A stretch of 64,000 nucleotides of DNA from an uncultured Actinomycetota bacterium (lineage in GTDB: Bacteria; Actinomycetota; Coriobacteriia; Anaerosomatales; JAGXFU01): positions 398,873 through 462,872 of the forward strand of contig CAWBOJ010000003.1 of assembly GCA_963790405.1 (NCBI GenBank). Direction: 5' to 3'. Below are positions 1-64,000 of the stretch, piece by piece; position 1 is the stretch's first letter, and each line of letters opens with the position of its first letter. The position numbers and the translations under genes are program-made. The notes beneath the pieces were generated by a model. That model did no database searches and had not been told where the DNA came from. It was given only the letters and a program-made list of their open reading frames with translations.

Positions 1-249
1 GGCCGGGACCGGTCGCTGGATCTCGCCGAGATCCTGCAGCTCGACATGTTCATCCTGCGTACCGAAGCGATGATCCGCTGGCTCGATTCGGCTGAGGCGA
101 AGATCAGGAGAGCTGCCGAAGAGGTACCCTCACGCGTACCCGTTCGAGACGTCGAGGTCGCCGCCCCCTCAGACGGCGTGACCTCAGCGGACGAGAGCCA
201 GGAGTCCGCCAATCATGCCAGCTCCGAGAACGAAGGAGAGCCGGCATGA
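1..249 (+). CDS. 3' end of unidentified gene (5'-truncated by window edge)
   Basis: Frame 1 is open from base 1 to TGA 247-249. The stop overlaps the next gene's ATG (ATGA). Acidic low-complexity tail with no recognised motif. Confidence 0.3.
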   Translation, partial: GRDRSLDLAEILQLDMFILRTEAMIRWLDSAEAKIRRAAEEVPSRVPVRDVEVAAPSDGVTSADESQESANHASSENEGEPA

Positions 250-1412
250 GCGTCTTCCGGGACGTCTTCCGCCGCAAGCTCCGCTCGGTTCTCACCATCA
301 GCGGCGTGGCAGTGGGCGTCTTCGCCATCGTGTTGCTCGGCGCGTTCGCCGAGAAGGTGAACGTGAACTTGGATATCGTTAGGGACATGTCCACTCAGAC
401 CGTCACGGTCCTCGACGAACGAGGGGTCGGCGTGTTTGGGATGAGTGACGGGACGCGTCCCCTCTCGGCAGAGAAGCAGGCCGAGGTCGAGACGGTCGAA
501 GGCGTGCGCCGCGCCGCACCTATGGTCGTGCTGATGCTGGACGACGAGGCGGCGATCATGTGGACGCCGTCGATGCTCATGGGTAGCTATGCGCGCGACT
601 GGCCCGAGCAGCTAAGCATGTCGAAGGGTCGGCTATATGCCGACGACGAATCCGGCGTCACCGTGATCGGTCACGATCTTGCCGCTCAGCTGGATGTCGA
701 AGTTGGCGATACGGTCGAGCTTAGAGGTCGCCGTTTCGAGGTCGTCGGCCTCCTTGAGCGCTCGCTCGTGAACGTCTACGACCAGGCCGCGATGGTGCCT
801 ATCGCCGATGCGCGGGCTCTCTACATCGAATGGCTTCCGGAGACGTTTCGCTCCCGGATCGAACCGGCCGACATAAACACCCAGCTCACGGTCTTTCCCG
901 AGGAGGGCGTGGATGGCGACGCATTGGCGGCGCGCATAGTCAATGAGGTCGACGGGGTGGCGGCGACAAGTCCGTCGGATTCCGCGGAATACTCGCAGTC
1001 GTTGACCGACATCGTGAACGCGGTGATCGTCAGCGTCGGGTTCATTGCGCTGGTCGTAGGAGCGCTGTCGATTCTGAACACCATGCTGGTCGCCATCGCC
1101 GAGAGGACACACGAGATAGGGACCAAGCGTGCCCTCGGCGCGTCGAAGTGGCGCATCGCCCGAGACGTACTGGCCGAATCCGTGGTCATCGGTGCTTGCG
1201 CGGGAGTGGTTGGGCTCGTTGGCGGTGCCGTAGTCGCGACCGTGATGAATGCCGCGATCACGGCGCAGACGGGCGTGGGGCTGTTCCTGATCACAGGCAA
1301 ACTCGGGGTAGCGACCGTGGTGTTCGCGCTGATTCTGGGTGGTGTCGCCGGCCTGTATCCGGCCTGGCGCGCGTCGCAGCTCGATCCTGTCATCGCCCTG
1401 GCGCACGAGTAG
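246..1412 (+). CDS. ABC transporter permease, MacB/FtsX-like
   Basis: 388-aa ORF. N-terminal TM (LTISGVAVGVFAIVLLGA), large extracytoplasmic domain, and a C-terminal FtsX-type bundle with 'ERTHEIGTKRALGASKWRI'. Paralogous to the next ORF. Confidence 0.85.
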   Translation: MSVFRDVFRRKLRSVLTISGVAVGVFAIVLLGAFAEKVNVNLDIVRDMSTQTVTVLDERGVGVFGMSDGTRPLSAEKQAEVETVEGVRRAAPMVVLMLDDEAAIMWTPSMLMGSYARDWPEQLSMSKGRLYADDESGVTVIGHDLAAQLDVEVGDTVELRGRRFEVVGLLERSLVNVYDQAAMVPIADARALYIEWLPETFRSRIEPADINTQLTVFPEEGVDGDALAARIVNEVDGVAATSPSDSAEYSQSLTDIVNAVIVSVGFIALVVGALSILNTMLVAIAERTHEIGTKRALGASKWRIARDVLAESVVIGACAGVVGLVGGAVVATVMNAAITAQTGVGLFLITGKLGVATVVFALILGGVAGLYPAWRASQLDPVIALAHE

Positions 1413-1421
1413 GAGGTCGGG

Positions 1422-2591
1422 ATGCAGGTACTCAGGGACATCTTCCAGCGGCGCGCTCGGTCGCTCCTCACCGTCCTCGGCATCGCGACCGGCGTTTTCG
1501 CGTTGGTCGTGCTCGGCGCTATGGCCGAGAAGGCCGACCAGACCATGCGTCGAAACGGCGAGTACTACGAAGACAAGGTCGTGGTGGCCGAGGAGAATGC
1601 AGCGAACGACAGGGGGTACACGAACGGCAGCCGGCCCCTCAACGTCGACACGATCGAGGAGATCGGCAGCATCCCCGGCGTGCTCGATGTCGCGCCGCAG
1701 GTAGCCCTAATCCTGGATCCGACCACCGTTCCACTCGGAGTGCCGCCGCTGCTGGTGGGCGGGTATCTCGGCACGGACACGTACGAGGAACGCTGGGACG
1801 TTGCCGAGGGCCGGATGATCACCGATGACGAGTCGGGGGTCGCGGTCATCGGCAAGGACCTTGTCGAGGCCCTCGATGCGCAAGTTGGGCGGACCGTGGA
1901 GCTGCAGGACCACAAGTTCGAGGTCGTCGGGATCCTCGAGCAATCTCTCACGACGATGGACCAGTCCGCGATGATCCCGATTGGCGATGCGCGAAGGGCG
2001 TTCGTCGACACGCTGCCCGACCCGTTCTTGGCAGACATCGACGCAGACACCATCGCGCTGCAGGCGACAGTGTACGTCGCTCCGGGTACCGACGCGGACG
2101 CACTGGCGCGTACGATCGAGAACCGCGTGGACGGGGTCAAGGCGATGGGTCCGTCTGAGCTGAGGCAGAACTTCGGCCAGCTCGTAGCCATCTTCGACAT
2201 GATTCTCGTGGCGGTGGGAACCCTGGCGCTGATGATCGGCGGCCTGTCGATCGTGAACACGATGACGCTTTCGGTGAACGAGCGCGTGCGCGAGATCGGC
2301 ATCAAGCGCGCGATAGGCGCCTCTCGGTGGCGGGTCGGACGAGACACGCTCGTGGAGTCTGCCGTCATCGGTGGCGCGGGCGGAGTAGTGGGCCTGGTGT
2401 TCGGCGCCCTCGGGGCGCAAGCAGCCAACGCGTCGGCATCGTCCCAACTGGGCATGGCAATGTTCGCGGTCAGCGGCAGGTTGCTGATCGGTGCGCTCGT
2501 GTTTGCAGTCGCTCTTGGCGTGATGGCCGGAGCATATCCCGCGTGGCGGGCATCACGGATGGACCCGGTTGATGCTCTTGCGTACGAGTAG
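1422..2591 (+). CDS. ABC transporter permease, MacB/FtsX-like (paralog)
   Basis: 389-aa ORF with the same architecture ('ERVREIGIKRAIGASRWRV', ends 'DPVDALAYE' versus 'DPVIALAHE' upstream). Lies 10 bp after the previous stop. Confidence 0.85.
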   Translation: MQVLRDIFQRRARSLLTVLGIATGVFALVVLGAMAEKADQTMRRNGEYYEDKVVVAEENAANDRGYTNGSRPLNVDTIEEIGSIPGVLDVAPQVALILDPTTVPLGVPPLLVGGYLGTDTYEERWDVAEGRMITDDESGVAVIGKDLVEALDAQVGRTVELQDHKFEVVGILEQSLTTMDQSAMIPIGDARRAFVDTLPDPFLADIDADTIALQATVYVAPGTDADALARTIENRVDGVKAMGPSELRQNFGQLVAIFDMILVAVGTLALMIGGLSIVNTMTLSVNERVREIGIKRAIGASRWRVGRDTLVESAVIGGAGGVVGLVFGALGAQAANASASSQLGMAMFAVSGRLLIGALVFAVALGVMAGAYPAWRASRMDPVDALAYE

Positions 2592-2600
2592 GAGGAAACG

Positions 2601-3302
2601 ATGTCCGCGGTGACCATCGAAGACGTGGAGAAGCTCTACTACCTGGGCAAGCGAAACGTGGTGCACGCCTTGCGCGGGACCAGTCTCGTCGTGGGCGACG
2701 GGGAGTTCGTCGTGGTCATGGGCCCGTCCGGCTCGGGCAAGTCCACGCTGCTCAACGTGATCGGATGCTTGTCGGGTGTCACGTCCGGGCACGTGCTCGT
2801 GGGCGATGAGGATGTCACGAGGTTGAAGAGCCGCGCGCTCGACCGTATCCGGGCCAACGACATCGGCTTCATCTTCCAGACGTTCAGTCTCATACCGACT
2901 CGGACCGCGCTCGAAAACGTCATGCTGGCGGCCGAGTACGCGGGGATCGGAGCGAAAGAGCGCCGGCAGCGAAGTGTCGAGATTCTCGGCAAGGTCGGGT
3001 TGGAGGAGAGGCTCGATCACTTCCCGAACGAGCTCTCCGGTGGTGAGCAGCAGCGGGTAGCGATCGCGCGTGCGCTCGTGAAGTCGCCCCGGCTCCTGCT
3101 GGCCGATGAGCCGACGGGGAACCTGGACTCGGTGGCTGCCGAGGAAGTCATGGAGCTGCTCAAGTCATTGCGGATCGACGGCCAGACCGTCGTGATGGTC
3201 ACGCACGACTTGCGCATGGCAGCCTACGGGGACCGCATCGTCTTCCTCAAAGACGGGCGTGTGGTCGACGAGCAGGATCTTCGCTCGCAGGTTGTCCTCT
3301 GA
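2601..3302 (+). CDS. ABC transporter ATP-binding protein (MacB/LolD-type)
   Basis: Walker A GPSGSGKST, signature LSGGEQQR, Walker B LLLADEPT, H-loop VTHD. Third gene of the operon. Confidence 0.9.
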   Translation: MSAVTIEDVEKLYYLGKRNVVHALRGTSLVVGDGEFVVVMGPSGSGKSTLLNVIGCLSGVTSGHVLVGDEDVTRLKSRALDRIRANDIGFIFQTFSLIPTRTALENVMLAAEYAGIGAKERRQRSVEILGKVGLEERLDHFPNELSGGEQQRVAIARALVKSPRLLLADEPTGNLDSVAAEEVMELLKSLRIDGQTVVMVTHDLRMAAYGDRIVFLKDGRVVDEQDLRSQVVL

Positions 3303-3363
3303 ACGCGGTAACCGTCCCAATTGACTGCAGCCGGGCGATCAGCTCCCCGAAGAACCCAATGGG

Positions 3364-4117
3364 CTACCCGCTTTGCCAGCGCTCGAGCCACCATGCGACC
3401 GAGCGGTTCATCTCGGCCATGAACTCTGATGCGTACTTGCGACGGTGGACGACCTCCGGGTAGCTGGTGGCTCCGGGAGGCAGGCCGTGGGGAGCGTGCA
3501 TCTCTTGCAGCTCTGCGCTCACGATGTCGAGCTCTTCGGCACCGAGGCGCCGGTAGCGGTCGGTGTGCACCATGTGGCGTGTGTATCGAGGGACCGGTGA
3601 GCGCTCAACAGCGGGCCGTCCGAAGCACAGCATTGCAATCGGCAGCGTGTGATCGGGCAGGCCGAGGAGTTCCGCGTGGATCTCGCCGTTCTCGAGCACG
3701 TCACCGATGTAGCACGAGCCGATGCCGAGCGACTCGGCTGCGATGACCGCGTTCTGCGCGGCGATCAGCGCGTCCGAGCAGGCGAGCAGCAGGTCGCCGC
3801 CGCCGGGAGGCCTGCGTGTCTGCTCCGAGGGCCGCACCGGTGTGGTCGAACAGGTCGGTCCACTTCTGGAAGTCGGCCACGAACACGAGGACCCACGGCG
3901 CGGTCGCGATGAACGGCTGGTCGTCGCAGGTCACCGCGAGGCGGTCTTTGATGGACTGATCGACCACGTCGATGATCGTGTACAGCATCATGTTGCCGCC
4001 GGTGGGAGCGCGGAAGGCTGCCTCGAGGATCGCGGTCTTCTCGGCGTCGGAGATGGGCTCAGCCGAGTAGCTCCGGGTCGACGTGCGTCGGGCGATGAGT
4101 TCGAGTGTCGGATTCAC
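3364..4117 (-). CDS. nitroreductase family protein, frame-disrupted near 3815
   Basis: The N-terminal piece (ORF 3701-4117, 'RTSTRSYSAEPISDAEKTAILEAAFRAPTGGN') and the C-terminal piece (ORF 3364-3837, 'DALIAAQNAVIAAESLGIGSCYIG') are in different frames and overlap. Confidence 0.75.
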
Positions 4118-4185
4118 GGCGGGCTCCTGTGGCAGGGGCGGGCTCTGGCGCCCAGTGTAGCGCTCCGCGTTGCCCCTCCTGGGCC

Positions 4186-4279
4186 CGCTCGGTATACTCG
4201 CACGTGCGCTCGAAGCAGCCTTGCGCTGCTCGCGCCATCGCGGAGAGGTGGCAGAGTGGTTGAATGCGGCGGTCTCGAA
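4186..4279 (+). repeat. 94-bp direct repeat, copy A (tRNA-Ser upstream region + first 38 nt of tRNA)
   Basis: Base-for-base identical to 7075-7168 by manual alignment. Includes the TATACT box (4193-4198). Identity ends inside the anticodon loop (CTCGAA|). Confidence 0.85.
4242..4279 (+). pseudogene. truncated tRNA-Ser 5' half (acceptor, D-arm, 5' anticodon stem)
   Basis: GGAGAGGTGGCAGAGTGGTTGAATGCGGCGGTCTCGAA equals nt 1-38 of the intact tRNA at 7131. No T-arm or 3' acceptor strand follows. Confidence 0.8.
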
Positions 4280-4685
4280 CGCCCTTCATCCCCCTTGAGC
4301 TTGGTCAGTGACTCGTCGCTGCGGTCTCGAAACCTCTCGTTCGGGATGAGCTGCACAGTCCCAGGGCGCATGCGTGCATCAAGGAAAGTAGGTGCACCAC
4401 CGGGGCCTCGAACAAGGAAGCATCGCAGCGGCGCCGAATCCAATCAGCAGACTGTGACGTTTGTCACACTAGAGGGGTCGCGGCCCGCGTGGAGGACGAG
4501 CCGGGGCGCTTCCGTGATGCACGGGTGCGTCAGGGGATCGCATGCAACCACGCGGGCATATCTCTGTTCCAGCTCAGTGCCGAGGCGGGCCGCACGGCCC
4601 GCCTGTCTTCGGCGTTTCCGTCGGTCCGGTTTGCCGACGGGCACGCATCGTTCGATCCCAATGCATGTGGCTCTAGGGTAGGGAG

Positions 4686-6929
4686 ATGAAAATGCGAAAT
4701 GCAGTGACGAGGATCCTCTTGGCGGCGGTGCTGGTGGCCATGCTCGTCCCGACGCACGCTGCGGCGGTCGTGGCGCGCGATGGGGTGGATGCCCCGGCGC
4801 AGGTCAGACAAGACAGGCGATCCCATCCGCTCGGAGAGAAGGCTGCTGCGCTGCGGGCGAATGCGGTCCAGGCGAAGTATGCGGGAGGGGTCGAGGGCGA
4901 CGGCTACGAGGTGGAGCCGGGTGAATTCGATGAGCTGGAGCTCGACGGCACGGGCCAGGTCTGGACCGTGCCGGGTGAGTTCTCGGACTACCCGCACAAC
5001 AGCATCCCCGAGCCGGATCGCACCGTTGACAACTCGACGATCTGGACCGAGGACTTCAGCGAGGCCTACTACGACGACATGCTCTACACCCAGGGCGATG
5101 ACGTCATCTCGATGGCCGAGTACTTCCTCGAGATGTCGAGTGGGCGCTACACCGTCGATGGCGACTGCGTCGATTGGGTGGAGCTGCCCTACGACCACGA
5201 GTACTACGACGACGGCACCGCCACAAACGACACGTCCGAGAACGTGTGGCTGTTCCTCGCCGACATGCTCAACGGCTGGTACGCAGCCGAGAGGGCGGCA
5301 GGCAAGAGCGATGCAGAGATCAATGAGTACCTCGCCAGGTTCGACACGCGCGACCGCTACGACTGGGACGGAGACAGCGACTACGACGAGCCTGACGGCT
5401 ACATCGACCATTTCCAGTCGCTTCATTCGGGTGAGGGCGAAGAAGCCGGTGGTGGCGAGCTCGGGGACGAGGCGATCTGGAGCCACAGCTGGTATGCGAA
5501 CTACGCCGACATCGGGAAGACCGGCCCCTCCGATGACTTCCTGCTCGGTGGCATCCAGATCGGTGACAGCGGTTTCTGGATCGGCGACTACACGATCCAG
5601 CCGGAGAACGGCGGCGTGGGCGTGTTCGCGCACGAGTACACGCACGACCTGGGTCTGCCGGACCTCTACGACACGGTTGGCGGGGACAACGCCACCAGCT
5701 TCTGGACGCTGATGGACAGCGGCTCGTGGCTCTCGCAGGTCGACTACGACCTCGGCTCCGCACCGGCGCACCAGGGTCCCTGGGAGAAGCTCATGCTCGG
5801 CTGGCTCGATGTGGAGGTCGCTGAACCCGGCGAGACCGCGGAGCTGACCTTGGGTCCCGTGGAGTTCAACTCGACCCAGCCCCAGGCGCTGCTCGTGAAT
5901 CTGCCTGACAAGTTCGTCGAGTGGGACATCGGCGACCCGTATGCCGGTGAGTACTTCTACTACAGCGACAAGGGTGACAACCTACGCAACCAGATGTCCA
6001 AGGCGTTCACACTGCCCGCGGGAGCGTCCCTGACCGCGATGGTGAACTACGGCATCGAGAAGGGTTACGACTACGCGAACGTCATCATCTCGACGGACGG
6101 TGGCGACACGTGGGATACGGTGCCGACGAACCTCTCGAGCTCGACCGTCGAGGACAACGGCATCGACGGGTTCTCCAACGGGTGGGAAGAGCTGACCGCC
6201 GACCTCTCGGCCTACGAGGGTGACGTGCTGTTGGGCTTCAGCTACATCACGGACGGTGGCGTGGCCGAGATTGGCTTCATGGTCGACGACATCGCAATCA
6301 CCGGGGCCGACCTGGACGGTGCCGAGGATGCCGACGCCGGCTGGACGTACGATGGCTTCAAGCGCACCACCGGCTACGAGAGCGGCTACTACTGGAACTA
6401 CTACCTGGCCGAGAACCGGCAGTTCTACGGATGGGACTCTGCGCTGGCCAACTGCTACAACTGGGGCTTCTTGAAGGGCAAGACCGCGATGGTCAACTGG
6501 GCGGAGCGATTTGCATACGAGCAGGGTCTGCTCGTCTGGTACTGCGACACGTCGCAGCCGGACAACAACGCGAGCGTGCATCCGGGTACCGGTTTCGCGT
6601 TGCCGGTCGATGCGCATCCGAAGGCCCTTACGATCGGCAAGAGCAAGCAGCTGTGGCGCAACCGGATCCAGACCTACGACTCGCCATTCGGCCTGACGGC
6701 GACACACGCGCTGCCGCTGCACTACAATTCGCGGCTCGTACCGATCGCCAGCCAGGCGGCGAACCCGGTCTTCGACGACTCTCAGTCGTACTACGATCCG
6801 GCGAACCCGACCGGCAGCGTGATCACGCCGCTGGGCATGGGTGCACGGATCGAGGTGCTCGGCACCCTAGACGCCGGAGACAACGGTGTCTACATGGGGG
6901 TGCGTGTGACGGCGCCCGAGCTCGACTAG
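4686..6929 (+). CDS. secreted M6-family (immune inhibitor A-like) zinc metalloprotease
   Basis: 747 aa. Signal peptide (ILLAAVLVAMLVPTHAAA). Zinc motif HEYTHDLGLPDLYD, characteristic of InhA/M6 peptidases. Frame intact. Confidence 0.85.
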   Translation: MKMRNAVTRILLAAVLVAMLVPTHAAAVVARDGVDAPAQVRQDRRSHPLGEKAAALRANAVQAKYAGGVEGDGYEVEPGEFDELELDGTGQVWTVPGEFSDYPHNSIPEPDRTVDNSTIWTEDFSEAYYDDMLYTQGDDVISMAEYFLEMSSGRYTVDGDCVDWVELPYDHEYYDDGTATNDTSENVWLFLADMLNGWYAAERAAGKSDAEINEYLARFDTRDRYDWDGDSDYDEPDGYIDHFQSLHSGEGEEAGGGELGDEAIWSHSWYANYADIGKTGPSDDFLLGGIQIGDSGFWIGDYTIQPENGGVGVFAHEYTHDLGLPDLYDTVGGDNATSFWTLMDSGSWLSQVDYDLGSAPAHQGPWEKLMLGWLDVEVAEPGETAELTLGPVEFNSTQPQALLVNLPDKFVEWDIGDPYAGEYFYYSDKGDNLRNQMSKAFTLPAGASLTAMVNYGIEKGYDYANVIISTDGGDTWDTVPTNLSSSTVEDNGIDGFSNGWEELTADLSAYEGDVLLGFSYITDGGVAEIGFMVDDIAITGADLDGAEDADAGWTYDGFKRTTGYESGYYWNYYLAENRQFYGWDSALANCYNWGFLKGKTAMVNWAERFAYEQGLLVWYCDTSQPDNNASVHPGTGFALPVDAHPKALTIGKSKQLWRNRIQTYDSPFGLTATHALPLHYNSRLVPIASQAANPVFDDSQSYYDPANPTGSVITPLGMGARIEVLGTLDAGDNGVYMGVRVTAPELD

Positions 6930-6993
6930 TCCGTTGCCCCAACGGGAGGATGCGGTCTCACGAGCGGGTCGCGGACTTTCGGGGGATCTCATA

Positions 6994-7029
6994 CAGAGGG
7001 TCCGCTTCCGAGAGGGGGCGGGCCCTCTG
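6994..7029 (+). terminator. stem-loop downstream of the protease gene
   Basis: CAGAGGGTCCGC ... GCGGGCCCTCTG forms a 12-bp stem with one mismatch. No clear T-tract. Confidence 0.4.
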
Positions 7030-7074
7030 CATAAGGCGAGGCTGACTGCTGGCCACGATTGCCCCGTCTCGGTA

Positions 7075-7168
7075 CGCTCGGTATACTCGCACGTGCGCTC
7101 GAAGCAGCCTTGCGCTGCTCGCGCCATCGCGGAGAGGTGGCAGAGTGGTTGAATGCGGCGGTCTCGAA
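7075..7168 (+). repeat. 94-bp direct repeat, copy B
   Basis: Identical to 4186-4279. Here it continues into a complete tRNA. Confidence 0.85.
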
Positions 7169-7223
7169 AACCGTTAGGCGGGTATCCCCCGTCTCGAGGG
7201 TTCGAATCCCTCCCTCTCCGCCA
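7131..7223 (+). tRNA. tRNA-Ser (anticodon CGA), encoded CCA
   Basis: Manual cloverleaf. Acceptor GGAGAGG/CCTCTCC. Anticodon stem GCGGT/ACCGT with loop CTCGAAA. Long variable arm. T-arm GAGGG-TTCGAAT-CCCTC. Discriminator G plus CCA. Confidence 0.9.
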
Positions 7224-7431
7224 TATGCAGGGAAAACGTGGTCCCGGTGCTCCTGATAAGGAGGCCGGGGCTGCGTGCGTATTCGAGCGAACTGCAAACC
7301 TCACCGCACCGCTCAGTACTCGGTATCATGGTGAGGCGTTCGATTTCGCGGTGAGGACACGGGTTCAAGTCCTCCAGGTGATGACCGAGTGCTCACAACC
7401 GATGCATTAGCTGGGAAGGAAGGGTGTCGAA

Positions 7432-8551
7432 GTGCGCTATCGCCGCATGCCGATCGAGGTTGAGTCGCCCGAGCAGTTGGGCTACTCGACGATCACGAAC
7501 AACCTGTCCGAGAGTTCGGTCTCGGACAGACGGCTGAGCGACCTGGGGCTGCCGATCGAACTCGACGATCTGCTGCTGTGCTACGGAGACCACCTTGGAG
7601 ACCCGCCGCTGCGCGAGGCGATCGCGGCCCTTGGACCCGGTCTTTCGCCCGAGGACGTTTTGGTCACACCCGGCGCCGCGACGGCTCTGTTCTGCACCGC
7701 GACGACGATGCTCGATCCCGGCGACCATCTCGTCGTCGTTCGTACGAACTACGCCACGAATCTTGAGACGCCACGTGCGATCGGTGCGGATGTCGACGTG
7801 GTCGATCTGCGTTTCGAGGATGGCTGGGCTCTCGATATCGACCACGTGCGGTCCCGGGTCGAGCCCGGACGAACCAAGATGATCAGTGTCACCTGCCCTC
7901 ACAATCCGACGGGCACCATGATGTCTGAGCCCGATCTTCTTCGGCTGGTCGAGTTGGCCGAGGACTCGGGTGCCGTATTGCTCGTCGACGAGACGTACCG
8001 CGATCTGACACATGGGGAGCAACTCCCCATGGTGGCGACGCTGTCCGCGCGGGCTATCAGCGTTGCCTCGGTGTCAAAAGCCTATGGACTGCCGGGATTG
8101 CGCATCGGTTGGGCTGTCACCACCGATCCCGACTTGCAGCAGGCGCTGCTGGCGGCCAAGGAGCAAGTGGTGATCTGCGGCTCGACGATCGACGAGCACA
8201 TCGCCGGACGCGTGCTCGCCGATCGAGAGCGGATCCTAAGCCCGATCCTGTGCGACGTTCGCGAGCGTGCGGCCGTCGTCCAGTCGTGGATGGACGCTCA
8301 GACCGTGTTCGAGTGGATTGTGCCAAGCGGCGGCGTGGTGGGGTTCGTGCGCTTCCGCGAGGAGTTTATCGTCGACGAACAGGAGTTCTACCGCTGTCTG
8401 CTTGATGACTTCGGTACCTATGTGGGCCCTGGGCATTGGTTCGAGGTCAGCGATCGGCACTTCCGGCTTGGCTTCGGCTGGCCCACGCGAGCAGGAGTTG
8501 CAAGACGGTCTCGAAGGTCTGACGCAGGCGGCCGAGCGCGCTCGGCGGTAG
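7432..8551 (+). CDS. PLP-dependent aminotransferase (class I/II), frame-disrupted near 8487
   Basis: PLP-lysine motif 'SVSKAYGLPGLRIGW'. The expected C-terminus 'REQELQDGLEGLTQAAERARR*' is in the +1 frame (ORF 8267-8551). The listed ORF reads through to 8820 as nonsense. Confidence 0.8.
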
Positions 8552-8589
8552 CGCCGCTCGTTCCCGAGCGGGGAGAGTCAGACCCGGTG

Positions 8590-8642
8590 CCGTTAGGCGG
8601 GTTTCTCCCGTCTCGACGGGTAAGAATCCCTCCCTCTCCGCC
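8590..8642 (+). pseudogene. diverged copy of tRNA-Ser 3' half (variable arm, T-arm, acceptor 3' strand)
   Basis: CCGTTAGGCGGGTttCtCCCGTCTCGAcGGGTaaGAATCCCTCCCTCTCCGCC aligns to 7171-7222 with about 6 mismatches (the T-stem and T-loop TTCGAAT are disrupted). It begins exactly after the anticodon loop. Confidence 0.65.
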
Positions 8643-8665
8643 GTATAGATTGAAGACGTCCGCTC

Positions 8666-9346
8666 CTAGGCAAAGAGGGGTGGACGTTCTAGCCTCTTGG
8701 CGGCGTGCTGCTCGATCGCAGCGCGGTGGTATGTCTCGACCGCGCTGGCGACCTCATCGAACAACTCTGGCGGGCAGTGGAGGCGGAGCACCGTGCGCCA
8801 CGAGTTGTGCAGTGCGATGACGCGTTGGCGTCGGTAGACGGTGACGCGATGAACGCTCTCCCAGGGGACAAGCGTTCGCTCGCGGCTCATGGCAAGCGCG
8901 CCTGCTCCGGCGGTTGTGGGGTTGCGCGCGAGCAAACCCACGATCACGACCAGTTTGTTCATGGACCGCTCGCGCTTCTCGGCACGGTACTCAACGCCCT
9001 TCGCGCTGACGATGAAGCGCGCGCCCTGCCGGTTGCCCAGCAGGAGGCTTGTGAGAACGAACAGGCCCGCCATGATGCCAGCCGTGAGGAAGAACACCAT
9101 CGGCGGCAAGATGATCAACTCACGTTCAATGATCAGGCCGCCCACGGCGACGATCACATACATCGCCGCAACGGAGAGTAGGATCACGCGCAGGAAGTCC
9201 CACAGCATGAACCGACTGGTCAGCAGAGGAATATCGTAGGTCCATTCGATTGGATCAGGGGCGGGATTTGGAGCGTGATCGGTCGCGGCGTCTGGTGCTT
9301 CAAGCACGAGATCCTCCCTTGATCCTGCGTTGCGGTCGGGCTCCAT
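8666..9346 (-). CDS. hypothetical membrane protein (2 TM + C-terminal cytoplasmic domain)
   Basis: 226-aa intact ORF with two long hydrophobic helices (LRVILLSVAAMYVIVAVGGLII; MVFFLTAGIMAGLFVLTSLLL). No family recognised. Confidence 0.55.
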   Translation of the reverse strand: MEPDRNAGSREDLVLEAPDAATDHAPNPAPDPIEWTYDIPLLTSRFMLWDFLRVILLSVAAMYVIVAVGGLIIERELIILPPMVFFLTAGIMAGLFVLTSLLLGNRQGARFIVSAKGVEYRAEKRERSMNKLVVIVGLLARNPTTAGAGALAMSRERTLVPWESVHRVTVYRRQRVIALHNSWRTVLRLHCPPELFDEVASAVETYHRAAIEQHAAKRLERPPLFA

Positions 9347-9430
9347 GATAGCAACGGTGCAAGAATGTGGCTCGTCGCCCGCAAACCCCGCTATAGTCAG
9401 TACGGATGCAACACGAGCTGGGGAGGGTTC

Positions 9431-10072
9431 ATGGGCGAGGGATCCGCGCTGTTCTGTACGAAATGCGGGGAATCGCTCGGCAGCTCGGACAAGTTCTGCA
9501 AGAAGTGTGGGAGTCCTCGAAGGGACTCGGTATCGGCTCAGGCAGCGGCTACGCAGCGACCCGCTGCCGTTGCGACTGTCGTTGCGAGTGCGACAGGGGC
9601 GGCATCCATGGCCGCGGGTCTTCCCTGGCAGACGATCGTCGCCGGCGAGACGCCGGATCTTCGCGCGATGTTGTCGGGTGCGGCTATTCCGGCGGCTCGG
9701 TCTGTCGTGCAGCGCTCCCTACGGCGTCCCGGGCTCTCGATGGCCGCCACCGTAGCGCTCGACCTGCTCGTGGCAGGTGTCTCCGGGGGACCCGCTGCGC
9801 TCGCCGCGGCTATCCCGCGTGCGCTTGGCGGCGGCACGACATCGCTGCTCTCACTGATCACCGGCTCCAAAGGCGGCGCGCTGCGCGGTCTCACCGGTAT
9901 CGTCTCTCTAGTGACGGCTGCAATGCAGATAGTCTCGCTTGGGGGGTCGCTTCTTTCGGGGCTGGCAGACGGGACACCGCTGCTCACGCTCGCACCAATG
10001 GCGGTGGCGACGGCCTCGGCGCTCATCATGGCGCTCAAGACGGCCTCGGTGGCCTTGAGGAGGCGGTCCTAG
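9431..10072 (+). CDS. zinc-ribbon domain membrane protein
   Basis: N-terminal CxxC-x10-CxxC ('FCTKCGESLGSSDKFCKKCGSP') followed by Ala/Gly-rich hydrophobic segments. The stop abuts the next ATG (TAGATG). Confidence 0.6.
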   Translation: MGEGSALFCTKCGESLGSSDKFCKKCGSPRRDSVSAQAAATQRPAAVATVVASATGAASMAAGLPWQTIVAGETPDLRAMLSGAAIPAARSVVQRSLRRPGLSMAATVALDLLVAGVSGGPAALAAAIPRALGGGTTSLLSLITGSKGGALRGLTGIVSLVTAAMQIVSLGGSLLSGLADGTPLLTLAPMAVATASALIMALKTASVALRRRS

Positions 10073-13000
10073 ATGCGCACACTTCGTCGCTTCGCGATTC
10101 GCCGCGCCATCGCGCTTTGCATGCTCGGCTGCATCGCGGCACTGCTCGCACTGCCGGTTCTCGCGTACGCAGCGGACAACCTCGTCACCGCCTACAACAT
10201 CCCCGACTTCTGGATGCAGGGCAGCAACGACGAAGCTACTTCTCGGCTAGCGGGGAATACGGCGACGTTGATGGCTGGAGCGGCACGGCCGGTGTCATCG
10301 TCAAGTCCCTGACTCCGGAGAACCCGTACACGGGTGCGCCCGAGGAGGACTACTACACCTCCTTCGAGGACTTCGCCGCGCGCTCGGGTGGCTCGGTGAC
10401 GCTCTACACGAGCCCGACGATCAGGTGGCGATCGAGATCGACTACGTCTGGAGAAGGGGCGCAGAAGACGACCCTCGGCGGTCTTGAGGCCTGGTCGAAT
10501 ATCGGCATGTTCAAGCAGTACGACGGCGGACTACCCAACTGGTTCCAGACCGCGTGGATCAGTACTGGATTCCCACCGATCGACGGCGGCATCTACGTTG
10601 TCGGCGGCGGGTACCGTCGCCGGCGAGGACGCCGAGCGAACAGTTCGACTCGATGGTGAACGACGTCGAGTCGGTTCTCGCGTCGCTCCGGTTCAACGCT
10701 TCCGGCGCGAGTGCGGGACCCGCGACACCCGCGGACGGCGAGGGCTCCTCGCCGTGGCGAACGGTGGTCGGCGGCATCGGAGCTCTGGCTGCAGCGGCGA
10801 TCGCCATGGCGGGAGCTGCGGCGAGTGCTCGCGCGAAGAGCGGCGAGCCTGAGCCGGAGCCGGACAAGCCGGTGGGCTACGTGCTGCAGCTTTCCTCGGC
10901 ACGTCTTACGGTGAGCGAGGAGCATTCGGCGACTCTCACCATCCAGGCATTCCGGGTGCTTCCGAGCGGGCAATATCAGCCCGCTCCTGAGGCGGGCATC
11001 GCTGTCACGCCGTCTGATGGCGTGAGCGTGGAGCCCTCGAGCGCGTACGGCACGCTCACTGCGGTGGTGTGGCAGACCGGACCGGTCGCGCTGGGTGCAG
11101 GCATTGCGATTCAGGCGACTGCTCCGCTCGGCACGACGCAGGCTATGGTGCGCGTTGCTGCCGCGGGCGTGAGTCGCATCGCCACGCGCTTTGAGCCCGC
11201 CGGCAAGCTCGAACTCCGCACAGAAGGCGAAGACTCGGTCACGCTCGTGGCGGCGATCGAACTCATGGGTGCGGACGCGGATTCCGGCCTCGATCCTGCC
11301 ACCGTTCGCGCATCGATCGCGTTTGCCGAGGACTCCGAGTGGCTCGAGATATCTGCCCCCGCCGACTACGAGGACGGCCGCGCGATCACGATGCGGGCAT
11401 CCCGGCCCGACTCGTCGACCTTTGTGCAGCCGCCGGAGAGCGCGATGGTGCGCGTGAGTGCGATGGTGGGGGAGCGTCCCCTGACAGAGATGGTCGCCAT
11501 CACGTTGGCGCGCCTACCGTGGCTCGACGCCTCCCCCGACACCGTGTCGCTCGCCGCCGATTCAGGCGTGGGCGCCGAGGTGAACGTGTGGGTCGAGAGC
11601 GGAAGTGGCGTGCAGTGGCAGTTCGATACCGAGTGGCGCGAGGGTTCGCGGCTGATCGCAACCCCCGATATCGTGTCCACCGGCGCGGCTACGGCCGCAC
11701 TCACGCTCACCGAAAACGCCGGCGACCGGCTCGATCCCGCACGCCCGCAGACCGAGGCCACACTCGTGGTGCTCGCCAGGGCCGAGGGTTTCGAGCCGCT
11801 CAAGCGCGAGATTCAGGTCATCGTCACGCAAGAGGGGCTCTTCATCGACCGCACGAACACAGACCCCACGACCGGTGCGTTCCACCTGAAGGCCGACGGT
11901 AGCGCTACGCCTGCCGACATCGACGTGCGGGTCTACGTTCGCGATCCCGCCACCAACACGATCGCGCCCGACATTGCGCTTGCGCAGCAGGTGCAGCTCG
12001 AGATCGGTGGCGAGGAGGGGACTCCGGGTCGCGCTGGCCTGAAGTCAGGCGGTCTGCTGGTTGCGCCTGCGGGTGTGCGCCCGAGCAACGTGCCGAGCGC
12101 CACGTTCCGCCTCGGCATTGAGCGGCAGCTACCCACCGGCGGCGAGGCGCTCCCTGCCACGGTGCGCGCGAGCATTCCTGGCCGAGATGAGCCCGCGTTC
12201 AGCGCGCTTGTGCCGCTCCGGCTGCTCGGCGTGAACACCGATCCCTTCTCGGCAGCGTGGCAGACCGAACTCGACGGCTGTCGCGACGTCATCCAGTTCT
12301 ACGTGCCTCACGAGTATCAGGAGCGTCTGCTACGCGTTGGTCAACGAGCGCTCGCTGACCATGGGCGCCGAGGGTCTCTACCTGATGCGCATGCAGCTAT
12401 GGAGCTTCGCGCACGACCAGCTCGTGAAAGAAGCGCACGAGTACATGGATTCCGCGTGGTGGATCCAGCAGATCGAGGACACGCTCGACTGGGTCTCATG
12501 GTGCGGCGACATCGCGTTTGGCGTGGCAAGCGGCACGTATCTGGGAGTCGTGGGCGCGGTCGCGATCGGCATGCTCAAGCCGATGCTCGTCTCGGCCATG
12601 GAGGTCTGGCTCGCCGGTGGCTCGCTCGAGGACTGGCTCGCGGCGCAGACCACCATGCTCACCGGAACCGCCGAAGGCATGCTCACCGACCCGGACGTGC
12701 TCTCCAAGCTCACCGCCGACAAGAAGGCGCTCGCGTGGGCGCTGTTCATCGCCTACTACTTCGCCAAGGAACTCTACAACGACCCGAACATGTCCGTAAC
12801 GAACGCGATGAAGAACGTGGGGAAGCAGCTGCGCGACGAGGGGCTCATCATGTTCCTTCGCCACATCGCGAACATGAAGTCCGTGCGCGGGCCCAGGGTC
12901 GATGGCGGGACTTCGAAGAAGCCGGGCGCAGCTGATGGGCCGACCAAGAAGCCCGTCGCGTCCGACGGCCCCGATTCGCACAAGCAGCCCGACGCACCCG

Positions 13001-14022
13001 AGAAGAAGCCCGACGCAGCCGAGAAGAAGCCGGATGCACCCGAGAAGAAGCCCGACGCACCCGAGAAGCCGGCGCCCAAGAAGCCCAAGGCCTCACCCAA
13101 GGAGCGCGCCGCGGCGATCGCAGATGACATCGCCGCCAAGACCGCCAACGGCGAGCCGCTTGACCGGGCAACCGTCGAGCGCGTCATGGTCGACCCCGAT
13201 GCCATGCGCGAACTCAAGCGCAGCAACCCCGAGGCCTGGGCAAAGATCAACGAGACGCGCGCAGAGGTCTACAAGGGTCACGACGCCGATCTCAAGGAGT
13301 GGATCGAGAAGAACGTACCGGAGGCCGAGGGCCGCCAGATCGAAATCCGGAGTGTCGGCACGATAGACGGCGTCGATCGCGACTACCGCGCCGGCTACGT
13401 AGTAGAAGGTCCCGACGGGACCAAGCGATTCATCGAGCTCAAGAAGGAGACGTGGGCCGGCGAGTCCCAGCGCATATTCGCCAAGGAGACCGGCGGACCC
13501 ACCGATCCCAAGGGCGCCGCCAAGTGGGCAAAGGACCACCAGCAGCTCGCAACCGACCAGTACCACGCCGAGGCGAGCGTGGACATGGCCGACCAGGGCA
13601 CGATTTACAATGAGCAGACCGGCAAGTGGGAGAAGACCCAGCTCACGCCCAATGCGGACCTCGTCAAGCAGGGCAGATCGACGCTGCTCGACCCCGACGG
13701 CTACGGGAAGACCTACGAGAGCAAGGTCGCCGAAGCGTACTCCGAAGGCAACCACCTCGATGCCTACGCGCAGGCCGACAAGGCGGTGCACTCGTTGGAG
13801 TGCGTGCGCGACGGGTACGACATGCAGGGCTACGATGTGAAGAACCTGCCGCCCAACATCGAGGACGGCATGCGGGTGATCAAGGACGTGCAGAGCGGCG
13901 ATATCACGCCTGCAGAAGCCGAGGCGCGACTCAGAGGCCTCAACTACAAGGGTGGTCTGCCGGATTTCATGGAGAAGGTCTCCGGGCAGTTCGCCGGCTT
14001 CAAGTGGGCGAGGAAGAAGTAG
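10073..14022 (+). CDS. large mosaic membrane/surface protein of unknown function, reconstructed across at least 4 frame changes
   Basis: Signal peptide (CMLGCIAALLALPVLAYA) in ORF 10073-10312. It continues in frame 1 (GEYGDVDGWSGTAGVIVKSL...), then frame 3 (ORF 10554..., TM GGIGALAAAAIAMAGAAA plus beta-rich repeats), then frame 1 (ORF 12337-14022: TM bundle, PDAPEKK linker, about 300-aa C-terminal domain). Could alternatively be 2-3 adjacent genes. Confidence 0.5.
12988..13071 (+). repeat. in-frame tandem repeat, 4 x 21 bp (PDAPEKK)
   Basis: The unit CCCGACGCACCCGAGAAGAAG is repeated four times with 1-3 substitutions each. It encodes 'PDAPEKKPDAAEKKPDAPEKKPDAPEK'. Confidence 0.9.
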
Positions 14023-14090
14023 CACCGGCGAGGACATGCCGTGTGCAGTGCCGAGTCGTCCCGCACGACGCGCTTCCTGCGGAGGCGCTA

Positions 14091-15020
14091 CTACTCGCTG
14101 CCCGAGGATCCCGTCCCGTGGCCCTTGCCCTCGGCACGATTGTCGTAGAAACGTTGGGTCGGGTATGCGAAGTCGATGTCGTCGTGTCGGGCGAACTCGT
14201 CGAGGACGTCTTCCCATATCCGCTGACGCGTGCCGCGGCGAGCTCGCGGCTCGCACAGGAACCGCATCGTGAGCAGCACGCCACTGTCCTCAACGCTGGT
14301 GTAGACGGTCGGCGTGAGTTTGTCGTAGAAGATCATGTACCGCTCACTGGCCTCGCGCAGGCGCTGCTTGGCCGACTCGCTCAGCTCCTCGGCATCCTGG
14401 CATACGATGCCCAGAAGCAGCTCCTTGGCCTTGCGCCAATCACTCTCGAACGTGAGGAGCACGGGGAGTTCGTCCCAGATGTAGTGGAACCCTCGGCTGT
14501 AGTTGATCAGCGGTTCGCGCAGGGTCGTGCCGCACGGAATGTGCACGATACGACCGGTGCTCTGATCGGCATTCACCCACACGCCGATCTCGAGCAAGGT
14601 GAACTGGAAGATGCGAATGTCGATGACGTCGCCGGCATGCTCGCCGATCTTGATTCGCTCGCCAACGCGAAACGGTCGGCGCCATGCGATGAAGATCCAC
14701 CCTGCGATGTTCTCGACGAGATCCTTCAGGGCAATAGCAAGACCGGCCGACAGCAGGCCGAGGTAGGTGGCCAGTGAGCGCACGCCCTCGACCCACAGCG
14801 CGCCGATCGCCAGTATCCCGATTCCAACGATCGCATAGGTGACGCCTTTGCGAACGCGATAGCGGAGCCGGACTTCCTCGACGCCCCGATTGACCAGGTG
14901 AACGGCGGCGGTCCTCAGGACCCACAGTCCGATGATGATCGCAATCGAAATGAGCAGCTTGGCCCCGGCGTTCGGTACCACTCCGGATACCTGCTGGAAG
15001 CGACCCAGGAACTGTTCCAT
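14091..15020 (-). CDS. mechanosensitive ion channel family protein (MscS-like)
   Basis: 309 aa. TM helices, then 'AGLAIALKDLVENIAGWIFIAWRRPFRVGERIKIGEHAGDVIDIRIFQFTLLE', typical of the MscS pore and beta-domain. Confidence 0.85.
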   Translation of the reverse strand: MEQFLGRFQQVSGVVPNAGAKLLISIAIIIGLWVLRTAAVHLVNRGVEEVRLRYRVRKGVTYAIVGIGILAIGALWVEGVRSLATYLGLLSAGLAIALKDLVENIAGWIFIAWRRPFRVGERIKIGEHAGDVIDIRIFQFTLLEIGVWVNADQSTGRIVHIPCGTTLREPLINYSRGFHYIWDELPVLLTFESDWRKAKELLLGIVCQDAEELSESAKQRLREASERYMIFYDKLTPTVYTSVEDSGVLLTMRFLCEPRARRGTRQRIWEDVLDEFARHDDIDFAYPTQRFYDNRAEGKGHGTGSSGSE

Positions 15021-15130
15021 TCGCCCACCTCACCTGCGCGGTCGACCTTGCCGACAAGCGTACGCTATCTTCCGCGTGGCTTGAAGGTGGACACGTGTGT
15101 GCTCTCGGCATCTCCAGCGCGGGAAGTCGA

Positions 15131-15168
15131 CATACATAGCACTGTCATGTATAGTGCTGCTATGTATG
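15131..15168. promoter_or_regulatory. AT-rich imperfect inverted repeat upstream of the PadR gene (candidate operator)
   Basis: CATACATAGCACTGTCATGTATAGTGCTGCTATGTATG contains ACAT/ATGT half-sites and TAGCACT/AGTGCTA arms, about 45 bp upstream of ATG 15211. Confidence 0.35.
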
Positions 15169-15210
15169 ATTCCTTTCCGGGTGCATTCATCCGTCTCGGC
15201 AGGTGAGGTC

Positions 15211-15597
15211 ATGGAGATCAACAAGGACTTGATAGCCGCTTCTTCAACGCCGATCGTCCTGGCGATCCTGGCCGAAGAGGACAGCTACGGCTACGCCATT
15301 CTCCAGCGGGTGCGGGAGCTATCCGGAGGACACCTCGAGTGGACCGACGGGATGCTCTATCCGGTCCTACATCGACTGTCGCGGCTCGGCTACATCGAGG
15401 CGCGGTGGGAAGTCGCGGACAACGGTCGCCGCCGCAGGTACTACCAGCTCACGTCACAAGGCCGAGACCAGCTGGCCGAGCAGCGCAAGCAGTGGCAGGC
15501 CGTGGACGACACGCTACGAGGTATCTGGAACACGCTCTCCATTTCAGTCCCGGCAAACCAGCTGGCGCCAACCGCGCTATCGCAGCAAGGAGCCTGA
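15211..15597 (+). CDS. PadR family transcriptional regulator
   Basis: 'VLAILAEEDSYGYAILQRVRELSGGHLEWTDGMLYPVLHRLSRLGYIEARWE...RRRYYQLTSQG' is the canonical PadR wHTH. Confidence 0.85.
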   Translation: MEINKDLIAASSTPIVLAILAEEDSYGYAILQRVRELSGGHLEWTDGMLYPVLHRLSRLGYIEARWEVADNGRRRRYYQLTSQGRDQLAEQRKQWQAVDDTLRGIWNTLSISVPANQLAPTALSQQGA

Positions 15598-15600
15598 GCC

Positions 15601-16978
15601 ATGTCGACTGCAGATCGATCCGTTGCCCTCGAAGAGCAGATAGCCCAGTGGCGGAGCTACCTGCTCCGCAGGCAGGCGATCCATTCCGTTGACGTAGCGG
15701 AGCTGGAAGACCACCTGCGCGAGCAAGTGGCGGGGCTTGTGGACGCCGGACTCGACACGGACGAGGCGTTTCTCGTGGCGGTGAAGCGCATGGGTGACCT
15801 CGACGACCTCTCCAGAGAGTTCGCGCGTGAGCATTCCGAGCGGCTCTGGAAGCAGCTCGTCGTGGTGGATTCGGACGCGGACGAGACGCGAGCGAGCGTC
15901 TTGAAGGAAGCCATCGTTGTCTTCTGCCTCGCCGTGGCAGCTGCTGTGCTCGTCAAACTGCCAGTGCTCTTTGGGATCGATCTTGTCGACGACGGCAGCT
16001 TCTACGCCCGCAACTTGAGTCTGTTCGTGCTGCCCCTGCTGACCGGCTATTTCGTCTGGAAGCGGGGGCTACTCGGCACCGGTGCCGTTCGCTGGCTGTC
16101 CGTCGCCTTCGTGGCGGCGCTCGTGTTCGCGAACTTCTATCCGTTCGACTCGGGGGGCCAGACCGAGGCACTCACCGCCCTGCACCTGCCCATCGCGCTG
16201 TGGGTGGCGGTGGTGGGCGTCGCATACGCCGGTGGTCGCTGGCGCGAGACGGCTGGTCGCATGGACTTCGTTCGCTTCTCCGGTGAGTTGCTCATCTACT
16301 ACGCCCTTATCGCTCTGGGCGGTGGCGTTCTCATGGGGTTCACGTCGTTGATCTTCCAGGCCATCGGTGTCGACATCCAGCCCCTCTTCGAGTCGTGGGT
16401 CCTACCATGCGGAGCAGCCGGGGCGGTTCTCGTCGCCTCCTGGTTGGTCGAGGCCAAGCAAAGCGTGATCGAGAATATGGCACCCGTGCTGACGCGCCTG
16501 TTCACCCCGATGTTCGCTGTAGTGCTGGTCACGTTCCTCGGCACCATGTTGTGGACCGGAGCGGGAATCAACATCGAGCGAGAGGTGCTGATCGCCTTCG
16601 ATCTGCTCCTGGTCATCGTCCTTGCGCTCCTGCTCTACTCCATTTCCGCCCGGGATCCCCAGTCGTCGCCCGGCGTCTTCGATGTGGTGCAGGTCGTTCT
16701 CGTCATCAGTGCGCTCTTGGCCGACGTCGTAGCTCTGTGGGCCATTGGCGCGCGGATCAGCCGAGTTCGGCTTCACGCCGAACCGGGTGGCCGCGCTCGG
16801 CGAGAATGTGATTCTCCTCGTCAACCTCACGTGGTCCGCAGTGCTCTACATCCGCTTCCTGAGAGGGCACGGAACGTTCCCGACGATCGAGCGCTGGCAG
16901 ACGAGGTACATCCCTGTCTACGCCGTGTGGGCGGCCATCGTCGTGGTCGCGTTTCCGCCGCTGTTCGCGTACGTCTGA
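15601..16978 (+). CDS. PadR-associated polytopic membrane protein (N-terminal helical sensor-like domain; DUF4153-like), frame-disrupted near 16760
   Basis: Cytoplasmic helical N-terminus (EEQIAQWRSYLLRRQ...DEAFLVAVKRMGDLDDLSREFA), then about 10 TM segments. The last roughly 70 aa (EFGFTPNRVAALGENVILLVNL...PPLFAYV*) lie in ORF 16745-16978. Confidence 0.6.
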
Positions 16979-17044
16979 CGGGGGAGGGCGCCGGTTCATT
17001 CGCACCGAGAAGCTCCCTCGTAGACCGATAGTAACACGCCAAGT

Positions 17045-17075
17045 TGCACACTAACATGCGGCGTGTTAGTGTGCA
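17045..17075. promoter_or_regulatory. perfect 12-bp inverted repeat (7-bp spacer), candidate operator
   Basis: TGCACACTAACA-tgcggcg-TGTTAGTGTGCA lies 15 bp upstream of ATG 17090 of the wHTH gene. Confidence 0.5.
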
Positions 17076-17089
17076 GAAGTGATGTTACG

Positions 17090-18100
17090 ATGAGTCGGAC
17101 GGCAAACACGATGCGAGATCTCGCTGCGGCCACCGAGCACTACGTGGCGCAGACGCTGCACGCACGTCTCCACCTCGATGCGTGGCCGGCTGCGGCTACG
17201 CTGCCGCCGTATTTGCGCACGACCTATCAGCTCATGCGCGGCAGGCTCGGCGAGACCCCGATCCTCTGGCTCCTGGCCGAGGAGCCGGTCACTCCCAAGA
17301 CCCTCGAGAAGCACATCGACACGCTTGCAGCGCATTGGCCCGGGGCGATGGTTGCCGTGTTTCGCGTGTTGCCCGCATACGTGCGGCAACGCCTGATCCA
17401 GAAGGGAATCGCATTCGTCGTTCCGGGCACGCAGCTCTACCTTCCTGGACTGGGGTTCGACTACCGAGAACGCTCCGCTGCGCCGCGCGAAGAGCGAGAG
17501 CATCTCAGGCCATCCGCGCAGCTGCTCTTGCTCTACCTGCTCTATCGACAAACGGACCGCGCGATGACTCTCAGCGACATCGTGCCGGAGCTCGGCTACA
17601 CCCTCATGACAGTGAGCCGCGGTGTTGCGGAACTCGAAGCTGCGGGGCTGGTCGAGACAACGAAAGTGGGTCGCTCCAAGACGGTTCGTCTGGCCAAGAC
17701 TCCGGACGAGACTTGGGGGGTCGCGCAAGAGCGCTTGAGCACGCCCGTCGTGCGCACGGTTGCTGTCCCGGCTGCAGCGTGGGGCGATGTCGTCAGGCCG
17801 TTCGCGGGACTTTGCGCTCTTGCCGGATACACCATGCTGCAAGGCCCTCCAGGTGCCGTGCGCGCGATTGGGGCTACGAAGGCTCGTGAGCTCGACGTAG
17901 CGGATCAAGTCATCAAGGATGCCGAGGAGTACGTCGCCGAGGATGATGTCGAACGCACGGAGATTTGGGCATACGACCCGACGTTGCTTGCGAGTGGTCC
18001 GGCCGTCGATCGACTCTCCCTGTATCTCACGTTGCGCGACGATTCTGACGAGCGGGTACAGATGGCGTTGACCGAACTGCTTGAAGGCATGACATGGTAA
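17090..18100 (+). CDS. winged-helix (MarR-like) protein, putative antitoxin/regulator of an AbiE-like module
   Basis: Central wHTH 'MTLSDIVPELGYTLMTVSRGVAELEAAGLVETTKVGRSKTVRL'. The stop overlaps the next gene's start (ATGGTAA). Confidence 0.55.
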   Translation: MSRTANTMRDLAAATEHYVAQTLHARLHLDAWPAAATLPPYLRTTYQLMRGRLGETPILWLLAEEPVTPKTLEKHIDTLAAHWPGAMVAVFRVLPAYVRQRLIQKGIAFVVPGTQLYLPGLGFDYRERSAAPREEREHLRPSAQLLLLYLLYRQTDRAMTLSDIVPELGYTLMTVSRGVAELEAAGLVETTKVGRSKTVRLAKTPDETWGVAQERLSTPVVRTVAVPAAAWGDVVRPFAGLCALAGYTMLQGPPGAVRAIGATKARELDVADQVIKDAEEYVAEDDVERTEIWAYDPTLLASGPAVDRLSLYLTLRDDSDERVQMALTELLEGMTW

Positions 18101-18855
18101 GGGGTCTCCAGCGCTTCCAAGAGCACTTCGCAGGCCTCGAGGACCGCTATGTGCTCATCGGCGGAGCGGCGATCGACGTGGCGATGGACAACGCGGGTCT
18201 CGACTTTCGCGTGACCAAGGATCTGGACCTGGTGCTGCTGGTCGAGTCGCTGGACGAGCGGTTCGGCAGCATGTTCTGGGAGTTCGTGAAAGCCGGCGGC
18301 TACAGCAACCGTCAGAAGAGCACCGGGAAGTCGCTTTTCTACCGTTTCCACTCGCCCAGCGATGCGACGTATCCCGTGATGCTCGAGTTGTTCTCCCGAA
18401 CACCCGATGTCATCACGCTGCCCCCCGATGCCGAACTCACACCGCTTCCAATCGCCGAGGAAGTCTCCAGCCTCTCGGCGATACTGCTCGACGACGGCTA
18501 CTACGAGTTCATTCGCACTGGAGCCCGCGAAGTGGAGGGTCTGACGGTCCTCGGCCCTGAGCAGCTCATTCCGCTCAAGGCGCGAGCCTGGCTCGATCTC
18601 ACGGTGCGCCGGGAGAGCGGTGAGCAGGTGGACGGCAGGGACGTCAAGAAGCATCGCAACGATGTCGTGCGTCTGTATCAGCTGATCGCGCCCGCAGCAC
18701 GCATTGAACTGCCCGACACGATAGCCGAGGACGTGCGTGCGTTCCTGGAGCGTGCCCTCGACGCCGGTTTCGATCCGAAGTCAGTCGGGGTACGCGGTGT
18801 GAGCGTCGCCGAGGTGATCGAGACGCTGAGGCGCGTGTACGGGGTGGGGGCTTGA
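18094..18855 (+). CDS. nucleotidyltransferase-fold protein (AbiEii/DUF-NTase-like), putative toxin
   Basis: Pol-beta NTase signature 'LIGGAAIDVAMDNAGLDFRVTKDLDLVL' (GG...DxD). 253 aa, translationally coupled to the wHTH gene. Confidence 0.55.
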   Translation: MVRGLQRFQEHFAGLEDRYVLIGGAAIDVAMDNAGLDFRVTKDLDLVLLVESLDERFGSMFWEFVKAGGYSNRQKSTGKSLFYRFHSPSDATYPVMLELFSRTPDVITLPPDAELTPLPIAEEVSSLSAILLDDGYYEFIRTGAREVEGLTVLGPEQLIPLKARAWLDLTVRRESGEQVDGRDVKKHRNDVVRLYQLIAPAARIELPDTIAEDVRAFLERALDAGFDPKSVGVRGVSVAEVIETLRRVYGVGA

Positions 18856-18987
18856 TGGGGGAGACCGAGACTGCAGCAATGGTTCCGTGGCTGTCCAGTA
18901 CGGCACGGATTCGCCAGACGCCAGCATCTGCGCTGCGGTGGCATGACATAATCGGTTGAACGTGCCACCGAGACATCGGGAGAAGTC

Positions 18988-20355
18988 GTGAAGAGCAGAC
19001 CGCGAACCCGCAGGGTGATCCTCGGCATCCTGCTGGGGCTTGCCGTAATCGGGGCAGGGTACGTGACGCTGTCGCGCTACGAGGCGAGCAGGCCTGCGCT
19101 CGACTACACGATGGCCGAGCCCGCCGTGCAGACTCCGGACGCATTCCCGGACGCCCGATTCGCGGTCATGAGCGACCTGCACTACTACGACACGTCGCTC
19201 GGAACGACCGGCGCCGCGTTCGAAGAGGTGCTCGGCTCGGACCGCAAGCTGCTCAAGGAGACCGCCGAGCTGCTCGATCTCGCGATCGACGACATTCTCG
19301 CGTCGGGCGTCGACTTCGTGCTCATCCCGGGCGACCTCACCAAAGACGGCGAGGTCATCAATCACACGGGAGTTGCCACGGCGCTTGAGCGGTTGAGCGA
19401 TGCAGGCGTGCAGGCCTACGTCATCCCGGGCAACCATGATGCGAACAACCCAGAGGCGTTCGAGTTCGACGGCGACGAGGAAGTCCCCGTGGAGGCTCTG
19501 ACGCAGACGGAGTTCCCGGAGTTCTATCGCGACTTCGGCTACGGCGAAGCGATTCTCCGCGACGAGAACACCTCAAGCTACGTGGCCGAGCCGGTCGACG
19601 GCCTGTGGCTGTTGGCGCTCGACTCGACGCGCTCCGAGGAGAACGAGCCGGGCGGCGAGGAGGTCACCGCCGGCGCCTTCACGCAGGAGCAGGTGCAGTG
19701 GATCGAGCAGGTCCTGCAAGACGCGCAGGCCCAGGACAAGACCGTGATCTGCATGATGCATCACGGTGTCGTGGAACATTGGGAGGGCCAGAGCAAGCTT
19801 CACCCCGAGTACCTCGTGGAAGACTACCCGTACGTCGGTGAGCTTCTGGCCTCGCATGGCGTCCGCGTGGTCTTCACCGGCCACTATCACGCTCAGGACA
19901 TCGCGCGCGCCGACTTCGGCGACAGCGGCTTCATCTACGACGTCGAGACGGGCTCGCTTGCGACCGCGCCGTGTCCGGTTCGCTACTGCGAGCTCAGCGG
20001 GCAGCAGCTGGCGATCGATTCGACGACGATCGTCGATGAGCTTCGACCGGGAACCGACTTCGCTTCTGAAGCGCGCGACTTCGTCTTGGCCACCATCGAG
20101 TCCGAGGCGTTCGACGTGTCGCGTGGCTACTGGGTCTCCGAGAAGGATTCGCGCTACATCGCCGAGCAAGTTGCGCCGGCGTTCGTCGCGCACTACAACG
20201 GTGACGAGAATCCCGCCGAGGAGGTCGCTGTCGACACCGGCGTGCTGAACCTCTGGGGCAAGTTCATCTGGTCGCAGCAGAGCTACGTGGTAGATGGGCT
20301 GTGGGTCGACGTCGAGCCAGCCGACAACGACGTGGTGCTGGAGCTTGTGGAGTAG
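18988..20355 (+). CDS. membrane-anchored metallophosphoesterase
   Basis: N-terminal TM, then calcineurin-like motifs 'MSDLHY', 'IPGDLTKDGE', 'IPGNHD', 'MMHHG', 'FTGHYH'. Confidence 0.8.
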   Translation: MKSRPRTRRVILGILLGLAVIGAGYVTLSRYEASRPALDYTMAEPAVQTPDAFPDARFAVMSDLHYYDTSLGTTGAAFEEVLGSDRKLLKETAELLDLAIDDILASGVDFVLIPGDLTKDGEVINHTGVATALERLSDAGVQAYVIPGNHDANNPEAFEFDGDEEVPVEALTQTEFPEFYRDFGYGEAILRDENTSSYVAEPVDGLWLLALDSTRSEENEPGGEEVTAGAFTQEQVQWIEQVLQDAQAQDKTVICMMHHGVVEHWEGQSKLHPEYLVEDYPYVGELLASHGVRVVFTGHYHAQDIARADFGDSGFIYDVETGSLATAPCPVRYCELSGQQLAIDSTTIVDELRPGTDFASEARDFVLATIESEAFDVSRGYWVSEKDSRYIAEQVAPAFVAHYNGDENPAEEVAVDTGVLNLWGKFIWSQQSYVVDGLWVDVEPADNDVVLELVE

Positions 20356-20374
20356 CGCGGTTCAACCGCATGAA

Positions 20375-20409
20375 ACAGCCCCGGTCACCGAGTAGGTGGC
20401 CGGGGCTGT
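20375..20409. terminator. bidirectional stem-loop between convergent genes
   Basis: ACAGCCCCGGTCACC-gagta-GGTGGCCGGGGCTGT (about 14 bp stem) followed by ...CCCCTTTC. Confidence 0.55.
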
Positions 20410-20456
20410 GTGCCCCTTTCAGTGCCGCCGATGTGTAGCGGCCCTGCGCGAAATGC

Positions 20457-20672
20457 CTAGAAGCCGCTTCCGTCGGGGATACCGTCTCCGGAGTTCGGTG
20501 CGCCACCCAAGCCGACGCCGAACGGTACTTCGAATCCACTACCGTCGGAGACGCCGTCGCCTGAGTTGGGTGCCGGGCCGGGACCCGCGATTGCTGGAGC
20601 TGCCAGGGTCATCGTGAGCAGCGCCACTACTGCAATCATCGCGCCTGCTCGCCCTGCTGCCATACCCTTCAT
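20457..20672 (-). CDS. small secreted Gly/Asp-rich peptide with duplicated APNSGDGxxDGSGF motif
   Basis: 71 aa. Signal peptide (AMIAVVALLTMTLAAPAIA), then GPGPAPNSGDGVSDGSGFEVPFGVGLGGAPNSGDGIPDGSGF*. Confidence 0.55.
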   Translation of the reverse strand: MKGMAAGRAGAMIAVVALLTMTLAAPAIAGPGPAPNSGDGVSDGSGFEVPFGVGLGGAPNSGDGIPDGSGF

Positions 20673-21085
20673 GTCGTGCCCCTTTCGTCATGGTACGTAG
20701 GTACGTCAGCTCCTCCACGACTGCGTTTCGACAAAGGCGCAGGTAGGACCACGTGATTTGAGTCACAGGACACGGAAGTACGGACGATCGGGGTACTGAG
20801 CGTGCTAGGCGGCGGGTCCGTTATCGCTGACGATCTCCTCGATCGAGGTGCGCGGCTCCTGCGCACGCTGCACCACATGCTTGTCGCGGCTCCTGCGCCT
20901 CGCCCAGAATCTGCAAAGATTCTAGAGACATCAGGCTGACCCTGGGGCTACTATGACGTTGCGCACGCGCTGGGGGCGTCCGCAACGTGGATACTTACGA
21001 AAGCGGGGGTCCCATGAGAGGCTTAGTCGGTGCGCGCATTCCATCTCTTGAGCGCGAGTTCCAGCCTGTACGTGCACGCTCATTG

Positions 21086-24000
21086 ATGCGCGTGATACTC
21101 GCCGCGCTCATTGCGCTGAGTATCGTGCCGATGGCTCCGCAGCGAGCGCAGGCCAGCAGCAACCCGCCGGTCGCGGTCGATGATCCCGCTCGTTTGACCG
21201 AGCTGCAGAAAGTCCTCGCCTCGGACGGTGCGGGATCTGACTACTTTGGCTACTCGGTTGCCATATCAGGGGACACGGCAATCGTTGGCTCGTACTACGA
21301 CGACGACAAGGGGCTCGACTCCGGCTCTGCCTACGTGTTCACGCTCGTGGATGGCGCGTGGACTCAGCAAGCCAAGCTCGTGGCGAGCGATGGTCAGGCG
21401 GGGGACTTCTTCGGGTATCGCGTCGCCCTGTCGGGGGACACGGCACTCATCAGCGCGTACGGGGATGACGATGGGGGCATGCTGGCTGGTGCGGCATACG
21501 TCTTCACCCGGTCGGGCAGCATCTGGACCCAACAGGCCAAGATCAGGCCCAGCGGTGGGGCAGAGTATGACTACTTCGGCTTCTCGGTGGCGGTGTCCGG
21601 AGATACGGCGCTTGTTGGCGCAACCGGCGATGACGACGACGGTTCGATGTCTGGTTCGGCGTTTGTGTTTACCCGGTCGGGCAGCATCTGGACCCAACAG
21701 GCCAAGATCAAGGCCGCTGATGCGGCGGAGGGCGACCAATTCAGCAATAGCGTTGCCCTGGCGGGTGATACTGCACTGATCGGTGCGTACGCAGATGACG
21801 ACGCGGGTACCTCCTCTGGCGCTGCCTATGTCTTCGTTGGCTCTGGTAGCACCTGGTCCCAACAGGCCAAACTCACGGCGGCCGATGGTGCCGAGTATGA
21901 CTACTTTGGCTACTCCCTCGCGGTCTCGGGCGACACCGTACTTGTCGGCGCATACGGTGATGATGACGGGGACACAAGCACCGGCTCCGCGTATGTCTTT
22001 GCGCGGACGGATACCACCTGGGCCCCGGAAGACAAGCTCACTGCGGGCGATGCGGCAGCGGGCGACGCCTTTGGCCGTGCCGTCGCGCTTTCGGGCGACA
22101 CGGCGCTCATAGGTGCTGCCTGGGATGACGACAAGGGTTTGGACTCCGGCTCCGCATATGTCTTCACGCGGTTGGTCACCACTTGGACCGAGCAGAACAA
22201 GTTGACCGACGACGACGGCGCGGCCGGCGATTCCTTCGGCTGCGCTGCCTCGTTGTCGGGTGACATGGCGGTGGTCGGTGCCTTCACGGACGACGACATG
22301 GGCGGCGAGTCCGGCTCGGCCTACTTCTCTTCACCCGGATACATGACTACCGAGGACACAGCGGTCGATTTCAACGTTCTCGCAAACGATACAGATGTCG
22401 AGGGCGATCCGCTCACGGCTGCACTAGTAGCCGGCCCCTCGAACGGAGAGGTCACGCTGGCCCCGTCCGGTGATGCCACCTACACGCCTGACCCGGATTG
22501 GTCCGGCACCGACACGTTCACGTATCGCGCTTCTGACGGAGACGCCGACTCAAACACTGCTACCGCCACGGTCATCGTGACGCCGGTCAACGACGCACCG
22601 GTTGCCGCCGATGATCCGGGCCTCATGTCTGCGGTGACTTCCGCAGTCGCTGGCGATGGCGCGCCGGGCGACTGGCTTGGCGTCGATGTCGACATCTCGG
22701 GTGACATTGCGGTGGTCGGTGCGTATGGCGATGACGACGGTGGTGTCTCTTCGGGCTCGGCGTACGTTTTCGTGAAGAGCGGGACCGCCTGGATCCAGCA
22801 GGCGAAACTCGTTGCCGAGGACGCGGCGGTGCACAGTTGGTTCGGCAACTCGGTCGCGATCGAAGGCGACACCGTGGTTGTCGGCGCGCCGATGGCGGAC
22901 AGTCCGGCGGCGGACGCGGGAGCGGTGTATGTCTTCACGCGGAGCGGTTCCACGTGGACCCAGGCGGCCAAACTCGTTGGTGACGGGGTGGCGGACTCTC
23001 GTTTCGGCTGGGCGGTCGATCTGTCGGGGAACACGCTGGTCTCCGGCTCGGGTTCGGATGAGGGCTGGAAGGGCGCAGCATACGTGTTCACAGGCAGCGG
23101 CCCGACGTGGACGCGGCAAGCCAGACTCACCGCTTCGGATGGGCAGTACGCCGATGAGATGGGCGACGCGGCTGCGGTTTGCGGAGACGTGATCGTCCTC
23201 GGGGCGCGCGGTGACGATGACGAAGCCTACGGTGCTGGCGCTGCGTACGTGTTCACGCGAAGCATGGGCGTATGGACACAGGCGGACAAAGTGACAGCAT
23301 CGAGCAGTGGCTACGAGGGATACTTCGGCCAATCGGTCGCTGTCGATGGCGAAACGGCTTTGATCGGCTGCGCGAAATACAATACGGCCTATGTCTTCAC
23401 GGCAAACGGTGCTGATTGGACCGAGCAAGCGAGCCTGGTGGCGACGGACGCGGCAGGAGCGTACAACTTCGGCTTTGCAGTGGCGCTAGACGGCACGACC
23501 GCGCTGGTGGGCGCCTACACCGACTGGGTGAACGCGCAGTTCTCGGGCTCGGCGTACACCTTCGAGGGGTCCGGCGCTAGCTGGCTACAGACGCGCAAGT
23601 TCTCGGCAGGTGATGGGGCGTACAACGACCAATACGGGATCTCGGTCGCTCTCGATGGCGGTCGAGCGATTATCGGCGCGTATCAGGACGATACCGTAGG
23701 AGGCGCTGACGCCGGCTCGGCGTACATCTACTCGGAAGGTGTGTACGAAGTTGCCGAGGATGAGCAGCTGACCGTTGCGGCACCGGGCATACTCGCGAAC
23801 GACACGGATCCCGAGGGAGGCTCGCTCGAGGCGACTGCGGTCGTGGGGCCGCAGCATGGCATCCTCGGCCTGAATGCTGACGGCTCGTTCACCTACGACT
23901 CCGTGGCCGACTACAGCGGCCCCGACAGCTTCACGTACACGGCGAGCGACGGTCTGCTCGACTCCAACGTCGCAACCGTCAGCATCGTGGTGACGCCCGT

Positions 24001-25508
24001 CAATGACGCGCCGGTAGCAGTAGCCGACTCGTACAGTGTGGCCGAGGACGGCACTCTCACTCGGACTGCTCCGGGTGTGCTTGCGAACGACGTGGACGCC
24101 GATGGCGACTCGCTCGAGGCCACTACGGTTGCCGGTCCGTTGCACGGCACGCTCGACCTGAATGTCGACGGCTCGTTCACCTACGAGCCTGCCGAGGAGT
24201 ACAGCGGTCCCGACAGCTTCACCTACAAGGCCAACGACGGCAGCACGTACTCAAACACCGCAACGGTGACGATCACCGTGACGCCGGTCAACGAAGCTCC
24301 CGTCGCGGCAGATGACGCAAAGACAACCGCCGAGGATACCAAGCTCACGGTCGCAGCTCCGGGCGTTCTTGCGAACGACACAGATGCGGAGGGCGACCCT
24401 CTCACGGCGAGTCTCGTCACAGGACCCGCGCACGGCACATTGGCCCTGTCGGCAAACGGCTCCTATACCTACACGCCCCATGCCGATTGGTTTGGCGTCG
24501 ACACCTTCGTTTACCGCGCCTACGACGGCACGGCGTACTCGAACACCGCCACCGTCAGAATCACGGTTACGTCCGTAGACGACGCTGTTGCCTATGTCCC
24601 CATCGCCGGCACCAACCGCTACGCCACCGCCATCGCGGCGTCCAAGGAAGCCTACCCGTCCGGGGCCGGCACGGTCGTGATCGCAACGGGCGAGAACTGG
24701 CCTGATGCACTGGGCGGCTCGGCGCTTGCCGGCACGGTCGAAGGACCGCTGCTGCTCACCAAACCAGGAGAGCTGCCCGCAGCGGTGGTAGCCGAGATCA
24801 CGCGCCTGAATGCCACGAACGCCTACATCCTGGGCGGCACCGCAGCGGTGACTCAAGCGGTCGAAGACGCACTGAACGCGAAGCTGTCCGGCACGGTCAC
24901 ACGCATCGCAGGAACGAGCCGCTACGGCACGGCCAACAAGATCGCCGATGAGGTGATCAGGCTGCAAGGCTCGAAGTTCGCAGGCGGCGCGTTCATCGCC
25001 ACAGGCGACAACTTCCCCGACGCGCTCGGCGCCTCGCCTCTGGCAGCCTCTACAGGCGCCCCGATCCTGCTCACGAAAAGCGGCGGCACGCCGTATCTGC
25101 CTTCGAAGGTCGATTCTGCCGTCATCTTGGGCGGGGAGGCGGCGGTGACACCTGTGACCGAAGCGAGCTGTGCGCACCGCGCTCGGCACCTCGAAGGTCA
25201 CACGCGTCGGCGGCACTGATCGCTACGACACCGCGGCGAAGGTGGCCGACTACGGAGTGGCGCACGGGATGCATTGGGATGGCGTGGGTATCGCCACCGG
25301 TCTCGAGTTCCCCGATGCGCTGTCCGGTGGAGCCATGCTCGGCCAGATGGACTCGGTGCTGCTGCTGACCAAGCAGCCGACCTTGGTCTCAGCGGCGCGT
25401 CAGCGGCTCACCGCGAACAAAGACGACATCGACACCGTGTACTTCATCGGAGGTACGGCGGCAGTGAGCCAGAGCGTACGCGACGACGTGGCGAATCTGC
25501 TGGAGTAG
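21086..25508 (+). CDS. giant cell-surface protein: FG-GAP-like repeats + cadherin/VCBS-like Ig domains + 3 CWB2 cell-wall-binding repeats; frame-disrupted near 25180
   Basis: Signal peptide MRVILAALIALSIVPMAPQRAQA. At least 14 'DxFGxSVAxSGDTAxVGAxxDDDxGxxSGSAYVF' repeats. Four or more 'ANDTDxEGDxL...FTYxAxDG...TVTPVNDAPVA' domains. 'NRYATAIAASKEAYP...WPDALGG..LAG...PLLLT' x3. The last repeat lies in ORF 25170-25508. Confidence 0.8.
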
Positions 25509-25557
25509 TGCGCGGCGCCCGGCTGGCTTGCGCATCAGCGCCGACGAGCTCTGAGCA

Positions 25558-25580
25558 CGGGGAGTGGTACGGACTCCCCG
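25558..25580 (+). terminator. stem-loop after the surface-protein gene
   Basis: CGGGGAGT-ggtacgg-ACTCCCCG, followed about 12 nt later by TCTTT. Confidence 0.4.
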
Positions 25581-25697
25581 AATGAGGAGTATCTTTGGGT
25601 GCCGGTTCGATCCGTGCGACGCGGACTTCGGCTTGGCAGGTCCCCGGTTGCCGAACCGGGTGCCTCCTTCTACCAGGCAGATGCGAGGCATACATTC

Positions 25698-26312
25698 ATG
25701 TCCAAGATCGATGACCTTGTCGAGCAAGCCCGTTCGATCGAAGAGGAACTCCAGGCGGAATTCGAGACGAGACGAGAGGGCCTGCACCTCGTCTTGGAAG
25801 GGCGTCGGATTCGATTCGCCGAAGAAGTAGCCGCGCTACAGCGTGCGTCGCGCGTGGGGCTCTTTCGCTATGTCACTCGATCCAGTGTGTTCAACTGGCT
25901 CGCGTTCATCGTGATTTGGTTCCTGCTGTTGCCGATGGTCATGCTCGATCTGGCTCTGCTCGTCTATCAGGCCATCTGTTTCAGCGCCTACGGAATTCCC
26001 AAGGTCAAGCGCTCCGAGCACATCTTCTTCGACCGCCAAGATCTGCCGTATCTCAACGCTGTCGAGAAGCTCAACTGCGGGTACTGCAGCTATGCGAATG
26101 GGTTGGCGAGCTACTTCAGGGAGATCGGTGCGCGCACCGAGCAGTTCTGGTGCCCGATCAAGCATGCACGGCGGATGATCGCCATGCACGATCACTACCC
26201 GAGTTTCTTCGAGTACGGAGATGCGCAGGCGTACCGGCTGGGCCTTGAGAGGCTGAGAGAAGCACTCCGGACTGCCGAGGATCTGGACTCCGACGTGTCG
26301 CGTCCGGCGTGA
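25698..26312 (+). CDS. hypothetical membrane protein with conserved-looking Cys motif
   Basis: 204 aa. Coiled N-terminus, two TM (WLAFIVIWFLLLPMVMLDLALLVYQAICF), then 'LNCGYCSYANG...FWCPIKH'. Confidence 0.5.
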   Translation: MSKIDDLVEQARSIEEELQAEFETRREGLHLVLEGRRIRFAEEVAALQRASRVGLFRYVTRSSVFNWLAFIVIWFLLLPMVMLDLALLVYQAICFSAYGIPKVKRSEHIFFDRQDLPYLNAVEKLNCGYCSYANGLASYFREIGARTEQFWCPIKHARRMIAMHDHYPSFFEYGDAQAYRLGLERLREALRTAEDLDSDVSRPA

Positions 26313-26345
26313 CGCTGATCGCTTGTGCCGCTGGCGAAGCAGGGC

Positions 26346-27153
26346 CTACACGCTGAGGTCTCGCCCTGAGTAGAAGTAGTAGGTCCCACCGACCGCAAGG
26401 GCGACGATCGACCACCGATAGCGCGACGTACACGGGGTCGAGCCCTCCGTCGTTCATCATTGCGGAGGCTTCGAAGTACTTGAACGGCGTGAGGTACTTG
26501 AGGACGTCGAGGTTCTCGTTCATGTTGACGAGAAACGACAGCAGGAACGTCATGAACATGACCGAGGTCGCTATCGATGGAGCCGCCTTCGGCTTCCGCA
26601 CGACGCCGGCGACTACCGCGCCGATCGTGAAGAATATGACTTGCAAGAAGAGCAGCCCCACCATGAGAATCGATATCTCCGAGCCGACCGCTTCTCCCTT
26701 GCCGAAGTAGCCAACGAAGTAGATCGACGACAGCCACGTCACGATGTTCAGGACGACGATATTGGAAAGTCCAGCGAGAAGCTTGGCCGTCAAGGCCTGG
26801 CCGCGGGAAATGGGCTTGGTGTAGAGGAACTCCGAGGTGCGGTCCCGCTCCTCCTTCGAAATGAGATTCGAGCCCAGGAGGGCCGCGTGCACCGCGCCCA
26901 TCACGGCGAGATACAGGAACAGCACGCCGTAGAAGCCGCTCGCCTTGGTGAGGTCGAACCCGGAGAAGCCGAGGACCACCTGTACTCCCTTGGGTATTTG
27001 GTCGAACAAGGCCTGTGCGGACTGCCCCGCTGAGCTGTATCCTGCATACTTCGCCATGCCGGAGCCGACCATGCCCATCATGCCGAGACTCCACCAGATG
27101 AGGCCGGTACGGTGCGCTTTCAACTCACGCAGAAAGATGTTCATGTCTGCCAC
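26346..27153 (-). pseudogene. ABC-2 type transporter permease, frame-disrupted near 26415
   Basis: ORF 26158-27153 is a multi-TM permease up to '...DPVYVALS', then reads nonsense. A plausible end 'YRWSIVALAVGGTYYFYSGRDLSV*' (stop 26346-26348) lies in another frame. Confidence 0.7.
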
Positions 27154-27956
27154 CTAGGTCGAGGAGCGGACGTCCTTCTTGATGTAGATCACGTAGCTCA
27201 GTGCGAGCGCGACCGCAACGATGGCCACTTCGACAAGAAGGAACTTGGCCTCGAGGCGGTCGTTGCTGATGATGTAGTTCGTGTCGTAGAACTGGAAAGG
27301 CGATACATAGCGGACCTCGTCGTTGCCCAGCACGTCTCCGATCGCACCGATGATGTAGAAGGTGAAGACGGTCGGCAGGGTCACCGAGACGACCGACTTG
27401 ACTCTTCGGGATGATCACCGCGAACAGCGCACCCAGGGCCAGGAAGATCACCTGAACGAGGAACAGCGTGATCGACATCAAGAAGAATGTACCGGCACCG
27501 AACGGCTCCTTCGAGACGGTCAACGCTGCCAGATACGAGACTGCCGAGAAGACCACGTTCGTCACGACGATCACGGCAAACGCAGCAGCGAGCTTCTCGG
27601 ACATCACGCGAGTCCGCGCTATCGGCTTGGACAGCAGAAAGTCCGCGGTCTTGCCGGACACCTCCTTCGAGATAACGCCCGTCCCGACGTTCATGGCCTG
27701 GATCGCGCCGGCAAGGATGGCGAAGCTCAGAAGGTATCCGAAGAAGCCGTAGATCGTGAAGAAGTTCGACAGCGAGATGTTGAACGCGGTCCTAACGGCC
27801 TCGGGGAACCCGCTGAAGAGATCCTTCGCGGCCGTCGACGTCATTGGTGAACGCTGGATAGAGGGCCATGAACAGGACGACGATAGTGCTCAGCGATACC
27901 GTCCAGATGATCGTCGACTTCCGGTAGGCCCTGACCTCGCGGAGGAAGACGTTCAC
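27154..27956 (-). pseudogene. ABC-2 type transporter permease, at least 2 frame disruptions (about 27840 and 27395)
   Basis: Three fragments. GTG 27956 'VNVFLREVRAYRKSTIIWTVSLSTIVVLFMALYPAFTND'. ORF 27125-27844. ORF 27154-27384 ('...FYDTNYIISNDRLEAKFLLVEVAIVAVALALSYVIYIKKDVRSST*'). Confidence 0.7.
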
Positions 27957-28854
27957 TGCTCGTCCTCCTTCTGGTAGTAGTGCAAGAAGATCTCCTCCAG
28001 GTCCGGCTCCTCGACCTGAAGGTCGACGAGGTCCTGTTCGGCGAGGATTTTCGTGATGCTGTTGACGCGACCGCGGTACAGGAAGCTCACCGAGTGGTTT
28101 GCCACGGCGAGGTCGCTCACGCCGTCGATCTCGAATTGCGCCGCGTCGGGTGCCTCGGCCATCTCGAGCGTGAAACGCTTGGTGCTGTTCTCCAGAAGCG
28201 TCTTGATCTGTTCGACCTTGATGATCGTGCCCTCTTTGATGATCGCCACTCTGTCGCAGAGCTTCTGCACCTCGCCGAGGATGTGCGAGGAGAACAGGAT
28301 CGTCGCGCCCTTCTGCGTTCTCCTCCTTGAGCAGGTGGAAGAACTGCTGCTGGATGAGCGGATCCAGCCCGCCGGTAGGCTCGTCTAGGATGATGAGCTT
28401 GGGCTCGTGCGCGAGCCCCTGGATGATGCCGACCTTCTTCTTGTTGCCGTACGACAGGTCGTCGATCTTCTTCTTCAGGTCGAGATCGAGCAGCTCAGCG
28501 AGGTCGCGAATCCGCTTCTCGATGGCCTTGCTGGTCCTTGCGGTAGAAGCTTGCCGAGTACTTCAGAAGGTCGATCGCCCGCATGTCGTCGTAGTAGAAG
28601 ACCTCGGAGGGCAGATAGCCGACCTCCTGGCGAATCTCGGGACCGGACTTGATGACGTCCTTGCCAAGCACGCTCGCCGAGCCGCTCGTAGGGTAGATGA
28701 GGCCGAGCAAGGTTCGGATCGTCGTGGACTTCCCCGCGCCGTTCGGCCCGATGAAGCCATAGATCTCGCCCTCGGCTACGGTCATGTCGACGTCAACGAT
28801 GCCCCTGGACTTGCCGTAGTACTTGGTCAGCTTCGCGGTCTCGATCGCGTTCAT
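27953..28854 (-). pseudogene. ABC transporter ATP-binding protein, at least 2 frame disruptions (about 28540 and 28300)
   Basis: N-terminal piece with Walker A 'GPNGAGKSTT' (ORF 28495-28980, true start ATG 28854). Middle piece 'LSYGNKKKVGIIQGLAHEPKLIILDEPTGGLD' is in another frame. C-terminal piece is ORF 27953-28270. GTGA overlap with the downstream permease. Confidence 0.75.
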
Positions 28855-29006
28855 CTTCGCTCCATTGATCGCTGCCCGGTCCCGTTCAGAGTCCCGGCAT
28901 GATGGGCGTGTTTCGCTGCCGATGCCATTATTCCCCAATTGGACACAACAAAGGGAATACCCGCGGCGAACGGCGAGCATCCATCACGACTTGTCGCAAG
29001 CAGAGT

Positions 29007-29030
29007 GAGGCCGTGCTTGGGCACGGCCTC
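29007..29030. terminator. perfect 10-bp stem-loop
   Basis: GAGGCCGTGC-ttgg-GCACGGCCTC, just downstream of the minus-strand stop at 29040. Confidence 0.4.
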
Positions 29031-29039
29031 AACTCACCC

Positions 29040-29511
29040 CTACGGGCCCGTCGCTGGCGTCACGCGCGTGGCGGTGTCGCCGTGTGCGCTATGCAGGTCG
29101 CGCGTCAGTAGCAAGCCTTCAACGACGAGGATGACCTGGCCGAGCAGGGAGAATGCGCCCAGTGAGGTCGCCAGCACATATCTCCATGTCTCGAGCTGCA
29201 CTTCGGAATTCGCGATCCCGGTGACCTCCGCCGCTACGCTCATGAGAATCAAACCGGCCCACATGATTGCGACAGCGACGCCGATCGCACGCGTGCGTGC
29301 GTGCGCACGAAACGATGCCCACAGAAGCAGCGATCATGCCGACGATGCGTGACGGGATAGACCTCGAACGGCATCAGGTAGTCCAACCGGAACCCTCCCG
29401 GGCGACCCATTGTGAGCACGCCCTAGTGCGAAGGGAGCGACCAGTGGCAGCACGACGCAGGAGAGTACCAAGGATCGCGAGCATCCTGGCGAGCGCGTCA
29501 TGGCTCTTCAT
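29040..29511 (-). CDS. possible small membrane protein, fragmented across frames
   Basis: Hydrophobic fragments 'MKSHDALARMLAILGTLL...' (29511) and 'IMWAGLILMSVAAEVTGIA...SLLGQVILVVEGLLL' (ORF 29040-29264) are in different frames. Weak call. Confidence 0.2.
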
Positions 29512-29582
29512 GGCTTCCACCTCCCACGGAGATTGTTCCCGTGTACAAGGTGTTCTCACGTTCGGCTAGCGCTACTGCGGGA

Positions 29583-31196
<1,614 letters not shown>

Positions 31197-31379
31197 GTTA
31201 GACTCCTGTATCCCGGCGTCCCCCCAGGGACGCTCCCACCGGTGACATCCACGTTAGCAGAACCGAAGACCTTTCTTCGGCAAAGTGTAGTCTCTGGGCT
31301 AGCGTTTTCCGATGAGGCGCCTGTGTGAGTGGGTACGAACACCCGTAGCAGCAATCCGTTCTCGAAGGAGTGATCCACC

Positions 31380-31703
31380 GTGGGGCACGAAACGACATGG
31401 CGACCCTACAGCACGCACGGCAAGCTATCGGCGGCGCAGGAGAAGGCGCTTCCCGAATCGGCGTTCGCGTTCCCGACGCACCGTTCGTTGCCTCTGACCG
31501 ACGAGGGCTACGTGCGGAGTGCGATCGAGCACTTCAGCGAAGTCGAGAAGGTATCCGACGAGGAGCGCGAGCTCGCATTTGCCAACATCCAGAAGGCGGC
31601 TGCGTTCTACCACCTGCCGGTGGCCGAGACCGACTGGCGGCAACTCGGTACCCGGCACGCGGAACCAGCGTACAGGCGTCTAGACCGCGCGGGGCGCCGG
31701 TAG
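31380..31703 (+). CDS. hypothetical protein
   Basis: 107-aa ORF (GTG start) with protein-like composition ('LPESAFAFP...LPLTDEGYVRSAIEHFSEVEKVSDEERELAFANIQKAA'). No function inferred. Confidence 0.45.
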   Translation: MGHETTWRPYSTHGKLSAAQEKALPESAFAFPTHRSLPLTDEGYVRSAIEHFSEVEKVSDEERELAFANIQKAAAFYHLPVAETDWRQLGTRHAEPAYRRLDRAGRR

Positions 31704-31705
31704 TT

Positions 31706-32320
31706 CTAGCGGGTGGCGGTCACCACAACGTGAGTCGCGCTGAGATCACTTCGCGCTTCGCAGTCCTCGAAACCGGCTTCGCGCACCTGCGCACAGATGA
31801 TCTCGGCGGGGATGCGGATTTCTTGCGCCGGACCGCTTTCCATCTCTTTGGCTTTCCAGTCCGCGATGAGCAGCCGGCCACCGATCTTGAGGATGCGCAG
31901 TACATCAGCGAGCATCTGGGGTGGGGAGTCGAGTTCGTGGTGCAGATTGAGCATCACGACGAGGTCGGCTTCTCCGCCCGATAGTGGAATGCTGCTTTCA
32001 TCCGAGAGCTTGGGAACGATCTCGGCGTTGAGGTCGTCGGGCACGTTCGCTTTGATCCACTCGACCATTGTCGGGTGGGTGTCGAACGCGTAGACCACGC
32101 CGCTTTGCATGCGCCTGGCGAACTCAAATGCGTACACGCCGGTGCCCGCACCGATGTCGACAACGGTCTCGGCGTCGGGGACGCCGGCAACATCCCAGAG
32201 CATCTGAGGATCGAGCTGTTTGAGGCGTTTCGGGTCGTTGAGCCTTTGCAGCTTGTTGGGATCGAACTTGCGGTCGACCATGTTGTTGTCACGCTCCTGA
32301 AGGTATCGCGTCTCTGTCAC
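31706..32320 (-). CDS. class I SAM-dependent methyltransferase
   Basis: Motif I 'VVDIGAGTGVYAFEFA', then 'VYAFDTHP' and 'DLVVMLNLHHEL'. Confidence 0.8.
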   Translation of the reverse strand: MTETRYLQERDNNMVDRKFDPNKLQRLNDPKRLKQLDPQMLWDVAGVPDAETVVDIGAGTGVYAFEFARRMQSGVVYAFDTHPTMVEWIKANVPDDLNAEIVPKLSDESSIPLSGGEADLVVMLNLHHELDSPPQMLADVLRILKIGGRLLIADWKAKEMESGPAQEIRIPAEIICAQVREAGFEDCEARSDLSATHVVVTATR

Positions 32321-32340
32321 GCGGTTGAATCCGCCGCCGG

Positions 32341-33267
32341 CTACTGCGAGATGATGCGGTAGCGGACCTCATGCACGCCGCCGAAGTCGAGGACCCGGAC
32401 CACGCCGGGGCCAAGATCGAAGTCGCGGCTTTCCGAGTGTGGGCCGCGGTCTGCGACGCGCGCGACAGCACGCTTCCCGTTGTACTCGAACTCGATCAGC
32501 GTGCCGAACGGCAGTGTCTTGTGTGCGACGATCATCGAGTAAGGTCCGATCTCTTCGCCGCTTGCCCCGCGTCCGGTGAAGTCGCGTCCGTAGTGCGACG
32601 CAACGCCGGTCTGCCAGGCGCCGGAGCCCGTGAGCCGCTGCGTCGGGTCACTCGGTGCTGGCGTTGGCGCAGGTGCCGAGGCGGCTGCGGGCTTGGCGCT
32701 GGCAGCGGTTCGGGCTTCGTACTCCCGCAGAGCAGCTTCACTCGCAGCGAGCTCGCTCCTGGCGCGGGCGACTTCCTCGGCCATGTTATCCAGCGCACGC
32801 GCCCCATCGGCCTGAAGGTCGATCAGCTGCTCCGCTGATCGCTCTGCTTCTGCGCGGGCGGTCTTCAGGATCTGCAGAGTCTCGGCGTCCTGTCGGGCTA
32901 CGCGCATCAACAGGTCCCAGCGTTCCACGAAATCCTCGAACGACGAGGCGCCCAGCAGTACCGAGACGAAGCTGATGTCGTCGGAACGGTACATGCTCAG
33001 CACGCGGAGGGAGAGTCTCTTGCGGGCCTGCTGCTCCTCGGCGACGAGCCGGTCGAGCTCCGCAGACGTCTCCGTCATGCGAGCGTTGATGTCTGCCGAT
33101 TGGGCCTGTGCCGCTTCGTACTGCTCGACCGCCTGCGCGACTGCAGCGCGCTGGGCGGATGTCTGGGCAGCCGAAGGCGTGGCCACTGCGGACATCGCCG
33201 GAAGCCCCAAGAGGCATACTGCGATCGCAATGGCGAGAGCCAGACTGGTTGTTCGCCGATGAGACAC
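32341..33267 (-). CDS. secreted cell-wall protein: coiled-coil N-domain + RlpA-like double-psi beta-barrel
   Basis: Signal peptide, long Ala/Glu/Gln coiled-coil, Pro/Ala linker, C-terminal 'GVASHYG...FTGRGASGE...VAHKTLPFGT...VADRGP'. Confidence 0.7.
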   Translation of the reverse strand: MSHRRTTSLALAIAIAVCLLGLPAMSAVATPSAAQTSAQRAAVAQAVEQYEAAQAQSADINARMTETSAELDRLVAEEQQARKRLSLRVLSMYRSDDISFVSVLLGASSFEDFVERWDLLMRVARQDAETLQILKTARAEAERSAEQLIDLQADGARALDNMAEEVARARSELAASEAALREYEARTAASAKPAAASAPAPTPAPSDPTQRLTGSGAWQTGVASHYGRDFTGRGASGEEIGPYSMIVAHKTLPFGTLIEFEYNGKRAVARVADRGPHSESRDFDLGPGVVRVLDFGGVHEVRYRIISQ

Positions 33268-33440
33268 GTCGCCTAGTGTACCAACCGGGCGGGCGCGCCA
33301 TCAGTAGCGGCACCGAGTTCGGCCATTTGGCAGCGATCACGCGCGTGCCGTAACCGGTGGCGGTGCCCCGCCGTTTCTAGCGAGTAGAGAGTGCGAATTG
33401 ACCGGAGTCACCGGTCGGATCGTTAGGGGAGGGTGATTTC

Positions 33441-34430
33441 ATGCGTTACGTACGAAAGCTACCCGTGCTCGGCTTGGCAACCTTGCTGCTTGTTGCGCTG
33501 GTCGTTCCAGGTGCACTTGCTGTGCAGCCGGTGGTGCCAACCGACATGGGCGTTCCAGCCTACTCGTACACCCAGCAGCTGTCGGCGGGGGCGCGCATCG
33601 CGGGGACCGAGTCCGAGCTGGCCGCCGCGAACACCGTTGCAGGCTGGTTCGAGGAGGCCGGGTACGAACCCGAGTTCCAGCCGTTCAGGTTCGGGGACAA
33701 GGGGGCATTCGATTCGCAGAACGTAATCGCGTACAGCGCGGCCGCACAGGGCTCCTCGGCCCAGACTCCGCTCGTGATCGTGGGAGCACACTACGACTGT
33801 GTAGCGGCTGCGAAGGGCGCTGACGACAATGCATCGGGCGTCGCCGCGATGCTGGAAGTCGCCGCACGCCTAAAGGATCATAAGCTTCCCTACGATGTGG
33901 CCTTCATCGCTTTCGGCGCCGAGGAAGTGGGGCTCAAGGGCTCGAACTACTACGTCTCCCAGATGAGCGATCAGGACATGGCGCGAACGATCGCGATGAT
34001 CAACTTCGATTCGCTCATCGTAGGCGACTACTGCTACATCCATTCCGGGCTGAACCACGAGACCTGGGTTCAAGACGACATGCTCGAGATAATCGACGAC
34101 CTCGATCTGCCGATCGTTACGCATCCCAGCCCCAAGTACCCGGCTGGAGTGACGCCCAACGAGTTCAGCGACTACTCGGCATTCAACAAGGCCGGCATCC
34201 CGATCGTCGCCTTCGAGGCTACGAACTGGGAGATTGCCAATCTGGACGGATATGCGCAGCTGGATCCGACGCAGTTCGACGATCCGGAGTACGCCGACCT
34301 GTGGGAGATCTGGCACACCGAATACGACTATCTGGAGTTCATCGACGGGCTCCTCGGCGAGAGGCCCGAGCAGCATCTGAAGGCGTACACGACACTCGTC
34401 TACGTGTTCTTGCGCGACTTGCGCCCGTAG
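33441..34430 (+). CDS. M28 family metallopeptidase (aminopeptidase)
   Basis: Signal peptide, then 'VGAHYDCVAAAKGADDNASGVAAMLEVA' and 'FIAFGAEEVGLKGS'. Confidence 0.85.
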   Translation: MRYVRKLPVLGLATLLLVALVVPGALAVQPVVPTDMGVPAYSYTQQLSAGARIAGTESELAAANTVAGWFEEAGYEPEFQPFRFGDKGAFDSQNVIAYSAAAQGSSAQTPLVIVGAHYDCVAAAKGADDNASGVAAMLEVAARLKDHKLPYDVAFIAFGAEEVGLKGSNYYVSQMSDQDMARTIAMINFDSLIVGDYCYIHSGLNHETWVQDDMLEIIDDLDLPIVTHPSPKYPAGVTPNEFSDYSAFNKAGIPIVAFEATNWEIANLDGYAQLDPTQFDDPEYADLWEIWHTEYDYLEFIDGLLGERPEQHLKAYTTLVYVFLRDLRP

Positions 34431-34437
34431 CACAGGG

Positions 34438-34461
34438 CCTGCGCGACTCTTTGCGCGCAGG
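34438..34461 (+). terminator. stem-loop after the M28 peptidase gene
   Basis: CCTGCGCG-actctttg-CGCGCAGG, 8 nt after the stop. Confidence 0.4.
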
Positions 34462-34514
34462 GGAGCAGTGGTGCGGGATTGTACGCTCGCAGGGCGTCGG
34501 GTTCGTCCGGAAGC

Positions 34515-34567
34515 ATATGATAAAAACGTACGAAACAGTTCACAAAGTCCGACGTATCTATCATAAT
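34515..34567. promoter_or_regulatory. AT-rich imperfect inverted repeat upstream of abiEi (candidate promoter/operator)
   Basis: ATATGATAAAAACGT ... ACGTATCTATCATAAT. The arms are near-complementary. Ends 7 bp before ATG 34574, in a locally AT-rich island. Confidence 0.3.
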
Positions 34568-34573
34568 GACCCC

Positions 34574-35191
34574 ATGAAACGGCCACCTTCAGAGGCAGCG
34601 CTTCGGCATGCGGCCGACGTGTTCATGCAGCACGGCGGGACTATGCGCACCGGTGAGGCCGCGTCGGCAGGGATTCACTACGCGACGCTGTACTGGATGA
34701 GAGATCAGGGACGCCTCGAGCGCCTCACCCGGGGCGTCTACCGGCTGGCTGAACTGCCTGCCCCCGGCAAGTACGATGTAGTTGCCGTCGCAGAACGGGT
34801 GCCGGCAGCGGTGCTGTGCCTCGTCAGTGCTCTCGACTTTCACGATATCGGCAATCAAATACCGCACGCCGTGGAGATTGCAGTTGGGCCGAGTGACCGG
34901 CATCCGAAACTCGATTACCCGCCGTTGCGCGTTTATCGCATGTCAGGCGAGGCGCTCACATCAGGCATCGAGGAGCACGATGTGGACGGCACGAGAGTCC
35001 GCGTGTATAGCATCGCCAAGACAGTTGCCGACTGCTTCAAGTTCAGGAACAAGATCGGCTATGACGTGGCAATCGAGGCTCTGCAAGAGGTCGTGCACGA
35101 ACACCTCGCATCGCCGGCGGAGATTATGGAGTACGCCCAGGTCGACCGAGTCGCGCGGATTGTCAGGCCCTACCTTGAGGCGCTTCAGTGA
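34574..35191 (+). CDS. type IV toxin-antitoxin system AbiEi family antitoxin
   Basis: 205 aa. N-terminal wHTH 'GGTMRTGEAASAGIHYATLYWMRDQGRLERLTRGVYRLA', C-terminal 'KTVADCFKFRNKIGYDVAIEAL'. 4-bp overlap with the next gene. Confidence 0.8.
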   Translation: MKRPPSEAALRHAADVFMQHGGTMRTGEAASAGIHYATLYWMRDQGRLERLTRGVYRLAELPAPGKYDVVAVAERVPAAVLCLVSALDFHDIGNQIPHAVEIAVGPSDRHPKLDYPPLRVYRMSGEALTSGIEEHDVDGTRVRVYSIAKTVADCFKFRNKIGYDVAIEALQEVVHEHLASPAEIMEYAQVDRVARIVRPYLEALQ

Positions 35192-36120
35192 GCGCCCGGC
35201 AGGTCACTAACGTACCCGCGTCGGTACGCGGGCGGCTTGTGAACCGCGCGAGGGAGCAGAGGGAGTCTTTCGACCAGATACTCCTGTACTTCGCCATCGA
35301 GCGCTTCCTATTCAGGCTTTCGCGCACGGAATGGGGAGACCGTCTCGTGGTCAAGGGCGCCACGATGCTCCGAGCGCGGGGCACACCGCTGGGCAGACCG
35401 ACCAAGGACATCGACTTCTTCGGATCCATAGATGCATCTCCGGCTAGCATCGAGCGGATCATCAGGGATTGCCTGCGTGTAGAGTACCCGGCTGACGGCA
35501 TCGTTTTCGGGGATGAGATCAAGCTATCCGAGATCACAGTGGCGAATCGCTATCCGGGTGTTCGCGTCGTGCTTCGGGGTCATCTCGATAACGCGCGCTT
35601 CAAGCTCAAGCTGGAGATCGGCGTTGATGATGCAGTGGTACCCGACCCGGGGTGGGTCGACTACCCCGTGCTGCTCGATCTCGAGGCTCCGCGCGTACTT
35701 GTCTACCAACCAGTCACCGCCATTGCCGAGAAGCTCGAGGCGATGGTCAAATTGGGCATCACCAACAGTCGAATGAAGGACTTCTACGACATCTGGCTGT
35801 TGGCGCGGACACAACGATTCGACGGCACCGAGATGGCATCGGCCCTTCGCGCAACGTTTGATCATCGACAGACACCGTTGCCAGAGGGGTTGCCGGTTGC
35901 ATTCACCCCGGCCTACTACGATGACCCTGCGGTGCAGGCGAGATGGCGCGGTTTCATCGCCAAGTACGGGATTGATACTGCCGATGAACTGGCAGAGATA
36001 TGCGCAGCAATCGCCAAGTTCGTGATGCCGGCGCTGCAAGCTTCGGCCCAGGGCGCCGACTTCCAGATGGTGTGGACTGCGGAATCCGGCTGGATGCCAG
36101 TTGAGGAGGCCGAGGAGTGA
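35188..36120 (+). CDS. nucleotidyltransferase AbiEii/AbiGii family toxin
   Basis: 310 aa. 'ILLYFAIERFLFRLSRTEWGDRLVVKGATMLRA...RPTKDIDFFG' and 'PVTAIAEKLEAMVKLGITNSRMKDFYDIW' match AbiEii motifs. Confidence 0.85.
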   Translation: MSARQVTNVPASVRGRLVNRAREQRESFDQILLYFAIERFLFRLSRTEWGDRLVVKGATMLRARGTPLGRPTKDIDFFGSIDASPASIERIIRDCLRVEYPADGIVFGDEIKLSEITVANRYPGVRVVLRGHLDNARFKLKLEIGVDDAVVPDPGWVDYPVLLDLEAPRVLVYQPVTAIAEKLEAMVKLGITNSRMKDFYDIWLLARTQRFDGTEMASALRATFDHRQTPLPEGLPVAFTPAYYDDPAVQARWRGFIAKYGIDTADELAEICAAIAKFVMPALQASAQGADFQMVWTAESGWMPVEEAEE

Positions 36121-36176
36121 TTGGGAAGGGCATGCAGTCAGGGTGTTCTCGCGTCCCGAACGCTCTTCCCCGCGCG

Positions 36177-36998
36177 TCAGATTGCGCGCCCGCCTCGCTG
36201 AGCGAGTCCTGCCGCGACCTCGAGTACGAGTAGCGCGGCGAGTCGCACCGTGCGCCCGTCGGGCGCGTCGGCAGCTGCATCCACCTCGGTGATGTCGACG
36301 CCTCGCACGCGCGGATCGTGGGCGAGCAGGCGTGCGAACTGCCTCAGCTCGTCGGCGGAGATGCCTCCGGGTGCTGAGGCGGGGCAGCCGGGGACGACGG
36401 AGCGGTCGCAGACATCCACGTCGAGGTCGACGAAGATCGGACGACCGCCATGGCCGGCAATCTCGAGCGCTTGCGCGGTGACCTCGAGCGGCGAGCGCAG
36501 ACGGAGCGCGTCGCGGGCGATGACCGTGATGCCGTACTCGTGCGCGCGATCCGCGTAGAACGCCGAGTTCGAGAAATCCGCGATGCCGATCTGAACGATG
36601 TGCGCCCCGGGCAGACCCGCTTCGACGAGACGGCGCACCGGCGAGCCGTTGGTGGTGCCGTCGCGCAGGTCGTGGTGGGCGTCCAGGGTGATGAGTCCCC
36701 ATTCTCCAAGCGCGTCGCCAGCGAGTCCGCGCAGCAGGGAGTACGTGATCGAGTTGTCGCCTCCGATGCCGAGGACAAGCGGGAAGCGCTGCGCGGCGCT
36801 CTTGCGCGGCCGGACGACTCGCGCTTCTCCGTCGGGACCGTCGGGATTCTCGACGTCGCCCAGATCGACCGCGCGCAGCGAAGCGAGATCGACACCACTG
36901 CTTGCAGCGAACAGCGAGTAGCGCGAGAGCGCCTCGCGAACCGCGGCGGGGGTCGTGTGAGCACTCGAGGGTGAGATCGAGGTCGTGTGGGCAGGCAC
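36177..36998 (-). CDS. hutG: arginase-family hydrolase, probable formimidoylglutamase; N-terminus probably extends to ATG 37108 across a frame break
   Basis: Mn-binding motifs 'GGDNSITY', 'LDAHHDLRD', 'VDLDVDVCD', 'GGISADEL'. Adjacent and divergent to hutHUI. Upstream in-frame 'DWLAPSAEPSTARGDLALIG' has no start codon, while 'MAKS...' lies in another frame. Confidence 0.7.
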   Translation of the reverse strand: MPAHTTSISPSSAHTTPAAVREALSRYSLFAASSGVDLASLRAVDLGDVENPDGPDGEARVVRPRKSAAQRFPLVLGIGGDNSITYSLLRGLAGDALGEWGLITLDAHHDLRDGTTNGSPVRRLVEAGLPGAHIVQIGIADFSNSAFYADRAHEYGITVIARDALRLRSPLEVTAQALEIAGHGGRPIFVDLDVDVCDRSVVPGCPASAPGGISADELRQFARLLAHDPRVRGVDITEVDAAADAPDGRTVRLAALLVLEVAAGLAQRGGRAI

Positions 36999-37266
36999 GC
37001 CGATCAGCGCGAGGTCGCCGCGCGCCGTGCTCGGCTCGGCCGAGGGCGCGAGCCAGTCGGAGCTTCTCGGCCAGTTTGGGTCGCTGCGGCAAGGTTCGAC
37101 TTGGCCATGAAATCCACCTCACAAGGGCAGACGGCGACGGGTTCCATCGCCGCGAATCGGGCAGATACTCTAGCGGCGGGCGCATTGGTGCAGGTCAAGG
37201 TGTAACGTGCGGTATGCGCCCCCACAGATGAGTGTTCCACACTTTGGACACGATGAGAGGTACGGG

Positions 37267-38811
37267 ATGAACGAGATGCGCCGAGTGGTGCTGCACGTGG
37301 ATCCGCCAACCATGGATGACGTGCTTGCGGTCGCGCGCGCGGGAGCTGCGGTCGAGATATCCGATGAGTCCGCGACGGCCATCGATGAGTCCCGCGCCCA
37401 CGTCGATCGCCTGGCGCGCTCGGGGGAGCCGGTGTATGGCATCAGCACGGGATTCGGCGCGCTTGCCACGAAGTACATCGAGCCGGAAAAGCGTCGTCAA
37501 CTGCAGCGCGCACTCGTCCGCTCCCATGCCGCCGGGGCCGGAGCCGCAGTCGAGACCGAGGTCGTGCGCGCGATGATGATGCTGCGACTCTCGACGCTGT
37601 GCACAGGGCGCACGGGTGTGCGTCTCAGCACCGTGCAGGCGTACGCGGCTCTGCTCAACGCGCATATCACGCCGCACGTGCCGGAGTACGGGTCGCTCGG
37701 CTGCTCGGGAGATCTGGCGCCGCTCGCTCACTGCGCGCTGGTGCTGATCGGTCAGGGCGAGGTGCTTGACTCCGCCGGCACGCGAATGCCCGCTACCGAA
37801 GCGCTCGCTGCGGCCGGACTGGAGCCGGTCGAGCTGCAGGAGAAGGAAGGCCTCGCGCTGATCAACGGCACCGACGGCATGCTCGGCATGCTCGTCATGG
37901 CCATCGCCGACATGACCTCGCTTCTGAAGGTGGCCGACATCGGCGCGGCGATGACCGTCGAGGCGCTTCTCGGCACGGATCGGGTGTACGCGGCCGATCT
38001 GCAGGCGCTCAGGCCGCAGCCCGGTCAGGCGGCCTCGGCGCGGAATCTCACGCGGGTGATGGATGGCTCGCAGATCACGGCCTCGCATCGCACCGGCGAC
38101 GTGCGCGTGCAAGACGCGTACTCGCTTCGCTGTGCGCCGCAGGTAGCGGGCGCGGTGCGCGACACGCTGGAGCATGCCGAGAAGGTCGCGCTGCGCGAGA
38201 TGGCCTCGGCTATCGACAACCCGGTGGTGCTGCCCGACGGGCGGATCGAGTCCAACGGCAACTTCCACGGCGCTCCTGTGGCCTACGTGCTCGACTTCCT
38301 CGCGATCGCCGCGGCGGATCTGGCGTCGATGAGCGAGCGCCGCACCGACCGGATGCTCGATCCTTCGCGCTCCAACGGGCTGCCGCCGTTTCTGGCCGAG
38401 GACCCCGGTGTGGACTCGGGACACATGATCGCGCAGTACACGCAGGCGTCGATCGTGAGCGAGATGAAGCGGCTCGCGGCACCCGCGAGTGTGGACTCGA
38501 TCCCGTCCTCGGCGATGCAAGAAGACCACGTCTCGATGGGCTGGAACGCGGCGCGCAAGTTGCGTCGCGCGCTCGAGGGGCTCGAGATCGTCCTCGCGAT
38601 CGAGGTGCTGGTGGCCGCCCGCGCGCTCGAGCTTCGGGAGCCGCTCGCGCCCGGTGCCGGTACCGGCAGCAGCGCAAAGCGCGGTGCACGCGCGCGTCGG
38701 GCAGGCGGGGCCGGATGCCGAGCTCGCGGTCGAGATCGAAGCCGCCCGGCGCTTGTCGGCGACGGCGCGCTGGTCGCGGCCGTCGAGGAGGTCGTGGGGG
38801 CGTTGGAGTGA
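37267..38811 (+). CDS. hutH: histidine ammonia-lyase; apparent compensating frame-shift pair at about 38660/38755
   Basis: MIO-forming '[14 protein letters not shown]', 'NGTDGM', 'QDAYSLRC', '[12 protein letters not shown]'. The segment '[30 protein letters not shown]' reads better in frame 2. Confidence 0.9.
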
Positions 38812-38848
38812 CCGCGCGGAGGGTCGCTCGGGACACAAGGAGGTCGTC

Positions 38849-40510
<1,662 letters not shown>

Positions 40511-40514
<4 letters not shown>

Positions 40515-41701
40515 GCGCCACCGTCATCACAGGCATCGGCGAGCTCGTGACCTGCGATTCGACGCTTGGCGACGGGAGCCCGCTCGGCATCGTGCGAGAC
40601 GCGGCGATCGTCATCGAGGGCGATCGCGTGGCGTGGGTCGGTGCCGCCAGCGCCGCTTCCGCTGCAGACGAGCGCGTGGATGTCGGCGGTCGCGCGGTCG
40701 TGCCCGGCTTCGTCGACAGCCACACGCACCTGGTCTTCGCCGGGGAGCGCTCGGCCGAGTTCGCCGCGCGCATGGCCGGCGAGCCCTACACCGGCGGCGG
40801 CATCATGACGACGGTCGCTGCGACGCGCGCTGCTTCTGCCGAGGAGCTGCGCGCGAACACGCGCCGGCTCGCCGACGAGATGCTCGGGTTCGGCACCACC
40901 ACGGTCGAGATCAAGAGCGGCTACGGGCTCACCGTTGCCGACGAGGTGAAGCTGCTGCAGGTCGCACGCGAGTTCACCTCCGAGACGACGTTTCTCGGCG
41001 CGCATGTCGTGCCTGCCGAGTACGCGGACGATCGCGCTGCGTACGTCGCGCTCGTCACGGGCGAGATGCTTGAGGCGTGCGCTCCGCTCGCACGCTGGAT
41101 CGACGTCTTCTGCGACACCGGCGCGTTCGATGAGGATGAGACCCGCGCGATCCTCTCGGCGGGTGTCTCGGCGGGACTGATGCCGAAGCTGCACGGCAAC
41201 CAGCTGGAGCACGGGCCTGGCGTGCGCCTCGCGGTGGAGTTCGAGGCCGCGAGCGTCGATCACTGCACGCACCTCACCGATGGCGACATCGAAGCCCTGC
41301 GCGATTCCGACGTCGTGGCTACGCTGCTTCCCGGTGCCGACTTCTCTACGCGAGGGCCGTATCCCGACGCCCGCAAGGTGCTCGATGCGGGCGTCACCGT
41401 CGCGCTGGCGACGGACTGCAACCCGGGATCGTCGTATGTGACATCGATGCCGCTTTGCGTCGCCCTGGCGGTTCGCGAGATGCGCATGACGCCTGCCGAG
41501 GCGCTTCTCGCTGCCACCGCCGGCGGGGCCGCGGCGCTCAGACGCGCGGACGTCGGCCGCTTGTCCCCGGGAGCTGCGGCCGATTTCGTCGTGCTCGATG
41601 CCCCGAGCCACGTGCACCTGGCTTACCGGCCCGGGGGCCGCCTTGTGAGCGCGGTGTGGCGGGGCGGAGTGTCGTCCTCGGACTTGTCGGCGTTCATGTA
41701 G
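40511..41701 (+). CDS. hutI: imidazolonepropionase
   Basis: 396 aa, intact. '[14 protein letters not shown]', '[11 protein letters not shown]', 'HGNQL', 'ATDCNPGS'. 4-bp overlap with hutU. Confidence 0.9.
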
Positions 41702-41831
41702 ACCACGCGTGTGGCCGTGCCCGACTCTCACAACAGCAGCCGGTCGTTTGCGCTTCAGACGAGTCGGGAAGCCACAAGATGGATCAATCGATTGCAGCCG
41801 GGGGTATGTGGTGGAACAACATCAGGAGTTC

Positions 41832-42216
41832 ATGGGACTTGTACTGGACGACGAGGTTCTTCTCACGCCTGAGGGCCCCATGTCCCTCGCTGAGTTGACG
41901 CGCGCCGAGTTCGTGCGAGACGTGGTTGTCGACGGCCAGGGACCGACCACCAAAGGGACTTCGACTCCTGCTGTGATCGGGGGAGCGCTCGTAGGTGGGG
42001 CGCTGTTCGGAGGAATCGGGGCAGTGGGCGGCGGGCTTCTCGGCTCGACTGTGGAGCGAGAGACTCCCGGGAACGCCGAGGTTTCGGACTGCGTCGGTGA
42101 AGCTCGTGTTCGAGACCGGATCCAGCGCCTATTCGATGGATATTCCGCGCGACAAGGAGGCGGACGCCCACAAGTTCGCCCAGATGGTCGAGCGGGCGAT
42201 GAAGAGGCGCCGCTAG
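41832..42216 (+). CDS. hypothetical small protein, frame-disrupted near 42070
   Basis: 'MGLVLDDEVLLTPEGPMSLAELTRAEF...GGALVGGALFGGIGAVGGGLLGS', then 'SVKLVFETGSSAYSMDIPRDKEADAHKFAQMVERAMKRRR*' in ORF 41995-42216. Confidence 0.35.
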
Positions 42217-42567
42217 ACGTCGGATGCAGCAAACGGCGCCGGACTTGAGGGCTCGCGGCTGAGGGGTACCATCAACAGGAGCGCTCGCAGCCGCGCCCGG
42301 GTCGGGCTCGATCCTGAAGCGTCGCTGCTGCAAGGCGAGGTCGGGCGCATCGGTCGGGAGCCCGCGCCTGGCTGCCCGATGTCGCGCCAGGAGAATCGAT
42401 TCGTCAACTGAATGGCCCTGCAACGCCGTGGCGTGTGGCCGGTCAGACCGTGATCTGCTCTCCCCACGCGCGGATCTTGTCCCAATCGCGTCCGTCGGAT
42501 GTCGGTTGACCTGGTGGGACGAGACGGAACCCGGAAGACGGTCAGTCCACATAATACGTCTTGCGTT

Positions 42568-42588
42568 GTATTACGCATTGCGTAATAC
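42568..42588. promoter_or_regulatory. perfect 21-bp palindrome (candidate operator)
   Basis: GTATTACGCA-T-TGCGTAATAC lies in an AT-rich intergenic stretch about 50-60 bp upstream of the 42640 gene. A related TACG/TGCGT half-site lies just upstream. Confidence 0.4.
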
Positions 42589-42639
42589 TAGCTCCAGAGT
42601 CACCAGGACGGGGCTGGGACAGTTGGTCGATCCAAGGGG

Positions 42640-42993
42640 GTGGTTCGGATGGCGGACTTCGATCCTATGAAGTTCTTCGCGCTGTGGATGTTCACGCACG
42701 ATCAAGCTGACGACCTGATGGTGCAGTCGGTTGAGCGTGGCCGCGGTGTTGCGGGCGAGGGAATGTCCGGTGGGGCCGATGCCTTCACCGATGGCTTCAT
42801 GGCAATGGTTGCCGAGGAGAAGGCGCGCCTCAACGAGCAGATCGCCTCGGGGAAGACCGATGAGGCTGTGAGTCCTGGGGACGAGCATCTCGACGAGGTT
42901 CGCTTCGAGGTCGCCGAGTTGCGCGGGCGATTGGACCAGATGCAGGTGACCCTGGATGCGATTGCAGCGCACGTCGGCGCCAAGGGGGCGTGA
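42640..42993 (+). CDS. hypothetical protein (coiled-coil C-terminus)
   Basis: 117-aa ORF (alternative ATG at 42649, 'MADFDPMKFF...'). The stop overlaps the UbiB start (GTGA). Confidence 0.45.
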   Translation: MVRMADFDPMKFFALWMFTHDQADDLMVQSVERGRGVAGEGMSGGADAFTDGFMAMVAEEKARLNEQIASGKTDEAVSPGDEHLDEVRFEVAELRGRLDQMQVTLDAIAAHVGAKGA

Positions 42994-44353
42994 GTCACAT
43001 GTCCGCGCGTTCGAGCCGGATCACCCGCGTGCTCCTGGCTGCGGCTACACGCGGCATCGTTCGCTCGCGCTTCGGTCTGGCGTCCGCGCCTGCTCGGCGT
43101 AGTGTATTTGCCGAGGAGTGGCGCCGCGCGTTCGAGGAACTGGGGGGCGCCTTCATCAAGCTTGGTCAGATGATTTCGGTTCGGCCCGACGAGTTCGGCG
43201 ATGAACTCGCGGGCGAGATGGAGCGGCTTCGGGACAGGGTGGCTCCGGTCCCCTTTTCGAGTCTTCTTCCGGTTATCGAGGCGAGCCTGGGAGCTTCGGT
43301 ATCGTCGCTGTATGCGTCGGTTGAAGAGGTGCCGATCGCGACTGCGTCGGTGGCTCAGGTACATGGTGCCGTGCTCGCCTCGGCGTACCGGCCGGTGTGG
43401 GGCGATGAGCTGCCGGCAGGCGCGAAAGTCGTAGTGAAAGTCATCCGCCCCGGGGCGGCGGAGGCGCTGCGAGCCGATGTAGCCGAAGCTCGGCGCCTCG
43501 TGGCCAGCGCACTCGTGCACCGTGCGTTGCGCGGCGTCGATCTCGAAGCGATCCTCGACGAATTCGCGGCGTCCCTCGAACGCGAACTAGACCTGCGCGT
43601 CGAGGGCCGTATCGCCGACCGGTTCGCGTTCGACTTTCGTCCGGATCCAAGATCGTCGTGCCGAGGATCGTGTGGACGCACTCCGCGCCGCGCGTTCTCA
43701 CCATGGAGCGCATGTACGGATGGCGGCTCTCGGAGCTATCCGAGGCGGAGCTGGCCGGCGTCGACGCGCATGCCCTGGCCGTGCACGGCGCGACCGCGTT
43801 CATGCGCCAGGTCATGCTCTACGGCCGCTACCATGCCGACCTGCACCCATCGAACCTGTTCGTCACCCCCGACAGCCGGATCGCCTACCTCGACTTCGGC
43901 ATCGTGGGTCACCTGACCGACGCCGAGCGCGGCGACATCGCGCAGGTGCTCGGCGGCTTCGTCTACCGAGACGCCGACCGGGCGCTTCGGTACTCGGCCA
44001 ACCTCGGCGTGGTTGTTCCACCGCACAAGGTGGCAACAGTGCGCCGAGAGCTCGGTGAGCTGCTCGACAAGACGATGGCGGGTGGAAGCAGCGACTTTCG
44101 CCACTTCGGCCTCGGGTTCCTTGGCCTGCTGAGGCGCAACGGAATCGCGATCCCCGGCGGCTACGGGCTGCTCGTCAAGTCGCTTGCGACGGTCGAAGGT
44201 GTCGCGCGGCGGCTCTACCCCGACATCGACATCATGGAGGTCGCGCGTCCATTCGTGACCCGCATGATCGGCGACAGCATCGGCCGCCCGGAGACGCTGC
44301 AGCAGCGGATTCCGGCGGTGTGGCGTGCCGCGATGCGCGAGCTTCTGGCATAG
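42990..44353 (+). CDS. ABC1/UbiB (AarF) family atypical kinase, frame-disrupted near 43645
   Basis: 'LGGAFIKLGQMISVRPDEF', 'IATASVAQVHGA', 'VVKVIRPG' (ORF 42990-43916), then 'VLTMERMYG', 'GRYHADLHPSNLFV', 'YLDFGIVG' in ORF 43658-44353. Confidence 0.8.
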
Positions 44354-44413
44354 GCATTCCGAGGAGACAGCGCGTGTGCCTCATCGCGCACGCTGATAGT
44401 GAGGAGGACGGTC

Positions 44414-44893
44414 ATGTCCGAGACGAGGGGTCGGTCGGAGTTGCAGGGTCTCTTCGGCGCGCTGCTCGGAGGGCTCCTGGCATCGTTCGTGGCGTCAGCT
44501 GTCTTCGCCGGGTTGCTGGGAGACGATGGTTCGCTTGGAACAAACGACATGCTCAGTGTGGTGCTCGTTGGCCTCGCGTGCGCCATCGCTTTCATGGTGG
44601 GCGGTCTGTATGTGACCGATCGGCTGACGTGGCTCGGGAGTGCGATGTTCTTTGCGAGCGGCTTCACGACGCTATGGAGCGTCGGCCTCTCGTTTGCCGC
44701 GCAACCGCGGTGGGCGGTGCCGACGGCACTGGGAGTCGCCATCGTAGTCGGCATGACGATCGGAGGGCGCCGCTTCGGGCGCGAGTCGGGACAGACGCCT
44801 TCTGGTCGGGGCTGGCCGCCGTTCCGCTCGTGTGAGGACTCCTCATGGTCACGTCTCGCGCAGGCACCTATGAGATCACACCGGTGGTCGTGA
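44414..44893 (+). CDS. hypothetical membrane protein
   Basis: Four hydrophobic helices (LFGALLGGLLASFVASAVFAGLL; VVLVGLACAIAFMVGGLYV; ...). The C-terminal tail may be out of frame. Confidence 0.4.
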   Translation: MSETRGRSELQGLFGALLGGLLASFVASAVFAGLLGDDGSLGTNDMLSVVLVGLACAIAFMVGGLYVTDRLTWLGSAMFFASGFTTLWSVGLSFAAQPRWAVPTALGVAIVVGMTIGGRRFGRESGQTPSGRGWPPFRSCEDSSWSRLAQAPMRSHRWS

Positions 44894-44999
44894 ACGGCGC
44901 CGGGCTCGCCATTGCCTGGCTCGTCGTCGGGCGACGCGGGCCGCGCAGCCGGTCGGTGTGCCAGGAGCAATCGATGATGACCGACACGAAAGAGGCCGC

Positions 45000-45341
45000 G
45001 TGGACCCACTAGCCGCCTGGCTCGCGCAGACGCGCAAGGGCGTTGTCGAGCTCTTCGTTCTCGAGCTGTTGAGCAGCCGGGGTCGCCTGCATGGCTACGG
45101 TATCGTGCAGGCGCTCGACGAGCTCGGAGACCTCGTGGCGGGGCTGAGCACCGTCTATCCCGTGCTCAAGCGGCTGGAGTCAGACGGTCTTGTAGCGGCT
45201 GCCTGGGAGACCGACGCGCCCGGCAACCCGCGCAAGTACTACGAGCTCACATCAGAAGGTGCCGGGTTCCTGCAGCGGGCTCAGACTGAATGGCAACGCA
45301 TCGGCGAGGCCATGGACACACTGAGGGGGGAGGACGCATGA
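45000..45341 (+). CDS. PadR family transcriptional regulator
   Basis: 'GVVELFVLELLSSRGRLHGYGIVQALDEL...LSTVYPVLKRLESDGLVAAAWE...PRKYYELTSEG'. GTG start is uncertain. Confidence 0.8.
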   Translation: MDPLAAWLAQTRKGVVELFVLELLSSRGRLHGYGIVQALDELGDLVAGLSTVYPVLKRLESDGLVAAAWETDAPGNPRKYYELTSEGAGFLQRAQTEWQRIGEAMDTLRGEDA

Positions 45342-46390
45342 CGCGCTCGGCGTCCGAGATCGTGGGAATCTACCTGTCCAGGCTGCGGGCGGAACTCGCG
45401 GCGGCCGGTGCCGAGGATACCGACGACCTGGTCGCCGAGATACGGTCCGTTCTGACCGATGCAGCAGGAGACGACGCGGAGGCCGCCTCGGCCGAGACCG
45501 CGCGCCTGGGAGAGCCGGCAGAGCTCGCTCGTGGCATTCTGGCGGAGCGGGGACTCGACTCCTCGGCGGCCGTATCGCAAGGCACATGGTGGCGGCTTGG
45601 GCTCGCCGCGCCGATCGACATCGCGATCGGACTTGCACCGGTGTTGGTTGCGGCACTCCCTCTGTACACCATGATCCGGTTCGGTCAGCCGCGCGTCGCA
45701 AGCATCGCCATCGCGCTCGCCCTGTCGCTGGCCGTACTGGCCTGGCCGTTCTTTCTCTGGCGACCGTGGAGGCGCGGCGGAGGCGCGCTGAGTCCCGGAA
45801 TGACGCTCACCGGTTTGGCGGTAGTTCGAGCTCCCGGATTCTGGCGGCTGGCCCGAATCGACGAGCTTGGAGCGATGGGACTGGCGCCGCGCCGTCGCGT
45901 CACGGTCGCCGCCGTTGTCGCGCTCGTCGGGTTCGGTCTGCTTGGAGGCATCGCGCTTGCCGGCTTCGACGCCGGGGACTCGTGGCTCGCCTCTACGGCC
46001 CTGTCCGTTGGCGGCAGTGAGTCGCAGCCGGCGCAGTTCCAGGTCCTTGCCGAGGAGCTCTACGGAGGGCTGTTGATGACACCAGAGTCTGGAACGGGTC
46101 CAACATCGTCGTACGTCGCGTCCCAGGGGGAGATCGATCTGCGACCCCTGTGGGAGCGGATCAACGACCTCGACATCCGCTCTGTCCGCGTTGGCGTGCC
46201 GGAGCGAATCGTCGCCGGCCTCTACAGACTGGAAGTCGAGGAGTTCGGGGGGGAGACGCCTGCGCCATCCGCCCGGGTGGGTTCGTCGACGCTCACGGTG
46301 GGACGGCGGCAATGGCTGAGCGCTGACGGAGTCGGGAGCGACTGGACGGTCGTCGATATCGAGGTCGGAGTCGCGCCTGGTTCCGAGTAG
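45338..46390 (+). CDS. PadR-associated membrane protein (DUF1700-like N-terminal helical domain + TM region + extracytoplasmic C-domain)
   Basis: ATGA overlap with padR. 'IVGIYLSRLRAELAAAGAEDTDDLVAEIRSVLTDA...LGEPAELARGILAE', then 4 TM. Confidence 0.6.
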   Translation: MTRSASEIVGIYLSRLRAELAAAGAEDTDDLVAEIRSVLTDAAGDDAEAASAETARLGEPAELARGILAERGLDSSAAVSQGTWWRLGLAAPIDIAIGLAPVLVAALPLYTMIRFGQPRVASIAIALALSLAVLAWPFFLWRPWRRGGGALSPGMTLTGLAVVRAPGFWRLARIDELGAMGLAPRRRVTVAAVVALVGFGLLGGIALAGFDAGDSWLASTALSVGGSESQPAQFQVLAEELYGGLLMTPESGTGPTSSYVASQGEIDLRPLWERINDLDIRSVRVGVPERIVAGLYRLEVEEFGGETPAPSARVGSSTLTVGRRQWLSADGVGSDWTVVDIEVGVAPGSE

Positions 46391-46572
46391 TCTCACTTCC
46401 GAGGTGCCGGACGGAAGGTGATGGCCGAGCAGGCTCGTGATCGCGCCGCCGGCAGCCGCGTGCGGACGCTTCTGGGTACCAACAATGTGTGCTGGTTGCG
46501 GTTGCGGTTGCGTGCGGCTTGCCGCAGACTGCCTAACGATGGACGCCGAGCCCCGGGGGGAGGGACCGTCAC

Positions 46573-47788
46573 GTGCAGGTACTCGTCATCAACTCCGGCT
46601 CGAGTTCGGTGAAGTACGAGCTGTTCGAGATCGATCCGACCGCGGTCGCTGCTGAGAGGCGAGGTCGAGCGCATCGGCCAGGCGGGCGCCGCCGCGCGAC
46701 CATCACGAGGCACTGGGCATCGTCTTCGGCGTGCTTGAAGACGCCGGAGTCGCCGGCGAGCATCGCAGACATCGTGGCGGTCGGACACCGGGTCGTGCAC
46801 GGTGGCGACCGCTTCGCCGAGCCCGGTGATCGATCGACGAGACGTGCTCGCCGGCATTCGCGAGCTCGAGCTGCTCGCGCCGCTGCACACGAAGGCCAAC
46901 GTCGCCGGCATCGAGGCGGCGCGCGCATGGCTGCCGGGTGTGCGTGCACGTCGCGGTGTTCGACACCACGTTCCACCGCACGATGCCCGCGCATGCACGC
47001 GAGTACGCGCTGCCGCGCGAGCTCGCCCGCGAGCATGGCATCCGCCGCTACGGCTTCCACGGCACGTCGCACGAGTACGTTGCCCGCCGCGCGGCCGCGA
47101 TGCTGGGCCGCCCGCTCTCCGAGCTGAACCTGATCACGCTGCACCTGGGCAACGGGGCGAGCGTCTCGGCGATCGAAGGCGGACGCAGCATCGACACCTC
47201 GATGGGCATGACGCCGCTCGAGGGGCTCGTCATGGGCACGCGCTGCGGAGACGTCGACCCGGCCGTGCCGATGCTCCTCGGCGAGATCACGGGTCGCTCG
47301 CGCGAGGAGGTGCACCACCTGCTCAACTTCGAGAGCGGCTTGCTCGGCCTGAGCGGCGAGAGCGACATGCGCGAGGTCCACCGGCTCGCCGAGCGAGGGC
47401 GACCCGGACGCCGCGGCTCGCTCTCGAGATGTTCTGCTACCGCGCCAAGAAGTACCTGGGTGCGTACTATGCCGTGCTCGGCCACGTGGATGCGGTCGTG
47501 TTCACGGCGGGCATCGGGGAGCACGACCCGGAGGTCCGGGCGCGCATCTGCTGCCGGTCTCGAGCGTCTCGGAATCGAGATCGCCGAGGAGGAGAACCGG
47601 CGTCCGCAAGCAGAAGGCGGATGCGCCGCGAGCATCCGGCGGCGACGCCCGCCCCGGCGAGCGCGTCATCAGCCCGCCTGGCGCCGAAGTCGCCGTGCTG
47701 GTTGATCCCGACCGACGAAGAACTCGAGATCGCGCGCGCGGCGTTCGCGTGCGTGCGACAGTCAACGACGACCCCGACCGAGGAGTGA
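46573..47788 (+). pseudogene. ackA: acetate kinase, at least 5 frame disruptions
   Basis: 'MQVLVINSGSSSVKYELF', '[10 protein letters not shown]', 'LAPLHTKAN', '[13 protein letters not shown]', '[13 protein letters not shown]', '[19 protein letters not shown]', '[15 protein letters not shown]', '[11 protein letters not shown]' are all present but distributed over all three forward frames. Confidence 0.8.
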
Positions 47789-47794
47789 TCGGCC

Positions 47795-50189
47795 ATGACC
47801 GACGCCGATGGCGCAGACTGGCCGCCCGGACCGCTCTCACCCGACGAACTCGCGCTCGATCGACGCCTACTGGCGCGCGGCGAACTACCTGGCCGTCGGC
47901 CAGATCTACCTGCTCGACAACCCGCTGCTGAAGCGGCCTCTCACTGCTGAGGACGTGAAGTCGAGGCTCCTCGGCCATTGGGGAACGACTCCCGGGCTGA
48001 ACCTCATCTACGCGCACCTCAACCGCGTCATCAAGGCCCACGATCTCGACATGATCCTCGTGACCGGGCCGGGGCACGGTGGCCCGGCGATCGTGGCCAA
48101 CACGTGGCTCGAGGGCACGTACAGCGAGCGCTACTCGGCGGTCTCGCGCGACGCCGACGGGATGCACCGGCTGTTTCGGCAGTTCTCGTTTCCCGGCGGG
48201 ATCCCGAGTCACGTCGCAGCCCAGATTCCCGGCTCGATCCACGAGGGGGGCGAGCTCGGCTACTCGCTGTCCCACGCGTTCGGCGCGGCGTTCGACAACC
48301 CCGACCTCATCGTCACATGCGTCGTGGGCGACGGCGAGGCCGAGACGGGCCCGCTCGCCACGGCGTGGCATTCGAACAAGTTCCTGAACCCGGTCACCGA
48401 CGGTGCGGTCCTGCCGATTCTGCACCTGAACGGCTACAAGATCGCCAACCCTACCGTGCTCGCGCGCATCCCGCACGACGACCTCGAAGCGTTGATGATC
48501 GGCTACGGCTGGAAGCCCTACTTCGTCGAAGGCGACGATCCGGCGCTCGTGCATCAGGCGATGGCCGCGACTCTCGATGACGTACTCGCAGAGATTCGCG
48601 AGATCCAGGCCGAGTGCCGCGCCGGCAACCTGTGCACCTCACGCCGCTGGCCGATGATCGTACTCAAGACGCCCAAGGGCTGGACCGGACCCGACAAGGT
48701 CGACGGCCATCAGGTCGAGGGCACGTGGCGGGCGCATCAGGTGCCCATCGACAAGGTGCGCCAGAACCCCGAGCACCTCGCCATCCTGGACGGGTGGCTA
48801 CGCAGCTACCGGCCCGAGGAGCTCTTCGACGAGAACGGCGCACCGCGGGCCGAGATAGCCGCGCTCGCTCCGACGGGCACCCGGCGGCTCGGCGACAATC
48901 CGCACGCGAATGGCGGCTTGCTCCGCCGCGAGCTCAAGATGCCGGACTTCACCGACTACGCGGTTGACGTGCCCGAGCCCGGACGTGCCACCGGCGAGGC
49001 GACTCGCGTGCTCGGCTACTTCCTGCGCGACGTGATGGCGGCCAACATGGATCGCTTCCGGGTGTTCGGCCCCGACGAGACTGCCTCGAATCGCCTCGGC
49101 GCGATCTTCGATGTCAGCAAGAAGACCTGGCTCGCGGAGCGGCTGCCCGTCGACGACGACGGGGGAGAGCTCGCCCCCGACGGACGGGTCATGGAGATGC
49201 TCTCGGAGCACACGTGCCTGGGATGGCTCGAAGGCTACGTGCTCACCGGGCGGCACGGACTGTTCAACACCTACGAGGCGTTCGTCCACATCATCGACTC
49301 GATGTTCAACCAGCACGCGAAATGGCTCGACGTGAGCAAGAACGAGGTGCCGTGGCGCGCACCGATCTCCTCGGCGACCTACCTGCTCTCCTCGCACGTG
49401 TGGCGCCAGGACCACAACGGCTTCTCGCATCAGGACCCCGGCTTCATCGACAACGTGGTCAACAAGCGCGGCGACGTGATCCGCGTCTATCTGCCGCCGG
49501 ATGCGAACACGCTGCTGTCCGTGGCCGATCACTGCCTACGTAGCACCGACTACATCAACGTGATCGTGGCAGGCAAGCAGCCCGCGCCCCAGTTCCTGGA
49601 CATGGATGCGGCCGTGAAGCACTGCACCGCGGGCATCGGGATGTTCGAGTGGGCGAGCACCGACCGAGGCGACGAGCCCGACGTCGTCATGGCATGCGCG
49701 GGCGACGTGCCCACACTCGAGACGCTTGCCGCAGTCGACCTGCTCCGCCGAGAAGCGCCCGACCTCAAGATTCGCGTCGTGAACGTGGTCGATCTCATGA
49801 CGCTCCAACCTGCCGAGGAACACCCGCATGGCCTCTCGGACCGGGCATTCGATGAGCTGTTCACCACCGACAAGCCGGTTATCTTCGCGTACCACGGCTA
49901 CCCGTGGTTGATCCACCGCCTCACCTATCGGCGCACGAATCACCACAACATCCACGTCCGCGGCTACAAGGAAGAGGGCACCACGACCACGCCGTTCGAC
50001 ATGGTGGTTCGCAACGACCTCGACCGCTTCCATCTGTTCGCCGACGCGGTCGAGCGCATCCCCAAGCTCGAGCACAAGCGCGCCCACGTGACGCAGTTCG
50101 TGCGCGACAAGCTGGTTGACCACCGCGAGTACATCGAACGCTTCGGCGAGGACATGCCCGAAGTGCGCGAATGGATGTGGGAGTGGTAG
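47795..50189 (+). CDS. xfp: phosphoketolase (xylulose-5-P/fructose-6-P), N-terminal frame break near 47858
   Basis: 793-aa ORF with '[18 protein letters not shown]', '[10 protein letters not shown]', 'GPGHGGPA', 'EGGELGYSL'. The conserved N-terminus '[21 protein letters not shown]' from ATG 47795 is offset by one extra base. Confidence 0.9.
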
Positions 50190-50224
50190 GCGCTCCACAC
50201 AGCCGTGGTGAGCGGCGAATCGTG

Positions 50225-51331
50225 ATGCTTGCGCCTGTGGGTACCGAGGAGGACTTCTGGGCGGACTACGACGGGCTCTGTAGGGCGGGCGCATCGGTCA
50301 GTTTCATGGCGTTCGAGCGCGTGCACCTTGAGGACAAGCGGCGTGACGGGTGCTGGGAATCGCTCGGCAAGGTGGAGAATGGTCGCTACCTTGCTCGCAT
50401 CCCACGGCTGCTTGCAGCTGTTCCGAAGGTCCTGAGCGCGACTAAGGCTGGCGACACGCTGTACTGCTTCGGTCTCGACATCCTGGGTCTGGGGTGGGCC
50501 GTCTCCGTTCTAAGACGCAGGACGTGTCCGCTGGTGCTTGTCACGAGGGATATCCACAGAGCTCTCGTTGGTTCCAACAGTCGTGCGAGGTTGCTGCGCG
50601 CGCTGGAGCGATTCCTTGTCAAACGGACCCTCCTCGTCGTGTGCACGTCGGAGTACTACGTGACGGAGCACTACCTGGGGCAACAGGGATTGAGTGAGGC
50701 GCGCTACGTGATACTGGAGAACAAGCTGAGTCGCGAGAAGCTGCCTCCCCGGGAGCTGCCGCCGCGTGAGCGCACGGATGGTGTGCTCACGATCGGGTAC
50801 TTCGGCCTGCTGAGGTGCCAAGCGTCGTGGGACTTTCTCACACGGTTGGCCGAGGAGGGTGAGGGCCGGATTCGCGTGGTGGCAGCAGGACTGCCGACCG
50901 GAATCGAGAACATCGAGAGCGATGTGAGCGCCAGCCCGTACGTCGAGTACCGGGGACCCTATCTGTCGCCAGACGACCTGCCCGACTTGTGCGGTCGGGT
51001 CGATCTCGTGTGGACCATCTACCCACACGGCTTCGCCAATCAGCAGTGGGCACGCACCAATCGATACTACGTGGCGGGTTACTTTCGCAAGCCGATGATC
51101 GTGCAGCGAAACACACCCGACGGCTCCGAGGTTGAGCGATTGGATCTCGGACTGCCGATAGACCTTGACGCTCCTGAGCAGGCAATGGCGGCCATTCTTG
51201 GCATCACTGAAACCCAGCTGAGGCAGTGGGAGAGCAACTACGATGCGATTGATGTCGCTCGCTTCACGATCACGAATGACTACGAGCGTGTGCTTGAAGA
51301 GATGTGCGACGCCGGAGAGGAGTCAAGATGA
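50225..51331 (+). CDS. putative glycosyltransferase-like protein (GT-B-like), function uncertain
   Basis: About 368 aa. The two-lobed pattern ('IVMLAP...', 'VVCTSEYY', 'TIGYFGLLR', 'RYYVAGYFRKPMIV') is reminiscent of GT4/ExoL-like enzymes, recognised only weakly. ATGA overlap with the hemerythrin gene. Confidence 0.35.
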   Translation: MLAPVGTEEDFWADYDGLCRAGASVSFMAFERVHLEDKRRDGCWESLGKVENGRYLARIPRLLAAVPKVLSATKAGDTLYCFGLDILGLGWAVSVLRRRTCPLVLVTRDIHRALVGSNSRARLLRALERFLVKRTLLVVCTSEYYVTEHYLGQQGLSEARYVILENKLSREKLPPRELPPRERTDGVLTIGYFGLLRCQASWDFLTRLAEEGEGRIRVVAAGLPTGIENIESDVSASPYVEYRGPYLSPDDLPDLCGRVDLVWTIYPHGFANQQWARTNRYYVAGYFRKPMIVQRNTPDGSEVERLDLGLPIDLDAPEQAMAAILGITETQLRQWESNYDAIDVARFTITNDYERVLEEMCDAGEESR

Positions 51332-51719
51332 CACGCTTCGAATGGACCACGGACCTTGAGACAGGGAACGCTGATATCGACCGCCAGCACCACAGCCTGT
51401 TCGAGCTGGCGAACAAACTCGAGGAAGCACTCGAAAGCGATGCCACCGATGAGGACGCGATCGCTGATGCTATCTGGGGTCTGAGCGACTACGTCGTCGA
51501 GCACTTCAGGGACGAGGAAGCGCTCATGACGGAATCAGGATTCCCGACATTGCGGGCCCACAAGCTGCAGCACACACGCCTCGCTGCTCAAACACTGCAG
51601 CTCGCTGCGGACTACTTCAATGGCGAGGAAATCGCTGCGACCAGAATCGGTCCGTTCGTGGCCTCATGGCTCAAGGAGCACATCCTTGCCGAAGACATGA
51701 TCCTTGCGCGGCACCTGCA

Positions 51720-51732
<13 letters not shown>
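51328..51732 (+). CDS. bacteriohemerythrin
   Basis: 'FEWTTDLETGNADIDRQHHSLFEL', 'HFRDEEALM', 'HKLQH', 'WLKEHILAEDM' form the canonical H-HxxxE-HxxxH-HxxxxD iron ligand pattern. Confidence 0.85.
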
Positions 51733-53543
<1,811 letters not shown>

Positions 53544-53802
53544 CTGCTAGGGGGAGCATACCCGCTAGGACAGTTCCGGCCCACGGGGGCGTGCGGCGCG
53601 GTTCGGTTCCGCCTCCTGCTCGAACGGCAGCCTCAAGGCACGGAGGAAGCCTCCGCTGAGCGCCGCCATGGCAAGCACGAGGATGAACCACTGCAGTACC
53701 TTCTGATCGAGCTTCGGTGCGATTCCCGAGAAGAACAGCACCATGGCATCAGGATCGTCGCAATCACTCTACGCGGCTTCCGAGGCTGGTTCCAGATAGT
53801 AT

Positions 53803-54955
53803 GTGCCTATGGACGAGACGCACAACATGGAACGGTTGCGAGCCCTGACCGGCGTGAAGTGGGGCCGGTTCGGCGACGATGTCATCCCTGCGTGGGTAGC
53901 GGACATGGACTTCGAGACAGCTCCGGCGATCACGGGCGCGCTCGCGGCGATGGTTGACACCAGCGACTTCGGCTACAACGTCGCCTCGTTCGACGACAGC
54001 GTGCCCATCGGCGTGGGCGGAGTGGTCATCTCGGCGCTTCGGCTGGAAGCCCGACGTCGACCGGGCCAAGGTGTTCGCCAACGCGCTGCAGCCCATCGCG
54101 GCATCGCTTGCGATCGCCACGTCGCCGGGTGATGGCGTGCTTCTCTTCACCCCCGTGTACCCGCCGTTCTTCGGCATGGTCGAAGGGTCGGGCAGGCGGC
54201 TTGTCGAGTATCCGCTCGACGCGAACGGGTGGCGCATAGACGCGGAGTCCCTGCGGTCCGCTGTCGATTCTGGTACGCGCGCGCTCATCTTGTGCAACCC
54301 GCACAACCCGAGTGGTCGCTCGTTCGATGCGGGCGAGCTCGAGGCGGTGATGACGGTCGCCGCGGAGCGCGATCTTCTCGTCATCAGCGATGAAATCTGG
54401 CAAGACATCGTGTATCCGGGTGGCGCGGGGCACATCCCGTTCGCCTCGCTCGGACCCGAGGCTGTGGAGCGATCGATCGTGGTGACCTCGGCGAGCAAGA
54501 GCTTCAACCTTGGTGGTCTGAGCTGTGCCGTTGCGCACCTTGGACACGCAGCTGTCCGAGAAGGGCTCGACGTCATGGTCCCTCACCTGCTCGGCGGGGT
54601 GAACGCGCTCGGTGCGCGGGCGACGCTCGAAGCGTGGACGCATGGAGAGGCCTGGCTGGACGAGACGGTCGATGTCCTTCGGGCGAATCGCGACCACCTG
54701 CTGGCGAGGTTCGCCGCCGAGCTCCCGGACGTGCGCATCGAGGTTCCCGAAGCCACCTACCTGGCGTGGCTCGATTTCTCCGCCACGACGATCGCGGCCA
54801 ACCCGGCGAAGCGTCTGCTCAGGCGGGGTCGCGTCGCGTTATCTCCGGGACCCGACTTTGGAGTGGCAGGCGAGGGATTCGCGCGGCTCAACTTCGCGAC
54901 CCATCGTGAGGTGCTCGACGAGATCATCGACCGCATCGTCGGAATCGTCGCGTGA
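53803..54955 (+). CDS. MalY/PatB-type PLP-dependent C-S lyase/aminotransferase, frame-disrupted near 54000
   Basis: 'KWGRFGDDVIPAWVADMDFETAP' (ORF 53803-54132), then 'CNPHNPSGR', 'SDEIWQD', 'TSASKSFNLGGL' (ORF 53954-54955). Confidence 0.8.
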
Positions 54956-54996
54956 CGCGCCTGCTCAAGCCGCAGCCGCTGCGCGTGTTCCGAGCC

Positions 54997-55152
54997 CTAC
55001 AGAAGGCTGGCCACCGCAAGCGCGATTCCGGCCAGGCCGAGCAAGGCGATGCTGGCTTTGAACGCCGGCGTGCTGTCGCGCCAGCCCAACCAACGCCACT
55101 TCCACAGGGCGTCGCGCTGCACTTCGGTTAGCCTGTCGCGGGGAGAGGTCAT
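54997..55152 (-). CDS. possible small membrane protein
   Basis: 51 aa 'MTSPRDRLTEVQRDALWKWRWLGWRDSTPAFKASIALLGLAGIALAVASLL*'. Single C-terminal TM. Weak call. Confidence 0.2.
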   Translation of the reverse strand: MTSPRDRLTEVQRDALWKWRWLGWRDSTPAFKASIALLGLAGIALAVASLL

Positions 55153-55337
55153 CGGCCCTAGCCTCCTTGGGTTGCTCGGCTTGCCTGGCCCGGCTCGGTA
55201 GTCGATTCTTTCATCGGCATGGAACCGGGCGTGCTTCACAATGGTTCTGCGGGCGGCCCCGATGTAGTACATAGTATGGAGCCGTTCGCACAGGCGGCGG
55301 CGCCATATCAGCAACGCCCACAACCGTAAGGACTACC

Positions 55338-56505
55338 TTGTTCATTCTCGACGAGCCGTACGTGTCCGACTTCCTCGCGTCGTCCGTTGCCGCCTCCGGG
55401 GCTGCCGTTCTCGATACGCCCATGGCGCGCCGGCACTTCGCCGATGGCTCCGTTTCGCTGCTGTCATCCGAGCAGTTTGCGGCCAAAGCCTCCGTTCCCG
55501 GGACGCGCATCTACGCGAACTCGGAAAACGCGATCGGGTGGATCGCACAGAACCTGTCGGGAACGGATCTTCCACGGCAGATCGGGCTGATGAAGGACAA
55601 AGTCGCATTCCGGGAGCTCATCTCGGAGCTGCACCCGGGCTATGTGTATCGCGAGGTCGCGGCTGGAGCGCTTGGCGATGTCGACCTCTCGCAGCTGCCC
55701 AAGCCGTTCGTGATCAAGCCGGCTGTTGGGTTCTTCAGCGTGGGCGTGCGCGTCGTCGAGAGCGACGCGGACTGGCCGGCGGCCATCGCGTCGATCGGGC
55801 GCGACATCGAGCGTGCCGAGCAGCTCTACCCCGCAGCAGGTCTTGAGCCTCGATCGCTTCATCATCGAAGAGGCGATCGAGGGCGAGGAGTTCGCGGTCG
55901 ACGCCTACTTCCGGGCAGACGGCACGCCGGTCGTGCTCAACATCATGGCGCACCTGTTCGCCTCGGCAGACGATGTGAGCGATCGTGTCTACTACACCTC
56001 GCCGTCGGTGGTTCAGCGTTGGCTCGTGCCCGTGACCGAGTACCTGGCACGAGTCGGTGAGCTGGCCGGCTTGCGCGACTTCCCGGTCCACGCGGAGCTT
56101 CGAGCGGACGAAGCCGGGCAGTTGGCCGCGATCGAGATTAACCCGATGCGCTTCGGCGGGTGGTGTGCGGCCGACATGTCCTGGTACGCGAACGGATTCG
56201 ACCCCTACGCGTACTACCTGAGCGACGCGGCGCCCGATTGGGACGCGGTCGTCGCACGTCGCGCGGGCACGGTGACGGGGCTGGTGGTCGCGGACTTCGC
56301 AGCGCAGATTCCTCGGCAGAAGATCGAATCGGTCGACTACGATGCGTTCACCGCTCGCTTCACCAAGCCACTGGACCTGAGGCGGACGGACTTTCGCACG
56401 CATCCGGTGTTCGGATTCTTGTTCGTCGAGTGTGCCGAGAACGACATGAGCGAGCTGCACGACGTCCTACACGCCGACCTGAGCCGCTACCTCACCATGC
56501 GGTAG
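55338..56505 (+). CDS. ATP-grasp domain protein, frame-disrupted near 55840
   Basis: 'KDKVAFRELI', 'PFVIKPAVGFFSVGV' (ORF 55338-56060), then 'FIIEEAIEGEEFAVDAYF', 'HAELR...AAIEINPMRFGG' (ORF 55726-56505). TTG start is uncertain. Confidence 0.7.
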
Positions 56506-56539
56506 CGGCACGGGACGGTTGCCCGAAGGGCTCGGCGGG

Positions 56540-57298
56540 CTAACTCGGGATGAGCGTGTTGGCGAAGACCAGCCAGGCGAGCAGCGACTTGGAAAACAGG
56601 CTCAGGAACACGTAGGTGACTTCGCCGAACACGTAGTCACGCCACGGGCCGATCTTCTTGTACTGCAGCACCATGTTGATGGCGAAGGTGTTGAAGAACA
56701 GGAACATCGTGAAGAAGATGGCGTAGACGAATCCCGGGGGCTCGGCGATTGCCCCGGGACCCCATAGGTAGATGCTGATCGCCAGCCACGGAAACACGCC
56801 TGTGATGCAGCCGAAGACAAATGACATCCAGTTCGGATTGCCGGGAGTCTCATAGTGCTCCATGAGCAGGCCGAACAAGATCATCGAGACGTTGGCTCCG
56901 GCGATGCCGATAATCGCGGCCACATCGAAGACGCCCGGAAGCAATCCGATGAGTACGACCATGAGAGTCGATGAGAAGGCATACTCGATCCAGCGTGCGT
57001 AGTTGCGTTCGCGCCTCAGGTTCTTCACGTACCAGTCGAAGACGCCGGGGGAGGCAATGATGAAGTGCGCGAGCGCGGACATGAACACGAATGCCGCCAC
57101 TGCGAGGCCAAGAGGAATCTCGAATAGTGTCTCCGGTGAGCCCGGGGGCGTGCCCGGAGGGCCCTGCAGCAGGCTGATAGTCACGGGCAGCTTGAAGTCA
57201 TTGGACAGCGCTACGATGGCCACGCCCTGCCCGAAGTGGAACAACCCCATCACAAGGTTGTAGAGCCTGAGCCGTGTGAATCGTTTGTCTTCAGCCAT
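56540..57298 (-). CDS. heliorhodopsin
   Basis: 252 aa, 7 TM, intact. Family motifs along the whole length: 'ALSNDFKLP', 'GPPG', 'RWIEYAFSST', 'GANVSMILFGLL', 'FGCITGVFPW', 'PPGFVY', 'FLFFNTFA', 'LQYKK', 'LSLFSKSLLAW' (TM7 Lys). Confidence 0.85.
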   Translation of the reverse strand: MAEDKRFTRLRLYNLVMGLFHFGQGVAIVALSNDFKLPVTISLLQGPPGTPPGSPETLFEIPLGLAVAAFVFMSALAHFIIASPGVFDWYVKNLRRERNYARWIEYAFSSTLMVVLIGLLPGVFDVAAIIGIAGANVSMILFGLLMEHYETPGNPNWMSFVFGCITGVFPWLAISIYLWGPGAIAEPPGFVYAIFFTMFLFFNTFAINMVLQYKKIGPWRDYVFGEVTYVFLSLFSKSLLAWLVFANTLIPS

Positions 57299-57581
57299 TG
57301 CATCCTCCGGATGAGTCCTCAGGTGTCGCCATTCTCGGCCCGTCGCGTCACTCGAAGGGGTTCCTACCCAATGTCGGCGTGGTCCACCTTGTGAGCGGCA
57401 GTGTTCGAACACCAGGGTGCTGAGCAGCTCTCATGGCACACGGTGTGCTACACTGCGCAAGGCTTTTCCCAAAGACCCGGTTGTCTTCGCGTCGCCACCG
57501 ATGGCGACGACCTTCTAGAGCAACTGCGTCTGCAACGCGGTGCCGCCTGACTTGGCCGGCACGCTCGAAGGAGACAACTGA

Positions 57582-58817
57582 ATGTCGTTTGAATCACTCG
57601 GCCTTGAGCCGCGCCTTCTGTCTGCTGTGGACAAGATGGGCTACACCGACCCGACCCCGATACAACGCGAGGCCATTCCCCACGTGCTGGCAGGACGTGA
57701 TGTCGTTGGCGTCGCGCAGACCGGCACCGGCAAGACCGCGGCGTTCGTGTTGCCGATGCTGCAACGGATTCCGACCAAGCGTGGCGTTCGGGCGCTTGTC
57801 GTCACCCCCACCCGTGAGTTGGCATCGCAGATAGCCGAGGTTACACGTGACGCAGCGCGCGGTACGCACCACCGGGCAGCCGTGATTTTCGGTGGCGTGG
57901 GGCAGAAGCCCCAGGTCGACGCTTTGCGGCGTGGAGTCGACATCGTGATCGCGTGTCCTGGTCGCCTGCTCGATCTGCATTCCCAGGGCGCCATCGACCT
58001 GTCCCATGTCGAGACCGTCGTGCTCGACGAGGCCGATCGCATGCTGGACATGGGTTTTTGGCCGGACGTGCGCCGCATCCTGGCGCTGCTTCCCGCCAAG
58101 CGCCAGAACCTGCTCTTCAGCGCAACGATGGCTCCAGAGGTCATCAAGGTCGTCAACTCGGTACTCACCGACCCCGTTCGCATCGAGACCTCACCTCCGG
58201 CCAAGCCGGTCGATAATGTCGACCAGACCGTCTACCCGGTGTGCAACACGCAGAAGACCGATCTGCTCGTTGAGCTGCTCGCCCGCAACCACGGATCGCG
58301 CACGCTCGTGTTCACCCGCACCAAGCATCGCGCGGATCGAGTGAGCCGACAGCTGTCCAAGAGAGGCGTGCGCAGCGAGGCGATTCACGGAGACCGTTCG
58401 CAGAATCAACGCGAGAAGGCGCTGCACTCGTTCCGCACGGGTCGATCGCACGTCCTTGTGGCGACCGATGTTGTGGCGCGCGGCATCGACATCGACAAGA
58501 TCACCCATGTCGTCAACTACGACATTCCTCATACTACCGAGGATTACGTGCATCGCATCGGTCGGACGGCGAGAGCCGGAGCCGATGGGAGCGCGATCAG
58601 CTTCCTGTCACCCGAGGAACTCGAGAAGTTCACCGCGATCGAGCGCACGCTCGACACGGTGCTGGCGTGCGAGGATCTTGACGGTTTCCACTACAAGGAG
58701 CGCACCGTGCCTGATCCGCAGCGCACAGCCACTCCCGCGCCCAAGGTCGGTTCGGGTGGCGGCAACTCGCGTTCACGGGGCAGCCGCAGAGGCGGTCGGG
58801 GTCGTCGCGGAAACTAG
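57582..58817 (+). CDS. DEAD-box ATP-dependent RNA helicase (RhlE-like) with Arg/Gly-rich tail
   Basis: Q-motif 'TPIQ', 'AQTGTGKT', 'PTRELA', 'DEAD', 'SAT', 'HRIGRTARAG'. C-terminal 'GSGGGNSRSRGSRRGGRGRRGN'. Confidence 0.9.
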   Translation: MSFESLGLEPRLLSAVDKMGYTDPTPIQREAIPHVLAGRDVVGVAQTGTGKTAAFVLPMLQRIPTKRGVRALVVTPTRELASQIAEVTRDAARGTHHRAAVIFGGVGQKPQVDALRRGVDIVIACPGRLLDLHSQGAIDLSHVETVVLDEADRMLDMGFWPDVRRILALLPAKRQNLLFSATMAPEVIKVVNSVLTDPVRIETSPPAKPVDNVDQTVYPVCNTQKTDLLVELLARNHGSRTLVFTRTKHRADRVSRQLSKRGVRSEAIHGDRSQNQREKALHSFRTGRSHVLVATDVVARGIDIDKITHVVNYDIPHTTEDYVHRIGRTARAGADGSAISFLSPEELEKFTAIERTLDTVLACEDLDGFHYKERTVPDPQRTATPAPKVGSGGGNSRSRGSRRGGRGRRGN

Positions 58818-58848
58818 TCGCGATCGCACTTCCGGTATCAGCACATAG

Positions 58849-58878
58849 AAAGGGGGCTCCCAATCGGGAGCCCCCTTT
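58849..58878 (+). terminator. intrinsic terminator-like hairpin (member of a repeated motif)
   Basis: AAAGGGGGCTCCC-aatc-GGGAGCCCCCTTT forms a perfect 13-bp stem ending in TTT, 31 nt after the helicase stop. Confidence 0.6.
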
Positions 58879-59083
58879 GTCAGTGCGACGTGGTGAAGCA
58901 GATGTTGTGGTATGGGCTTCGCTGCGCACTTCCCTTGGAAGGTTCCAGCGTTTCCAGGTAGATCGGACGGGGTACACGGGATACAGTCAGCGGCACCAGT
59001 GGAAGAGCGACAGGCAGATGGGCTCGGGCCGACACATGAACGTGGTCGTTTAGAAAGGTGTGTGATCGATCATCGCCGCAAAT

Positions 59084-60661
59084 GTGCTCATCTTGATTGC
59101 CGAGGCCGTGACGGTCTATCTGATTGTTCTTCTCGTGCACTCGCTCCGTCACCGCGTGGGGCTCGGCCCTTTCTACGCAACGCTCGGTGGCCTGACGGTG
59201 ATCATGTCGTGGGTGACCGATATCGGCATCCGTCTCGAGGTCGGCGGCCTCACGTTCCTTGTCGGTTCGACCGTCTTCTACACGGCGATTCTGCTCGGCG
59301 TGTTTGTCGTGTACGTGTTCGACGGTCCGGGGCCGACCCGGACGGCGATCTTCACGGTTGCGGGCATGTCCATCCTGGCTCCGCTTGTTGGTGCTGCGCT
59401 GCAGGTGCAACTGCTGGCGCTCGGCCAGGACGCGTCCACGTTCATCCTCCACCCCAGTCTGCGGATTAACACGGCTTCGGTGTTTGCGACTATCGCGGAT
59501 CTTGTCTTCCTGGCTGTTGTGTGGGAACTCTTGGGTAGGCCCGGCTTCCCGTTTCGCACTTGGATCAGGACGTATCTGACTCTGCTGGGCGTCATGTGTC
59601 TCGACGTGGTGCTGTTTTCAACGGGCGCCTTCGCGGGCACACCCGCCTACTTGAGCATCATGTCGGGCACGCTCGCCACGCGTGTGATCGTGGCGACGTT
59701 CGCCGGCCCGCTCCTCTACGGCTATCTCGCCTGGCAGAACAGCGCAAAGGGTGCGGAGATCGAGAGCCGTCCCGCCCTGGCGATCTTCATGGAGGTAGCT
59801 CAGGTTCGTGAAAGTCTCCGCGTTGCCGAGCAAGAGATCGAACGTCGGATAGCGGCCGAGCAAGAGCTCGAAGCGCACAAGAATCATCTGGAGGAACTTG
59901 TCGCGGAGCGTACGAGGGACCTCGTCGAGGCCAATATCGGGCTCGAGGAGGCCAACGAGGCCAAGCGGATCTTCCTGGCGAACATGAGCCACGAGCTCCG
60001 GACGCCTTTGAACTCGGTCATCGGTTTCTCTGGCACGTTGGGCAACGGAATGGCGGGTCCACTGAACGAGGAGCAGCAGCGCCAGGTCGACATGGTCAAC
60101 AACAGCGGGCGATACCTGCTCTCGCTCATCGACGATGTGCTCGATATTGCCAAGATCGAGGCCGGAGAGACGGTCTTTCACTTGAAGGCATTCGATCCCG
60201 ACGCACTCGTTCGAGAAGCGGTCGAGATGATGCGGCCATTGGCCAAGGAGCGGGGACTCGAGATATCCGTTGAGTCACTCGGCCGAGGCGAGAAGTTGCG
60301 CTCCGATCCGGCTAAGGTCAAACACGTGCTACTCAACCTGCTGAGCAACGCGATCAAGTTCACCGTGACCGGGCGTGTTGTCGTGCGCTGCGAGAGGCCT
60401 GGTGACGGATCTCTCGTGCTCTCGGTCCAGGATACCGGCCCCGGAATCGAACCTGCGGATCTGTCGCGCGTCTTCGATGCGTTCACTCAGATCGAGATTC
60501 CGGGCACGGCGAAATCGAAGGGAACTGGTCTGGGCCTGGCACTTTCGCGGGTGTATGCGGAGATGCTCGGCGGTGAAGTCACCGTCAGCAGCGAGGTCGG
60601 GGTCGGATCAGTATTCACACTTACGGTGCCGGGCAAAGGGATGAGCCACACAAGCGACTAG
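59084..60661 (+). CDS. membrane sensor histidine kinase (7-TM-like N-domain + coiled coil + HisKA + HATPase_c)
   Basis: 525 aa, intact. 'SHELRTPLNSVIGF', 'NLLSNAIKFT', 'DTGPGI', 'GTGLGLALS'. No adjacent response regulator. Confidence 0.85.
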   Translation: MLILIAEAVTVYLIVLLVHSLRHRVGLGPFYATLGGLTVIMSWVTDIGIRLEVGGLTFLVGSTVFYTAILLGVFVVYVFDGPGPTRTAIFTVAGMSILAPLVGAALQVQLLALGQDASTFILHPSLRINTASVFATIADLVFLAVVWELLGRPGFPFRTWIRTYLTLLGVMCLDVVLFSTGAFAGTPAYLSIMSGTLATRVIVATFAGPLLYGYLAWQNSAKGAEIESRPALAIFMEVAQVRESLRVAEQEIERRIAAEQELEAHKNHLEELVAERTRDLVEANIGLEEANEAKRIFLANMSHELRTPLNSVIGFSGTLGNGMAGPLNEEQQRQVDMVNNSGRYLLSLIDDVLDIAKIEAGETVFHLKAFDPDALVREAVEMMRPLAKERGLEISVESLGRGEKLRSDPAKVKHVLLNLLSNAIKFTVTGRVVVRCERPGDGSLVLSVQDTGPGIEPADLSRVFDAFTQIEIPGTAKSKGTGLGLALSRVYAEMLGGEVTVSSEVGVGSVFTLTVPGKGMSHTSD

Positions 60662-60737
60662 CGATTTGGAGACGGAGCCGCTACTCGTTCAGCGCAGGGA
60701 AGTAGGTTCGCGCCCAGTCCCGCGTGGTCATACATAG

Positions 60738-60767
60738 AGAAGGGGCCCCCAGACGGGAGCCCCTTCT
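60738..60767. terminator. hairpin between convergent genes (second member of the repeated motif)
   Basis: AGAAGGGGCCCCC-agac-GGGAGCCCCTTCT (13-bp stem, 1 mismatch). Flanks resemble those of the 58849 hairpin. Confidence 0.5.
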
Positions 60768-60788
60768 TGTCATGCGTTGTGGTTGGGT

Positions 60789-63116
60789 CTACTTGATGAT
60801 TCCTGCGACGCTGTCGCGAACTGACTGCGACACCGCATTCAGTCCACCGAGGTAGCGGACCTCCCCTATACGGTGCGCGTGCATCACCAGGCAGGCGCGG
60901 GTGTCGCCAGACAGCGCGTCGGGCTTGGTGAGAAGCATGACCGAGGAGTTGCGACCCTGCATCACTCCGCCTGAGAGGGCGTCGGGGAAATCGATGCCGG
61001 TCGTAACGGCTAGGCCGTCCCAGCTGAGACCGAGGTCGTTGACGCCGTACGTGGCGATCTTGGTCGCCGTCTCGTACCGGGTGTCTCCATCGATCCGCAC
61101 CGCCGAGATGCCTGCTTCAAGGATGGTTACCGAGGTCTGGGGGGTAACCGCAGCATCGCCGCCCAGAAGTATGGCCTTCTTCACGCCTGCCGCTTTCATG
61201 GCAGCGAGTGTCGAGGCGGAAACGCTGTTCTTGCCGGAGAGATAGACCGGCCATCCGCCGGCGCAGGCAAGCGGGCTGGCAGACAGGGCGTCCGCGAAGT
61301 TGTTGCCGGTTGCCACGAAGGCAGTGCCGTCATAGTCAGGGCCAAGGACATCTACCGTACGGGCTGCGATCAGCTCGGCGGTCTCGTAGCGTGTTGCGCC
61401 GCCCATTCGCTTGACCGAGAGTTTCATTCCGCGCAGGGCGGTCTCAACACTGCTCGAGACCGCGTCCGTGCCGCCCAGGATGAGCGCTCTATCCGCACCG
61501 AGCCGCTTGATCTCGGTTGCGATGACTGCCGGGACGGAATCGGTATCGACGAGCAGTACCGGTGCATCGAGCGCTCCTGCTAGCGCAGCACCACCAAGAG
61601 CGTCAGGCCAATTGCGGCCGGTCGCGATTACCACATCGTCTGCGCCGTCCGGGAACGCCTCTTTTGAGGCCGCGACGGACGTAGCGAATCGATTGGACCC
61701 TGCAACGGGGACAGGCTCGTAGTCGAGTTCCCTGTTGGTGACGTAGATGTGCGAGTAGGTGTCGCCTCCTACTTCAGCATCCGAATGGAAGGCAATCGTG
61801 TATCCGTTGGAGCTGATCGAGGGCTTGCCGAAGTCCTCGTCAGAGTCGTTTTGGCTGGGGTAGTCCTCGCTCAGGAGATCGGTCTCGCCCGTCGTCATGT
61901 CGTACACGAAGACATCTTCGGAGTCGTTGGTGTCGTTGTCGACGAGGTTCGACGCCCAGGACGAGAAGGTCACGTACCGACCGTCGGCGCTGATCGCCGG
62001 GTTCCGGGAGCAGTTGTCAGCCTCTTCAGCGGGGTCGAGGGCGACGCTGACTCGTGTCGTCACGCCATCCACGAGGTCGCGCACGAAAATATCGGAGTCG
62101 CCGTTGTTGTCGTCTTCGACGAGGTCGCCAGCGCTAGACTGGAAGGCGATGTAGCGACCATCCGAACTCAGTGACGGCCAACGCGACTGACCCTCACTCG
62201 TGTAGCCATCAAGCGAGACACTCGCAAGCGTCGTCTTTCCGTCCTTGAGATCACGCACAAAGACCTGAGGATAGCAGGAGCCGTCATCTTGACTGTCGTC
62301 GGCCAATTCGTCATGGCCGCGGAAGGCCACATACCGACCGTTTCCGGAAAGTGTCGGCCAGTGTGTCGCGTCGTCGGGAACGTCGCCGTCGTTCGAGACG
62401 CTGGCGATTTTCGTGGTGCGTAGGGCTACGTCGTAAACGAAGATGTTGGGGCAGTTGACCTCAGCACCCGGCACTATGTCAATTGCGGCCGAGCGGTAGG
62501 TGATGCGTGTGCCATCCGCGCTTATCTGCGGCCAGTCGGCGCACTCGTCATCGGAGTCGCCTGGGTCGATGCTGCCGTCGCGCTTGCTAACACAGATAGT
62601 GGTCTTGGCAACGCGATCGCGCAGGAAGATGTCTGCCGATTCGTTCACATCGTCGGCGGTGAGGTTGTCGGAGCTCGACTGGAACACCACGTATCGACCA
62701 TCGGCACTCACGGAAGGCTTGGTCGAGCAGCCGTTCCCGAGTTCTCCGCCGGTCGAGACGCTGATCAGCTCGAGTTTCCCGGTCTCCTGGTCGTAGAGGA
62801 AGACGTTGTTCTCTTCGTCTTCATCTGCGCCATCGTAGTCGGGCCAGTCGCCCGATCCATCCTCCGGGGTTCCTGCGGGTATGACGTTGGTCGCGTCCGT
62901 GTGGAACACCACGTAGCGACCGTTGCCGCTGACGCGGGCGAACTGGGAATCACCATCCATCAGCGTGCCGGATGTCGTGGTCACTCGTTCGATGGAATCT
63001 TGCACCCACTGTGCGGATGCCGTTCCCGTGAACGACATCATCGAGACGACGAATATTGCCGCTAGTAGTACTCGAACATAGCGGGCAGGACGAAATCTCC
63101 CTTTGTCTGCGGACAC
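60789..63116 (-). CDS. cell-surface protein: TolB/PD40-like beta-propeller repeats + 3 CWB2 cell-wall-binding repeats
   Basis: GTG 63116 preceded by GAGGGAGG. Signal peptide (VLLAAIFVVSMMSFTGTASA). Repeated 'S.DGRYV(A/T)F.S.A.NLV..D.N...D(I/V)F(V/L)' blades. C-terminal 'NRFATSVAASKEAFP...WPDALGG..LAG...PVLLV' x3. Confidence 0.8.
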   Translation of the reverse strand: MSADKGRFRPARYVRVLLAAIFVVSMMSFTGTASAQWVQDSIERVTTTSGTLMDGDSQFARVSGNGRYVVFHTDATNVIPAGTPEDGSGDWPDYDGADEDEENNVFLYDQETGKLELISVSTGGELGNGCSTKPSVSADGRYVVFQSSSDNLTADDVNESADIFLRDRVAKTTICVSKRDGSIDPGDSDDECADWPQISADGTRITYRSAAIDIVPGAEVNCPNIFVYDVALRTTKIASVSNDGDVPDDATHWPTLSGNGRYVAFRGHDELADDSQDDGSCYPQVFVRDLKDGKTTLASVSLDGYTSEGQSRWPSLSSDGRYIAFQSSAGDLVEDDNNGDSDIFVRDLVDGVTTRVSVALDPAEEADNCSRNPAISADGRYVTFSSWASNLVDNDTNDSEDVFVYDMTTGETDLLSEDYPSQNDSDEDFGKPSISSNGYTIAFHSDAEVGGDTYSHIYVTNRELDYEPVPVAGSNRFATSVAASKEAFPDGADDVVIATGRNWPDALGGAALAGALDAPVLLVDTDSVPAVIATEIKRLGADRALILGGTDAVSSSVETALRGMKLSVKRMGGATRYETAELIAARTVDVLGPDYDGTAFVATGNNFADALSASPLACAGGWPVYLSGKNSVSASTLAAMKAAGVKKAILLGGDAAVTPQTSVTILEAGISAVRIDGDTRYETATKIATYGVNDLGLSWDGLAVTTGIDFPDALSGGVMQGRNSSVMLLTKPDALSGDTRACLVMHAHRIGEVRYLGGLNAVSQSVRDSVAGIIK

Positions 63117-63287
63117 GGTGCCTCCCTCTCGGATAGTCAAGCATCTGTGCGCCGTCGGTCTGGCGACACACACCCCTTTCTACAAGTAGTAGCACAGCTG
63201 AGAGGGGTGCAACAGATGGAATAGAGGTAATTCCGACCAGCGGGACGGGAGACGTACATCTCGGTCAGATGCGCGTCGGCGTTTCTC

Positions 63288-64000
63288 TCAAATCACCGCG
63301 ATTTCGTGTGAGGAATCGCCAGCGCGTCCTCTGCCGGTCACCGCCAACGCCACCGAGGCTGCTGCCATGAGCACTGCGCTGAGCCAGAATGGCGCGGCCG
63401 GTCCGACTGCGTCCCACAGCAGCCCGGCAACCAGGCTCGCCGGCAGTGCGGCGATGCCCAGCACGAACGTGTAGCCTCCGATGGCGGTCGCGCGCACGGC
63501 CGGGTCGACGAGGTCGACGACGTAGGCGCGAGTGATCCCCTCGGTCATGGCATACGGGATGCCGTACAGGGCGAACAACACCCAGGCGGCCACGGGCGCG
63601 TTCATGAGCGCGAACCCCGCGTAGACGATTGCGTAGCCGGCGAACCCTGCAACCAGGACTCTTCGGCGACCCACGCGATCGGACCTGATGCCGATGGGCG
63701 TGGAGGCGAGCGAGCCCACCACGTTGAAGACGAAGTAGGCGAGCGGGATCAGCGCTGGAGCCATACCCACGTTCTGCGCCCGCAGTACGAGCATCGCGTC
63801 GCTCGAGTTGCCCAGAGCGAACAGCGAACTCACCGCTGTGAACACCGCGAACGGGCGACCCAGGTGGCGGAGGCGCAGTGGAGGATGGGGTGTCGATGGC
63901 TGTGGGGTCCCGTCGGCACCGGGCATCGCGCTTGGCACGTGGCGTATGTCTCGCACGACGAACACCGCAAACACGATGGCGAGCGTGCCGGGAATCGCCG
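63288..64000 (-). CDS. MFS transporter (C-terminal half; 5' end beyond window)
   Basis: Six hydrophobic helices with 'RSDRVGRRRVLV' loop motif. The frame stays open to the window edge. Confidence 0.7.
   Translation of the reverse strand, partial: AIPGTLAIVFAVFVVRDIRHVPSAMPGADGTPQPSTPHPPLRLRHLGRPFAVFTAVSSLFALGNSSDAMLVLRAQNVGMAPALIPLAYFVFNVVGSLASTPIGIRSDRVGRRRVLVAGFAGYAIVYAGFALMNAPVAAWVLFALYGIPYAMTEGITRAYVVDLVDPAVRATAIGGYTFVLGIAALPASLVAGLLWDAVGPAAPFWLSAVLMAAASVALAVTGRGRAGDSSHEIAVI

What the first reader, a model, noticed from the sequence alone, without database searches (positions are those of the whole stretch)
4186..7168. Perfect 94-bp duplication of tRNA-Ser upstream region + 5' half brackets an InhA-like protease cassette
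4186-4279 and 7075-7168 are identical at every base. Each holds 56 bp of upstream sequence (including a TATACT box) plus the first 38 nt of tRNA-Ser(CGA).

Identity stops inside the anticodon loop (CTCGAA|). Only the downstream copy continues into a complete tRNA. The upstream copy is a promoter-equipped 5' half-tRNA.

The 2.8 kb in between carries a single intact gene for a secreted M6 (immune-inhibitor-A-like) metalloprotease and its terminator. A further 14-nt echo of the anticodon stem-loop (GCGGTCTCGAAACC) sits at 4321-4334.

Duplicating a tRNA 5' half is the reverse of the usual integrase footprint, which duplicates the 3' part. The absence of any divergence argues for a very recent event or an assembly artefact.
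Basis: seen in the sequence. Interest (0 to 1): 0.6.

Follow-up and report, generated by a model that had tools for sequence, protein, structure and literature searches.

The report
Leftover half-tRNA copy beside protease gene
A perfect 94-base copy of the promoter and first half of a serine tRNA gene really does sit 2.9 kb upstream of the intact gene with a protease gene in between, but it is best read as a scar of past recombination in the tRNA's anticodon loop, a known minority type of island footprint, not as a new kind of element.

Summary
4186-4279 and 7075-7168 are identical, and only the downstream copy continues into tRNA-Ser(CGA) (7131-7223). The 2.8 kb between them holds one intact M6/InhA protease gene.

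New facts change the reading:
- A decayed 3' fragment of the same tRNA lies at 8590-8659, starting right after the anticodon loop.
- The closest relative (L005, protease 84% aa) has protease-terminator-promoter-tRNA-Ser but no upstream half-copy. The protease-tRNA junction is therefore old.
- Homology extends 16 bp left of the perfect block, from the -35 box, with 5 mismatches there. The 37-nt leader is identical in both window copies yet differs at 8 sites from L005. This suggests an old duplicate later homogenised, probably by gene conversion.
- More distant relatives keep the protease next to enolase or a MalY-type aminotransferase, so the gene moved to the tRNA.
- No integrase was found in the ORFs scanned across the 64 kb.
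- 5'-fragment islands are already known (159 of 3919 in Islander).

Best reading: a degraded, integrase-less island remnant in the 5'-fragment configuration. An assembly artefact is unlikely. Interest is low to moderate.

The parts
3364..4117 (-). Nitroreductase gene, frameshifted near 3824-3828. It is the left flank of the upstream tRNA fragment. The ArsR-type gene that overlaps its start in relatives L012 and L013 is absent here.
   Evidence: Pfam PF00881 hits on two overlapping ORFs. Frames compared. Relatives' context.
4170..4198 (+). Upstream promoter copy, TTGCCC-17-TATACT. Its spacer (4176-4185) differs from the downstream copy at 5 positions.
   Evidence: Promoter scan. Three-way alignment with L005.
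4186..4279 (+). Perfect 94-bp repeat, copy 1. It holds part of the spacer, the -10 box, the 37-nt leader and tRNA-Ser(CGA) positions 1-38 (4242-4279).
   Evidence: Exact identity. No tRNA called here.
4280..4431 (.). 152-bp junction segment 'J' of unknown origin. It has no homologue in L005 and, apart from the echo, no similarity to the tRNA.
   Evidence: Alignment with L005 shows homology starting at 4432. Shuffle tests.
4318..4332 (+). Echo of the anticodon arm, GCTGCGGTCTCGAAA (14/15). With 4266-4280 it forms a direct repeat 52 nt apart.
4432..4685 (+). Protease upstream region conserved with L005. It includes the palindrome TGTGACGTTTGTCACA (4453-4468) and a hairpin at 4579-4613.
   Evidence: Alignment. 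Fold z = -3.2.
4686..6929 (+). Intact secreted M6 (immune inhibitor A-like) metalloprotease. It has a signal peptide and the HEYTH motif. The database copy P0001 starts at 4692.
   Evidence: Pfam. Homologues listed.
6994..7029 (+). Terminator-like hairpin after the protease, also present in L005.
   Evidence: Fold gives -33.6 kcal/mol, z = -6.2. Alignment.
7059..7087 (+). Promoter of the functional tRNA gene.
7075..7168 (+). Perfect 94-bp repeat, copy 2.
7131..7223 (+). Intact tRNA-Ser(CGA), followed by a terminator hairpin at 7236-7276.
   Evidence: ARAGORN. Rfam 60 bits. Fold.
7447..8552 (+). Class I/II aminotransferase, 91% aa identical to the L010 gene, with an extra base near 8474. It is a native downstream neighbour of tRNA-Ser(CGA) in L010 and L011.
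8590..8659 (+). Decayed 3' fragment of tRNA-Ser(CGA), from the 3' strand of the anticodon stem to the 3' end plus 13-16 nt of flank. Its T-loop is broken (GGGTAAGAAT). A hairpin follows at 8656-8687. It abuts the stop of the gene at 8666-9346(-).
   Evidence: Absent from L010 and L011.

Best explanation
The upstream copy is a displaced, promoter-bearing 5' fragment of the tRNA-Ser(CGA) gene. It is the outer scar of an old recombination event in the anticodon loop.

**Proposed event (inferred).** The event placed a DNA segment (J, the M6 protease gene, its terminator, and a promoter plus 5' half) on the 5' side of the tRNA. The gene was rebuilt from the incoming promoter and 5' half and the resident 3' half. 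The original promoter and 5' half were pushed 2.9 kb upstream, next to the nitroreductase gene. This is the '5' tDNA fragment' island configuration, the mirror image of the usual one. Tyrosine integrases targeting the anticodon loop are the known cause. Whatever recombinase did it is no longer in the window, and only cargo remains.

**Age.** The event is not recent. The protease-tRNA junction is shared with a relative at about 82% nucleotide identity. The 94-bp perfection most likely reflects later homogenisation of the dead copy by the live gene, through gene conversion between 110-bp direct repeats. The conversion tract would be bounded on the right by the end of homology at the anticodon loop.

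**Second scar.** A more decayed fragment of the usual 3' type lies downstream at 8590-8659. Breakpoints at this anticodon loop therefore occurred at least twice.

**Present-day consequences (inferred).**
- An extra tRNA-type promoter points into the protease gene.
- RecA-type recombination between the repeats could delete the protease precisely.
- No function is expected for the half-tRNA itself.
For: **Shown**
- Geometry fits the island signature. A full tDNA has a same-orientation 5' end fragment upstream and a 3' end fragment downstream. Islander accepts exactly this configuration and lists 159 such 5' cases and 2083 anticodon-centred sites (PMC4383910).
- Both fragments break at the anticodon loop. 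The 5' copy ends at tRNA position 38 and the 3' copy starts at position 41. A third anticodon-arm echo lies at 4318-4332.
- Truncated copies are rare: 0 of 120 metagenome hits and 0 of 2 viral hits.
- The protease is not anciently linked to the tRNA. It lies next to enolase and/or a MalY-type aminotransferase in L002, L007 and L008, and the window's MalY-type gene is at 53.9 kb. L010 has tRNA-Ser(GGA) rather than the protease upstream of tRNA-Ser(CGA).
- The left flank is a breakpoint. Nitroreductase homology to L012 is confined to the gene, and its ArsR partner is missing.
- Two layers of age are visible. There are 5 of 16 spacer differences between the copies, with L005 intermediate (2 and 3 differences). 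There are 0 of 94 differences in the next stretch, although the leader differs from L005 at 8 sites. Placing all 5 differences in the leftmost 16 of 110 bases by chance has probability about 6e-5.

**Inferred**
- Integrase involvement, gene conversion, and promoter read-through.
Against: - No integrase, transposase or other recombinase was found in any of the 40 ORFs scanned across the 64 kb. The defining island gene is missing.
- L005 carries protease-tRNA without a displaced fragment. If the event is shared, L005 must have lost the fragment.
- The protease shows no compositional anomaly.
- Nothing similar turned up on known plasmids, phages or viral contigs.
- The two fragments do not overlap by a common core. 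A canonical anticodon-loop att site (both stem strands plus the loop) is incomplete in each.
- The right-hand 'island' would contain an aminotransferase that is a native neighbour of the tRNA in L010.
- Gene conversion is inferred, not shown.
- Only three informative relatives exist. None is closer than about 82-85% nucleotide identity.
Confidence: 0.45

Rival explanations
1. The duplication arose without a site-specific recombinase. One route is a tandem duplication of J-protease-promoter-5' half followed by deletion of the first protease copy. Another is replication template switching that dropped short templated pieces (the 110-bp piece and the 15-nt echo) at a rearrangement breakpoint.
For: - No recombinase gene is present.
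- The junction is complex. A 38-nt filler sits between two copies of GCGGTCTCGAA, and mismatches cluster at one edge.
- Gene order in this clade is very fluid.
- L005 shows protease-tRNA as a resident arrangement.
Against: - It must treat as coincidence that the 5' fragment ends and the 3' fragment begins within 3 nt of each other in the anticodon loop.
- The echo is the same anticodon arm.
- It needs at least two steps plus a separate explanation for the diverged spacer.
- It does not explain why the protease left its enolase/MalY neighbourhood.
Confidence: 0.22
2. A single insertion split an ancestral tRNA-Ser(CGA) that lay between the nitroreductase gene and the gene at 8666-9346. The 4.3-kb insert (4280-8589) brought its own complete tRNA-Ser(CGA) to replace it. 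This resembles the 'tRNA-dependent lysogeny' of actinobacteriophages.
For: - One event would explain both fragments. Together the 5' piece (positions 1-38) and the 3' piece (positions 41-93) make almost one gene, with a full same-isotype tRNA between them.
- The mechanism is documented in Actinobacteria, with short 8-17 bp cores and a phage tRNA complementing the broken host gene (PMC10865867).
Against: - The order tRNA-aminotransferase-(variable genes)-homologues of window 8717-11347 is syntenic in L010 and L011. The right part of the supposed insert and its right flank therefore belong together.
- No core sequence precedes 8590.
- The ages are very unequal: 100% identity for the 5' fragment against 81-89% with a broken T-loop for the 3' fragment.
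- There are no phage genes or integrase.
- The 'insert' tRNA shares its promoter and leader exactly with the 'host' half.
Confidence: 0.1
3. The structure is an assembly or polishing artefact. Either the junction is chimeric, or the perfect identity was created by polishing a diverged copy with mis-mapped reads.
For: - Four of about ten genes checkable against close homologues are frameshifted: nitroreductase, two aminotransferases and an ABC1 kinase. The assembly may therefore be error-prone.
- The source appears to be a metagenome-type 715-kb contig that could not be retrieved.
- The sharp switch from 5 of 16 mismatches to 0 of 94 could be a polishing boundary.
Against: - A collapse or misjoin at a 94-bp repeat would give nitroreductase-repeat-3' half with one copy. 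It would not give two copies with a novel 4279|4280 junction followed by 152 bp of unique DNA.
- The diverged spacer shows that two distinct copies exist.
- The frameshift pattern suggests long reads, which span 2.9 kb easily.
Confidence: 0.06

Closest known systems
tDNA-integrated genomic islands with a displaced 5' tDNA fragment (minority class in Islander; Hudson, Lau & Williams 2015, PMC4383910)
   Same: An intact tRNA gene has a same-orientation 5' end fragment upstream. The break is at the anticodon loop, the commonest crossover sublocation. The gene is rebuilt from element-side sequence, here including the promoter. The interval exceeds 2 kb and carries cargo.
   Different: There is no integrase in the interval or in the scanned ORFs of the 64 kb. 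The interval holds a single gene. The nearest relative has the cargo next to the tRNA without the fragment. The fragment is perfectly identical over 94 bp but diverged just outside that block. The att core is incomplete.
Classical 3'-fragment tRNA islands (attL = rebuilt tRNA, attR = displaced 3' fragment)
   Same: The fragment at 8590-8659 lies downstream in the same orientation, reaches the 3' end of the gene, starts at the anticodon stem, and abuts conserved chromosomal genes.
   Different: The interval is only 1.4 kb. It holds an aminotransferase that also neighbours the tRNA in L010, and it has no integrase. The fragment is absent in L010 and L011.
tRNA-dependent lysogeny of actinobacteriophages (Guerrero-Bustamante & Hatfull 2024, PMC10865867)
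   Same: The topology is 5' piece, then a full tRNA of the same isotype, then a 3' piece, in an actinobacterial genome. The broken halves are not rejoined.
   Different: There is no short common core at the right junction and there are no phage genes. The right side is syntenic with relatives. The two halves are of very different age.
Split tRNA genes of Nanoarchaeota
   Same: A separately promoted 5' half ends one to two nucleotides after the anticodon.
   Different: The 3' piece is decayed and has no promoter. The trailer and leader are not complementary (p = 0.40). The half-transcript has no special fold (z = +0.86). A complete gene is present.

Membership tests
tDNA genomic island (Islander criteria) | Full tDNA plus a cognate end fragment in the same orientation on the same replicon | tested here: met
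   The tRNA is at 7131-7223. The 5' end fragment is at 4242-4279 (100%) and the 3' end fragment at 8590-8646 (89%), all on the + strand.
tDNA genomic island (Islander criteria) | Configuration: 5' fragment upstream or 3' fragment downstream of the tDNA | tested here: met
   Both fragments are on the permitted side (rule quoted from PMC4383910).
tDNA genomic island (Islander criteria) | Tyrosine integrase gene inside or overlapping the interval | tested here: not met
   The interval 4280-7130 encodes only Peptidase_M6. No Phage_integrase or other recombinase hit appeared in the 40 ORFs scanned across the window.
tDNA genomic island (Islander criteria) | Length 2-200 kb | tested here: met
   The left interval is 2.9 kb and passes. 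The right interval is 1.4 kb and would fail.
tDNA genomic island (Islander criteria) | Island absent from the same tRNA in some relatives (empty site) | tested here: inconclusive
   L010 has tRNA-Ser(CGA) without the protease, but with tRNA-Ser(GGA) upstream. L005 has the protease but no fragment. No relative closer than about 82-85% nt was found.
Anticodon-loop (type A) att site | Core made of both anticodon-stem strands flanking the 7-nt loop, present at both junctions | tested here: not met
   The 5' copy stops at loop position 6 and is followed by C-GCCCT, which matches ACCGT at 3 of 5. The 3' copy starts at the 3' stem strand and is preceded by unrelated sequence. The echo at 4318-4334 has the 5' stem, the loop and CC only.
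tRNA-dependent lysogeny | Short common core at attL and attR, an element-encoded tRNA of the same isotype, and integrase with phage genes | tested here: not met
   A same-isotype full tRNA lies between the halves, so that part is met. There is no core before 8590 and there are no phage or integrase genes. The right side is syntenic with L010.
Split tRNA gene | Complementary trailer and leader allowing the halves to pair, with both halves intact and expressed | tested here: not met
   Duplex energy is no better than shuffles (p = 0.40). The T-loop of the 3' piece is mutated. Expression is not testable here.
Peptidase M6 (immune inhibitor A) | M6 catalytic domain with HEXXH, plus MAM-like and VEG domains | tested here: met
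   PF05547 at 1e-73, PF20773 at 2e-33, PF20774 at 3e-36. HEYTH is encoded at 5631-5645.

The most novel reading that the evidence does not exclude
The 2.9-kb unit (J, protease, terminator, promoter, 5' half) is a living, integrase-less single-gene cassette. It would insert into the anticodon loop of tRNA-Ser(CGA) from the 5' side, rebuild the gene with its own promoter, and be mobilised in trans by a recombinase encoded elsewhere in the genome. The echo at 4318-4332 would be part of its recombination site. A variant of this reading is that the promoter-equipped half-tRNA is expressed and has a function of its own, or serves as a strong promoter for the protease.
Probability: 0.06. Interest if true: 0.6.

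Novelty: new member of a known kind. Interest (0 to 1): 0.27.

Why it matters
If the main reading holds, this is one more example of the uncommon 5'-fragment island footprint, here in an uncultured Coriobacteriia-like actinobacterium.

It has three instructive features:
- The element-side sequence had to include the tRNA promoter.
- The scar has outlived its integrase.
- A dead gene fragment seems to have been kept identical to the live gene by conversion. This can mislead age estimates that rely on repeat identity.

Practically, integrase-dependent island finders would miss it. The 94-bp repeats also make the secreted protease gene deletable in one recombination step. It does not open a new question or reveal a new mechanism.

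Tried and rejected
- **Source genome.** Exact look-ups of the protease (both the 747-aa and 745-aa starts) returned nothing. Reads and the rest of the genome could not be examined.
- **Nitroreductase relatives.** L012-L014 share only the gene itself, so the ancestral left flank could not be reconstructed.
- **Metagenome scan with a 30-mer of the 5' half.** It gave 120 loci, all full tRNAs. None was related to the window beyond the tRNA.
- **Viral contigs.** Two full tRNAs and no protease relative.
- **Plasmids and phages.** Only tRNA hits and one distant InhA gene on a Streptomyces plasmid.
- **J as a decayed full tRNA or 3' half.** Rejected, because only the 15-nt echo is significant.
- **8541-8589 as a decayed 5' half or leader.** Not significant for the 5' half (p = 0.6). 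Borderline once the leader is included (p = 0.02).
- **Split-tRNA idea.** Rejected.
- **The protease-aminotransferase pairing as the same one seen in L002 and L007.** Rejected. Those are MalY-type genes, 25% identical to the window's 7447-8552 gene, and their window homologue lies at 53.9 kb.
- **Compositional anomaly of the cassette.** None found.
Full report
**1. The observation**

Bases 4186-4279 and 7075-7168 are identical at all 94 positions, and the exact match extends in neither direction. ARAGORN finds one tRNA in the 64 kb, tRNA-Ser(CGA) at 7131-7223. Rfam agrees at 60 bits. The repeat therefore holds 56 bp of upstream sequence plus tRNA positions 1-38, and it ends after the sixth base of the anticodon loop.

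Both copies carry a predicted promoter, TTGCCC-17-TATACT, at 4170-4198 and 7059-7087. The ORF 4686-6929 is an M6/InhA-like protease with all three family domains. A strong hairpin follows it at 6994-7029. The 'echo' at 4318-4332 matches the anticodon arm at 14 of 15 positions and is significant against shuffles (p about 0.001).

**2.

- **A longer region of homology.** Similarity continues 16 bp left of the perfect block, back to the -35 box at 4170/7059, with 5 mismatches.
- **A third tRNA piece.** A 3' fragment lies at 8590-8646, with similarity running to 8659. It is 81-89% identical to 7171-7239 and has a mutated T-loop (GGGTAAGAAT). It begins at the 3' strand of the anticodon stem.

The layout is therefore:
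- nitroreductase (-)
- promoter + 5' half
- 152 bp of unique DNA ('J', with the echo)
- protease regulatory region
- protease
- terminator
- promoter + full tRNA
- terminator
- aminotransferase
- 3' fragment
- conserved genes

The two fragments break within 3 nt of each other in the anticodon loop. The 10-mer CGGTCTCGAA occurs four times in the window, all within this locus.

**3. How unusual a truncated copy is**

A 30-mer of the 5' half is widespread. Truncated, promoter-bearing copies are rare.

**4. Relatives**

The organism is a Coriobacteriia/Anaerosomatales-like actinobacterium, judged from the names attached to homologues. The source contig could not be retrieved. Three sets of relatives are informative.

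- **L005 (protease 84% aa, 82% nt).** It is collinear with the window from 4432 through the protease, its terminator, the same promoter and the tRNA 5' part, where the contig ends. Upstream of 4432 it has a divergent alpha/beta-hydrolase gene and no tRNA piece. The protease-tRNA junction therefore predates the split of these two lineages.
- **L010 and L011 (aminotransferase 91% aa).**
  - The gene order is promoter, tRNA-Ser(GGA), tRNA-Ser(CGA), Aminotran_5, aminotransferase, four variable genes (including Fic), then homologues of window 8717-11347.
  - The right side of the tRNA is therefore resident chromosome.
  - No protease lies upstream there, and no 3' fragment is present.
- **L002, L007 and L008 (protease 73-76%).** There is no tRNA within 8-10 kb. 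The protease sits downstream of enolase and/or upstream of a MalY-type aminotransferase. The window homologue of that aminotransferase is 47 kb away at 53.9 kb. In the window/L005 lineage the protease has therefore moved to the tRNA.

The nitroreductase side is a breakpoint. Homology to the closest relatives is confined to the gene itself. The ArsR-type gene that overlaps its start in those relatives is missing here.

**5. Age of the duplication**

In the 17-nt spacer between the -35 and -10 boxes, the two window copies differ at 5 positions. L005 is intermediate, with 2 differences from the upstream copy and 3 from the downstream copy.

Immediately to the right, 94 bases are identical. Yet the 37-nt leader within that stretch differs from L005 at 8 sites. 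Placing all 5 differences in the leftmost 16 of 110 bases by chance has a probability of about 6e-5 (my calculation).

The simplest reading is an old duplicate, at least as old as the window/L005 split, whose right-hand 94 bp were later overwritten from the live gene by gene conversion. The tract would end where homology ends. This is inference. A polishing artefact could mimic it (section 8).

**6. Mechanism**

No integrase, transposase or other recombinase was found in the 40 ORFs scanned across the window. The geometry is nevertheless that of tDNA islands.

Islander accepts a 5' fragment upstream of the gene as a valid configuration. It lists 159 such islands against 3760 with 3' fragments, and 2083 anticodon-centred sites (PMC4383910). 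I therefore favour a degraded island remnant in the 5'-fragment configuration (confidence about 0.45). In that reading, recombination in the anticodon loop brought J, the protease and a promoter + 5' half to the tRNA and displaced the resident promoter + 5' half towards the nitroreductase gene. The 3' fragment at 8590 is a second, older scar of the usual polarity.

Weak points of this reading:
- The integrase is missing.
- The att core is incomplete at both junctions.
- L005 lacks the displaced fragment.
- The aminotransferase inside the right-hand interval also neighbours the tRNA in L010.

**7. Rivals**

- **Duplication plus deletion, or template switching (0.22).** This fits the complex junction and the fluid gene order. 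It must treat the shared anticodon-loop breakpoints as coincidence.
- **A single insertion carrying its own replacement tRNA (0.10).** This is the tRNA-dependent lysogeny model (PMC10865867). It explains both halves at once. Three things contradict it:
  - the synteny of the right side with L010;
  - the absence of a core before 8590;
  - the very unequal decay of the two halves.
- **A split-tRNA reading.** Rejected. There is no trailer/leader complementarity, the half-transcript has no special fold, and the 3' piece is decayed.

**8. Artefact?**

A collapse or misjoin at a 94-bp repeat would leave one copy. It cannot create the new 4279|4280 junction followed by 152 bp of unique DNA, nor two copies with different spacers.

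Four of about ten genes that could be checked against close homologues are frameshifted. They are the nitroreductase, both aminotransferases and an ABC1 kinase. This suggests an error-prone, probably long-read, assembly. It has two consequences:
- The 'pseudogene' status of the flanking genes is uncertain.
- Perfect identity could have been sharpened by polishing.

I give an artefact about 0.06. Only the reads can settle it.

**9. Function**

The half-tRNA lacks the 3' strand of its acceptor stem and is not expected to be processed. This rests on general knowledge of RNase P substrates.

Two consequences are plausible but unproven:
- **Promoter donation.** A second tRNA-type promoter points into the protease gene. 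The scan finds no terminator before a hairpin at 4579-4613.
- **Deletability.** The protease could be removed in one step by recombination between the repeats.

The protease keeps its own conserved upstream region, including the palindrome TGTGACGTTTGTCACA, which is shared with L005.

**10. Verdict**

This is a real feature and was correctly described. It is interpretable within a known, if uncommon, class of tRNA-gene scars. It is not recent, not a new mechanism and probably not an artefact. Novelty: new member of a known kind. Interest: about 0.27.

Noticed in passing
window 3364-4117(-), 7447-8552(+), 42999-44350(+), 53851-54949(+): Four genes are frameshifted relative to close homologues: a nitroreductase, a class I/II aminotransferase, an ABC1/UbiB kinase and a MalY-type aminotransferase. 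That is about 4 of 10 genes that could be checked. It points to an error-prone assembly or to widespread pseudogenisation.
   Followed up: partly
window 8506-8515: A fourth copy of the anticodon-arm 10-mer CGGTCTCGAA lies inside the 3' end of the aminotransferase, 84 nt before the 3' tRNA fragment. L010 has CGGTCTCGCA at the same codons. It could be coincidence or a pseudo-attachment site. This is unexplained.
   Followed up: partly
window 4453-4468 (and L005 4326-4341): A perfect palindrome, TGTGACGTTTGTCACA, lies about 230 nt upstream of the protease start and is conserved in the 84% relative. It is probably an operator for an unknown regulator.
   Followed up: no
window 7286-7421: A 136-bp stretch replaces the Aminotran_5 gene that lies between the tRNA and the aminotransferase in L010. 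It contains a T-arm-like hairpin, GAGGAC-ACGGGTTCAA-GTCCTC (about 7352-7373), which ARAGORN and Rfam do not call.
   Followed up: no
L010 8249-8472: In the relative GCA_038325105.1, tRNA-Ser(GGA) and tRNA-Ser(CGA) are tandem behind one promoter with the same GGTATACTCGC -10 region. The window and L005 have no tRNA-Ser(GGA) here, so it must lie elsewhere in those genomes.
   Followed up: no
L010 11105-13810 and L011 1314-4019: A variable block (PEMT, 4HBT, a small ORF or HTH_3, and Fic) lies between the aminotransferase and the conserved downstream genes, at the position where the window has the 3' tRNA fragment. This spot is a hot spot for gene turnover.
   Followed up: partly
window 12982-13068 and 12800-13800: A coding tandem repeat of 21 bp, 4.1 copies (KKPDAPE), sits inside a large ORF with no Pfam hit. 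The region has a very strong AT skew (up to 0.50).
   Followed up: no
window 56540-57412(-), 18094-18855(+), 35188-36120(+): The window holds a heliorhodopsin gene (PF18761, 5e-96) and two AbiEii-type nucleotidyltransferase toxin genes, the second a strong hit (1e-44).
   Followed up: no
L005 7000-7033: The Logan contig of the closest relative ends inside the anticodon arm (…GCGGCGGTCTC). The assembly graph of that sample therefore branches at the same place. This could reflect strain or species variation, or a similar duplicated junction.
   Followed up: no

Follow-up and report, generated by a model that had tools for sequence, protein, structure and literature searches.

The window analyzed here, a stretch of DNA 64 kb in length, contains a gene for heliorhodopsin (HeR, a light-sensing membrane protein of the retinal-binding type) at 56540..57298 on the minus strand, and its 252 aa product has K237 and E105 at the positions of the Schiff-base lysine and the counter-ion. 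The reading frame runs from an ATG at 57298 to a TAG stop at 56540–56542, and re-reading of the coordinates, start and stop agrees with the first-pass annotation, which had described this frame as intact. All of the motifs listed there are present in the translation (SNDFKLP, GPPGTPPG, RWIEY, NVSMILFG, FGCITGVFPW, PGFVY, FLFFNTFA, LQYK, and LSLFSKSLLAW). There is a longer alternative open reading frame that initiates at a GTG and reaches 57412 (290 aa). The ATG at 57298 is the homologous start, because the aligned methionine opens nine relatives, because a Shine-Dalgarno (SD) sequence, GGAGG (57304..57308, minus strand; read directly), sits five nucleotides upstream, and because there is no conservation farther upstream. 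Across ten clade members the sole conserved element upstream of HeR is a purine-rich block (GGAGG/GGGGG) whose spacing does not change; no conserved operator or promoter was found in this comparison, with nothing kept beyond the SD and ATG, and a scan found no sigma-70-like site upstream of HeR. The GC content at third codon positions (GC3 = 0.82) is similar to that of the neighbouring genes.

Both of the genes that flank HeR are on the opposite strand, one convergent and one divergent, and by this geometry HeR is monocistronic, as originally proposed. Stand-alone genes of this type are the majority; in a survey of 448 HeR genes, 38.6% are co-transcribed (PMC11109279), leaving 61% by subtraction. 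The co-transcribed partners form ten groups (GS, NAD+ synthetase, photolyase, MerR, TerC, ABC transporter, SDR, alpha/beta hydrolase, DUF2177, and DUF2238; PMC11109279), and neither flanking gene belongs to any of them, nor does a same-strand member of these groups adjoin HeR. The convergent gene codes for an ATP-grasp protein (55338..56505, plus strand) and has a frame break near 55829, such that the Pfam ATP-grasp_4 profile is matched over two frames (positions 2–51 in 55338–56060 and 42–160 in 55726–56505), in agreement with its description as a frame-broken gene convergent with HeR. Removal of one C from the CCCC run at 55829–55832 repairs the frame as ...EQLYPQQVLSLD... A GC-rich hairpin with a 9 bp stem (GCCGCUACC/GGUAGCGGC; 56483..56509, minus strand) lies 31–57 nt past the HeR stop and overlaps the last codons of the ATP-grasp gene. 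The predicted RNA fold of this region is –36.6 kcal/mol (z = –2.3), equalled by four of 200 shuffles, and we infer a putative terminator that lacks a U-tract and perhaps acts in both directions; a simple terminator scan missed it because there is no T-run.

The divergent gene codes for a DEAD-box RNA helicase (57582..58817, plus strand; Pfam DEAD 174.8 bits, Helicase_C 121.5 bits), and the intergenic distance, estimated earlier at roughly 283 bp, is exactly 283 bp to the helicase ATG at 57582. The helicase-proximal part of this spacer is a conserved and structured 5′ leader (57444..57581, plus strand), which we regard as context outside of the HeR unit, leaving 57299..57443 for an HeR promoter. 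The leader has an extended –10-like sequence (TGTGCTACACT, 57444–57454) followed by a long-range helix that sequesters the SD of the helicase gene, and there is also an invariant hairpin. Its single-sequence fold is –56.8 kcal/mol (z = –3.3), the consensus fold has 33 pairs of which three are compensatory, and it is kept upstream of helicase orthologues at four other loci (L005, L001, L085, and L086) regardless of which gene precedes it. No Rfam match to the leader or intergenic region was found at E ≤ 1; a search of the whole window together with the intergenic region identified a single tRNA (7131–7220). A 252 aa ORF near the helicase in L086 was considered as a second HeR-helicase pair and rejected, as it codes for an unrelated permease-like protein.

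The window has at least nine frame breaks in its 64 kb, affecting the ATP-grasp gene, an aminotransferase, a histidine kinase (HK2, twice), urocanase, an ABC1 kinase, acetate kinase (at least twice) and an ABC ATPase. Breaks are placed at 39860, 43649–43661, 47391–47408, 53999–54006 and 55829. The HeR frame is undisturbed amid these broken genes, as had been noted, and its alignment with relatives that are likewise 252 aa long is free of gaps despite the frame-broken surroundings. With breaks this frequent, chance alone would leave a 759-nt gene intact with P about 0.9, so the contrast between intact HeR and its broken neighbours should not be taken as a sign of selection. The first three break sites that were mapped each coincide with a run of C and a +1 shift, but two further sites do not fit a homopolymer pattern, one being at no run and with +2 shifts present. 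Overall, two of five breaks at runs of ≥4 is not significant against the background (about 0.1), and a homopolymer-error origin is not supported. We still lean towards the view that the frame breaks may be sequence artefacts. With so many breaks, the sequence quality of the record around HeR is uncertain.

Assignment of the gene product to the heliorhodopsin family, recognised by eye in the first instance, is borne out by profile searches. The Pfam model PF18761 is matched over all of its 242 positions (1–242) with 321.7 bits (cut-off 26.7), and with E = 3e-96 the match is far beyond chance; the NCBIfam HeR equivalog NF038020 scores 309.7 (cut-off 100), and phmmer against the PDB identifies 48C12 (2.4e-70) and TaHeR (1.2e-57). 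The lysine of TM7 and glutamate of TM3 are at the retinal-pocket positions claimed for them, with K237 aligned to 48C12 K241 and E105 to 48C12 E107; K237 lies within predicted helix G (222–245) and is invariant in 33 sequences. S233 aligns with 48C12 S237, such that the position of bacteriorhodopsin Asp212 is Ser and not Asp, and the counter-ion-stabilising residues S74 and S109 are also present. Among 36 structure-defining HeR positions (taken from PMC7049168), 32 are identical to 48C12, including K237, E105, S233, H21 and H78. The four departures (48C12 to query) are L227V, Q213M, Q247L and S201T, of which Q213M is a frequent HeR variant (PMC7049168) and gives the methionine seen in TaHeR and Cv06. 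All eight of the Schiff-base cavity residues are identical (H21, H78, N14, N99, Y90, Y106, R102, and E226, corresponding to H23, H80, N16, N101, Y92, Y108, R104, and E230 of 48C12), as are E147, Q212, Y222 and W103, which include the E149 region of 48C12.

An AlphaFold2 (AF2) model of the protein (pLDDT 84.4, pTM 0.81) has the seven hydrophobic helices that had been recognised in the sequence (residues 5–31, 63–82, 100–119, 126–149, 157–179, 189–213, and 222–245) and a predicted beta-hairpin in the A-B loop with strands at 36–41 and 56–62. Foldseek aligns the predicted model to 6SU3 with a TM score of 0.95 (rmsd 1.8 Å) and to 6IS6 with 0.89. The inverted topology anticipated for a heliorhodopsin is consistent with the positive-inside charge count, which has nine Lys and Arg residues on the N-terminal-side loops and one on the opposite side and thereby predicts an N-terminus in the cytoplasm. 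The dN/dS ratio against nine relatives is 0.11–0.16, and 88 columns are invariant across the 33 HeR sequences with every key residue among them; together, the low ratio and the invariant Lys/Glu/His/Ser retinal site argue for a maintained retinal-dependent function.

The closest named relatives of this HeR are in the Coriobacteriia/Anaerosomatales (Actinomycetota), and the window also encodes two large CWB2 cell-wall-binding proteins. The gene is very probably a canonical, functional and stand-alone HeR that is native to a high-GC, presumably monoderm actinobacterium, akin to the Coriobacteriia/Anaerosomatales-type metagenome-assembled genomes (MAGs). Lys237 in helix G is placed such that retinal would be held on it through a protonated Schiff base, with Glu105 as the likely counter-ion stabilised by Ser74, Ser109 and Ser233, and with a complete set of residues for a Schiff-base cavity that would be water-filled. 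As in the homologues 48C12 and TaHeR, illumination would isomerise all-trans retinal and the Schiff-base proton would pass into an internal cluster of His residues and water without being released, so that no ion would be pumped. A long-lived photointermediate would then alter the cytoplasmic face, where the B-C and F-G loops are rich in Lys and Arg, and the altered face would modulate a partner protein. This partner would not be one encoded in an operon with HeR, and is not nameable from the locus. We expect the protein to bind all-trans retinal, to absorb visible light, and to have a slow, non-transporting photocycle; the conserved pocket residues and the hydrophobic M198, at a position that is Glu in viral transporters, support this indirectly. 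No carotenoid- or retinal-synthesis family is represented among about 60 ORFs covering the 64 kb, in agreement with the first-pass annotation, and retinal would come either from genes elsewhere in the genome or from scavenging.

On a different interpretation, HeR would feed a two-component module for light or redox sensing, signalling within the membrane to a nearby orphan histidine kinase, as Bulzu et al. 2021 have modelled it. An enrichment of two-component domains within 10 kb of HeRs has been reported, and a role in oxidative stress proposed (PMC8612252). A VUPS-domain histidine kinase (59084–60661), a TM-PAS histidine kinase in three pieces (HK2, 51720–53543) and a hemerythrin (51304–51732), previously placed within 6 kb of HeR, are all within ~5.2 kb of it, there is no response-regulator domain among the ORFs scanned in the 50–64 kb interval, and the hemerythrin would add O2 or iron sensing to such a module. 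Clustering of all ORFs within 4 kb of HeR at 18 clade loci shows that histidine-kinase cores recur, with a kinase upstream of and divergent from HeR in seven of the 18, and there is a hemerythrin downstream of HeR at three. However, the upstream kinases have different sensor modules (two PAS, one PAS, HAMP, or VUPS) and are thus not one orthologous partner, and their alignment is limited to the kinase cores at 42–52% identity. Neither is there an enrichment close to HeR, as across 81 loci there are five kinase cores 0–4 kb away and six at 4–8 kb (p = 0.84). The kinase recurrences are all in one related subclade and so can be inherited synteny, and in the window the helicase and its leader lie between HeR and the VUPS kinase. 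We consider a two-component role to be distinctly unlikely. Other recurrences at the 18 loci are also subclade-specific synteny (e.g. an SBF-family transporter), and the idea that either the recurrent kinase cores or the SBF synteny mark one specific partner was rejected, given the differing sensor domains and the lack of proximity enrichment.

The habitats of the relatives raise a separate question. Cultivated Anaerosomatales are Gram-positive, strict anaerobes from subsurface sites (PMC9686372), and the MAG names of two HeR relatives (L018 and L019) suggest aquifer or groundwater sources, with the other relatives coming from assorted metagenomes. These names suggest lightless subsurface habitats, which is an awkward fit for a light sensor, and we found no publication that links heliorhodopsin with OPB41 or Anaerosomatales. 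If the genomes of this Coriobacteriia/OPB41-like HeR clade, which is under strong purifying selection, have no route to retinal and the habitat is dark, the role would be light-independent or linked to brief light or oxygen exposure. We hold this to be very unlikely; if true, a brief-exposure role might involve the recurrent neighbouring hemerythrin and PAS kinases. That an HeR clade occurs in lineages otherwise associated mainly with anaerobic, subsurface settings is of mild ecological interest. It is very improbable that HeR here is a relic, or is put to a light-independent use in an often-dark anaerobic lineage unable to make retinal: such a reading is compatible with the subsurface, strictly anaerobic habit of the cultivated relatives, with the groundwater and aquifer names, and with the lack of a retinal pathway in the 64 kb window, but it is at odds with the dN/dS ratio and the invariant retinal-site residues. 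Absence of the pathway from 64 kb also says little for a whole genome, and monoderms are able to import retinal or carotenoids.

Proton transport by some viral HeRs is cited in PMC11109279 and in the preprint 10.1101/2025.11.27.691015. The preprint also makes the case that a lateral fenestration, present in 91% of HeRs, binds exogenous xanthophylls. The Asn that it singles out (Cv06 N255, 48C12 N207) is present here as N203 and is near-invariant in the clade. Even so, transport is absent from 48C12 and TaHeR, its nearest characterised relatives, the position at which viral subfamily 2 has Glu (48C12 L202) is the hydrophobic Met198, the residues of the closed, proton-retaining cavity are all conserved, and the antenna proposal is based on docking and bioinformatics in the preprint. 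It is highly improbable that the protein moves ions in a light-driven or light-gated manner, as the proton-transporting viral HeRs do, or that it is mainly a carotenoid-antenna light harvester or an enzyme instead of a sensor. Coupling of HeR to the divergent helicase through the 283 bp region (e.g. by light/cold co-regulation) is exceedingly improbable even though the two are adjacent and in L005 and L001/L006 a helicase orthologue lies 5.6–7.5 kb away from HeR, as the helicase is at three of 84 HeR loci and adjacent to HeR at none of them, the conserved leader of the helicase itself takes up ~138 bp of the spacer and is also present in L001 where the upstream gene is a multicopper oxidase and on L085 and L086 without HeR in the stretch examined, the HeR-proximal spacer is unconserved, the helicase is absent from the ten published operon-partner groups, and we found no publication joining HeR and helicase in prokaryotes.

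The helicase adjacency is incidental, and the ATP-grasp gene does not recur beside HeR at the other HeR loci compared. Both the helicase and the aminotransferase have their best matches in the MAG group that also best matches HeR, which, like its GC3, speaks for a native origin of the gene. The two adjacencies probably stem from local rearrangement and not from a functional unit. The weight that the first-pass annotation placed on gene context is not supported: neither the helicase nor the ATP-grasp gene is kept beside HeR, the histidine kinases are heterogeneous and unenriched near it, stand-alone HeR genes are the majority, and an intact frame among broken ones is expected by chance. Since neither adjacency is conserved, they are a poor guide in hunting for HeR partners in the clade, and because HeR stands alone there is no partner here through which its function could be tested; these neighbours offer no new clue to heliorhodopsin function. 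We prefer the stand-alone HeR described above, which is genuine, intact and entirely typical. An identical protein (P0001) is already in NCBI/ENA on a 714,747 bp contig, there are more than 5,400 HeR homologues, and relatives at 72–79% identity carry the name 'heliorhodopsin HeR'. The significance beyond a correct annotation is small, this being one more uncharacterised HeR among thousands, with several structures solved.

With the type-1 rhodopsins (bacteriorhodopsin, proteorhodopsin, actinorhodopsin, and the sensory rhodopsins) the protein has in common a seven-helix retinal-protein architecture and the helix-G lysine. However, identities are 11–18% with TM scores of 0.50–0.67, the predicted topology is opposite, a Glu and a Ser replace the Asp85/Asp212 pair, and the Pfam model Bac_rhodopsin (PF01036) has no match at E ≤ 0.01; the protein thus lacks the profile, the Asp pair, and the predicted extracellular N-terminus that characterise type-1 members. 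The operon-coupled HeRs (AbHeR with glutamine synthetase, TfHeR with photolyase, and OcHeR with the ABC transporter OmrDE) are members of the same family and presumably act in a like mode, through contacts with other proteins on the cytoplasmic side (PMC9529153, PMC9769723, PMC11109279), but unlike them the gene here has no co-transcribed partner. The 'heliorhodopsin HeR' proteins of MAGs (Coriobacteriia, Anaerosomatales, and Actinomycetota; P0002–P0083, loci L005–L021) are 72–83% identical and 252–253 aa long, and their immediate neighbours vary by locus, with the helicase directly adjacent in this window alone. TaHeR (from Thermoplasmatales archaeon SG8-52-1; 6IS6, 7U55) is 42% identical with a TM score of 0.89, and, like the query, has Met where 48C12 has Q213, as well as the motif FAINMxLQYKKIG(K/P)W; it differs in its archaeal host and in an A-B loop without GPPGTPPG. 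With 48C12 (from an actinobacterial fosmid; 6SU3, 6SU4, 6UH3, 9LJJ) the identity is 46% over 249 aligned positions. The query has an E-F loop two residues shorter and is from another organism (64% GC), but it has in common with 48C12 the Schiff-base Lys and its Glu counter-ion, the triad of Ser and the two His residues, the Arg, Glu and Tyr of the cavity, the retinal-pocket residues M, I, F, F, M, and N, the prolines P38 and P170, and the dimer pair Y177/D125.

The minus-strand open reading frame at 56540-57298 (ATG at 57298, TAG at 56540-56542) codes for 252 aa, and all nine of the motifs quoted in the first-pass annotation are present in its translation. A mechanical ORF listing also gives a longer, GTG-initiated alternative extending to 57412. 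The ATG at 57298 is the homologous start, because the relatives (250–253 aa) start at the aligned methionine, a GGAGG lies five nt upstream (57304-57308, minus strand), and there is no conservation farther upstream. The product matches the Pfam heliorhodopsin (HeR) profile PF18761 along its entire length (positions 1–242 of 242) at 321.7 bits (cut-off 26.7; E = 3e-96), and a Pfam search of the protein returned no other family; with the NCBIfam equivalog NF038020 ‘heliorhodopsin HeR’ the score is 309.7 (cut-off 100). The top matches among solved structures are 48C12 (E = 2.4e-70) and the archaeal TaHeR (1.2e-57), and in the alignment to 48C12 the TM7 Schiff-base lysine (K241) and the TM3 counter-ion glutamate (E107) correspond to K237 and E105, at the retinal-pocket positions. 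With these profile matches and correctly placed residues, the identification as a canonical heliorhodopsin is correct and the annotation was well made.

The gene appears to be native and maintained. Comparison with nine relatives sharing 77–81% amino acid identity gives a dN/dS of 0.11–0.16 (Nei-Gojobori, with dS near 1), and 88 columns are invariant among 33 clade sequences, including all of the retinal-site residues. The GC3 of 0.82 lies within the range of its neighbours (0.76–0.89), and the best matches of the flanking helicase and aminotransferase come from the same group of MAGs as those of HeR. The gene is therefore under purifying selection, and neither contamination nor recent transfer is suggested by these comparisons. 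It is also already known, a canonical representative of an established family, with its sequence public: NCBI and ENA list an identical protein (P0001), encoded on a contig of 714,747 bp, and relatives with 72–79% identity are named ‘heliorhodopsin HeR’ by NCBI in Coriobacteriia, Anaerosomatales or Actinomycetota MAGs. Among 8,000 scored candidates, at least 5,416 are homologues at E ≤ 1e-20. The GTDB species representatives contain 307 confirmed HeR loci, the nearest of which are 80–81% identical, and the species represented by the window is thus absent among them.

The gene is convergent with an ATP-grasp gene, with the stops 34 nt apart, and divergent from a DEAD-box helicase, with the ATGs 283 nt apart, as originally described. 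With opposite-strand neighbours on both sides, its geometry predicts a monocistronic gene, and a GC-rich 9-bp hairpin past the HeR stop (56483-56509; z = -2.3) could act as a terminator for both convergent genes. Neither neighbour is a regular companion. Among 84 HeR loci, this ATP-grasp gene was found at none, and the helicase at three (L005 and L001/L006, the last two being one contig), where it is 5.6–7.5 kb away and never adjacent. The flanks differ even in close relatives, with LigD/ferredoxin at L001 and SOUL/PadR at L003. In a published survey of 448 heliorhodopsin genes, 38.6% are co-transcribed with neighbours, and thus 61% stand alone; neither a helicase nor an ATP-grasp enzyme is among the ten recurrent operon partners (PMC11109279). 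Our literature search found no published link between HeR and a helicase in prokaryotes. In one subclade (L009, L010, L011, L018 and L021) HeR has directly downstream of it (at about 0–1.2 kb) a convergent gene of the sodium/bile-acid symporter family (SBF), beyond which is a conserved ORF of about 255–300 aa with no Pfam match; the SBF gene is absent from the window.

The spacer shared with the helicase contains a conserved and strongly structured helicase leader of ~138 nt (57444-57581, plus strand). It includes an extended -10-like sequence (TGTGCTACACT) and an invariant hairpin (CACUGCGUCU-ACA-ACGCAGUG), and in the predicted RNA fold the block GGTTGTC forms a long-range helix with the helicase Shine-Dalgarno sequence, which would be sequestered. 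The single-sequence fold has a z of -3.3, the consensus fold of five sequences has 33 pairs with three of them compensatory, and a search of Rfam found nothing at E ≤ 1. The leader is kept upstream of helicase orthologues at L005 (14222-14380) and L001 (16082-16240) and on metagenome contigs L085 (5512-5680) and L086 (4018-4186). At L001 the gene upstream of it is a multicopper oxidase, and no HeR is near the helicase in the stretches covered of L085 and L086. Because the leader is conserved whichever gene lies upstream, HeR or not, the helicase comes with a regulatory unit of its own, and in the window it lies next to HeR through a local rearrangement. It is possible that the leader is a thermosensing or autoregulatory element, not described before, of cold-shock-type helicases in Coriobacteriia-like actinobacteria.

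The first-pass annotation had noted that the HeR frame is undisturbed among many broken genes. The frame is intact and the breaks are there, at least nine in 64 kb, in genes that are otherwise well conserved (at about 28.5, 39.86, 43.65, 46.8–47.4, 52.4–52.8, 54.0 and 55.83 kb), but at this density a 759-nt gene would escape with a probability of ~0.9, and its integrity therefore carries no signal. The ATP-grasp, aminotransferase (53.8 kb), urocanase and ABC1 kinase genes are each split in two frames; a TM/PAS-type histidine kinase (HK2, 51720-53543; two breaks) and acetate kinase (at least two breaks) are in three, and an ABC ATPase is a fragment. Of the five sites mapped, C4 runs account for two, and single sites fall at C3, at G3/C3 and outside any run; shifts of +1 as well as +2 occur, with no significant departure from background in homopolymer preference. 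The breaks may be real pseudogenes. We favour indel errors of long-read assembly as the probable cause, given the great length of the contig, the single frameshifts with no nonsense codons seen in frame, the otherwise high domain scores and the fact that genes of core metabolism are hit.

Two histidine kinases and a hemerythrin do lie nearby, namely HK2, the hemerythrin (51304-51732) and a VUPS-domain kinase on the plus strand (59084-60661), 1.8 kb from HeR. The VUPS (‘vitamin uptake-like sensor’, PF20973) membrane sensor is related to Vut_1/YhhQ-type transporters and is an unusual kinase input; no response regulator was found near this kinase. Kinase enrichment near HeRs has been published (PMC8612252). 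A two-component role, with HeR working with neighbouring kinases, has at most weak support: a kinase is upstream of and divergent from HeR at 7 of the 18 closest loci and hemerythrin downstream at three, but the sensor modules vary (two PAS, one PAS, HAMP, VUPS), the kinases align only in their catalytic cores, and in an internal control over 81 HeR loci the density of kinase cores is no higher at 0–4 kb (five) than at 4–8 kb (six; p = 0.84). We read the recurrence as inherited synteny inside one subclade; the hemerythrin is ~2–4 kb downstream at L010, L011 and L021. The neighbourhood offers no new handle on heliorhodopsin function.

Elsewhere, CWB2 cell-wall-binding repeats occur in two surface proteins of very large size, encoded at 20987-25219 (plus) and 60789-63173 (minus). 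One has 1,410 aa with 13 FG-GAP repeats and Big_9/cadherin-like domains, and the other has 794 aa and PD40 beta-propeller repeats; both would fit a monoderm envelope, which may include an S-layer. An AbiEi antitoxin/AbiEii nucleotidyltransferase toxin pair (type IV toxin-antitoxin/abortive infection) is at 34301-36120 (plus), where GC is slightly lower (0.60). The regions 37207-41701 and 46573-50189 (both plus) contain a histidine-utilisation cluster (histidine ammonia-lyase, the frame-broken urocanase and an amidohydrolase, probably imidazolonepropionase) and a phosphoketolase (XFP) adjoining the frame-broken acetate kinase, and PEP carboxykinase is at 29583-31196. Long ORFs of 793, 561 and 476 aa with coding-like GC3, at 10554-14022 and 15601-17031 (both plus), have no Pfam match at E ≤ 1e-5.

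A Pfam scan of ~60 ORFs covering the window identified no phytoene synthase or desaturase, lycopene cyclase, Blh or carotenoid oxygenase, in agreement with the earlier reading, which holds for the window only. The nearest HeR clade is carried by Coriobacteriia/Anaerosomatales (OPB41)-type MAGs (loci among L005–L021), and some names suggest aquifer or groundwater (Anaerosomatales bacterium Yes46-06, L018; HGW-Actinobacteria-6, L019). The Anaerosomatales in culture are strictly anaerobic and come from the subsurface, and their published description makes no mention of rhodopsins (PMC9686372); our literature search found no published link between heliorhodopsin and this lineage. We consider it improbable that the HeRs of this clade work in lineages that are anaerobic, often live without light and have no retinal supply of their own.

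Alignment and modelling show a complete retinal site, a predicted heliorhodopsin fold and the predicted topology, alongside the purifying selection. By analogy with 48C12 and TaHeR, retinal on K237 would photoisomerise, the Schiff-base proton would move to an internal His/water cluster with none released outside, the photocycle would be slow, and the signal would reach a partner protein, one not encoded beside the HeR gene, through the cytoplasmic B-C and F-G loops, which are rich in Lys and Arg. Ion transport as in viral HeRs is unlikely, because Met198 is present where those have Glu. The proposal that a lateral fenestration of HeRs binds exogenous carotenoids (preprint 10.1101/2025.11.27.691015) would be compatible with this protein, in which the Asn that it highlights is conserved as N203. 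The loops have nine Lys+Arg on the N-terminal side and one on the opposite side, which predicts a cytoplasmic N-terminus, the inverted topology of heliorhodopsins. Mapping the structurally defining residues of 48C12 (PMC7049168) through the HMMER alignment shows that 32 of 36 are identical, including the stabilising serines S237, S111 and S76 (S233, S109 and S74 here), the whole Schiff-base cavity (H23, H80, N16, N101, Y92, Y108, R104 and E230), the E149 region, the retinal pocket, two signature prolines and the dimer pair. The remaining four are substituted (L227V, Q213M, Q247L and S201T); Q213M is a frequent variant (PMC7049168), and methionine is also present at this position in TaHeR and in another HeR, Cv06. 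An AlphaFold2 model, for which 33 sequences were aligned, has good confidence (pLDDT 84.4, pTM 0.81) and predicts seven helices with a beta-hairpin in the A-B loop. It superimposes on 48C12 (PDB 6SU3) with a TM of 0.95 at 1.8 Å and on TaHeR with 0.89, whereas type-1 rhodopsins reach only 0.50–0.67, with 11–18% identity.
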